This document shows, in pieces, positions 1 through 32,000 of a DNA stretch of 32,000 nt (positions are counted from its first letter, which is position 1; every line of letters begins with the position of its first letter). The stretch lies in assembly GCA_949502025.1 (NCBI GenBank), contig CATBCG010000073.1, forward strand, positions 44,581-76,580. The letters are read 5' to 3'. The DNA is from an uncultured Lachnospiraceae bacterium. GTDB lineage: Bacteria; Bacillota; Clostridia; Lachnospirales; Lachnospiraceae. The notes below the pieces were generated by a model. That model did not search any database. It worked only from the letters and a program-made list of their open reading frames with translations, and was not told where the DNA came from. The translations under genes were made by a program, and so were the position numbers.

Positions 1-393
1 CGGACGGCAGAAATCCTGGCTTTGGAGGACGATCAAACAGTGACGTTGTTTGTGTATAACCATGATATCGAAGAACGTGATATCAAGGCAGAGGAGATAG
101 AGCTGACGTTATTGGGGGAGGCGAAAGCAATTACGATGGCAGTCATTGACGCTTTTCATGCCAACCCAATCGCCGTATGGAAAAAGCAGGGTTCCCCGAC
201 TTATCCAACGCCGGAGCAGATCACGGAACTTTACCGAGTCTCAGAACTGACTGTTTTGGATCTCCCGGTCGAAAAAGTGCTTTCTTTTACCGCGGAACCG
301 GAAATTAAAATTGCTAATGCGGTAATCCATTTTGACGGGAAAAGCTTGCTGTTTATATTGTATCATAGGAAAGCTTTCCAAACTTCCCTATGA
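1..393 (+). CDS. 3' end of a gene running off the left edge; the C-terminal region resembles a GH39-type beta-xylosidase/glycoside hydrolase (function tentative)
   Basis: Frame 1 is open from nt 1 (RTAEILALEDDQ...), so the track's M at 22 is internal. Stop is TGA 391-393. The motif NPIAVWKKQGSPTYPTPEQITEL recalls GH39 C-termini from memory only. The last ~10 codons lie inside the hairpin repeat at 362-416. Confidence 0.5.
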   Translation, partial: RTAEILALEDDQTVTLFVYNHDIEERDIKAEEIELTLLGEAKAITMAVIDAFHANPIAVWKKQGSPTYPTPEQITELYRVSELTVLDLPVEKVLSFTAEPEIKIANAVIHFDGKSLLFILYHRKAFQTSL

Positions 394-416
394 TACAAAA
401 AGCCTTTCAGGCAGGA
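362..416 (+). repeat. Copy A of a ~55-nt two-hairpin dispersed element (partner at 12478-12531)
   Basis: Hairpin 1 pairs 362-373 with 383-394 (ATCATAGGAAAG/CTTCCCTATGAT, one A-C mismatch). Hairpin 2 pairs 402-405 with 409-412 (GCCT/AGGC). It aligns almost end to end with 12478-12531. Confidence 0.6.
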
Positions 417-441
417 GGCACACTTGCGCAAATGGAAGATG

Positions 442-588
442 TTACTTACCAGAGACAAGGTGACAGCGGCTTGTAGAGTGACCGATGATTCCGACATTAT
501 CAAAATCAATTTTTTGATAGAAAACATTTTCTTTGTCGTTAATCATCTGATTATCATTCAACCTTTGCAAGTGAATGACGCATAATGC
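442..588 (-). pseudogene. Possible remnant of an alpha/beta-hydrolase gene, truncated on both sides
   Basis: The minus-strand open frame reads ...HLQRLNDNQMINDKENVFYQKIDFDNVGIIGHSTSRCHLVSGK*. The D-x-x-x-IGIIGHS string looks like a nucleophile-elbow (GHSxG) region, but the frame is only ~48 codons long with no RBS or full domain. Confidence 0.25.
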
Positions 589-652
589 TCATAGTCTTCA
601 TAGTTTCCCTATCTTCCTTATATCCCCTGTCAAAAAATATCATTTCCAGAAA

Positions 653-1189
653 TCACAGTAAATTTCCAAGCTGATAAGCTTTTTTCAGGGCGGTCTCACT
701 ATCCTGTGCAGTAAGAATCAGCGGTTCCATACGTTCAAAGCCCCAGCCGGAAAACGGCTTTAACAGTTCTTCGTTATGCGCGCGGTATTCCGGATTGTCC
801 GGGGCGCCCTGGGCAAACATAGCGTATAGCTTTTTCCCTGGGGCAATCCGGCATTCGGAACGATCGGACACACTTTTATGTAAGCAGAAATGGCGGTTCA
901 TAAACGTCCAGGCTTCTCCTTGTGGGTAGCCCATATAGATGCCTGCTCCCAATACCACGACATCTGCTTCCGGAAGAAGCTCAAAATAACGGGTCAGAAC
1001 ATCCTTTTGAACACAGAATGAGTCTGTTTTTTTGCAGGCATGGCAGCCCGTACAGCCAAGAAGGTTCCGACTGATTTGGATACATTCTGTCGTATGCCCT
1101 ATATCTGACGCTCCACGCAGGAATTCCTTTACGGCTGCCTGGGAAATACTTTTTGGCAGACAACTGCAGGTAATACCAATGACTTTCAT
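653..1189 (-). CDS. Flavodoxin-like fold protein (NADPH-dependent FMN reductase / iron-sulfur flavoprotein family)
   Basis: 178-aa ORF starting at ATG 1189, with a GGAGAA RBS (plus-strand TTCTCC) just upstream. N-terminus is MKVIGITCS. It has a Cys cluster CTGCHACKKTDSFC and the VVVLGAGIYMG motif typical of Isf/flavodoxin-like reductases. Confidence 0.7.
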   Translation of the reverse strand: MKVIGITCSCLPKSISQAAVKEFLRGASDIGHTTECIQISRNLLGCTGCHACKKTDSFCVQKDVLTRYFELLPEADVVVLGAGIYMGYPQGEAWTFMNRHFCLHKSVSDRSECRIAPGKKLYAMFAQGAPDNPEYRAHNEELLKPFSGWGFERMEPLILTAQDSETALKKAYQLGNLL

Positions 1190-1347
1190 AGTAAATTCTC
1201 CTTTTTTAGTAAGTTTCTTCTATAATATAATATCATAAAAAGCGTCCCTTTGAAAAGGAAATTTTAGATGAAAATAATTTAAGAAAGTTCTCCAGAGGAA
1301 GAAAGCGGTTCTGTATAAAAAGTCTGCTTTTGGCACACCCTACTACC

Positions 1348-1770
1348 ATGAATACGAAGAATACCAAAAAATTTATAAAAGATTTTATACTCTGTGGATT
1401 GATTGGCTGGTGCAACGAATGTTTTTGGACGGGGCTTTCTTCTATCAAAGAGCATAAGGACAAACGACTGCCCTGTCAAACTTCTGTCTGGATGTTTCCG
1501 ATCTATGGGATGGCTGCCGTGCTGGCTCCGCTTTCCAGACTGTTAGGCGGCGCCAACGCGCTGATCCGGGGCGGCGTGTATACGCTCTGCATTTTTACGA
1601 TGGAATTTTTATCAGGAAGCTTTTTAAAAAAGCTGCATGTCTGTCCCTGGGACTACAGCAAAGCAAAACTGAATATCCGTGGTGTGATCCGTTTGGATTA
1701 CGCCCCCGCCTGGTTTGCGTTGGGATTGATTTATGAAAAGGTGCTGGGTGGAAGAAAGGCAGGAATATAA
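1348..1770 (+). CDS. Small polytopic membrane protein, PF06541 ('putative ABC-transporter type IV'/DUF1113)-like
   Basis: ORF 1330-1770; I prefer ATG 1348 (MNTKNTKKF). It has hydrophobic segments and the conserved-looking C-terminal motif CPWDYS...NIRGVIRLDY. Confidence 0.65.
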   Translation: MNTKNTKKFIKDFILCGLIGWCNECFWTGLSSIKEHKDKRLPCQTSVWMFPIYGMAAVLAPLSRLLGGANALIRGGVYTLCIFTMEFLSGSFLKKLHVCPWDYSKAKLNIRGVIRLDYAPAWFALGLIYEKVLGGRKAGI

Positions 1771-1787
1771 AAGAATTCCTGCTTTTT
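1759..1787 (+). terminator. Intrinsic terminator overlapping the stop codon of the upstream gene
   Basis: GCAGGAAT (1759-1766) pairs with ATTCCTGC (1775-1782), followed by TTTTT (1783-1787). Confidence 0.6.
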
Positions 1788-1807
1788 CTTTGCTGAAAAT
1801 CTGGTGG

Positions 1808-1837
1808 TTGTCAGACTTTGGTATCTTGTGGTATAAT
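1808..1837 (+). promoter_or_regulatory. Sigma-A-type promoter for the J-like/TPR-Hsp70 operon
   Basis: -35 TTGTCA (1808-1813), an 18-nt spacer, and TGG-TATAAT with the -10 at 1832-1837. It lies ~60 nt upstream of ATG 1896. Confidence 0.5.
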
Positions 1838-1895
1838 GTTAAAATCAGAGAGCTTGATTAAACATTGTGTAGAACATAGAAAGGAAGCAAGCGGT

Positions 1896-4800
1896 ATGGA
1901 AAAAAAGCAGATATTTCATATTCTTGAGATAGAAGAAACCAAGGACGAAGACAGCATTCGGGCGGCGTATCGGGTGCTGTTAAAAAAGACGAATCCGGAG
2001 GACGATCCGGAAGGATTTAAGCGGCTGCGCCAGGCGTATGAAGAAGCGCTCCGTTTTGCGGCACAGTCCGATGAAAAAGAGGGAGAAGAGGACGCGGGGG
2101 AAAAGGATGAGGTCGATCTGTGGATCGATCGTGTTGAAGAGCATTACCGCAATGTATATGCCAGGGGCGATATCAAAAGCTGGCAGGAACTGCTTTCTGA
2201 TCCGGTGTGCGAGGAATTGGATACTTCGATGGAAGCACGGGAAAAGATGCTGGTGTTTTTGATGGATCATGTGCAGATTCCGCATGAGGTCTGGAAGCTG
2301 TTAGACGAGGTGTTTGAGATTCGGGAGAACCGGGAGGCATTGATTCAGCAGTATCCGATCAATTTTATCGACTATGTGATCTATTATATAGAAAACGAAA
2401 CATTTATCCCTTATGATTTGTTTGAAAAGCGGGATTCTGTGGAGAAGAGATCCGATGAAGAAAAGCCGGAGGAGGAAGAGGATGACGGCGATGCCTATAT
2501 CAACGGCTACTTAAACGTCAAGCGGAAAATTGATGCCGGAGAGGCTGAGGGTGGCTCTGGCTCCGAGTGTATGCAGGAGCTAAACGATTTGGCAGCTTAT
2601 GAGGTGTACCATCCGTTTGAGGATGTAGAGCGGGTACGTCTCTATCTGGTGGCAGCAAAGGCGGGTCTGCCGGAATCCGAGAGTATGGCGCAGGTCGCAG
2701 TCCGTTTGGCAGAGGACTTGATGGAGCGCTATCCGGGTCAGTCTTATATCGAACTGTATGCCGGGGAGGCAAACTGGGAAGCAGGAGAAAAGGAAAAGGC
2801 AAAGGAAATTTGGCAGTCTATTTTAGAGCGTTATCCGGAGCATTACCAGGCAAAGTATGATATGGTGCGTTATGAAATGGGAGAAAAGCAGTACTATGAA
2901 GCCAGGGAACGGATGATGGAACTGCTGGAGATAGACGGTCAGAATGAAGAACTGATGGGCTTTTTACAGGAAGCGAACGAAGGATTGATTCCGGAATTCC
3001 GGGAAAAGCTGGCGCGCGGAGAGGAGGATCCGCATTTTCCGGGAGAGGAACTGAAATTGGAGCTGGGCTGGTGTCTGTTCCAGAACGAACGGGCAGAGGA
3101 AGCAGTGGAGATGCTGGCGGACGACGTGCCGTTAGAGGAGCAAAGCTATGGCTACTGCAATTTGTATGGGCGTCTATTGTATCAGCTTGACCGTTATGAG
3201 GAGGCAAGACCGTTTTTGGAGCGGTGGCTGGAGATGATTAGAGAGCTGGTGGATGACGGAACCGCTGAGACAAAGCGGCGGATTTCCAGACATGTCAACG
3301 CCTGCCATATTTTGAGCGATTGCTATTTTGAACTGGGGCGTCAGGAGGATGCCGAGCGGATCATTGAAGAAGGGATTGAATTTGCGCCGGGGCTACGGGA
3401 AAAGTTTGGCTGTTTACAGTATTATGCCAATATTTTATTGAAAACCAAACAGTATGAAAAAGCTGTGGATCTCTGTGACCGGATTATCAAGGAGGATGCG
3501 CAGTATTATCCGGCGTATTTAATCCGGCAGGAATGTTGCTATGAGCTGCACAAGGCGCAGGAGGTCATTGACGACTATCATCGTGCGATTGATATTTTTG
3601 CAGGCTATCATCGTCCGTATATGTTCGCGGCTGAGGTCTTTTTCCATTACAGCCAATACGAGGATGCGATGCGGGTATATAAGCAGGCGAGGGAAAACCA
3701 GGTGGAGTTTTCTCCGCGGATGAAGCTCTATGAGGTAAAAGTGCTGCGTAACCTGGCAGAGAACAAAGAGGATCGGGACAAGGCAAGAGCGATTTTAGAG
3801 GAATTAGAGGAAGCGCGCAAGCAGGAAGAATGTGATTTAGAGGATCGATCGGAAGTCGATTTTGAAAAGGGTCTGTTAGCCTGGGACGACGGAGATCTGG
3901 AAGAAGCATTGGAATACTTAAAAAAGGCGATTAAGGGAAATCCAAATCGGATGCAGTACCGGATGGTGCGCGGAAATATTTTTGCCGATCACAAGGAATA
4001 CCGTCGGGCGTTAGGAGAATACGATATTGCCGGAGAGGATTATAAAAACAGTCCGGGGCTTTACTATGGACGCGCGCTTTGTTATGAGAAGCTGAATAAT
4101 CCGGTTTTAATGGTGGAAAATTATGAAAAGACGTTGGAAATGGAAGAAACCTATGGGGATGCCTGTGAAAATCTGGCAGATTATTACCAGCGGCTGTATC
4201 AAAAGGAATATCGTCCGGAGGATTTTGAAAAGGCGATTGGTTATGCGAGCAGGCAGTTAAAGGCACGGGAAAACTGCTATTATCTCGTTCACCGCGGATT
4301 GATTTATATGAATGCGATGGAGTTGGATCAGGCGATGGCGGATTTCCATAAGGCTCTGGAATATGTGGACGACGATTGGGCAGCGTGGAACAATTTAGGA
4401 TGCTGCTACAAATACAGAGGGGAATTTGAAAAGGCGATCGAGCATTTCCAAAAGTCGGTGGATTGTATGGACGGGGCGGAAAGCGTGCTGCCGTACAGTA
4501 ATATGGCGGATTGCTACGAAGCGATGGGCGATTACCGCAAGGCGATCGAATGCTATGAGAAAGATTTGGAGATGTTTCCGAATTATCAGTCCTTTTGGGA
4601 GGAAATCGGGGATCTGTACTATTATCTGGGCGAATATGAAGAAGCCCTGACTGCGTATGAAAAAATGCGGAAAGGACCAGGGTATGACAAGGCGGTCGGC
4701 GACGTCTTTTTAAAGCAGGGAAAGAAGCGTAAGGCAATCAACGCCTACAAGGCATGGGGACATCAGAGCGGAAAGGAAAGTAACGAAGATCGGGCGGAGC

Positions 4801-5315
4801 GTTATAAAAATCTGGGGGCGCTGTATCTGGAAGAATTAAGCGATTACAACAAAGCTATGACCTGCTTTAAAAAAGCGCTTGACTTGAATTCGGATCCGTA
4901 TGAGCAGTTTGAGTATTACCGTTATCTGGCTAGATGCTGTCATATGTTAAAAAAGTTCAATCAAGCGAAGGAATATGCCAAAGCTTCCCTGGAGAGCTTT
5001 AAAAAGTCGGGCAGTGGAAAGCTAGAGGACTATCTGGCATATAAGCCATATGCTCCGGCGCGTCTGGCTTCGCTTGGCTGGCTGCTGCTTTGTCAAGGGA
5101 AAAAAGAGGAAGCCAGGGAGAATTTTCAGAAGATGGAACAGATCCAGCGCTGCCGCGGCTGCCGCTACCGGGAATGTTTTGAAAGCAGGCTTTATCTGGG
5201 GTATTATTATGAAGCGGTAGGGGACTTAAAGGAAGCAAAGGCACAGTATCAGGAGGCGTTAAAACGAAACCCGCATTGCGACGAGGCAAGAGAAGCGTTA
5301 AATAGACTGGGATAA
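1896..5315 (+). CDS. Large J-domain-like (HPD replaced by NPE) / multi-TPR repeat protein, 1139 aa
   Basis: AAGGAAG RBS at 1881-1887, then ATG 1896 (M27 of track ORF 1818-5315). The N-terminus [48 protein letters not shown] follows the J-domain helix I-III pattern. An acidic linker follows, then many 34-residue TPR-like units (e.g. [55 protein letters not shown]). [10 protein letters not shown] motif sits near the C-terminus. Confidence 0.85.
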
Positions 5316-5351
5316 TGGCTATGAGTAAAAAGGATAGGAGAACAGAGTGTT

Positions 5352-7043
5352 ATGATAATAGGAATTGACCTGGGGACCACCAACAGTCTGGTAGCATATT
5401 TTACAGAGGATGGTCCGCAGATTATACCAAACCGTCTGGGGAAGAGGCTGACCCCGTCGGTAGTTAGTATGGACGAAGAGGAACAGATTTATGTGGGGGA
5501 TTCGGCAGTAGAGCGCGGATTACTGTATCCTGGGAGCGCTGCCAGCGTTTTTAAACGGGATATGGGAAGCCAGAAGAAGTTTTCCCTGCTGCACAAGACA
5601 TTTACGGCAGAGGAGCTTTCTTCCTTTGTGCTGCGGGCTTTAAAAGAGGACGCCGAGCATTACTTGGGAGAAGAGGTGACGGAAGCGGTCATCAGTGTTC
5701 CGGCTTATTTTAACGATGCCAGAAGGCGTGCCACGAAAAAAGCAGGAGAACTGGCAGGCTTAAAGGTAGAGCGGATCATCAGTGAGCCGACGGCGGCTGC
5801 GATTGCCTATGGATTGTACCAGAACCAGGAACACGCCAGATTTTTGGTCTTTGACCTGGGCGGTGGGACGTTTGACGTTTCGATTTTGGAACTGTATGAT
5901 TCGATTATGGAAGTACGTGCCGTTGCCGGGGACAATTTTTTAGGCGGCGAGGATTTTACGGCTGTATTGGAAAACATGTTTTTTGAAAAGTTTTCGCAGC
6001 TTGACCGTTTGACGTTAAACGAAAAAACACTGCGTCATATCCATAAGCAAGCCGAAGCCTGCAAGCTGGGCTTTTCCGAGGGGCGTGATTCGGCGATGCG
6101 CTGCAAGGTAGGAGAGGACTTGCTGACGATGGAGCTGGAATTGCCCAAATACGAAGAGGCTTGTGAGGAGCTGTTGGATAAAATCCGCCAGCCAGTCAAG
6201 AGAAGCTTGGCGGATGCCCATATTCGTCTGACGGATATCGACAAGGTGGTGCTGGTCGGCGGAGCGACAAAGAGCCCTGTTATACGCCGTTTTGTCAGCA
6301 AGCTCTTTAAGCGGCTTCCGGATACGAATATCAATCCGGACGAGGCGGTGGCACTGGGAGCAGCAATCCAGGGGGCGATGAAGGAGCGCAAGGATGCGAT
6401 CAAAGAAGTCATTTTGACGGACGTTTGCCCGTTTACCCTTGGTACAGAGGTAGTCAGAGAGTGGGAGCGGGGGAAATTTGAGGACGGGATGTTCTGCCCG
6501 ATTATCGACCGCAACACGATCATTCCGGCGAGCCGTACCGAACGGCTCTATACGGTACGGGACAATCAGAAGCAGATTCGTGTCAACGTCCTGCAGGGAG
6601 AAAGCCGTTTTGCTGCCAACAACCTGTCTCTTGGGGAGATTTTGATTGAAATTCCAGCCAGCCGAGCCGGAGAAGAAGCAGTGGATGTGACTTATACCTA
6701 TGATATCAATTCGATCCTGGAAGTCGAAGTGAAGGTCGTTTCTACCGGAAAGGTGACAAAGCAGGTATTCCGCGGACGGGACGTCGATATGACGGAAGAG
6801 GAGATAAAAGAGCGCTTTGAAACCTTGTCTTATTTAAAAATCCATCCGCGCGACCGGGAGGAAAATAAATACTTGCTGCTGCGTGGAGAGCGAATCTATG
6901 AGGAAAGTATGGGAGAAAAGCGTCTGATGGTAGAAGCGGCTCTGCACGAATATGAAAAGGCTTTAAACAGTTACGATTCCGCACGTATCGAAGAAGCCAA
7001 AGAGGAATTTAAGGCATTTCTGGAGGAACTGGAAGAGTTTTAG
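5352..7043 (+). CDS. Hsp70-family ATPase, short-lid HscC-like paralogue (563 aa)
   Basis: Motifs IGIDLGTTNS, DLGGGTFDVS, VLVGGATKSP and NPDEAVALGAAIQG are present. A beta-sandwich substrate domain is present (LTDVCPFTLG) with a shortened helical C-terminus. It starts 36 nt after the TPR gene, which implies one operon. Confidence 0.9.
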   Translation: MIIGIDLGTTNSLVAYFTEDGPQIIPNRLGKRLTPSVVSMDEEEQIYVGDSAVERGLLYPGSAASVFKRDMGSQKKFSLLHKTFTAEELSSFVLRALKEDAEHYLGEEVTEAVISVPAYFNDARRRATKKAGELAGLKVERIISEPTAAAIAYGLYQNQEHARFLVFDLGGGTFDVSILELYDSIMEVRAVAGDNFLGGEDFTAVLENMFFEKFSQLDRLTLNEKTLRHIHKQAEACKLGFSEGRDSAMRCKVGEDLLTMELELPKYEEACEELLDKIRQPVKRSLADAHIRLTDIDKVVLVGGATKSPVIRRFVSKLFKRLPDTNINPDEAVALGAAIQGAMKERKDAIKEVILTDVCPFTLGTEVVREWERGKFEDGMFCPIIDRNTIIPASRTERLYTVRDNQKQIRVNVLQGESRFAANNLSLGEILIEIPASRAGEEAVDVTYTYDINSILEVEVKVVSTGKVTKQVFRGRDVDMTEEEIKERFETLSYLKIHPRDREENKYLLLRGERIYEESMGEKRLMVEAALHEYEKALNSYDSARIEEAKEEFKAFLEELEEF

Positions 7044-7101
7044 GGGAGCGCCGGAAAATCCAGTTGTTTTGTACGGAAAGAATAGAATAAAGGAGAAGGA
7101 C

Positions 7102-8112
7102 GTGGAAGGAAAAAAAGAGAGGGACGCGTTGTTTGACAATGCAAGGGCAGTGTTGATTTTTCTGGTGATTATGGGGCATCTGCTGTCCGATCATCTGTCC
7201 GGAGCCAGTAAAATGGCTGGACCGAGGCTGCTAAAGGAAATCTACTTTGCGATCAATATGTTTCATATGCCTGCCTTTGTCTTTATAACAGGATATTTTT
7301 CTAAAAATACCGAAAAGGGCAGAGAAGGAGCAGTAAAAAATTTTCTGATACCTTATTTGGTTTGTAACACGCTATTTGCCTTGATAAGCTATTTGTGTTT
7401 AGGAAAGATTTTGAAATTTACCGATGGCTATAAAGTATTTTCCCCGCAGTTTGGAATGTGGTTTTTCCTGGCTTGTTTTATCTGGAAGCTGCTGGCAAAG
7501 GACATTGACAGGCTTCGGGGCGGTGTGCCGCTTTGTCTGGCGCTGGGTCTGCTGCTGCCGGTTTTACCGGGATTTGACACAACGTTTACGATTGGACGTG
7601 TCGTCGGGTTTTTAGTATTTTTTGTCGCAGGGCTCAAATGCCGTCCGGAATGGATTGAGAAGCTGCGGATGATTCCCGCCTGGATTGGCGGGGTGGTGCT
7701 GGCGTTAGGAGCGGTGATTTCCGGGTGGCTTGCTCAGGACGGGTGGATGAAGCAGGAGACGCTTTATGTAAGGAAATCTTACGTAGACGAAAAGAAATTG
7801 GACTATTTGCTGATGCGTGTAGTATTTTATCTGCTTGCTTCCGTAATGACGCTTGCCTTTTTGGTGCTGATGACAAGGAAGCGGTGTTTCCTGACAGAAA
7901 TCGGGCAAAATACGCTGACCGTTTATGTACTGCATTTATTTCTCATCGATCGATTCCGCGATCTGGAGCTATTTATGGATCAGCATTATCTTTATCTGAT
8001 ACTTTCGATTCCGCTGGCGGCTGCCTTGACGTGGCTGCTGTCGCGAGGCTGTGTCCGACGATGTTACGATAAAGTGATGGGGATCGTTTATGGGATATGT
8101 TTTAGGGAGTAA
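7102..8112 (+). CDS. Acyltransferase family 3 (O-acyltransferase-like) integral membrane protein
   Basis: AGGAG at 7091-7095 is followed 6 nt later by GTG 7102, which I prefer to the track's TTG 7069. The N-terminal motif is FDNARAVLIFLVIMGHL, and there are ~9-10 hydrophobic helices. Confidence 0.75.
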   Translation: MEGKKERDALFDNARAVLIFLVIMGHLLSDHLSGASKMAGPRLLKEIYFAINMFHMPAFVFITGYFSKNTEKGREGAVKNFLIPYLVCNTLFALISYLCLGKILKFTDGYKVFSPQFGMWFFLACFIWKLLAKDIDRLRGGVPLCLALGLLLPVLPGFDTTFTIGRVVGFLVFFVAGLKCRPEWIEKLRMIPAWIGGVVLALGAVISGWLAQDGWMKQETLYVRKSYVDEKKLDYLLMRVVFYLLASVMTLAFLVLMTRKRCFLTEIGQNTLTVYVLHLFLIDRFRDLELFMDQHYLYLILSIPLAAALTWLLSRGCVRRCYDKVMGIVYGICFRE

Positions 8113-8118
8113 ACAATC

Positions 8119-9408
8119 ATGAAACGAGCAGTTGTTTTTTTAAAAAAGGGAGAAGGGCGTACGGTGCGTTCCGGCGGCGCCTGGATTTACGACAACGAGA
8201 TTGCTTTGGTAGAGGGCGATATAGAGCCGGGTGATCTGGTGGATGTATTTGGCAGCAGCGACAATCCACAGAGAAGTTCTTATTTTTTAGGAACCGGCTT
8301 TTACAATGCCACCTCCAAGATTACGATCCGTCTTTTGAGCCGTGAGCGGGTGCAGGAGGCAGACGGAAGTATTCATGGAGTGGAGATTGACCGCGCCTTT
8401 TTAAAAAAGCGGGTAGAAGCTGCCTGGCAGTACCGAAAGGAAACGATGGGAGCAGAGGATACGCTTGGCAGTCAGGCAGAGGATGGTATGACTTTGATAC
8501 CGGGAAGCTGCCGGGTGATATTTGGCGAGGCGGATTTTCTGCCGGGACTGGTGGTGGACAAGTTTTCGGATGTGTTGGTAGTGCAGTCCTTGGCGCTTGG
8601 AATCGATCGGCTGAAAGAGACGATTTTGGATTGCCTGAAAGAAGTATTGGCTGCCGACGGGATTTTGATCCGCGGGGTCTATGAACGGAGCGATGCAAAG
8701 GTACGGGAGCAGGAAGGCATGACGCGTTTAAAGGGCTTTCTGGGAGCAGAATTTGATACCAATATAGAAATCATAGAAAACGGCATCCGCTATCAGGTAG
8801 ATGTTCAGGATGGACAGAAGACCGGATTTTTTCTTGACCAGAAATACAACCGCAAAGCGATCTGGAAAGTCTGCGCCGGAGGGAGAGTGCTAGACTGCTT
8901 TACCCATACCGGTTCCTTTGCGCTCAATGCAGCAATGGCAGGAGCCAGGGAGGTGCTGGCGGTAGACGCTTCTGAACTGGCGGTAGAACAGGGACGGAAA
9001 AATGCGCTTTTAAACGGGCTTTCTGACCGCGTTTCTTTTCAGTGCGCCGATGTGTTTGAACTGCTGCCGGAATTGGAGCGGCGGGGGGAGAAATTTGACG
9101 TGGTAATCCTCGATCCTCCTGCCTTTACGAAATCCAGAGCTTCGGTAAAAAAGGCGATCCGAGGCTATAAAGAAATCAATCTGCGTGGGCTGCGGCTGGT
9201 AAAGGACGGCGGTTATCTGGCAACCTGTTCCTGCTCGCATTTTCTGACGCCGGAGCTATTTGCCGATACGATCGCCAAAGCGGCAAAGGACGCCCATAAA
9301 CGGCTGCGGCAGGTAGAGTTTCGCACGCAGGCGCCGGATCATCCGATTTTATGGTCGGCAGAGGAATCGTATTATTTAAAGTTTTATCTGTTTCAGGTAT
9401 TGGGATAA
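8119..9408 (+). CDS. rlmI: 23S rRNA m5C methyltransferase, RlmI family (PUA + class I SAM MTase)
   Basis: 429 aa. The N-terminal PUA-like region is GEGRTVRSGGAWIYDNEI. The motif QKTGFFLDQK, the SAM motif VLDCFTHTGSFAL, and DPPAF...Y..IN all match the RlmI/RlmK pattern. Confidence 0.8.
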   Translation: MKRAVVFLKKGEGRTVRSGGAWIYDNEIALVEGDIEPGDLVDVFGSSDNPQRSSYFLGTGFYNATSKITIRLLSRERVQEADGSIHGVEIDRAFLKKRVEAAWQYRKETMGAEDTLGSQAEDGMTLIPGSCRVIFGEADFLPGLVVDKFSDVLVVQSLALGIDRLKETILDCLKEVLAADGILIRGVYERSDAKVREQEGMTRLKGFLGAEFDTNIEIIENGIRYQVDVQDGQKTGFFLDQKYNRKAIWKVCAGGRVLDCFTHTGSFALNAAMAGAREVLAVDASELAVEQGRKNALLNGLSDRVSFQCADVFELLPELERRGEKFDVVILDPPAFTKSRASVKKAIRGYKEINLRGLRLVKDGGYLATCSCSHFLTPELFADTIAKAAKDAHKRLRQVEFRTQAPDHPILWSAEESYYLKFYLFQVLG

Positions 9409-9534
9409 GGACAAAAACAGTTCGATGAAAACATGAGGTAGAAGCCTGACATTCCGTATGCTATAGTAGGCTATAGTAGAAAAAACAGCAATGTTTTAGT
9501 GCTAAAAAAATGATACAAAAAGGAGAGGATACGG

Positions 9535-10236
9535 ATGCGGGAGAACAAAGAGCAATATATGAAGGAACTGCGGGAATGGTTGGAGGAAACCGCCGATACA
9601 AGTCTGGAGGAAATGGCAGAATTTTTTAAAAACCGTTTGGACGGCTATGAGGAGCATATGTCAGTCTGGAAGGATGCCTATATCCGAATGGCAGAATATG
9701 TAAGCCCGCAGACGACAGAGCTGTTGGATTTGGGCTGTGGGACCGGTCTGGAATTGGATCGGATCTGGGAGCGATATCCGGAGTTGGCAGTAACGGGAAT
9801 TGATCTGTCGGAGGCGATGCTGGCAAAGCTGGCAGAAAAGCATCCGGACAAACCACTGACACTGGTCTGTGCAGATTATTTTCAATATCCGTTTGAGGAA
9901 AAAACGTATGATATGATTCTATCGGTAGAGTCCTTTCATCATTTTAAGCCAGAGAAAAAGCTGACCTTATTTGAGAAAATTTATCAGGCTCTGCCGGTAG
10001 GAGGTATGTTTTTAGAGGCGGATTATCTGGCTTGCTGCGAGGAAGAGGAGGAGCTGCTGTTTGGAGAATGCGCCAGACGGAGAGCGGCAGCCCAAATCCC
10101 GGAGGAGCAGTTTGTCCATTTTGATACCCCGCTGACGTTGGAACATGAATTGGAACTGCTGCATAAGGCTGGGTTTAGGCAGGCAGAACTGTTGGAGGAT
10201 GTTTGTGGCGCAAGTTTTGTCTGTGCAGTAAAGTAA
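9535..10236 (+). CDS. Class I SAM-dependent methyltransferase (substrate unknown)
   Basis: AGGAGAGG RBS; motif I is LLDLGCGTGLE; 233 aa. It lies 58 nt upstream of the MetRS-like gene. Confidence 0.8.
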   Translation: MRENKEQYMKELREWLEETADTSLEEMAEFFKNRLDGYEEHMSVWKDAYIRMAEYVSPQTTELLDLGCGTGLELDRIWERYPELAVTGIDLSEAMLAKLAEKHPDKPLTLVCADYFQYPFEEKTYDMILSVESFHHFKPEKKLTLFEKIYQALPVGGMFLEADYLACCEEEEELLFGECARRRAAAQIPEEQFVHFDTPLTLEHELELLHKAGFRQAELLEDVCGASFVCAVK

Positions 10237-10294
10237 AAAAGATGAGTCAAGAGATAAACAAGAACAGAAAACCGAAGGAAAGAGGAGATTTGCA

Positions 10295-12409
10295 ATGGGA
10301 AAGGGAAAAAATAACGAAGCTGGAAAGGCGGCAGGAAAGGGAAAGGAACGTCCGATTTTTCCGAAACGCGCCGTGATTACGGCAGGGATGCCGTACGGCA
10401 ATAAGGAACTGCATTTTGGTCATGTAGGAGGGATGTTCGTTCATGCGGACACATTTGCCCGGTTTATGCGTGACCGGATTGGCAGGGAAAACGTGTTGTT
10501 TGTCTGCGGCACGGATTGTTATGGCTCTCCGGCGTTAGAGAGTTACCGGAAGCTGCGGGAGAGCGGCGAGCTGGGAGAGGATGTGACAATACAGGATTAT
10601 GTAAAGAAAAATCATCTGGCACAGAAGAAAACATTGGAGGATTACGAGATTTCCCTAAATTTTTACGGAGCTTCTGCTTTGGAACCAGCCAGAGAACCGC
10701 ATGAGCGGGAGTCAAAGGAATTGTTTGACACGTTGTTGGAGCGTGGCTATCTGAAACAAATGTCTACACCGCAGTTTTACGACCCGGAATTTCATGTGTT
10801 GTTAAACGGCAGACAGGTCGTTGGAAAATGCCCGATTGAGGGATGCTGCTCGGAAAAGGGCTATGCCGATGAATGTGATTTGGGTCATCAGTATTCCCCG
10901 TCGGAGCTGATCGATCCAAAGAGTGCCTTGTCCGGAAAGACACCGGAGCTGCGGGAAGTACAAAACTGGTATTTTTCCTTGGAGAATTTTACGGAAGCCA
11001 TGCAGGAATATATCAATGATTTACGCGCCAATACCAACACCCGGAAATATATTTTAAATACCATCGAAGAGTTTTTGAAAAAGCCGGTGATCTACGTTCA
11101 GAAAAAGTTGATTGCCAAAGCCGGAGAGGAAGTATCCGGACAGAAAGCGACCGGGACAGAAGCGGCTGAGGCAGAGGAGATGTTCCGGAAAGGATTAGCA
11201 GCCTTGGAAGAGGCGTTTCCGGAGCATGAAACGATAGTAGAGGAAAAAAAGGCTTCTGTTACGTTTGTATTTGGGCGGTTAGAAGATCGGGACAAGGCAA
11301 GAGAAGTATTGGGAGAGCGACAGATTTTCTATCGTACCGGAAAAACTCTGGTGCCGTTTCGTCTGTCCGGCAATATCGACTGGGGCGTACCAGTACCAGC
11401 AAGAGACGGCATGGAAGACTTAACGTTTTGGGTATGGCCGGAATCTCTTTGGGCGCCGATTTCCTTTACCAGAACGTGGCTGTTGGAGCAGGGCAGGGAA
11501 GAGGACGAATGGAAAACATGGTGGCAGGACGAGGATTCTAAGGTATACCAGTTTATCGGCGAGGACAATATTTCCTTTTACGGGATTGCAGAAATGGCGA
11601 TGTTTGCCGCTGCCTGGGAGGAACAGACCGGAGAAAAAGGGATTCCGGTCAAGCCGGACTGGAAAAAAATGCCGCACTTGGTGGCGAATCGTCATATTTT
11701 ATTTATGGAGAAAAAGGCAAGCAGCAGTTCGGACATCAAGCCGCCGATGGCGAAAGATTTATTGGAATTTTATACTCCGGAACAGTTACGGATGCACTTT
11801 TTAAGCCTGGGGCTTTCTACAAAGAGCAGCAGCTTTAAACCACAGGTTTATCTGCCGGAACAGGAACGGGAAGGTGTGGATCCGGTTTTAAAGGAAGGGA
11901 ATCTATTGACCAATGTGTTCAACCGGATTGTGCGTTCCTGTTTGTATGCGCTGCAAGATGAGAATAAAATGTCTTCCAAAGTGCCTTGTCTGCCGGTTAG
12001 CGAAGCGATTTTAGAGGCTTCAAAGGACGCGCTTTTGGAGTATGAACAGCATATGTACCGCCATGATTTCCACCGGATTACTTATGTGCTAGACGATTAT
12101 ATCCGTCTGCTAAATAAGCACTATGCCAACAACAGCAAAAAAGCAGAAGAGGACAAAGAATTCCAGAAACAGCTTTTGTCGGATTGCTTTTACGGGATTA
12201 AAACGGCTTTGCTTTTAGTCCATCCGATTGCGCCGACAGGCTGTGAGATGGTACGGGATTACATCGGATTTTCAGAACAGGTATTTTCCTGGGATCATGC
12301 GTTTGATTCCGTAGAGAGCGTTCTAAAACATCCGGAAGCGCCGACGAAGTTTTTAGAGCCTAGAGTGGATTTCTTTAAAAAGCCGGAAAGCCAGTATCAT
12401 AAAGCATAA
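10295..12409 (+). CDS. Class I aminoacyl-tRNA ligase family protein, MetRS-like but divergent (704 aa)
   Basis: It has a HIGH-type motif HFGH (10412-10423), a MetRS-like zinc knuckle GKCPIEGCCSEKGYADECDLGH, and YSPSELIDPKSALSG. At the expected KMSKS position the sequence is KKASSSS (11711-11731). There is an extra ~90-aa segment at about nt 11070-11360, and no C-terminal EMAP/tRNA-binding domain. Confidence 0.8.
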   Translation: MGKGKNNEAGKAAGKGKERPIFPKRAVITAGMPYGNKELHFGHVGGMFVHADTFARFMRDRIGRENVLFVCGTDCYGSPALESYRKLRESGELGEDVTIQDYVKKNHLAQKKTLEDYEISLNFYGASALEPAREPHERESKELFDTLLERGYLKQMSTPQFYDPEFHVLLNGRQVVGKCPIEGCCSEKGYADECDLGHQYSPSELIDPKSALSGKTPELREVQNWYFSLENFTEAMQEYINDLRANTNTRKYILNTIEEFLKKPVIYVQKKLIAKAGEEVSGQKATGTEAAEAEEMFRKGLAALEEAFPEHETIVEEKKASVTFVFGRLEDRDKAREVLGERQIFYRTGKTLVPFRLSGNIDWGVPVPARDGMEDLTFWVWPESLWAPISFTRTWLLEQGREEDEWKTWWQDEDSKVYQFIGEDNISFYGIAEMAMFAAAWEEQTGEKGIPVKPDWKKMPHLVANRHILFMEKKASSSSDIKPPMAKDLLEFYTPEQLRMHFLSLGLSTKSSSFKPQVYLPEQEREGVDPVLKEGNLLTNVFNRIVRSCLYALQDENKMSSKVPCLPVSEAILEASKDALLEYEQHMYRHDFHRITYVLDDYIRLLNKHYANNSKKAEEDKEFQKQLLSDCFYGIKTALLLVHPIAPTGCEMVRDYIGFSEQVFSWDHAFDSVESVLKHPEAPTKFLEPRVDFFKKPESQYHKA

Positions 12410-12433
12410 TAAGGTCAGTAAGTTTAGAAAAAA

Positions 12434-12475
12434 GAAACCGGATAAAGCATAAAAACGCTTGTCCGGTTTCTTTTT
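12434..12475. terminator. Bidirectional intrinsic terminator between convergent genes
   Basis: GAAACCGGA (12434-12442) pairs with TCCGGTTTC (12462-12470). It is flanked by an A-run (12428-12433) and TTTTT (12471-12475). Confidence 0.75.
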
Positions 12476-12477
12476 AT

Positions 12478-12531
12478 ATGATAGGAAAGTTCTCCGAACT
12501 TCCCTATCATACAAAAGCCCTCCGGGCAGGA
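12478..12531 (+). repeat. Copy B of the ~55-nt two-hairpin dispersed element (partner at 362-416)
   Basis: ATGATAGGAAAG...CTTCCCTATCAT plus GCCC-TCC-GGGC. It has the same architecture and orientation as copy A and directly abuts the terminator T-run. Confidence 0.6.
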
Positions 12532-12575
12532 TTCTTATTTATTAAGCAACATCATAAAGCTGGTTCCTATGGTAG

Positions 12576-13412
12576 TTAGCCCTTTGCGACATTTCCGCTG
12601 TTAATGCCTGCTCCGTTATTTTCCAATGGCAGCCAGTCCAGTACATGCTTGATATAGCGGTTCCAGAAGTCCCATTCATGAGCGCCAGGACCTTCTTCAT
12701 AGGTAACGTCCATATTCAGGCTCTTGAGATAGTCAGCCAGATCGTGGTTAGACTTTACACCGCCGTCTTCAGTACCACAGGCAATGTAAATTTTCGGAAG
12801 AGTGAGCTTTTCATTCACCATCTGCTTTGCGCGCCAGCGTAGGTTTTTATCGGTTTCCATGACCTTACTTAAATCACCAAAACATGCTTCGGCGTATGCT
12901 AAGGAATCGAAAACGGTTTTGCCCTCTGCGGTTCGGTTTCCTAAGCCCTCTACGATATTGGCGCCGGAAAGAGCCGCTACACAGCCAAAGGTTTCATTGT
13001 GGCGCAGCCCATTATAGAGAGAACCGTAGCCGCCCATAGAAAGCCCGCAGATAAAAGTATCCTCCCGTTTTCTGGAAAGCGGGAACATCTTTCTGGTCTG
13101 TTCGACTAATTCCTCTCCAATAAACTGGCTGTATTTGGCGTCCGGAAGCTCGCCGTCTGTATAGAAGCGGTTCTCGCCGGACGGCATGACTACAGCCAAA
13201 TCCTGCTCTTCCGCCCAGCGCTGGATATTGGTGCCGGACACCCAGTCGATATAGCTGCCGAATACACCATGCAGCAAATACAGGGTTTTGTAAGGTTTTT
13301 CCTCTCTGACCGGCATCCCTGGGAAAGTCATTTTGTCGGTCGGTAAAATCACATTGACCGGAACGGTTCTCATCAGAGATTTGGACATAAAATTAACTTG
13401 AATCAAAGCCAT
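12576..13412 (-). CDS. Esterase family protein (PF00756 'putative esterase'/tributyrin- or acetyl-esterase-like serine hydrolase)
   Basis: 278 aa with a GGAGGAA RBS. Motifs are YLLHG and the nucleophile elbow GLSMGGYG, with a C-terminal HEW region. Confidence 0.8.
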   Translation of the reverse strand: MALIQVNFMSKSLMRTVPVNVILPTDKMTFPGMPVREEKPYKTLYLLHGVFGSYIDWVSGTNIQRWAEEQDLAVVMPSGENRFYTDGELPDAKYSQFIGEELVEQTRKMFPLSRKREDTFICGLSMGGYGSLYNGLRHNETFGCVAALSGANIVEGLGNRTAEGKTVFDSLAYAEACFGDLSKVMETDKNLRWRAKQMVNEKLTLPKIYIACGTEDGGVKSNHDLADYLKSLNMDVTYEEGPGAHEWDFWNRYIKHVLDWLPLENNGAGINSGNVAKG

Positions 13413-13554
13413 AGCAAATTCCTCCTTTTTTTACTTGAAACTATTGTTCAGTGTATCACGTTATCCGGAAAATAGCATGGTTGATTGTGCTGATTGTAGA
13501 GAAATTTTTTGTGCAGACTGAACATAGATGGGAAGGAACTAAACGATAAGTTGT

Positions 13555-13583
13555 TTTACAGTTTAGTAAGAAAGCATTATACT
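13555..13583 (+). promoter_or_regulatory. Candidate sigma-A promoter of the HTH-FlhA(C)-like gene
   Basis: TTTACA (13555-13560), a 17-nt spacer, then TATACT (13578-13583), ~50 nt upstream of ATG 13632. Confidence 0.4.
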
Positions 13584-13631
13584 GATAAAGAAAAAACCGG
13601 TAGAAGGCCGGGAGAACAGGAGGAAGAAAAA

Positions 13632-14405
13632 ATGGAATTAACAGGATTAGGGCTACGTTTGCTGGAAGCCAGACAGGCAAAAAGGATGACACAGGAGGAA
13701 CTGGCAGTAAAGCTGGGCGTAACGGCGCAGGCGGTTTCTAAATGGGAACGTGGAGCAGGCTTGCCGGACGTGCCGTTGCTGGCTTCTGCTGCGGAGGTAT
13801 TGGAGGTATCGACGGATTATCTGTTGGGGATTACCATAGAGAACCTGTCCGAAAGCGGGAGAAGCGATGATATGGCAGAGACTATGAAGCTGATTTTAGC
13901 AGAGCCGCTAACCCTCTCTTTTGGCGTCGGGCTGCTTCCGGTAGTATCAAAAGCGAATCAGGATGGCTTCCCACAGATTCAGAAATTGCGGAAACGATAT
14001 GCCGAAGAAAAGGGCTGGCTGATACCAACGATTCGGATTCGGGATGAAATAAAGTTTGGAGAATATGAATACCGGATAATGGTCTATGAGGAAGTTGCAG
14101 AAAGCGGAACCTTATCGGAGGAAGCAGAGTTTGAAGAGCTGGTTCTGGCTTTGGAACGGGCAGTCGCTTCTCATTACGCCAGACTGTTAAATCGTCAGGT
14201 AGTAAAACGGCTTTTGGATTATGTTCGGATGTATTATCCGGCAGCCATAGACGGCATTGTTCCAGAACGGATCTCCTATCAAAAGATACAAAGAGAGTTA
14301 AGGAAACGGGTACAGGAGGGGAAATCCATTCGGAGTTTGCTGGAAATTTTGGAGGAGTTGGAGGAGTTGGAGGAGTTAGAAGAGGAAGCGAGATTAGGGG
14401 AGTAA
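13632..14405 (+). CDS. XRE-family HTH domain fused to a minimal FlhA/FHIPEP cytoplasmic-domain-like module (257 aa)
   Basis: GGAGGAAG RBS, then ATG 13632 (M42 of the track ORF). The N-terminus LRLLEARQAKRMTQEELAVKLGVTAQAVSKWERG is a classic HTH_3. The remainder (PLTLSFGVGLLPVV...QIQKLRKRYAEEKGWLIPTIRIRDEIKFGEYEYRIMVYEEVAESG ... LLNRQVVKRLLDYV...) follows the FlhA linker/SD1/SD3 consensus (LELGYGLIPLVD ... P.IRIRDN..L....Y.I...G). There are no transmembrane segments. Confidence 0.75.
   Translation: MELTGLGLRLLEARQAKRMTQEELAVKLGVTAQAVSKWERGAGLPDVPLLASAAEVLEVSTDYLLGITIENLSESGRSDDMAETMKLILAEPLTLSFGVGLLPVVSKANQDGFPQIQKLRKRYAEEKGWLIPTIRIRDEIKFGEYEYRIMVYEEVAESGTLSEEAEFEELVLALERAVASHYARLLNRQVVKRLLDYVRMYYPAAIDGIVPERISYQKIQRELRKRVQEGKSIRSLLEILEELEELEELEEEARLGE
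14351..14377 (+). repeat. Perfect 3 x 9-bp tandem repeat (GGAGGAGTT) encoding the ELEELEELE tail
   Basis: Read directly: units at 14351-14359, 14360-14368 and 14369-14377, followed by a degenerate AGAAGAGGAAG. Confidence 0.9.
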
Positions 14406-14564
14406 AAAATCAGGTTTAAAAAGAAGGCTGTTTTCATGAAGGAAAATTCTTGAGGCAGTCTCTTTTTTGGTGTTTTAGCAACGAATTGAAAAATTCACAT
14501 TTTCATGATATACTGCTATATAGTAATTATTATGGCAAGAGGGATTTGATGGGGAGGTGTTTTT

Positions 14565-15829
14565 GTGGCGGAAAGCCAAAATATTGAATGGAAGGAATCA
14601 TGGCGTGACGAATATCTTAAATGGATATGCGGTTTTGCAAATGCTCAAGGTGGAAAAATATATATTGGCACAAATGATAAGGGCAACGTAATCGGAATAC
14701 AAGATAGTAAAAAACTGTTGGAAGATATTCCGAATAAAGTCCGGGATGTTCTTGGTATTCTTGTGGATGTAAATTTATTGGAAAAAGATGGGCGAGACTA
14801 TATTGAGATTTGTGTGAATGCAAATAGCTATCCAGTCAACTATAAAGGTGAATATCATTACCGGAGCGGCAGCACCAAGCAGCAGTTGAAAGGACAAGCA
14901 TTGAATCAATTCCTATTACAGAAAACGGGAATTACCTGGGATAGTGTACCGGTTCGGGATATAATTGTACAAGATTTAAGAAATGACAGTTTTGATATTT
15001 TTCGAGAACAGGCAGTCCTTAGCAAGCGAATGGACAGCTTAAAAGAGCCGCCGTTTTACTTTTCCATCATAACCCGGAAAAATGGATACCAGGAGCTTAT
15101 ATTAAGATTGGCTACTTTGAATCGGATTCTGAACTTAGGTATCAGGATGAAATACATGGTTCTCTAATAGCACAGGCGGAAAAAGTGGTTGATCTTATTT
15201 TTACCAAATATTTGAAAGCAGACATTTCTTATCATGGAGTAACAAGAGTAGAAACGTATCCATTTCCCAAAGATGCGATCAGAGAAGCTGTTTTTAATGC
15301 GATTGCACATAAATTTTATGGAGCTTTGATTCCAATTCAGATTAGCATATATGCCGATAGAATTTATATTGCAAATGATTGTATTTTTCCTGAAGATTGG
15401 ACACTTGATGATTTAATGGGAAAGCACAGGTCAAGACCTTATAATCCGTTAATTGCCAACACATTTTTTCGGGCTGGTTTTATCGAAGCATGGGGGCGAG
15501 GAATTGAGAAAATTAAGGATAGCTGTAAGGAAGCCGGAAATCCTATGCCAAAGTATACTATCAAAAGAGAAGATATTATGGTGATGTTTAAGAGCTTGGT
15601 TAGTGATACTGACCAAGCTACTAACCAAGCTAACCAAGGTAGTGACAATTCTGTAGCTGCACGTATTTTAAAGGTAATTCAAGAAGAACCAACGCTGTCA
15701 CAGAAAAAAATTGCGGATGTTATTGGAGAAAAATACAGTACAGTAAAATATTATATGGAATCTATGAAAAAATCTGGGATTATAAAGAGAGAAGGTTCCA
15801 GTCAAAAAGGGAAATGGATGGTTTTATAA
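14565..15829 (+). pseudogene. Disrupted AlbA_2 (Schlafen-like DNA-binding) + HATPase_c_4 + C-terminal wHTH 'putative transcriptional regulator/ATP-binding' gene
   Basis: Track ORFs 14565-15167 and 15185-15829 are the two halves of one family. The N-terminus is ESQNIEWKESWRDEYLKWICGFANAQGGKIYIG. The ORF2 frame is already open from 15023 and there reads QLKRAAVLLFHHNPEKWIPGAYIKIGYFESDSELRYQDEIHGSLIAQAEKVVDLIF. The tail of ORF1 (PPFYFSIITRKNGYQ...) looks like out-of-frame noise. The frame change lies within 15023-15060. Confidence 0.7.
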
Positions 15830-15856
15830 TCTGATAAGAATTAGAAGAGTAAAAAC

Positions 15857-15899
15857 AGGCTGCCGCTTTTACGAAGGAAATTTCCTAAAGTGGCAGCCT
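15857..15899. terminator. Bidirectional hairpin terminator
   Basis: AGGCTGCC (15857-15864) pairs with GGCAGCCT (15892-15899), with an inner AGGAAATTTCCT palindrome. AAAAA lies upstream and TCTTTTG downstream. Confidence 0.7.
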
Positions 15900-15920
15900 T
15901 CTTTTGAGCTTAAACATTTG

Positions 15921-16970
15921 TTATTTAGAACGAAAGACAGCAATAATGGAATCAAACGCCGCCCAAAGGATACCGGCTAACGGCCAGATCAGCCAGCTAA
16001 TGTGCCAGGCATGGAAGAGGAAGCTCCAAATTAGGTAAGCGGCGGTCACACCGAGCCAATAGACATCGGAAATGGCGTTGGAGAGTGCTTTGTTATATCG
16101 TCTGCGGCTCGGATCGTGCGTTTCGTAGGAGGTTTGCTGGTTGGCGTCCTCGTGAAGCGAAATATCTCCTTTTAATAGCGTCTTATAGCTTTCTGAAATG
16201 ATACTGGCATGAACCAGGAGGAAAACACCGATTCCGACCAGGATCAGCAAAAGGCAGACGCCGGCGATCTGAAACATTTCTCCTACATGAAAGCTTTCCC
16301 CAAACAGCAATGCAGTAGCAAGCAGCGGAATGACGCTGAGGATACAGAAGAAAACGCCGACGGAAATTTGAATAGCAAAGGCGGAACGAAACTGGTTGTG
16401 CAGCTCGCCTAAGTAAGCGGCGGTATCAAGCGAGATCCGAAAGGGTTCTTTTTTTAAATAATCATACTGAGGCGCGGAAATTCCACTACTGACAAAGAGG
16501 GCTACCGCAACCGCAATACATAAAAACAAAGCAAGCAGACCTAAAAAGGCAGACATATTTTCGGGCAGCCGGTTGAGGGTAAATTCCGATAGACCAGCCA
16601 GGTAAATTAACAAGACCGGAGAAAAAATACACAGCATGACGCCAAGGGCTATCTTCGTAGCATATTTTTTGGAAAAGCGAAGGAAGTCGTCGGCTTCGTC
16701 AGAAGAAACTATATGGAACAGATCGGATTCGTCCTGCGAAGTGTTTGGAGACTGGGAAGAAGAAAACGGAAACTCTGCCAGTATCTCGTCCAGATTACCA
16801 AACTCTGTGATAACAATGCCAATCGCCTCATTTTCGCTTTTGCCGGAGGCTTTCAGTTCTGCATATTTGTCCTCCATCATAGCGTATAGCTCTTCCTTGG
16901 CGCGGAGGGTTTCCGGTGTTTCCGGAAGGCTTAAAAACATATTGTCTAAATAAGTACGGATCGTGTCCAT
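15921..16970 (-). CDS. PadR-associated polytopic membrane protein ('permease prefix'/DUF1700-like N-terminus)
   Basis: 349 aa. It starts 12 nt after the padR stop. The N-terminus is MDTIRTYLDNMFLSLPETPETLRAKEELYAMMEDKYAELKASGKSENEAIGIVITEFGNLDEI, followed by ~6 transmembrane helices. Confidence 0.75.
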   Translation of the reverse strand: MDTIRTYLDNMFLSLPETPETLRAKEELYAMMEDKYAELKASGKSENEAIGIVITEFGNLDEILAEFPFSSSQSPNTSQDESDLFHIVSSDEADDFLRFSKKYATKIALGVMLCIFSPVLLIYLAGLSEFTLNRLPENMSAFLGLLALFLCIAVAVALFVSSGISAPQYDYLKKEPFRISLDTAAYLGELHNQFRSAFAIQISVGVFFCILSVIPLLATALLFGESFHVGEMFQIAGVCLLLILVGIGVFLLVHASIISESYKTLLKGDISLHEDANQQTSYETHDPSRRRYNKALSNAISDVYWLGVTAAYLIWSFLFHAWHISWLIWPLAGILWAAFDSIIAVFRSK

Positions 16971-16982
16971 AGAAACTCCTTT

Positions 16983-17306
16983 CTAAAACTGCACAAACGG
17001 CTTCATGATTTTTTGGATTAAATGCCATTCGTCACATTTTTCCTGATAATAAGTACGTCCCTTTTGGGTAATACGATAATAGGTGCGGCGCTTGCCGCTG
17101 GTTTCGCTCCCATAAAAGGATTCGGTATAGCCATTTTGTTCCAGCCGGTTAAAGGCGGAATAAAGTGTTGTTTCTTTGATAATGTAGTCTCCGTTCGACA
17201 GCTCCCGGATGCGCTTGGATATTTCATAGCCATAAGAGGGCTGTTCCAACAACAGAGATAAAATGATGGTATCGTTGTAGCCGCGTATGACATCACTGCT
17301 AATCAA
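16983..17306 (-). CDS. PadR family transcriptional regulator
   Basis: 107 aa. The start codon is TTG (plus-strand CAA at 17304-17306), preceded by an AGGAG RBS. The motif LLLEQPSYGYEISKRIRELSNGDYIIKETTLYSAFNRLEQNGY is a typical PadR wHTH. Confidence 0.9.
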   Translation of the reverse strand: MISSDVIRGYNDTIILSLLLEQPSYGYEISKRIRELSNGDYIIKETTLYSAFNRLEQNGYTESFYGSETSGKRRTYYRITQKGRTYYQEKCDEWHLIQKIMKPFVQF

Positions 17307-17349
17307 ATTCTCACTCCTTATCTATTAAGCTACATAGAAATAGAAGATA

Positions 17350-17376
17350 TACGACTATCGTACTATGTCTGTCGTA
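17350..17376. promoter_or_regulatory. Candidate operator upstream of padR (palindromic TACGA/TCGTA half-sites)
   Basis: TACGA-CTA-TCGTA (17350-17362) is followed by a third TCGTA at 17372-17376, 45-70 nt upstream of the padR start on the minus strand. Confidence 0.3.
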
Positions 17377-17424
17377 GTAATTTTAGAGTAGCACAGGAGA
17401 TACCGGATGTCAAGTGAAATTTTG

Positions 17425-17453
17425 CTGACAGAAGGAAGTCGTTGTTGTATAAT
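17425..17453 (+). promoter_or_regulatory. Sigma-A-type promoter for queH
   Basis: CTGACA (17425-17430), a 17-nt spacer, then TATAAT (17448-17453). Confidence 0.5.
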
Positions 17454-17512
17454 AAAAAGCATGTCAAGCGATAGGATGTTTGGAAGGGATGTCTGGAAAG
17501 GGAGAATAAGGA

Positions 17513-18154
17513 ATGAATAAAGTGAATTATCAAAGAGAATTAGATAAAACATTGGAGAGATTAGCGGTGGAGGGAAAGAAGCCGTCGCTTCTGCTGCATG
17601 CCTGCTGTGCGCCGTGCAGCAGTTATGTGCTGGAGTATTTGTCTGCTTACTTTGAGATTACGTTGTATTTTTATAATCCGAATATTGCGCCCAGAGAGGA
17701 GTATGAGAAGCGTTTGGAGGAACTGGAGCGTTTATGTCTGGAAATGCAGGAGGCAGGACGGCTTTCCCTGCCGGTTAAAATTTTGGCAGGAGAGTATGAG
17801 CCGGAGCGTTTTACCAGGCTGGCACAGGGACGGGAGGAATTGCCGGAAGGAGGAGAGCGCTGTTTTGCCTGCTACGCGCTGCGGCTGGGAGAAGCTGCAA
17901 AGGTGGCAAAGGAGGGAGGGTTTGACTATATGACGACTACCTTGTCCATCAGTCCTTATAAAAATGCAGAAAAATTAAATGAAATCGGCAGAAATCTGGA
18001 GAAGCAGACAGGAGTTGCTTATTTATATTCGGATTTTAAAAAGAAAAACGGCTATCAGCGTTCGATTGCGCTTTCGCAGGAATTCGATTTGTATCGGCAG
18101 GATTATTGCGGCTGTGTTTATTCCCGCGCAGAGAGGGAACACAATAGGCATTGA
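17513..18154 (+). CDS. queH: Epoxyqueuosine reductase QueH (DUF208)
   Basis: Motifs LLLHACCAPCSSY and YFYNPNI, plus ERCFACYALRL, TTTLSISPYKN and DYCGC. Confidence 0.85.
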   Translation: MNKVNYQRELDKTLERLAVEGKKPSLLLHACCAPCSSYVLEYLSAYFEITLYFYNPNIAPREEYEKRLEELERLCLEMQEAGRLSLPVKILAGEYEPERFTRLAQGREELPEGGERCFACYALRLGEAAKVAKEGGFDYMTTTLSISPYKNAEKLNEIGRNLEKQTGVAYLYSDFKKKNGYQRSIALSQEFDLYRQDYCGCVYSRAEREHNRH

Positions 18155-18224
18155 CAAAATAAAAGGGTACGATTACAATGATAATGATACATATTCTCAT
18201 TTATAAAAGAAAGGGGAGCGTTCT

Positions 18225-18446
18225 ATGAATTTATGCGAGGCAGAAATCGGCAGACAATACCGGATTGCCCGGATGGATCTGACAGAGGATATCGGACGGC
18301 GGTTAAGGGCGTTGGGTATGACACAAGAGACAAGTTTGTCTGTTTTAAATCGAAAACGAAACGGCTGTCTGATCTTTAAAGTCAGGGGAACGAGACTGGC
18401 AATCGGACGGGATATCGCAGAAGCAATACAAGTAGAACATGTCTAA
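18225..18446 (+). CDS. feoA: FeoA-family ferrous iron transport protein
   Basis: A 73-aa SH3-like FeoA pattern (G..Y.I......D....RL..LGM..G..L.V......G...F.V.G...A....IA..I.V), immediately upstream of feoB. Confidence 0.85.
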   Translation: MNLCEAEIGRQYRIARMDLTEDIGRRLRALGMTQETSLSVLNRKRNGCLIFKVRGTRLAIGRDIAEAIQVEHV

Positions 18447-18466
18447 GAGCAGGAGGAAAGGAAGCG

Positions 18467-20569
18467 ATGAAGGAACAGAGCGGAAGCGGGCAGGAAATTC
18501 AGGTTGGATTTGTCGGAAACCCAAATTGCGGGAAAACGACGTTGTTTAATGCTTATACAGGAGCCAGGCTGAAGGTAGCAAACTGGCCGGGCGTAACCGT
18601 AGAAAAAAAAGAAGGGGCTATGAAATACCATAACCATCGGTTCCGACTGGTGGATCTTCCGGGTATTTACAGTCTGACTTCTTATACGATGGAGGAGAAG
18701 CTTTCCAGGCAGTATATTATGGAAGAGGATGTGGATGTTATTGTCAATGTCGTGGATGCTTCCAATTTGGAACGGAATTTATATTTGACGTTGCAGTTGA
18801 TCGAACTTGGGAAACCGGTGATTCTGGCGCTGAATATGATGGATGTAGTAGCGGAGCGCGGAATGGAAATCGATCTGCATCGTCTGCCGGAGATGTTGGG
18901 AATCCCGGTGATTCCGGTATCGGCAAGAAAGAAAACAGGGTTGGATATCTTAATGCACGCCGTTGCCCATCACCGGGACAAGAAAAACGATGAAAAGTTA
19001 GAACACCATCATCAGGCAGCCAGGGAGAGCAGACATATTCATAAGCATCATGAGGAATATGCGGTCGTTTACAGTGATGAAATTGAGGATCGGATTGACG
19101 AGGTAGAGGCAATCTGGCAGAAACACTATAAAAAGGCGTTGCCCGGACAGGAAGAACGGACACAAAGGGCAAGGCTGCGCTGGATTGCGATTAAGCTGCT
19201 AGAGCGTGATCCGGAAATTTTAAAAGCCTACCCGCTGGCAGCGGCAGAATTGCCAAAGGAAAGCTATGAGACTCGGATTACCAATGAAAAGTATGATTTT
19301 ATTGAGGAAATCGTCGAAGAAGTCGTAGTCAATAAAAGCAGCAAAGAGGAGAACACGGATCGGATTGATCGACTGCTGACCCATCCTGTTTGGGGGCTTC
19401 CGGTTTTCCTGGGAATTATGGCGATGGTGTTCTTTTTGACCTTTACGATTGGAGACTGGCTCAAAGGTTATTTTGAACTGGCGCTTGACATCTGTTCCGG
19501 CGGGGTGACAGCGATGTTGGAATTTTTCCATGCAGGAGATATTTTGACCTCTCTGATTGTAGAAGGTATTATTGCGGGAGTAGGAGGCATTTTGACCTTC
19601 CTGCCAAATATTTTTATTTTGTTTTTGGCATTGGCTATTTTGGAGGACAGCGGCTATATGGCGCGGGTCGCTTATGTGATGGATGGAGTAATGGGGAAAA
19701 TCGGTCTTTCCGGACGGGCGTTTATCCCGATGCTGTTGGGATTTGGCTGCACTGTTCCGGCGGTGATGGCTTCCCGCGCTTTAGAAGATCCGGCAGATCG
19801 CCGAAAAACTATTTTTATTACGCCGTTTATGTCTTGCAGCGCCAGACTGCCGATTTATGTACTGTTTTCGGAACTCTTTTTTGCGGAACACGCGATGCTT
19901 GCTGCTTATTCGATGTATGTGATTGGACTGGGGATCGCTATTTTATCTGCTTTTGTAATGCGTCTGTTTCAGAAGAAAAAGCAGGAGCATACGCTTTTAA
20001 TTGAGCTGCCGGAATATAAAACGCCTAACGCCCATACGATTTTTATTTATGTATGGGAGAAGGTAAAGGACTATCTGACCAAAGCGGGAACGACCATTTT
20101 CCTGGCTTCGGTGATTCTATGGGCGATGCTCAATTTCGGTCCGTCCGGGCTGGTAGAAGATATGAGCCAGAGCTTTGGCGCGATGTTCGGCAGATGGCTG
20201 GCTCCGCTTTTGGCTCCGGCAGGGTTAGGAATGTGGCAGGTAGCGTTGGCATTTTTATCGGGACTGGCAGCGAAGGAAGTTGTGGTTTCAAGCTTTAGCG
20301 TGTTGTATGGAATCGGCAATATCAATTCGGCAGCGGGGATGACAGAGCTGTCGGGGATTTTGGCGGCGAGCGGTTTTACTGCTTTGAATGCCTATGCGTT
20401 AATGGTGTTTTGTCTGCTGTATACTCCTTGCGTGGCAACTTTGGCGACAATGAAGCGGGAGTTAAATTCCGGCAAGTATATGGCGCTTTCCCTGGTGTTT
20501 CAAGTGGTTGTAGCATGGCTGGCAGCAACTTTGGTCTATCAGCTAGGAAAAATCGCTGGCTTAGGATAA
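18467..20569 (+). CDS. feoB: Ferrous iron transporter FeoB
   Basis: The N-terminal G-domain has GNPNCGKTTLFN, DLPG and NMMD. It is followed by a polytopic permease domain. 700 aa. Confidence 0.95.
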   Translation: MKEQSGSGQEIQVGFVGNPNCGKTTLFNAYTGARLKVANWPGVTVEKKEGAMKYHNHRFRLVDLPGIYSLTSYTMEEKLSRQYIMEEDVDVIVNVVDASNLERNLYLTLQLIELGKPVILALNMMDVVAERGMEIDLHRLPEMLGIPVIPVSARKKTGLDILMHAVAHHRDKKNDEKLEHHHQAARESRHIHKHHEEYAVVYSDEIEDRIDEVEAIWQKHYKKALPGQEERTQRARLRWIAIKLLERDPEILKAYPLAAAELPKESYETRITNEKYDFIEEIVEEVVVNKSSKEENTDRIDRLLTHPVWGLPVFLGIMAMVFFLTFTIGDWLKGYFELALDICSGGVTAMLEFFHAGDILTSLIVEGIIAGVGGILTFLPNIFILFLALAILEDSGYMARVAYVMDGVMGKIGLSGRAFIPMLLGFGCTVPAVMASRALEDPADRRKTIFITPFMSCSARLPIYVLFSELFFAEHAMLAAYSMYVIGLGIAILSAFVMRLFQKKKQEHTLLIELPEYKTPNAHTIFIYVWEKVKDYLTKAGTTIFLASVILWAMLNFGPSGLVEDMSQSFGAMFGRWLAPLLAPAGLGMWQVALAFLSGLAAKEVVVSSFSVLYGIGNINSAAGMTELSGILAASGFTALNAYALMVFCLLYTPCVATLATMKRELNSGKYMALSLVFQVVVAWLAATLVYQLGKIAGLG

Positions 20570-20608
20570 AGATATGGCGATAGAAAAGAAAAAGAAGGAG
20601 AGAAAAAG

Positions 20609-20767
20609 ATGGTAGAATGGATGATACAAGGAATACTTTGGTTGTTGATTTTGGCTGCTTGTTTCTGGATTGTCAGAAGGCGGTTCCGAAAATGGCAAAA
20701 AGGGGAATACTGCGATTGCTGTGACGGAAGTTGTGGAGGTTGTGGGAAAAGGAGTATCAAAAAATGA
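20609..20767 (+). CDS. FeoB-associated Cys-rich membrane mini-protein (52 aa; below the ORF-track cutoff)
   Basis: AAGGAG (20595-20600) sits 8 nt before ATG 20609. Translation is MVEWMIQGILWLLILAACFWIVRRRFRKWQKGEYCDCCDGSCGGCGKRSIKK*. It has one transmembrane helix plus a CxCCxxxCxxC tail. Confidence 0.75.
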   Translation: MVEWMIQGILWLLILAACFWIVRRRFRKWQKGEYCDCCDGSCGGCGKRSIKK

Positions 20768-21438
20768 AACAAAAGATAGGATGTTTATTTCTGATAGTAT
20801 CTGTAGTTCTTTTTCTGGGAGCTTGCAGCAAAAAAGAACAAACCAGCTTATACGATCAAGGTATGGAAATCGTCGGCTTGATGGTAGAAATGGTAAACAA
20901 TAAGGCATATGGCGAGATGCTGACTGGTAGCCCGGAAGTTGCAGAGACGGCAGAGAAGATCGCAGCAGGCAGTTATACGAAGCCGAGTGCAGTCTATGAA
21001 ATTGTTTTTCCGTCGATGGAAGAGATGCTCGCAGTCTATGGGGAGACAGAGATGCTAGAGGGTCTGTCTGAGAATCTGACGCGGCATCTGAACAACCGGC
21101 TGCAATCTGCGGTGATGACACAGTTCAACGCACAAGGCGGTGCGAATAGCTTGGCAGCCGCTTCGATTTATACGGCGGGAAAGACGTTTGTCAGTGAAGA
21201 ATTAAAAGAAAATAAAGTATATTTTTATACGTTTGACCAGGGCTATCCGATTGCGGTAACATTTGTAGCAGGAGAAGATCACAGTGTCAGTGCAACGGGA
21301 GGATTTTTACTGACGTGGAATGACGGAACGTCCGGCGAAGAGCCGGAAACATTTACCACAGAAGAATTACAGGAGATGCTGCAGGCAGTTTTTGGCGAGA
21401 ATTGCAGCGTTCAAAAGCTGGATCTGGATTTGCAGTAA
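20764..21438 (+). CDS. Lipoprotein of unknown function
   Basis: ATG 20764 overlaps the stop of the mini-protein (ATGA). The signal peptide is MKQKIGCLFLIVSVVLFLGAC, with lipobox L-G-A-C. I prefer this start to the track's 20731. Confidence 0.75.
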   Translation: MKQKIGCLFLIVSVVLFLGACSKKEQTSLYDQGMEIVGLMVEMVNNKAYGEMLTGSPEVAETAEKIAAGSYTKPSAVYEIVFPSMEEMLAVYGETEMLEGLSENLTRHLNNRLQSAVMTQFNAQGGANSLAAASIYTAGKTFVSEELKENKVYFYTFDQGYPIAVTFVAGEDHSVSATGGFLLTWNDGTSGEEPETFTTEELQEMLQAVFGENCSVQKLDLDLQ

Positions 21439-21456
21439 AATCAAAGATGCGATATG

Positions 21457-21506
21457 AAAAACAGGAGACGCCTGGAAGATAGGTTCCAAAACGTCTCCTG
21501 TTTGAT
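21457..21506. terminator. Bidirectional intrinsic terminator between the lipoprotein and MCP genes
   Basis: ACAGGAGACG (21461-21470) pairs with CGTCTCCTGT (21492-21501). It is flanked by AAAA and TTTG. Confidence 0.8.
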
Positions 21507-21520
21507 TATATTTTTTCCTT

Positions 21521-23230
21521 TTATAATTGGATACCGCCGGAAGCACTCCTGGCATATTCTTCCCGAAGCTTAAATTTCGCTACAAGGGATTTGAGCATTT
21601 CAGCCTGGCTGGAAAGCTCTTCGCTGGCAGCGGCGCTTTCCTGTGCGGTAGCAGAGGTCATCAGAACGACGCTGGAAATCTGATCGACGCCTAATGTTAC
21701 CTGCTCGATAGCGCCTGCCTGATCTTCGGCTGCGCTGGCGATCTTGTCTACCATGGAGGAAGCATTTTGTACATCACCGACTACCTTTAACAGTGATTCG
21801 GCTGTTTCTTTTGCAAGCTGTGTACCATGCGCTACGGCTTCGATCGAATTTTCAATGAGGTCAGCCGTATTTTTGGAGGCTTCAGAACTCTTGCTGGCAA
21901 GGCTGCGGACTTCGGATGCTACAACGGCAAAGCCTTTGCCTGCGGCTCCGGCGCGGGTAGCCTCTACAGCAGCGTTTAACGCCAATATGTTTGTCTGGAA
22001 TGCAATGTCGGAAATCGTTTTGATGATTTTGCTGATTTCATCCGAAGTACGGGTGATTTCTTCCATAGCGACGGTCAGCTCTTTCATCTGAGCATTACAT
22101 TTTTCTGCTTCCGTACCGGCAGTATTGGACTGATTTCTGGCGCCGGAAGCATTTTCGGCCGTTTCCTTTACCTGGCGGGAAATATCGCCGATCGTAGCGG
22201 CAAGCTCTTCTACAGAAGCAGCCTGTTCGGTAGCTCCTTGAGAAAGGGACTGCGCGCCGCCGGAAACCTGGTTAGCGCCGGAAGCAACCTGATCGGAACT
22301 TAGGTTGATCTGACCTAACGTAAAGCTTAAATCACGGTTGAGCTTCCGGATGGAAAGAAGGAGACCTTGGAATGCTCCTACATAACATTCTTCCGCTCTG
22401 GTACGTACGTCGAAATTGCCGTTTGCCATTTCTTCTAAAAGTCTGGAAGCATCCGTAATGACATTTCCCAGGATAGAAGTCATATTTTTAAAAGCGGCAG
22501 CCAGACGACCCAATTCATCCTTTGACTCGTAGGTTATTTGGATGTCAAAATCACCTTCTAAGATCTTTCCGGCTGAAACTTCCAGCTCACGTAGCGGTCT
22601 GGTGATGATGTTGGTCAGATAAGCGGAGAGAACCAGAGTAATCACCAAAGCGATACCTGCCATACCAAGCTGTGCGGCAACTAACAGGTTTTGCATTTCC
22701 TTTGTTTCCTGATAAGAGTCATCCGCATTTGCATTAGCTACGTTACTGATTTGGATTAAAGCGTCTACCGACTCCGTAATCAATGGTTGGTATTCATTTA
22801 ACAGCATCTCCTGGGCGGCTTTCATATCCGTGGCAGTAAGACCAATAATCGTAGCTTGCATTTCCACTGCCTTTGTGATGCTTTCGGAAAAGTTTTCCAA
22901 CATTTCCGGATTGCCCTGGAAATGCGAGAATACCCAGTTTCCATTTTCTTGTAAAAGCTCTAGCTCCTTTTCCATATCAGCCTGATATTCTGCACATTTT
23001 GCACTGTCCTCCTGAATAGTTATCAAACCGAGATCCTTGACAATGATCTGCAAGCCGCGGCGCATGTTCATGATTCGGTTTGTAACCTGATACCCGACGT
23101 TGTAAAAGTCCGAGTAGCTGTCTGAATTTCGCTGTAATCCGATGATAGCTACCGTGACAGTTGCACAAAACAGCACGATAATCGTCATAAAGGTTACAAG
23201 CAGTTTGATTCTGATTCTCAGGTTTTTCAT
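21521..23230 (-). CDS. Methyl-accepting chemotaxis protein (helical sensor domain + HAMP + MA signalling domain)
   Basis: I prefer the start at ATG 23230 (MKNLRIRIKLLVTFMTIIV), with a GGAGGA RBS. TM1 is followed by a ~190-aa ligand domain, TM2, HAMP (RPLRELEVSAGKILEGDFD), and the conserved hairpin (AFQTNILALNAAVEAARAG-like). Confidence 0.9.
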   Translation of the reverse strand: MKNLRIRIKLLVTFMTIIVLFCATVTVAIIGLQRNSDSYSDFYNVGYQVTNRIMNMRRGLQIIVKDLGLITIQEDSAKCAEYQADMEKELELLQENGNWVFSHFQGNPEMLENFSESITKAVEMQATIIGLTATDMKAAQEMLLNEYQPLITESVDALIQISNVANANADDSYQETKEMQNLLVAAQLGMAGIALVITLVLSAYLTNIITRPLRELEVSAGKILEGDFDIQITYESKDELGRLAAAFKNMTSILGNVITDASRLLEEMANGNFDVRTRAEECYVGAFQGLLLSIRKLNRDLSFTLGQINLSSDQVASGANQVSGGAQSLSQGATEQAASVEELAATIGDISRQVKETAENASGARNQSNTAGTEAEKCNAQMKELTVAMEEITRTSDEISKIIKTISDIAFQTNILALNAAVEATRAGAAGKGFAVVASEVRSLASKSSEASKNTADLIENSIEAVAHGTQLAKETAESLLKVVGDVQNASSMVDKIASAAEDQAGAIEQVTLGVDQISSVVLMTSATAQESAAASEELSSQAEMLKSLVAKFKLREEYARSASGGIQL

Positions 23231-23315
23231 TTCAGTCCTCCTTGTTTTGTGATTAGGAAACGATCTTGTACCCTCCTGGCAGGTACGTAAATCGTTCGTA
23301 AAGTATACAAGGATC

Positions 23316-23344
23316 ATTATAGCTTCTTTTACCGAATTTGTCTA
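23316..23344 (-). promoter_or_regulatory. Candidate sigma-A promoter of the MCP gene
   Basis: Read on the minus strand: TAGACA (23339-23344), a 17-nt spacer, then TATAAT (23316-23321). It lies inside the 5' extension of the track ORF, which supports the shorter CDS. Confidence 0.45.
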
Positions 23345-23405
23345 TGGCAAACTGCGAATCTCGACGAATGTCTTTTTTTCCCAGGAAAGAGAAAAAGATG
23401 GTCTC

Positions 23406-23984
23406 TTATAAATTCAGATTCAGAAAAATCTTATCCTTATCATCTTGTTCAATTCCTAAATACCGTTTGGTAATCTGGAAGGACGAATGATTGAACAGGA
23501 CGGTTAATACGGTGGCGTTGGCTCCGTTAGCCCATGCCTGATAGCCGAATGTTTTGCGAAGAGAATGACAACTGATATGTTCGGAAAGGTGCAGGGCGAA
23601 GCAGGCATGTTTGATGATACGAAATGCCTGAGAACGGCTTAGAGGGGTTCCGAATTTTCTTCCGGTAAAAATGTAGTCCTGTGGACGGGCTCTTGGTACG
23701 CTGGTCAAATAGAGGGAAAGCGCTTGCTGTACGCTTTGGTTGATGGCGATACAGGTTTCTTTTCCGGTTTTTTGCTCCAACAGGATAATATGCCTGCGAA
23801 ATTTCCCTCTGGTAAACTGATAGGTATCCTCCCAACGAAGCGAAAGCAAATCGCCGACCCTTAAAGCCGTGTTGAGTCCGGTGTTGATCAAGGCGTAGTT
23901 ACGTAAATTCCGTTCCTGATATAAATAGTAGTTCTTTAGTGCTTCCAGATCGTTTTTGTCTTTAATCGGGTGTGTTGTCCCCAT
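23406..23984 (-). CDS. Tyrosine recombinase/site-specific integrase, catalytic domain only (192 aa)
   Basis: AGGAGGAA RBS. Candidate catalytic residues are R in TALRVGDLLSL, HSLRKTFG (H-x-x-R), NHSS, and the Y in TKRYLG. There is no N-terminal SAM-like core-binding domain. Confidence 0.85.
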   Translation of the reverse strand: MGTTHPIKDKNDLEALKNYYLYQERNLRNYALINTGLNTALRVGDLLSLRWEDTYQFTRGKFRRHIILLEQKTGKETCIAINQSVQQALSLYLTSVPRARPQDYIFTGRKFGTPLSRSQAFRIIKHACFALHLSEHISCHSLRKTFGYQAWANGANATVLTVLFNHSSFQITKRYLGIEQDDKDKIFLNLNL

Positions 23985-24060
23985 ACGAATTCCTCCTGAA
24001 CTTAAAGTTTACATGTGGCAGCTTTATTATAGCAGATAAGGGGAAAAGAAGAACTTTTTG

Positions 24061-24089
24061 CTGACATTTTTTCCAAGTTGTGTTATAAT
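24061..24089 (+). promoter_or_regulatory. Sigma-A promoter with extended -10 for degV
   Basis: CTGACA (24061-24066), a 17-nt spacer, then TGT-TATAAT with the -10 at 24084-24089. Confidence 0.55.
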
Positions 24090-24149
24090 TAAAGAAGCAA
24101 AAGGACATGATTCAGGAAGAGACAAGAAACAGGAAAAGAGGATATTGCC

Positions 24150-25034
24150 ATGCCATATACCATTATGACCGATTCTGCTACCGATATGCCAAAAGAAATT
24201 GTGGAGAAATTTGATCTGCATGTGATTCCGACTCCGGTAGTGATTGAGGAGACCGATTACTTTGACGGTTCTACGATTTTGCCGGAACAGTTTTACGATA
24301 TTTTGCGGAGCGGAACGGATGTAAAGACTTACCATATCAACCAATATATGTTTTATGAGAATTTTAAGCCTTATGCAGAGGCAGGAAAAGAAGTTGTTTA
24401 CTTTTGCTTTTCCACAGGGATTGCCGGGACGTACAATGCGGCGAATCTGGCGAAGCAGGAGCTGCTAGAGGAGTTTCCGGAGTTTGATTTGACGATTGTA
24501 GATTCTAAATGCGCTTCCATTGGTTTTGGATTAGGCGTCTATTACGCCTTGCTGATGCAGAAAAACGGCGCTTCTAAGGAGCAGGTATTAGAGGCGGCTC
24601 GGTTCCATTTCGACCATATGGAGCATATGATTACCGTCAGTACGTTAGAATATCTGTATAAGGGCGGCAGGCTTTCCAGGACGGCAGCGCTGGCTGGCGG
24701 GCTGTTGGATTTAAAGCCGATTATCGAGATGACGGACGACGGCGCTCTGGCGGCGATCGAGAAAATCCGCGGCAGAAAAAAGGCGCTTAGAAGAGTAGTA
24801 GAACTGGTAGGAGAGCGCGGAGCAGCGCTCAACCGGCAAATCATCGGTATCGCGCACGGGGACTGCATAGAGGAAGCGCTCGAGGTCAAGCGAATGCTAG
24901 AGGAACGGTATGGCTGCCAAAATTTTAAAATCAATTACGTCGGCTGCGCGATAGGAGCGCATACAGGACCGGGAGTAATCGGCGTGACCTTTTTAGATGC
25001 AGAATCTCCTTATACCGCATACTTAAAGGAGTAG
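24150..25034 (+). CDS. DegV family fatty-acid-binding protein
   Basis: 294 aa. It has IMTDSATDMPKE, then S.GISGTY-like STGIAGTY, then LEYLYKGGRL. This is the canonical DegV pattern. Confidence 0.9.
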   Translation: MPYTIMTDSATDMPKEIVEKFDLHVIPTPVVIEETDYFDGSTILPEQFYDILRSGTDVKTYHINQYMFYENFKPYAEAGKEVVYFCFSTGIAGTYNAANLAKQELLEEFPEFDLTIVDSKCASIGFGLGVYYALLMQKNGASKEQVLEAARFHFDHMEHMITVSTLEYLYKGGRLSRTAALAGGLLDLKPIIEMTDDGALAAIEKIRGRKKALRRVVELVGERGAALNRQIIGIAHGDCIEEALEVKRMLEERYGCQNFKINYVGCAIGAHTGPGVIGVTFLDAESPYTAYLKE

Positions 25035-25054
25035 CGGTATAAGAAGTATTCCGG

Positions 25055-25606
25055 CTATAAGCGTCTCTGGTAGATAAGCTGACGTTTTAAGAAGAAACGC
25101 AGAACAGGCGGAGAAAGATACCGAAGCAGCAAAAGGAAAAGAGCAATAGCTGGAGGCGAATAGGTTAAAAAAGGGTTGTCTAGTTGTATCGTATACAAAA
25201 AGGCATACTGCAGAGCTGCCAGCAGAAGAAAGGAAAACCAGAAGCAAAGCTGTTCCGTCAGCAGCTTTTGGTAGCGGTAATGATAGCGAAGGCGCAGGGA
25301 AGGCAAGGAAAATCCCTGCGTCTTATATTTTTTGGTATATTCGGACAAAATTAAGTAGACAAAAAAGTAACAGAGCAGTCCATAGAGCGAGACAGGGGTA
25401 TGAGACCGTCCGATCGAAGTGGCGATTGCCAACAGGAATAATAGAACCAGAAACGCAACACGGCAGAAACAGAGCGCAAGAAAGTCGGAAAGCGTGCGTA
25501 AGTCCTGCTGAAACTGCTGCTTTTGCCGGGACGGTTCGGAGGAGGAAGCCTGCTCTGTAAAATCCTCCAAAAACTCAATCATCCTGAGATTTTTTTTCTG
25601 CGACAT
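25055..25606 (-). CDS. Hypothetical 4-TM membrane protein
   Basis: AAAGGAGG RBS, then ATG 25606 (MSQKKNLRMIEF...). It has four hydrophobic segments and no family that I recognise. It is convergent with degV, with a 20-nt gap. Confidence 0.55.
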   Translation of the reverse strand: MSQKKNLRMIEFLEDFTEQASSSEPSRQKQQFQQDLRTLSDFLALCFCRVAFLVLLFLLAIATSIGRSHTPVSLYGLLCYFFVYLILSEYTKKYKTQGFSLPSLRLRYHYRYQKLLTEQLCFWFSFLLLAALQYAFLYTIQLDNPFLTYSPPAIALFLLLLRYLSPPVLRFFLKRQLIYQRRL

Positions 25607-25730
25607 AGGGAGCCTCCTTTTTTCATGGTTTGTTTTTTGTAACAGTAGTATTGTAACACAAGGGAGGAGCAGATACAACTAGATAGCCGTTTTTTGTCGT
25701 TTTTATAAATTCTGGAAGCTGCTTACAGGT

Positions 25731-25756
25731 TAAGTCAGAAGGAAAAGATCCGATAT
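25731..25756 (+). promoter_or_regulatory. Sigma-28 (SigD/FliA)-type promoter
   Basis: TAAG (25731-25734), exactly 15 nt, then CCGATAT (25750-25756). The Bacillus SigD consensus is TAAA-N15-GCCGATAT. It is intergenic and lies ~180 nt upstream of ATG 25938. Confidence 0.55.
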
Positions 25757-25867
25757 ATATTCCATAGGAACGGATGCCTTATACGATGCACAAAAACAGT
25801 AGCTAAGCGGTACTGCAGGTATCTTCACAGCCAGAGAACGGATTCGGCGGATGTTGGAGTGACGTAG

Positions 25868-25921
25868 CTGCGGCTTAGCGGACGTAGGGATATCTGCCGC
25901 AGGAGCGGATTGGTGCGGCAG
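25868..25921 (+). promoter_or_regulatory. Structured 5' leader with two mutually exclusive helices
   Basis: Helix i pairs CTGCGGC (25868-25874) with GCCGCAG (25896-25902). Helix ii pairs CTGCCGCA (25894-25901) with TGCGGCAG (25914-25921). They share 25896-25901. The 12-nt loop of helix ii is GGAGCGGATTGG (GGA in the loop), and another AGGA lies at 25920-25923 just before the SD region. Confidence 0.4.
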
Positions 25922-25937
25922 GAATGGGGGAAATAGG

Positions 25938-27161
25938 ATGGTAATTCAGTCAAGTAATGTAGCGATGGGATCTTCTAGGAGCTGGCGGGCAACGACTACG
26001 GCTTCGGTATCGGTATCTAGTTGGGGAATGGTACAAAATTCGGTAGGCGCCGGGAAGATAAGCCCCCTGCCTTCTGCGACAGACAGCGGGCAGGATGTAA
26101 AGACGCCAGAGGACAGCCAGAAAAAGCGACAGGAGCTGATGGAGGGCTTACAGGCAGGAAATCCGTTTTTTAGTCGTATACAAGAAGGCGATTCTTATGC
26201 CGATCAGCTAAGCGATGCTGGGAAAGTAGAGTTTTATTCCTTTCGGAATATGTTAGAGCTTCTTTTTGGCGTAGATGGACGAAGCCATAAAATGACGCCG
26301 ATTGAGCTGTTTCGCCGCCTGATGGGACAGCAGCGGGAGCGGATTTCCAGGATGTTGGCAGCTACAGAGAGCGGAGTTTCCGGTGTGCAGGCGTGGAGCG
26401 GGAATCAGACGTCCGGTGGGACGATAGTATCGGGCGGAGCCGCGCCTTCCGGTGGGATGGTCTCTGCCGGAATCGGAAGACTGTATACAGAAGTGGAAGT
26501 ACGGGAAAACTTCCGGTATGAGGAAGAGGAGAATACCACGTTTTATTCCTCAGGTACGGTACAGACGGCGGACGGTAAAAAAATTCGCTTTGATGTAAAT
26601 GCCTGGATGTCAAGAAGCTTTGTAGAGGAAACGTCGTTTCAGTTTAATTACCAGAGGGCAAATTATGTCGATCCGCTCGTGATTAGCTTAGACAGCGACA
26701 ATGTACGGATCAGCAGCCAGGAGTTTTATTTTGACTTAGACTGTGACGGGGAATTAGATAATGTGTCTTTGCTTGCCGGAAACAGCGCATTTTTAGCTCT
26801 GGATCGGAATGGAGACGGGAAAATCAACGACGGAAGCGAATTGTTCGGGACGAAAAGCGGCGATGGGTTTGCGGATTTAGCGGTGTTTGATCTGGACGGG
26901 AACGGCTGGATCGACGAAAACGACGAAATTTTTAACCGGCTTCGGATCTGGAAAAAGGACGAGAACGGAAACGATCAGTTAATCGGGCTGGGAGTAGCCG
27001 GGATTGGGGCTATTTACCTGGGCAGCAGCCAGACGTTGTTTCACCTTGACCCGGACGGAGACGGCGAAACAGACGCCCGGATTACCCGCTCCGGCTTTTA
27101 CTTAAAAGAGGACGGAGGGGCTGGTCTGGTTCAAAATTTGGATATGGTAAAAAAGAATTAA
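25938..27161 (+). CDS. Hypothetical protein with C-terminal DxDxDG (EF-hand-like) Ca-binding repeat module; no signal peptide (407 aa)
   Basis: The N-terminus MVIQSSNVAMGSSRSWRATTTASVSVSS is polar and Ser/Thr-rich. The C-terminal half carries DLDCDGELD, DRNGDGKINDGSELFG, DLDGNGWIDENDEIFNRLRIW.D.NG and DPDGDGETD. Confidence 0.75.
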   Translation: MVIQSSNVAMGSSRSWRATTTASVSVSSWGMVQNSVGAGKISPLPSATDSGQDVKTPEDSQKKRQELMEGLQAGNPFFSRIQEGDSYADQLSDAGKVEFYSFRNMLELLFGVDGRSHKMTPIELFRRLMGQQRERISRMLAATESGVSGVQAWSGNQTSGGTIVSGGAAPSGGMVSAGIGRLYTEVEVRENFRYEEEENTTFYSSGTVQTADGKKIRFDVNAWMSRSFVEETSFQFNYQRANYVDPLVISLDSDNVRISSQEFYFDLDCDGELDNVSLLAGNSAFLALDRNGDGKINDGSELFGTKSGDGFADLAVFDLDGNGWIDENDEIFNRLRIWKKDENGNDQLIGLGVAGIGAIYLGSSQTLFHLDPDGDGETDARITRSGFYLKEDGGAGLVQNLDMVKKN

Positions 27162-27370
27162 GAATTGTCTGCAAAAAATCCTTTGAATTTTCCGCCGTTT
27201 AGTATATAATGGATACGTGGTATGTCAAATGAGGGATTTATACGCTGCTGTCCTCTGAATGGAAAGCGGCGTTTCAAAGCATCTCAGCTTGCGGAAAGGG
27301 ACGTTTTCAGAGTGGCCGTTCGCAGGGATAGATAAACGTATTGAGTGGAAAAGAAGAAAGGAGTAGCAGG

Positions 27371-28360
27371 ATGTTAGGAAGTGATATTGGTATTGATTTG
27401 GGGACGGCGAGCGTTCTGGTGTATATGAAAGGAAAGGGCGTCGTATTAAAGGAGCCGTCCGTAGTGGCTTTTGACCGTGATTCCGGCAAGATTAAGGCGA
27501 TCGGGGAGGAAGCCCGGCTGATGTTAGGAAGGACGCCGGGCAATATCGTAGCAGTGCGTCCGCTGCGCCAGGGCGTGATTTCCGATTATACGGTGACAGA
27601 AAAAATGATGAAATATTTTATCCAGAAGGCAGGCGGCAGGCAGCGCTTCCGTAAGCCTCGGATCAGTGTCTGCGTACCGAGCGGTGTGACCGAAGTAGAA
27701 AAAAAGGCTGTAGAGGACGCGACTTATCAGGCGGGAGCCAGAGAGGTAGCGATCATCGAAGAGCCGATTGCAGCGGCAATCGGGGCGGGGATCGATATTT
27801 CCAGACCATGCGGCAATATGATCGTCGATATCGGAGGCGGTACGACAGATATCGCAGTGATTTCCCTTGGCGGTACGGTAGTCAGTACGTCGATTAAAAT
27901 TGCCGGAGACGATTTTGACGAAGCGATTGTTCGTTATATGAGAAAGAAACATAATCTGCTGATCGGTGAAAGAACCGCAGAGGAGATCAAGATCAAGATT
28001 GGATCCGCCTACAAGCGACCGGAAGTAGAGACCTTTGACGTAAGAGGGCGAAACCTGGTGACAGGTCTGCCAAAGACGATTACCGTCAGCTCCGAGGAGA
28101 CCGAGGAGGCGTTAAAGGAAGCTACTTCTCAGGTGGTAGAGGCAGTTCACAGCGTATTGGAGAAAACGCCGCCGGAATTGGCTGCCGATATCGCAGACCG
28201 CGGTATCGTGCTGACCGGAGGGGGAAGTCTGCTCTATGGATTAGAGGAGCTGATTGAAGAGAAGACCGGAATCAATACGATGACCGCTGAAGATCCGATG
28301 ACCGCCGTAGCGATTGGGACAGGGAAGTTTGTAGAATTTTTAAGCGGAAAAAGAGATTAG
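27371..28360 (+). CDS. mbl: MreB/Mbl actin-like rod-shape protein
   Basis: AAGGAG sits 7 nt before ATG 27371. Motifs are IGIDLGTASVLVY, DIGGGTTDIAV and GIVLTGGGSLL. Its position directly upstream of two rod genes mirrors B. subtilis mbl-flhO-flhP. Confidence 0.85.
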   Translation: MLGSDIGIDLGTASVLVYMKGKGVVLKEPSVVAFDRDSGKIKAIGEEARLMLGRTPGNIVAVRPLRQGVISDYTVTEKMMKYFIQKAGGRQRFRKPRISVCVPSGVTEVEKKAVEDATYQAGAREVAIIEEPIAAAIGAGIDISRPCGNMIVDIGGGTTDIAVISLGGTVVSTSIKIAGDDFDEAIVRYMRKKHNLLIGERTAEEIKIKIGSAYKRPEVETFDVRGRNLVTGLPKTITVSSEETEEALKEATSQVVEAVHSVLEKTPPELAADIADRGIVLTGGGSLLYGLEELIEEKTGINTMTAEDPMTAVAIGTGKFVEFLSGKRD

Positions 28361-28384
28361 CAAGAGAAAAGGGGCAGATAATTC

Positions 28385-29161
28385 ATGGTAAGGACGTTAT
28401 ATACGGCATATACCGGCATGAAAAATGAGCAGTATCGACTGGACATTATATCCAATAACCTGGCAAATGTATCGACGGCAGGCTATAAGGAAGAAAGCGT
28501 GGCAAACCAGTCGTTTGACGATGTAATGGCGATTAAAATCCGCGACGTATCGGAAGCCTGGGCAGATCGCCCTATCGGGCAGATGAGCCTGGGAGTAAAG
28601 ATAGGAGAAGTCTATACCGATTATAAGCAGGGCTCCGTAAGGGAGACCGGCAATACCTTTCATCTGGCGCTGGAGGGCAAAGGCTTTTTTGCGCTCCGCG
28701 TGGTAAACCAGAACGGGGAGGAGTCTATTAAGTATACACGAGACGGAAATTTCAAGATGACGAACGAGGGACTGATCGTAGATGCCTATGGAAACAACCT
28801 CCAGAGCGAATCCGGGAACTTACAGATTCCGACCGAGGCGACCGAGGTCAGCATCAGCCCGGACGGGACAGTGAGAGCAGACGGCGTAGTAATAGACAAC
28901 ATTGTGGTTCGGGATTTTGAGGACTACGACTACCTGAATAAGTACGGCGACAATATGTATGAGACGATCGAAGGAGCAGAGGAGCGCGAGACGTCCGCGT
29001 TGATTATGCAGGGCTTTATCGAGCAGTCCAACGTCAATTCAGTACGAGAGATGGTAGAGATGATCAATATTACCAGAGCTTATGAGGCGAACCAGAAGGT
29101 TATCCAGACTACCGACAGTATGCTAGAGCAAGTGACTACTTCGGTTGGACGGGTAGGATAA
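28385..29161 (+). CDS. flhO: Flagellar basal-body rod protein (FlgF/FlhO-like)
   Basis: The N-terminus YTAYTGMKNEQYRLDIISNNLANVSTAGYK is the Flg_bb_rod motif. The C-terminus GFIEQSNVNSVREMVEMINITRAYEANQKVI is the Flg_bbr_C motif. Confidence 0.85.
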   Translation: MVRTLYTAYTGMKNEQYRLDIISNNLANVSTAGYKEESVANQSFDDVMAIKIRDVSEAWADRPIGQMSLGVKIGEVYTDYKQGSVRETGNTFHLALEGKGFFALRVVNQNGEESIKYTRDGNFKMTNEGLIVDAYGNNLQSESGNLQIPTEATEVSISPDGTVRADGVVIDNIVVRDFEDYDYLNKYGDNMYETIEGAEERETSALIMQGFIEQSNVNSVREMVEMINITRAYEANQKVIQTTDSMLEQVTTSVGRVG

Positions 29162-29248
29162 TAGAGGCTGCAAAAGGCAGCAGAGAAACAAAATAAATAA
29201 TAAGCCATGCAACGGGTTTGTTGCAGAAAAATCAGGAGGCATAATACG

Positions 29249-30133
29249 ATGATGAGATCGTTATGGACGGCATCTTCCGGTATGCTGTCACAACAGACTA
29301 ATCTGGATACGATTGCGCACAATCTGTCCAATATCAATACCGTTGGTTATAAAAAGGAAACGGCAGAATTTAAGTCTCTGCTTTACCAGACCATCAAGGA
29401 GGCTTCTACAGACAGTGAGGGGAATCCGAAGGCAACTGCGATTCAGGTAGGTTCCGGCGTGCGGAATTCGGCAATTACTTCTGTTTTTGTTCAGGGACCA
29501 CTGACTGCTTCGGACGGACCGTTTGATTTGGGTATCCAGGGCAACGGCTTTTTTATGGTACGAGATACGGCAGGAGAGACTGCATATACAAGAAGCGGCT
29601 CCTTTCAGGCTGCGATGACCACAGAGGGAAACGTCATTTTGGCAACCTCAGACGGGAATCCGGTGCTGAACAGTCAGGGCGGAGAGATTATTTTATGGCA
29701 GCGTCAGGGGACGGACGGCGGCGCGGGCAATACCGGCGACGCCCAGACAAATTCGACCCAGAACTGGAGTGTGGACGATATCATCGTTGACGAGTCCGGT
29801 CAGGTACTGCGAGAAGTACGGGGTGAAACGACGGTTTCGTATGATTTATTAGGAAGAATCGGTGTGGCACAGTTTAACAATCCATCCGGACTGATCAAGG
29901 CGGGCGGCAGTTTGTTGTATGAGTCGGATGCTTCAGGAGCCGCGAGGATAGAAGGTCAGGATACCGGATTAAAGAACAGTGTCGTAAAACAAGGCTATCT
30001 GGAAGCCTCCAACGTACAGGCGGTAGACGAAATGGTCAATATGATCGTGGCGCAGAGAGCCTACGAACTGAATTCCAAGATTATTACGGCTTCCGATGAA
30101 ATGCTGCAGCAAGCAAATAATCTAAGACGTTAA
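29249..30133 (+). CDS. flgG: Flagellar distal rod protein FlgG/FlhP-like
   Basis: AGGAGG (29234-29239), then ATG 29249 (MMRSLWTASSGMLSQQTNLDTIAHNLSNINTVGYKK). The C-terminus is GYLEASNVQAVDEMVNMIVAQRAYELNSKII. I prefer this start to the track's 29207. Confidence 0.85.
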   Translation: MMRSLWTASSGMLSQQTNLDTIAHNLSNINTVGYKKETAEFKSLLYQTIKEASTDSEGNPKATAIQVGSGVRNSAITSVFVQGPLTASDGPFDLGIQGNGFFMVRDTAGETAYTRSGSFQAAMTTEGNVILATSDGNPVLNSQGGEIILWQRQGTDGGAGNTGDAQTNSTQNWSVDDIIVDESGQVLREVRGETTVSYDLLGRIGVAQFNNPSGLIKAGGSLLYESDASGAARIEGQDTGLKNSVVKQGYLEASNVQAVDEMVNMIVAQRAYELNSKIITASDEMLQQANNLRR

Positions 30134-30149
30134 AGGAAGGAGAATTTAA

Positions 30150-30533
30150 ATGAGCGGTATTGGAGGAATCGGAACCAGTTATTACAACAATTTAATGGAG
30201 ACATTAGGTTCCGCATCTGGTTCGGCAGATAAGTTAAAGGATACCCTGGATAGGATATCGGCAGGTTCAGAGGGTTCTGGCGTAAAAAAGGACGAAGCGT
30301 CGGAGACAGAGGACAAAGAGTTAATGGAAGCCTGCAAATCCTTTGAAAGCTATTTTATTGAGCAGGTATTTAAAGGAATGGAAAAAACGGTGATGAAAGA
30401 CGAGGATGAGGAGGAAAACGATTATCTGGTGAATTTTAAAGATATCCTCTATCAGGATTACGCGTCAGGCGCCGTAGAAAAAGGTGAATTCGGAATTGCA
30501 CAAATGCTTTATGATTCGATGAAGCGGGTATAA
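30150..30533 (+). CDS. Rod-binding protein (FlgJ N-terminal-domain-like, no muramidase domain)
   Basis: 127 aa. The motif ELMEACKSFESYFIEQVFKGMEKT matches the Rod-binding (PF10135) pattern. It lies immediately after the rod genes. Confidence 0.7.
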   Translation: MSGIGGIGTSYYNNLMETLGSASGSADKLKDTLDRISAGSEGSGVKKDEASETEDKELMEACKSFESYFIEQVFKGMEKTVMKDEDEEENDYLVNFKDILYQDYASGAVEKGEFGIAQMLYDSMKRV

Positions 30534-30556
30534 GGAAACTCTCTAGGAGGAGCTGC

Positions 30557-32000
30557 ATGTCAGAGCAGATAACAGGATACATAGAGAAAATTGTATACCG
30601 GAATACTGACAATGCCTACACAGTGTTATCGTTATCGACCAATGAAGAGGAGATAGCCTGTGTGGGTTATTTTTCGTCTGTCAGTGAAGGGGAGTATTTA
30701 GAAGCGGAAGGCGTCCGGACGGCGCATCCGGTTTATGGAGAACAGTTTCAGGTGAAACGTTATGAAATCCGGGAGCCGGAAGATGCGGTAGCGATGGAAC
30801 GCTATTTAGGTTCCGGGGCAATCAAAGGGATCGGTCCGGCGCTGGCAGCCCGGATTATCAAAAAATTCGGAGAGGATACGTTCCGGATCATTGAGGAGGA
30901 GCCGGAATGCCTTTCTAAAGTAAAGGGTATCAGCGAACGAAAAGCCAGAGAGATCGCCGAGCAGTTCGAGGAAAAGCGGGAACTGAGAGGAGCAATGCTC
31001 TTTCTGCAAAAATATGGAATTTCCAATAACCTGGCAGTCAAGATTTATAAGCAATACGGAGCAAGAATGTACGAGGTAATGCGGCAGAACCCGTACCGTC
31101 TGGCAGAGGAGGTACATGGAATTGGTTTTAAGCTGGCAGACGAGATTGCCGGAAAGCTTGGGATCGGACAGGACTCCGAATACCGGCTGAAGGCAGGGCT
31201 TCTCTATGTGCTGCAGCGGGCTGCCGGAAACGGTCATACTTATTTGCTGCGTAAGGATTTGGAGCAGCAGGCGAAAGAGCTGCTGGGCGTTCCAATCGAA
31301 GAGCTGGAGCAGTTGCTGACGGATCTGGTAATGGAGCGGCGGATTGTACGAAAACGGCTGCCTGCCACCGGAGAAAAAACACAGTCAGCCGAAGAGGAAA
31401 CACAGCCGGAAGTTTTAGAGGCAATTTATCACAGCAGCTTTTATTATATGGAATTAAACGTGGCGCGGATGCTCTGCGATTTAAACGTTACCTGTGAAGT
31501 CGAGGAAGACAGGCTGCTGCGGCGAGTGGCAGAGATCGAGGAAGAAAGCGGGCTGGAATTAGAAGTGATGCAGAGACAGGCGGTGATGGAATCGGTGAAA
31601 AACGGTCTGTTGATCATCAGCGGAGGACCCGGCACCGGTAAGACGACGACCATCAATTCCATTATCCGGCTGTTTGAGGCGGAGCAGATGGAGATTCTTT
31701 TAGCAGCGCCGACGGGGCGTGCCGCCAAAAGAATGCAGGAAGCGACAAAGCATGATGCCCAGACCATCCATCGCTTGTTAGAGCTGACTGGAAGCCCGGA
31801 GGCGATCGCCGAGCAAAAAGAACAGAATCGTATGAATTTTGAACGGAACGAAATGAACCCGCTAGAAGCCGATGTGATTATGATAGATGAGATGTCTATG
31901 GTGGACATTACGCTGATGTACGCCTTATTAAAGGCGATTCCGGTAGGGACGAGGCTGATTTTGGCAGGCGATGTCAACCAGCTTCCTTCTGTGGGACCGG
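30557..32000 (+). CDS. recD2: RecD2-type SF1B ATP-dependent DNA helicase, 5' part (runs off the right edge; not in the ORF track)
   Basis: AGGAGG RBS, then ATG 30557. The frame is open to nt 32000. It has an N-terminal OB/HhH region (GSGAIKGIGPALAARIIKKFG), Walker A GGPGTGKTT, AAPTGRAAKRM, TIHRLL, DEMSMVD and LAGDVNQLPSVGP. Confidence 0.9.
   Translation, partial: MSEQITGYIEKIVYRNTDNAYTVLSLSTNEEEIACVGYFSSVSEGEYLEAEGVRTAHPVYGEQFQVKRYEIREPEDAVAMERYLGSGAIKGIGPALAARIIKKFGEDTFRIIEEEPECLSKVKGISERKAREIAEQFEEKRELRGAMLFLQKYGISNNLAVKIYKQYGARMYEVMRQNPYRLAEEVHGIGFKLADEIAGKLGIGQDSEYRLKAGLLYVLQRAAGNGHTYLLRKDLEQQAKELLGVPIEELEQLLTDLVMERRIVRKRLPATGEKTQSAEEETQPEVLEAIYHSSFYYMELNVARMLCDLNVTCEVEEDRLLRRVAEIEEESGLELEVMQRQAVMESVKNGLLIISGGPGTGKTTTINSIIRLFEAEQMEILLAAPTGRAAKRMQEATKHDAQTIHRLLELTGSPEAIAEQKEQNRMNFERNEMNPLEADVIMIDEMSMVDITLMYALLKAIPVGTRLILAGDVNQLPSVGP

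Follow-up and report, generated by a model that had tools for sequence, protein, structure and literature searches.

The HscC class of Hsp70 is poorly understood. In E. coli, hscC and a J gene are chromosomal neighbours in a locus that also contains DUF1266 genes (YbeR/YbeU) and separate Sel1-repeat genes (YbeQ/YbeT), and DjlC stimulates the HscC ATPase (Kluck 2002, as cited in PMC8215388). DjlB (YbeS) and DjlC (YbeV) have bodies of ~420 aa with a C-terminal tail-anchor transmembrane helix, and their J-domain triad is His-Pro-Glu (HPE). That HPE, not His-Pro-Asp (HPD), is the baseline of DjlB/C J-domains has been noted before (PMC10410713, PMC13254874). Changing the triad His to Gln kills ATPase stimulation in every J-system tested, and HPE has been described as the sole tolerated triad variant (PMC8215388, PMC13254874). 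Triads other than HPD also occur in the ‘type IV’ J-like proteins, such as DNAJB13 (HPL) and Pam16 (DKE/DKS) (PMC13254874). An HscC-type Hsp70 also adjoins a J-protein on a Bacillus mycoides megaplasmid, where the PGAP annotation gives an hscC, J-domain protein and DUF1266 cluster.

The module described here lies in a 32,000-nucleotide stretch of DNA from an uncultured Lachnospiraceae bacterium (the window), and, as in E. coli, its J gene and hscC gene are neighbours. Its 5′ boundary is a terminator-like hairpin of the upstream CmpB-like gene (1759–1782, no strand assigned), with an 8-pair stem that is T-rich on both sides. A predicted sigma-70/SigA-type promoter follows on the plus strand at 1808–1837, consisting of TTGTCA, an 18 nt spacer and a TG-extended TATAAT; with 11 of 12 matches and an extended −10, it is the top-scoring site within 1200–8300. 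Gene 1 (1896–5315, plus strand, 1139 aa) starts with an ATG at 1896, just 3′ of the ribosome-binding site AAAGGAAG, and is predicted to encode a soluble class-C J-domain protein. A 36 nt spacer (5316–5351, plus strand) carries an AGGAGA ribosome-binding site for gene 2 and has no terminator, and gene 2 (5352–7043, plus strand) encodes an HscC-type Hsp70 of 563 aa. Neither grpE nor dnaJ turned up when the 27 other open reading frames (ORFs) of the window were scanned, and a search of the whole window gave no CIRCE heat-shock operator. The GC content of the module (0.46–0.51) is similar to that of its neighbours. The promoter, the two genes 36 nt apart, the missing grpE and canonical dnaJ and the base composition resembling that of the housekeeping neighbours, all claimed in an initial annotation of this DNA, were thus recovered at or next to the positions that it gave. 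We consider it likely that the two genes form one operon encoding a self-contained HscC-class Hsp70 machine with its own J-protein. This single co-directional operon, with the J gene first, differs from the E. coli arrangement and lacks the DUF1266 and Sel1-repeat genes. In the public annotation, gene 1 is only a “tetratricopeptide repeat protein”.

Gene 2 matches the Pfam HSP70 family with 438 bits. It aligns over its full length with E. coli HscC at 43% identity with 3% gaps (438 bits), against 35% identity, 14% gaps and 325 bits for DnaK, and it scores under the NCBIfam equivalog cut-offs for DnaK and HscA. Subfamily membership was judged by the feature list in PMC8215388, with the indels read from a three-way alignment of gene 2, E. 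coli HscC and DnaK. The length of 563 aa is inside the 550–580 aa range of the HscC subfamily (PMC8215388). Deletion of DnaK 76–101 in lobe I of the nucleotide-binding domain (NBD) and of the D211 loop is common to gene 2 and E. coli HscC, and all 72 orthologues have gaps in place of D208 and D211. The GrpE-signature loop (DnaK 290–295) is absent from gene 2, a 6-residue gap that is also seen in HscC, and gene 2 therefore probably cycles without GrpE. The NBD is followed by an EVILTDV linker (aa 352–358), a beta substrate-binding domain (SBD-beta) with a long L1,2 insertion, and a shortened lid. Relative to DnaK, the L1,2 insertion is 9 residues in gene 2 and 4 in E. coli HscC, gene 2 being slightly longer than the 4–8 residues quoted for HscC (PMC8215388); lid helix B has an identical 9-residue gap in both proteins. 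By these sequence features gene 2 is an HscC-type Hsp70. The assignment is not new: in NCBI this very protein is called “molecular chaperone HscC”. In DnaK numbering, K70, P143, R151, E171, R167, Q378, D393, N415, P419 and L484 do not vary among the 72 orthologues, and position 148 is Asp in 70 of them and Glu in two. With its catalytic and allosteric residues intact, the Hsp70 looks functional, and the description of gene 2 as an Hsp70 with intact ATPase motifs and a truncated lid stands. E. coli HscC shares not only the diagnostic indels but also an acidic tail with gene 2, whose conserved acidic/hydrophobic C-terminus (…FKAFLEELEEF; 7002–7040, plus strand) has a hypothetical docking role.

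The J-domain of gene 1 (1896–2063, plus strand; aa 1–56, helices I–III) belongs to the DjlB/DjlC subclass. It is 62% identical to that of DjlB (E = 7e-17) and 50% identical to that of DjlC (E = 1e-15), with a hhalign probability of 98% for the subclass comparison, and the DjlC homology runs on across the acidic linker as far as residue ~100. Relative to DnaJ, 6 residues are missing from the loop that follows the triad, a shortening shared with DjlB and DjlC, as is Glu at the third triad position. With the Pfam DnaJ model (PF00226) the domain scores 21.7 bits (E = 2e-4), below the cut-off of 27.8 bits; E. coli DjlB and DjlC, at 21.1 and 19.3 bits, likewise fall under it, and the sub-threshold score is a trait of the whole DjlB/C subclass. 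The fold, with its helix II–loop–helix III hairpin, is recognisable by both sequence and structure. The top PDB match of the family profile is the DnaJ J-domain of 5NRO (E = 6.5e-5). An AF2 model of the N-terminus has a mean pLDDT of 89.1, with 90–96 in the J-domain blocks (62–86 in the full-length model), and Foldseek matches it to J-domains with probabilities of 0.84–0.94 and TM scores of 0.5–0.6, at non-significant E-values. Among the Hsp70-docking residues, Y25, F41, L44 and R45 never vary, K42 hardly does, and R22 and R26 are present in the majority. The proposed likeness to the specialised HscC–DjlB/DjlC pairs is thus true homology rather than mere analogy.

The triad itself is the unusual part. 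N33-P34-E35, encoded at 1992–2000 on the plus strand exactly as first reported, aligns with H33-P34-D35 of E. coli DnaJ; it is neither the HPD of canonical J-domain proteins nor the HPE of the DjlB/DjlC subclass. The departure from HPD is therefore real, but since the baseline of the subclass is HPE, only the His-to-Asn change is out of the ordinary. NPE is present in 120 of 120 orthologues and in 224 of the 241 members of the J-TPR family, so this is not a strain-specific degenerate copy. Fifteen members have HPE and are dispersed among NPE relatives; KPE and SPE are represented as well. Across 79 genomes, synonymous variation is present at each of the three triad codons (AAT 51, AAC 28; four different Pro codons; GAG 63, GAA 16). 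Given this variation and the retention of NPE in hundreds of gut Lachnospiraceae species, the triad is a selected, conserved feature and not decay, and it is on this naturally selected non-His triad that the interest of the module rests. No residue of the partner Hsp70 was found to track the His or Asn state of the triad. A non-canonical J-like interface had been suggested at the outset, but repeated His/Asn swaps with no detectable change in the Hsp70 argue against one that is fundamentally different.

The two genes are also conserved as a pair. An Hsp70 gene lies immediately downstream of the gene 1 orthologue in all 75 testable species genomes; in relatives the two genes are a median of 5 nt apart, and in 27 of 73 pairs they overlap by 4 nt. 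Pairwise distances in one protein correlate with those in the other (r = 0.87; none of 999 permutations reached this value), although the correlation is confounded by shared species phylogeny. More widely, HPE-type J-proteins of many architectures adjoin HscC-type Hsp70s in 67 of 79 metagenome loci, and an adjacent Hsp70 is absent for a few distant HPE-type J-TPR relatives (L084, L091, L120). At least 529 species-representative genomes carry the module, whose surroundings are of both housekeeping and variable kinds. Around it, neither another conserved neighbour or accessory or mobile gene nor a linked second, canonical J-protein was found.

We propose that gene 1 is the private J-domain protein of the gene 2 Hsp70. 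Its J-domain would dock at the junction of NBD, linker and SBD-beta, as DnaJ docks on DnaK. E35 would contact the invariant R141 and Q340 of gene 2 (DnaK R167 and Q378), P34 would contact P392 (DnaK P419), and the side-chain amide of N33 might take over from His in donating a hydrogen bond to the linker backbone. Docking would then trigger ATP hydrolysis, a stimulation by an NPE J-domain that we infer from conservation and linkage only. The flexibly tethered remainder, a middle domain and a ~900-aa TPR solenoid, may serve as an adaptor or scaffold that selects a client or complex and hands the selected client to the Hsp70.

The Asn triad could also be inactive, given that His-to-Gln abolishes stimulation and HPE has been described as the sole tolerated variant. 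The NPE J-domain would then bind the Hsp70 without stimulating its ATPase, as a ‘type IV’ J-like protein, with the TPR protein tethering, inhibiting or regulating the Hsp70 on the model of Pam16, or engaging it as a purely structural partner. Loss of stimulation on mutation of the HPD His in all tested systems (PMC8215388, PMC13254874) speaks for this, and the KPE and SPE variants could mean that the first triad position is not catalytic. We nevertheless regard it as unlikely. P34 and E35 are invariant, as is the rest of the Hsp70-docking surface; so are R167 and Q378, the predicted contacts of the third triad residue on the Hsp70 side, and the module has no linked second, canonical J-protein. 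Moreover, HPE and NPE are interspersed among close relatives whose Hsp70 is virtually the same (that of the HPE member L083 is 82% identical to the window's), a pattern that functional equivalence fits better than repeated loss and regain. Unlike DNAJB13 and Pam16, gene 1 keeps the Pro and an acidic third residue, belongs to a family in which NPE alternates with HPE, and has a dedicated Hsp70 in the same operon.

Two other readings concern the role of the module as a whole. A redundant general stress chaperone (a second DnaK system, regulated by heat shock, whose TPR protein is a generic holdase) would be consistent with the intact Hsp70 fold and substrate-binding domain, and with the fairly broad set of peptides bound by E. 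coli HscC (PMC8215388). It is very unlikely in view of the lack of a CIRCE operator, grpE or dnaJ in the window, the presence in gene 2 of all HscC-specific indels, and a J-protein that is neither class A nor class B; in E. coli, furthermore, HscC and DnaK are not interchangeable and HscC is not stimulated by DnaJ (PMC8215388). A signalling or conflict-type system, as raised in the initial annotation, is not supported. In an anti-phage system the TPR array would sense the invader and the Hsp70 would be effector or activator; defence proteins often contain large TPR sensors, and polymorphic-toxin immunity genes are found near the B. mycoides plasmid copy. A search of PADLOC-DB v2, however, gave nothing for the Hsp70 and nothing specific for gene 1, only weak, generic TPR matches (E = 2e-4 to 4e-3). 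The wide distribution free of conserved accessory or mobile genes and the neighbour-like base composition also point away from defence, and the window neighbours are housekeeping genes that are not conserved around the module. The Hsp70 is typically 82% identical across genera, with a mean pairwise p-distance of 0.21 (70 orthologue pairs), which looks like housekeeping-style constraint. A phage collection yielded just two short J-domain-only matches (query aa 6–56, on tiny unannotated records) and, beyond these, no relatives of the J plus middle region. A role in defence is therefore very improbable.

The rest of gene 1 is the presumed client adaptor. The AF2 full-length model is all-helical (mean pLDDT 90.5), with the order J-domain, acidic linker, conserved helical middle domain and long TPR solenoid. 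The acidic disordered linker (2064–2108, plus strand; aa 57–71) has pLDDT below 50 at residues 59–68. The initial annotation had the TPR-like repeats, some 1000 aa of them, directly after this linker; linker and repeats are there, but a helical domain of ~185 aa intervenes (2109–2660, plus strand; aa ~72–255). This middle domain has invariant W, Y, R, D and P positions, gave no Pfam or PDB match, and recurs in other HscC-linked J-proteins (E 1e-10 to 1e-65). The protein has no transmembrane segment: its maximum Kyte–Doolittle hydropathy over 19 residues is 0.82, compared with 2.39 for DjlB and 1.99 for DjlC, both at the C-terminus. Gene 1, with its middle domain and ~900-aa solenoid, is therefore predicted to be soluble, unlike the tail-anchored DjlB and DjlC. 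The B. mycoides J-protein likewise combines J-domain, middle region and TPRs (tblastn 28% identity, query aa 5–183), but is only 432 aa long with few TPRs and an HPE triad, as against 1139 aa and NPE, and is encoded on a plasmid after the Hsp70 gene and before the DUF1266 gene.

The solenoid (2661–5312, plus strand; aa ~256–1139) has about 45 helices and matches many Pfam TPR families. Foldseek relates it to the long TPR scaffolds IFT139/TTC21B, Ski3, Ctr9 and OGT (E 1e-17 to 1e-10). Its most conserved stretch (3468–3755, plus strand; aa 525–620) is a candidate binding surface. TPRs and a J-domain are joined in one co-chaperone, as in gene 1, in the eukaryotic DNAJC7/TPR2 and DNAJC3/p58IPK, which have a C-terminal J-domain with an HPD triad and serve canonical Hsp70s, whereas gene 1 pairs with an HscC-type protein; no specific sequence relationship of gene 1 to either was shown. 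As the gene 2 tail is conserved, a possible parallel to these proteins is a TPR clamp that would bind the acidic C-terminus of the Hsp70. ‘DnaJ-TPR’ is a recognised class-C architecture (PMC10410713). Near the end of the solenoid, the CxxCx4C motif pointed out initially was located as the invariant C1086-x2-C1089-x4-C1094-x-E1096 (5151–5183, plus strand), in a modelled loop between two helices. The three cysteines are unchanged in 120 of 120 orthologues, and the motif, a possible metal site, is also found in distant HPE-type relatives.

The arrangement given in the initial annotation, with one promoter serving two genes 36 nt apart, was found again on re-examination. A terminator-like hairpin (1759-1782) lies 5' of a strong SigA-type promoter-like site (TTGTCA-18-TGnTATAAT, 1808-1837; 11 of 12 positions matched), and two co-directional genes follow: gene 1 (1896-5315, + strand), which starts with ATG at 1896 and encodes a 1139-aa J-domain and TPR protein, and gene 2 (5352-7043, + strand), which encodes a 563-aa Hsp70. 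In the 36-nt spacer there is a ribosome-binding site but no terminator. Residues N33-P34-E35 of gene 1, the counterpart of the HPD triad of DnaJ, are encoded at 1992-2000. As previously noted, the GC content of the module (0.46-0.51) was comparable to that of its flanks, and neither grpE nor dnaJ turned up when 27 other ORFs of the window were scanned. A search of the window for a CIRCE/HrcA operator gave no match at 3 mismatches. Immediately 3' of gene 2 (7044-7110) no terminator-like site was seen. For the downstream Acyl_transf_3 ORF, a GTG start near 7102, with a AAGGAGAA ribosome-binding site, is more plausible than the listed TTG at 7069, and this ORF may be co-transcribed with the module in this genome. 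It is a neighbour common only to the window and its closest relative, locus L001.

Gene 2 scored 438 bits against Pfam HSP70 and fell below the NCBIfam equivalog cut-offs for DnaK and HscA. Its full-length alignment with E. coli HscC gave 43% identity and 3% gaps, compared with 35% identity and 14% gaps for E. coli DnaK. HscC proteins are described as 550-580 aa long and as lacking DnaK residues 76-101, the D211 loop and the GrpE-signature loop (290-295), with SBD-beta loop L1,2 extended by an insertion, lid helix B shortened by 9 residues and the tail acidic/aliphatic (Mayer 2021 review, PMC8215388). All of these features were present in gene 2 in a three-way alignment. Among 72 orthologues the catalytic or allosteric residues K70, P143, R151, E171, D393, N415 and L484 (DnaK numbering) were invariant, and D148 was conserved in 70, with Glu in the other 2. 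An identical protein is already in NCBI under the name 'molecular chaperone HscC'; the Hsp70 half of the module is thus already known and its annotation is correct. HscC is one of only three bacterial Hsp70 types and is described as largely unexplored (PMC8215388, PMC13580251). In the PDB, the top matches were DnaKs and no HscC-type structure was found.

The J half of the module is unrecognised in databases, where gene 1 is named only 'tetratricopeptide repeat protein'. Pfam reported many TPR families in it and a sub-threshold DnaJ match (21.7 bits, cut-off 27.8). However, E. coli DjlB and DjlC, the J-proteins of HscC, also score low (21.1 and 19.3 bits), and the low score is therefore a trait of the subclass; it stems largely from a post-triad loop that is 6 residues shorter than in DnaJ. 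Over its N-terminal 58 residues gene 1 shared 62% identity with the DjlB J-domain and 50% with the DjlC J-domain. DjlC is the J-protein for which stimulation of HscC has been demonstrated experimentally (Kluck 2002, as cited by PMC8215388). The hhalign match to DjlC extended over DjlC residues 4-98 at 98% probability, and no homology was detected beyond about residue 100. The top PDB match of the family profile was the J-domain of DnaJ in its complex with DnaK (5NRO). Counterparts of the DnaJ docking residues Y25, F47, K48 and K51 were invariant or nearly so, and those of R22 and K26 were the majority residues in the family.

The AlphaFold2 models were confident, with a mean pLDDT of 89 over aa 1-262 and of 90.5 over the whole protein. 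They placed the J-domain first, followed by an acidic, disordered linker, a middle domain of about 185 aa made of helices and a continuous TPR solenoid reaching the C-terminus. The middle domain gave no PDB match in a Foldseek search with the N-terminal model, no Pfam match and no link to DUF1266, and an HMM of this domain alone did not match DjlB or DjlC; it was also found in other HscC-linked J-proteins. The solenoid resembles long scaffold TPR proteins (IFT139, Ski3, Ctr9, OGT). Within it, aa 525-620 were as conserved as the J-domain, and in the motif C1086-x2-C1089-x4-C1094-x-E1096, which lies in a loop, the three cysteines were invariant and E1096 nearly so. All gene 1 homologues carry a precomputed PF27158 annotation. 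Unlike DjlB and DjlC, which are tail-anchored, the gene 1 protein has no transmembrane helix.

A one-genome-per-species scan gave at least 599 pattern matches, of which at least 529 were confirmed as gene 1 relatives; almost all relatives among the matches listed were from Lachnospiraceae, including the cultivable Hungatella hathewayi DSM 13479 (L042). Synteny of the gene pair held throughout: among the 80 loci kept, the Hsp70 gene followed gene 1 in all 75 with enough DNA. The median gap was 5 nt, with a 4-nt overlap in 27 of 73, and such short gaps and overlaps suggest translational coupling. The Hsp70 was far more constrained than gene 1, with typical identities of 82% versus 30-51% and mean p-distances of 0.21 and 0.59. 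The distance matrices of the two proteins were correlated (r = 0.87, reached by 0 of 999 permutations), a value to which shared species history contributes. No other conserved neighbour was found in 80 genomes, so that the two genes alone recur. Other recurrent neighbour 'clusters' proved to be antisense ORF artefacts or local synteny in at most 14 loci.

The triad of DjlB and DjlC is itself HPE rather than HPD, so only the His-to-Asn change is unusual in gene 1. About 1% of J-domains, DjlB and DjlC included, are reported to carry HPE (PMC10410713). In the J-domain field HPD is held to be obligatory with HPE as the sole tolerated replacement, and a 2026 review asks whether other deviations are accidental or selected (PMC13254874). 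The initial annotation had proposed checking whether NPE is conserved across homologues, and NPED was present in all 120 full-length orthologues of the first search. An exhaustive profile search gave 611 clusters at 50% identity with E <= 1e-30, and 1,833 clusters with E <= 1e-10. Family members 980 aa or longer numbered 241, of which 224 had NPE, 15 HPE and one each KPE and SPE. The HPE members were scattered, the nearest relative of most being an NPE protein, and Fitch parsimony on a crude NJ tree required at least 14 triad changes. His (CAY) and Asn (AAY) codons differ by a single base. Across 79 genomes the triad codons varied synonymously (Asn AAT 51, AAC 28; Pro all four codons; Glu GAG 63, GAA 16), and therefore selection maintains the amino acids, which are not simply of recent origin. 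No description of an NPE J-domain or of a conserved non-His triad was found in the literature searched, which did not extend to the survey of Barriot et al. 2020.

Compensating changes in the partner Hsp70 were sought as residues co-varying with the His/Asn state, and none was found. The triad partners seen in 5NRO, R167, Q378, P419 and the linker Leu (PMC8215388), were invariant. A candidate, N170S, was rejected: Ser is present in all Hsp70s encoded beside an NPE protein but also in 7 of 49 encoded beside an HPE protein. Eight clade-specific Hsp70 columns fared no better, as the metagenomic locus L083 shows the 'NPE' residue in all of them. L083 encodes a co-linear, HPE-type gene 1 homologue (35% identity over 1147 aa) with an Hsp70 82% identical to that of the window. 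On the simplest reading, His and Asn are nearly equivalent in the HscC/J-TPR system. Either side chain could conceivably act as hydrogen-bond donor to the backbone carbonyl of the linker.

The pairing of J-proteins with HscC is a general rule. HPE-type J-proteins (220-1171 aa) adjoined HscC-type Hsp70s in 67 of 79 metagenomic loci. The clear exceptions (L084, L091 and L120) encode distant HPE-type J-TPR relatives of 918-1151 aa with several kb of flanks and no adjacent Hsp70, so outside the Lachnospiraceae NPE clade the linkage does not always hold. On Bacillus mycoides megaplasmids (L162, plasmid p334), hscC, a gene for a 432-aa HPE J-TPR protein and a DUF1266 gene stand in a row. At the E. 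coli K-12 hscC locus (L081, 676-683 kb) DUF1266 genes lie beside the J genes (ybeR-djlB, ybeU-djlC), together with the Sel1-repeat (TPR-like) genes ybeQ and ybeT. The Lachnospiraceae module, unlike these loci, has no DUF1266 gene. Judged from its sequence, the module is a variant within known HscC/J-protein systems and not a new kind of system.

A conflict or defence role, which the initial annotation had raised, did not hold up: a PADLOC scan gave nothing specific, and this reading was set aside for that reason. In a phage collection only two matches appeared, both short, confined to the J-domain and on tiny records lacking annotation, and no literature combining Hsp70, J-domain, anti-phage and TPR was found. 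As a chaperone system, the module would work as follows. Both genes would be driven by the 1808-1837 promoter, and the soluble J-TPR protein would bind a client or assemble a complex via its solenoid, perhaps with the middle domain. The flexibly tethered J-domain would dock on the ATP-state Hsp70 and trigger hydrolysis, and the client would thereby be captured; nucleotide exchange is proposed to be intrinsic, given the loss of the GrpE contacts. By analogy with eukaryotic EEVD tails, the conserved C-terminal tail of the Hsp70 (...FLEELEEF, 7002-7040) might bind the TPRs, and the Cys motif of gene 1 is a candidate metal site that might bind a metal. Across loci L099-L138, other metagenome loci and the window, C-terminal tails of HscC-type Hsp70s were clade-specific and strongly conserved, ending in ...LDxFEGETWL in one large clade and in ...FLEELEEF or ...FLEMMEE in the TPR-partnered clade. 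Such conservation suggests a docking motif.

A broader reading, which we regard as tentative and on the whole unlikely, combines four elements. The HPD code may be relaxed in the HscC class, with Asn as good as His at position 1 and occasionally Lys or Ser; NPE J-domains would be fully active on their own Hsp70 and blind to DnaK, forming a naturally insulated circuit; the solenoid may clamp the acidic Hsp70 tail as a bacterial counterpart of the eukaryotic EEVD-TPR contact; and the invariant CxxCx4C loop may confer a metal or thiol response, by analogy with the Cd2+ phenotype seen in hscC mutants of E. coli. Apart from this broader reading, the family offers a clear natural example of a non-His triad under purifying selection in hundreds of species, always wired, in the Lachnospiraceae NPE clade, to a dedicated and highly constrained Hsp70, with the HPE-carrying relatives as built-in controls. 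The module thus offers a naturally occurring test of the HPD rule and a way into HscC biology. Thousands of 'tetratricopeptide repeat protein' entries are predicted to be really HscC co-chaperones.

Several other features of the window were recorded. In a low-GC patch (0.37-0.40 at 14-16 kb), an AlbA_2/Schlafen ORF (14565-15167) adjoins a HATPase_c_4 + HTH_24 ORF (15185-15829). The two (14565-15829) look like one split gene, perhaps pseudogenised or left over from acquired DNA. A 298-aa ORF (13509-14405) is an odd fusion of an XRE-type HTH_3 domain with a fragment of FHIPEP (FlhA-type export gate, profile positions 318-403). On the minus strand, between MCP and DegV genes, a 192-aa ORF (23406-23984) has only the catalytic Phage_integrase domain and may be a truncated recombinase. 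The MCP gene lies at 21521-23317, and a MreB/Mbl homologue followed by two flagellar rod genes of FlgF/FlgG type occupies 27341-30133, which shows that the source organism has genes for motility and chemotaxis.

Follow-up and report, generated by a model that had tools for sequence, protein, structure and literature searches.

Fusion of an XRE-type helix-turn-helix domain to a reduced FlhA cytoplasmic core in an uncharacterised bacterial protein family

The window, the 32,000-nucleotide stretch of a contig from an uncultured Lachnospiraceae bacterium that was analysed here, contains a gene for a 257-residue protein joining an N-terminal helix-turn-helix (HTH) domain to part of the cytoplasmic domain of the flagellar export gate protein FlhA (FlhA-C; Table 1). 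It is a monocistronic gene that has a promoter-like site of its own, and exactly the same protein is called in two NCBI MAGs. Its neighbours in the window are MetRS, an esterase, an AlbA_2-type gene and a PadR regulator, and it stands alone, outside any flagellar or injectisome cluster (flhA is typically found as flhB-flhA). The flagellar rod genes that an initial annotation of this DNA had pointed out were confirmed at 28.4-30.1 kb and are accompanied in this genome by an MCP gene; the sigma-28 promoter it had placed at 25.7 kb corresponds to a SigD-like TAAG-N15-CCGATAT sequence at about 25731-25757, which stands as a consensus match only. Comparison with a relative of 80% identity gives a dN/dS of 0.096 for the gene, indicating strong purifying selection, and this selection acts on both halves of the protein (HTH 0.04, D1 0.105, D3 0.195). 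We dropped pseudogene or remnant status as a reading because of this ratio (0.10) and because the family to which the gene belongs is large and conserved.

Table 1 Features of the fusion gene and its upstream DNA, in window positions
Feature	Position	Strand	Basis
Non-coding block, conserved, between the divergent esterase and regulator genes; candidate operator or promoter element	13468..13535	.	
Inverted repeat ACTAAAC-N16-GTTTAGT over the -35 hexamer; candidate autoregulatory operator	13538..13567	+	
Sigma-70-type promoter-like site TTTACA-17-TATACT	13555..13583	+	Consensus match only, 10/12 positions
Ribosome-binding site AGGAGG, 8 nt 5' of the ATG	13618..13623	+	Direct sequence reading
CDS, 257-aa XRE-HTH/FlhA-core fusion, stop codon included	13632..14405	+	ATG 13632, TAA 14403-14405
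XRE/Cro-C1-type HTH_3 DNA-binding domain, residues 1-66	13632..13829	+	Pfam; AF2, five helices
Flexible inter-domain linker, residues 67-77	13830..13862	+	Lowest pLDDT of the model (~60); variable across the family alignment
'Knob' helix 78-88, homologue of FlhA linker-C (FlhA_L-C; E. coli 348-358)	13863..13895	+	Alignment; AF2 helix
FlhA subdomain D1, first segment, residues 89-161 (E. coli 359-434)	13896..14114	+	Alignments
D2 excision scar, residues 162-166 (SEEAE), in place of 49 aa (E. coli 435-483)	14115..14129	+	Alignment
FlhA subdomain D1, second segment, residues 167-185 (E. coli 484-503)	14130..14186	+	Alignment
FlhA subdomain D3, residues 186-257 (E. coli 504 to ~575)	14187..14402	+	Pfam, 3MIX, AF2

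The canonical HTH_3 N-terminus noted in the initial annotation is matched by Pfam HTH_3 (PF01381) over residues 11-64 (E=1.5e-14; 54.2 bits against a cut-off of 23). A PDB sequence search aligned this part with HTH domains that include ImmR-like, P22 C2, 434 and SinR ones, and the AF2 model places its helices at residues 6-16, 21-28, 32-39, 47-57 and 61-64 with pLDDT above 90. Q21, T31, Q33, A34, S36, W38 and E39 are invariant in the domain across the family. Matches in PADLOC (RmrA/CapH) and PHROG are confined to residues ~3-88, that is, to the HTH, with the exception of phrog_12657 (function unassigned), which matches D1. A phage repressor or an anti-phage defence component was considered and rejected, as only the generic HTH was matched and the context consists of housekeeping genes.

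The remainder of the protein is homologous to FlhA-C in both sequence and fold. Pfam FHIPEP (PF00771) matches it in two stretches well above threshold (E=1.6e-23; 83.5 bits against a cut-off of 29.1) but only at profile positions ~334-416 and 457-537, the latter corresponding to residues 170-250. The best match in the PDB sequence search is Bacillus subtilis FlhA-C (3MIX, E=9.4e-17; query 82-158 on chain residues 38-116 and query 177-250 on 181-254), followed by FlhA-C from Salmonella, Vibrio and Helicobacter pylori. When the AF2 monomer model (mean pLDDT 92.8) was compared with the PDB by Foldseek, the top 50 matches were all FlhA-C or SctV-C (3MIX, E=5.8e-11; 3A5I_A, rmsd 3.6 Å over 209 columns). 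The full-length models TIGR01398 (FlhA; 84.7 bits against a cut-off of 772.1) and TIGR01399 (SctV; 30.2 against 692) both scored below threshold. The similarity to the FlhA cytoplasmic domain that the initial annotation had noted from motifs is genuine, and each of those motifs (GYxLIP-like, IRIRD, GRQ..LLD-like and IR..LEILE) lies at a truly homologous position; the fusion of an XRE HTH to a reduced FlhA-C is real.

In order to define which parts of FlhA survive, we set the subdomain limits by alignment to E. coli FlhA-C in Salmonella numbering. The C-terminal linker helix (linker-C), D1 and D3 are kept, and the membrane domain, D2 and D4 are missing. FlhA's polytopic membrane domain of ~330 residues, with its eight TM helices and FHIPEP loop, is absent, residues 1-66 being the HTH, and the 49 residues of D2 have shrunk to five, in line with the absence of both regions described in the initial annotation. 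D4 is absent because the protein stops at about FlhA residue 575, within D3, which is modelled as helices 188-201, 203-206, 216-228 and 236-256 and ends in the acidic helical tail EELEELEELEEE.

The window protein is a member of an uncharacterised family that numbers roughly 100 clusters at 50% identity; with its rarer relatives counted in, we distinguish four fusion architectures. Type IV, to which the window protein is assigned, is the most reduced of them and far outnumbers the others; Type I retains D2 and D4, Type II D4 only, and Type III a partial D2 that sits exactly at the position of the D2 scar in the window protein. Examples of Types I-III are P0355 (461 aa); P0354 and P0221 (Defluviitaleaceae); and P0158, P0160, P0164 and P0166 (Lachnospiraceae). 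D1 plus D3 is the sole FlhA part found in all four architectures, D2 and D4 being dispensable, and the linker-C segment is in register in every type. The FlhA-C portions of Types I and II reach 72% core identity to genuine FlhA, whereas the Type IV module is ~29% identical to genuine FlhAs and ~33% identical within the family, against 61% among the FlhAs themselves. Neighbour-joining bootstraps are split between a single clan of all fusions (41%) and a grouping of Types I/II with their nearest FlhAs (44%). The architectures form a series of stepwise trimming, from D1-D4 through loss of D2 and/or D4 to D1 plus D3, and so indicate which portions of FlhA-C can fold and interact as a unit by themselves.

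The initial annotation had proposed that the module reads out free chaperones or substrates, and such a mechanism has an obvious basis in FlhA, since FlhA-C is the docking platform for chaperones and chaperone-substrate complexes (PMC5916509, PMC5932034). The docking site is a hydrophobic dimple at the D1-D2 interface (PMC5916509), and in Salmonella the D2 substitutions I440A and F459A lower the stability of the ternary chaperone-substrate-FlhA complexes and cut motility strongly, either one alone being sufficient (PMC5932034). In the window protein the dimple residues I440, D456 and F459 are missing because D2 is deleted, as it is throughout the dominant Type IV, and the equivalent of T490 is L172, a position that is not conserved among 74 non-redundant members, where E, D and N are commonest. 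With the site and its key residues lost in this way, the proposed mechanism is unsupported, and on its sequence the window protein cannot bind chaperones in the manner of FlhA. A regulator that docks FliS-flagellin, FliT-FliD or FlgN-FlgKL, or their free chaperones, and so reports the pool of free chaperone or late substrate is therefore very unlikely. In the rare Types I and III a D2 survives that has D/E-P-x-[WYIL] where FlhA has D456-F459; in these relatives, or in the ancestor, chaperones could therefore be bound. Coupling of flagellar assembly to transcription through another interface is possible; with the chaperone-docking part of FlhA lost, a link to flagella is one that we can only infer.

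What survives of FlhA in the fusion, linker-C, D1 and D3, is the part that builds its nonameric ring. D1-D3 and D3-D3 contacts form the FlhA/MxiA ring, and linker-C binds D1/D3 of the neighbouring subunit (PMC5916509). R391 of FlhA makes an inter-subunit salt bridge with E351 (bioRxiv 10.64898/2026.05.20.726703; PMC5916509), and an R391A substitution abolishes ring formation. In the alignment all of the ring-core parts are present, namely D1, D3, the linker-C pocket and the linker-C helix, the last in register with the Firmicute FlhA motif 'EIRRPE-NVxSLL-xVDPI'. The D1 equivalents are G98 (G368), R120 (R391), G128 (G399), L130 (L401), P132 (P403) and D138 (D409), with R and D found in all 74 non-redundant members, G in 73 and P in 72; R120 itself is invariant. 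The equivalents of L512, D514, P529, I557 and E559 in D3 are conserved as well. The linker-C pocket of the window protein would be formed by W129 and L130 (F400/L401) together with L194 (L512); across the family the L401 equivalent is leucine in 58 of 74 members and the L512 equivalent is L, M or I in 70, both positions staying hydrophobic. For the helix that would enter this pocket, the position equivalent to W354 is I, L or V in 65 of the 74, preceded by E or D in 37.

As a rule, an XRE HTH protein depends on a C-terminal domain for oligomerisation or sensing, as seen in SinR, the 434 and lambda repressors and the RRNPP regulators. The retention of D1, D3 and linker-C with conserved interface residues in 74 members makes self-association, judged from sequence, the most likely use of the FlhA module. 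We give about an even chance to the full reading, in which the protein is a stand-alone XRE regulator with an exapted minimal FlhA module whose primary role is self-association through the FlhA inter-subunit surface. The HTH_3 domain would bind DNA, and the FlhA-derived module would mediate protein-protein association by the surface that joins neighbouring subunits in the FlhA ring. A hydrophobic and acidic 'knob' on the linker helix would fit a pocket made by the invariant R391 equivalent and the L401 equivalent in D1 and the L512 equivalent in D3. Self-association could thereby provide the oligomeric state that an HTH_3 protein needs for operator binding, and the operators probably include the promoter region of the gene itself. 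Docking on native FlhA or on FliJ could be a secondary use of this interface.

Several observations weigh against self-association of this kind. The equivalents of R391, G399, P403 and D409 are conserved in genuine FlhAs too, and their conservation could partly have folding reasons. A head-to-tail interface of the FlhA type predicts rings or filaments, whereas HTH_3 repressors typically form symmetric dimers. The knob residue of the window protein itself is T84, which is not hydrophobic, with E83 and D79/D80 nearby. Remodelling of the interface is possible, since the module has drifted to the low identities given above, both towards FlhAs and within the family.

The DNA upstream of the gene is consistent with autoregulation through candidate operators. 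The 68-nt conserved block is 91% identical to the corresponding region of the relative L090, compared with 62% for the gene's third codon positions (dS 1.15), and contains TGATTGT-N2-TGATTGT at 13482-13497. The inverted repeat over the -35 hexamer, for which 0.05 occurrences are expected by chance, keeps its right arm and the -35 in L090 and L091, where the left arm has one mismatch. Both candidate motifs occur once in the window, with no further copy near its flagellar genes or elsewhere, and no Rfam family reached its gathering score anywhere in the window, the conserved block included. Across the family, 27 non-redundant divergent upstream regions have no palindrome in common, and exact dyads (half-sites of 5-7 nt, spacers of 0-30, shuffled controls) are not above the controls; direct repeats phased at 10-11 or 20-22 bp are not enriched upstream of family genes either. 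The lack of phased repeats or a shared palindrome upstream of the family genes likewise counts against self-association as the primary role.

In a second explanation, a soluble mimic of an FlhA subunit binds native FlhA (at a free linker or a D1/D3 face) or partners that use this face, such as FliJ or FliK-C. It would be held back or set free depending on how many export gates there are or how they are switched, coupling assembly to transcription. The conserved R391 and L401 equivalents are the residues that FlhA uses to bind linker-C and FliJ, and the near-native Type I/II modules, Type I with D2 and D4, would almost certainly still recognise flagellar partners, suggesting that the original selective value was flagellar. 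The named members among the matches listed are all Lachnospiraceae or Lachnospirales, with only Defluviitaleaceae added by cluster look-ups. They include Roseburia (R. hominis), Butyrivibrio and Epulonipiscium, carriers that we take to be flagellated and of which R. hominis and Butyrivibrio sp. MC2013 are culturable, and none of the named matches listed comes from the heavily sequenced, non-motile Blautia, Anaerostipes or Mediterraneibacter. The rod and MCP genes of the window genome fit as well. Against such docking, no flagellar gene was found beside the family genes in any of ~30 loci covering Types I-IV; the neighbourhoods are variable and not conserved, the divergent esterase being common only to the closest relative. 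A scan of the flanks for flagellar proxies (MCP, FlgF/G, FlhA-TM, FlhB, CheR and CheB) was positive at 2 of 26 family loci and 0 of 57 control loci, counts too sparse to weigh on either side. The low identity of Type IV to FlhAs that are so similar to each other means that a conserved partner surface as a whole has not been tracked, and the candidate operators do not recur at the window's flagellar genes. We consider docking of this kind possible, if doubtful. A more specific form is rather doubtful: a soluble 'pseudo-subunit' of the export gate that, through the conserved inter-subunit interface, attaches to the native FlhA ring, to the free linker of FlhA or to FliJ/FliK, or is titrated by one of them, so that its DNA-binding activity would report gate number or the switch to filament-type export. 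If it holds, gut Lachnospiraceae that produce dominant immunogenic flagellins would possess a new flagellar assembly checkpoint, and Type I, with its near-native complete FlhA-C, would be the ancestral, chaperone-competent version.

Some features would fit a FlhA fold that has been fully repurposed as a sensor unrelated to flagella, responding to a ligand or another partner and oligomerising, if at all, on a new surface. Y182, N187, K192 and Y216 are invariant in the family yet absent from FlhA, suggesting a new functional site, and the module has evolved fast, as the ~33% within-family identity attests, among variable, non-flagellar neighbours. A common natural allele with a 457-bp deletion (L092/L093), which stands beside the full allele (L003) in the species carrying P0051, shows that some strains can dispense with the module. 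Such a sensor is nevertheless unlikely: the residues of the inter-subunit contact, like the linker-C helix, are still present in register, none of the data indicates a pocket or a ligand, and the taxonomic range coincides with lineages in which flagella are common.

Compared with FlhA/SctV-C (3MIX; Salmonella 3A5I), residues 78-257 share sequence and fold over linker-C, D1 and D3, down to the glycine of GYxLI and the conserved positions from R391 to E559 listed above. The window protein differs from FlhA in lacking, besides the eight-helix membrane domain with its FHIPEP loop, D2 with the chaperone dimple, and D4, the N-terminal half of the linker, which is FlhA's FliJ-binding site; in addition, its diverged core is fused to a DNA-binding domain and is not co-encoded with flagellar genes. 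With XRE regulators such as SinR, the phage 434 and P22 C2 repressors, PlcR/Rgg, PuuR and BzdR it has in common an N-terminal five-helix HTH_3, a flexible linker and a separate C-terminal domain, as well as a gene that stands alone with a candidate autoregulatory operator. The C-terminal domain, however, is none of the known XRE partner domains (TPR, cupin, peptidase S24, SinR-type helical hook) but a piece of a type III secretion gate protein. FlgM-sigma28, FliT-FlhDC, CsrA-FliW-Hag, IpgC-MxiE, SicA-InvF and ExsACDE resemble it only in the logic proposed in the initial annotation, in which the state of a type III export machine would set the activity of a transcription regulator, and none of these secretion-coupled checkpoints uses a copy of the export gate as its sensing domain. 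The Type I-III fusions, likewise uncharacterised, have the same backbone of HTH_3, linker-C, D1 and D3, Types I and II being much closer to genuine FlhA.

In the full-text literature searched we found no account of any HTH-FHIPEP protein, in agreement with the earlier statement that no characterised example was known. The family represents a clean case of domain exaptation, in which a piece of a membrane secretion machine is reused as the effector domain of a soluble, transcription-factor-like DNA-binding protein. In the gut, TLR5 and adaptive immunity both have Lachnospiraceae flagellins among their major antigens, and to our knowledge the regulation of flagellar genes in Roseburia, Butyrivibrio, Lachnospira and their relatives is essentially uncharted; a transcription-factor-like family with an FlhA core is an obvious candidate for a missing regulator. 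Proteins of this kind are annotated either as 'FHIPEP family type III secretion protein', the label of all the Type I-III examples, or as 'flagellar biosynthesis component FlhA'. Such labels mislead and can cause metagenomic surveys to overcount flagellar or type III secretion genes. Apparent stand-alone soluble FlhA-C proteins (FHIPEP-only, 300-530 aa) proved to be mostly contig-end fragments or frameshifted calls of genuine FlhA; among the FHIPEP-only examples, P0464 retains a TM helix and P0450 contains a garbled stretch.

The 257-aa window protein joins a canonical XRE helix-turn-helix to a minimal piece of the cytoplasmic domain of the flagellar export-gate protein FlhA (FlhA-C), as the initial annotation had read from the sequence. 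Pfam recognises HTH_3 (residues 11-64, E=1.5e-14) together with FHIPEP in two stretches (E=1.6e-23). Among solved structures, B. subtilis FlhA-C (3MIX, E=9.4e-17) is the closest in sequence; those of FlhA-C from Salmonella, Vibrio and H. pylori come next. An AF2 model computed from a 53-sequence family alignment has a mean pLDDT of 92.8, and its top 50 PDB matches in Foldseek are, without exception, FlhA-C or SctV-C. Alignment to the cytoplasmic domain of E. coli K-12 FlhA (numbering as in Salmonella), with subdomains according to Terahara et al. (PMC5916509; linker 328-361, D1 362-434 and 484-503, D2 435-483, D3 504-583, D4 584-682), bore out the absence of the membrane domain and D2; the N-terminal linker half and D4 are missing too. 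The earlier structural observation is confirmed in all particulars. The FlhA equivalog model of NCBIfam gives 84.7 bits where its cut-off is 772, so the protein is a homologue of part of FlhA and not FlhA itself. Whereas FlhA and SctV combine a membrane domain with the complete D1-D4 set, the window protein has neither, nor does it show their equivalog score or flagellar gene context, and it is not a member of that family in the functional sense. At domain level it is an XRE HTH_3 superfamily member carrying a PF00771-homologous domain. The identical protein is called in two NCBI MAGs (GCA_022793945.1 and GCA_948534805.1).

Features of the window (nt) and of the window protein (residues)
Feature	Position	Strand	Remark
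TPR-rich protein, 1165 aa	1818-5315	+	adjoins next gene
Hsp70/MreB-like gene	5352-7043		
Promoter-like TTTACA-17-TATACT	13555-13583	+	upstream of ATG 13632
RBS AGGAGG	8-nt spacing before ATG 13632	+	
Window protein CDS, 257 aa	ATG 13632 to TAA 14403-14405	+	
HTH	residues 1-66		
Inter-domain linker	residues 67-77		low confidence
Helix in register with C-terminal part of FlhA linker	residues 78-88		alignment
D1, first segment	residues 89-161		
Five residues replacing 49-residue D2	residues 162-166		
D1, second segment	residues 167-185		
D3	residues 186-257		stops at about FlhA residue 575
SLFN_AlbA_2 ORF	14565-15167	+	
HATPase_c_4 + HTH_24 ORF	15185-15829	+	adjoins SLFN_AlbA_2 ORF
MCP	21521-23317	-	
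Phage-type integrase, catalytic domain only, 192-aa ORF	23406-23984	-	
SigD/sigma-28-like TAAG-N15-CCGATAT	25731-25757	+	about 180 nt upstream of 407-aa ORF
407-aa ORF	25938-27161	+	several calcium-binding-like DxDGDG/DxNGDG repeats, C-terminal half
MreB/Mbl, then two FlgF/FlgG-type rod genes	27341-30133	+	

At least 544 matches came from a word-indexed search of 5.8 billion proteins, nearly all of them 240-300 aa long with PF00771 and PF01381. When 1.84 billion cluster representatives were searched exhaustively with a HMMER profile, 162 proteins reached E<=1e-30, about 100 of them single-stretch, full-length family members. Where given, source names read 'FHIPEP family type III secretion protein', 'flagellar biosynthesis component FlhA' or 'helix-turn-helix domain-containing protein'. 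Named carriers among the matches listed are Butyrivibrio sp. MC2013, Roseburia (including R. hominis), Acetatifactor, Lachnobacterium, Lachnoclostridium, Candidatus Epulonipiscium, 'Lachnospiraceae bacterium' and Defluviitaleaceae. Comparison of the window gene with a relative of 80% identity gives a dN/dS of 0.096 (dS 1.15; HTH 0.04, D1 0.105, D3 0.195), which indicates a functional gene and rules out a remnant.

The fusions form a reduction series, of which linker-C (the C-terminal linker part), D1 and D3 are the sole part common to all. Type I (P0355, 461 aa) joins the HTH to a complete FlhA-C (linker-C, D1, D2, D3 and D4); Type II (P0354, and P0221/P0318 from Defluviitaleaceae) keeps D4 and lacks D2; Type III (P0158, P0160, P0164, P0166 and others from Lachnospiraceae, 305-335 aa) has a partial D2 and no D4; and Type IV, to which the window protein belongs, has D1 and D3 only. 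Of the 221 module-bearing proteins collected, about 170 are Type IV, the other types being rarer. In a neighbour-joining tree (157 shared core columns, 100 bootstraps), Types III and IV form one clade (91%) with D2-retaining forms basal, and Types I and II cluster (72%) on short branches amid genuine Firmicute FlhAs; support is split over a single origin of the fusions, with 41% for one group of them all versus 44% for Types I/II with their nearest FlhAs. Core identities agree with this tree, genuine FlhA being matched at up to 72% by Type I and at about 29% by the window protein (61% among FlhAs themselves). In Type I and in one Type II fusion, an additional helical insert of about 45 residues separates the XRE HTH from the FlhA linker (P0354 about 70-115; P0355, from loci L094/L095, about 75-120; '...IAERLKSKGMRVKDIAEVTGLSVEKIM...') and resembles a second small HTH-like element. 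In another family member, P0008 (320 aa, NCBI MAG), two tandem XRE HTH domains precede D1 and D3.

In FlhA, a linker-C 'knob' (E351, W354, D356) enters a pocket on the adjacent subunit formed by R388/R391/K392/K393, F400/L401 and L512 with E508/Q511/R515 (PMC5916509), and the R391-E351 inter-subunit salt bridge is needed for ring formation and also essential for FliJ and FlgN-FlgK binding (2026 preprint, bioRxiv 10.64898/2026.05.20.726703). Among 74 non-redundant members, the equivalents of R391 and D409 are invariant (74/74 each), those of G399 and P403 are kept in 73 and 72, L401 is L in 58 and L512 is L/M/I in 70; the W354 equivalent is I/L/V in 65, yet T84 in the window protein. The best-supported reading of this pattern is that the module may act as a protein-protein association domain through the FlhA inter-subunit interface. 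The chaperone-substrate docking site of FlhA, a hydrophobic dimple at the D1-D2 interface (D456, F459, T490; PMC5916509), fared differently. The substitutions I440A and F459A make the ternary complexes unstable and lower motility strongly (PMC5932034); by alignment, I440, D456 and F459 fall within the deleted D2, and T490 corresponds to L172, a position not conserved in the 74 members. With the dimple residues lost, the read-out of free chaperones suggested by the initial annotation has no binding site in the window protein, and we regard that model as very improbable.

We favour a reading, to which we give an even chance, in which the protein is an XRE regulator whose copies would be joined by the FlhA-type interface into an oligomer competent for DNA binding and which probably controls its own gene. 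Autoregulation is proposed because of the upstream region, compared with the close relative's locus L090: a 68-nt block (13468-13535) in the intergenic region that separates the regulator gene from the divergent esterase gene is 91% identical versus 62% at third codon positions, and an inverted repeat (ACTAAAC-N16-GTTTAGT) overlaps the -35 hexamer. The block contains a direct repeat 9 bp apart (TGATTGT-N2-TGATTGT) and matches no Rfam family. The main rival, in which the protein would dock as a heterotypic partner on native FlhA, FliJ or FliK and so sense the state of the export gate, is somewhat unlikely: near-native Type I and II relatives and the taxonomic range (motility of the named genera being general knowledge) speak for it, but the Type IV module diverges rapidly and a genomic link is absent, neighbourhoods varying between genera with no flagellar genes beside family genes in any examined. 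A fully repurposed sensor unrelated to the flagellum we consider less probable still.

SinR, phage repressors, RRNPP regulators, PuuR and BzdR likewise append an oligomerisation or sensor domain to an XRE HTH, but none carries a secretion-gate fragment as the window protein does. A full-text literature search found no description of an HTH-FlhA/FHIPEP fusion, in keeping with the earlier statement that no characterised example was known. The family consists of uncharacterised, mis-annotated XRE regulators whose second domain is an exapted ring core of FlhA. Its unusual architecture offers a testable entry into flagellar regulation in gut Lachnospiraceae, to which the family has a putative link.

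One abundant species (P0051 cluster) holds two alleles of a family gene, full-length (251 aa, P0272, on 197 contigs) and with a clean deletion of about 457 bp (L003:10494-10950 compared with L092:4494-4520). The deletion takes out the second D1 half, D3 in full and the 3' intergenic region; the remaining product has 172 aa, HTH plus half of D1 (P0271, listed in 391 collection blocks). This allele is a natural knockout of the FlhA-like module, ready for use. In unrelated loci (L003/L004, L092/L093) a full-length integrase is encoded 3.4 kb upstream of the family gene; the integrase ORF of the window is probably a truncated remnant.

Downstream of the regulator gene, the SLFN_AlbA_2 and HATPase_c_4 ORFs look like one gene that a stop or frameshift has broken; of the two source assemblies, one has no gene call at this place, and the second ORF weakly matches pAgo-associated and CARF/Csa3-type models via its wHTH region (PADLOC). 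The MreB/Mbl and rod genes follow what we take to be the mbl-flhO-flhP order of Bacillus subtilis, and the rod genes and MCP suggest a motile host. Neither Pfam nor NCBIfam has a match for the 407-aa protein. Residues 81-153 of the window protein, in D1, are matched (E=7.9e-14) by phrog_12657 (profile length 579), a PHROGs family of phage proteins with unknown function; this family may be FlhA-like or may reflect a prophage-boundary artefact of that collection. Precomputed Pfam annotation of the source contig lists a DjlB_C_2nd domain, which suggests that the TPR-rich protein and the adjoining Hsp70/MreB-like gene are a DnaJ-like/Hsp70 partner pair.
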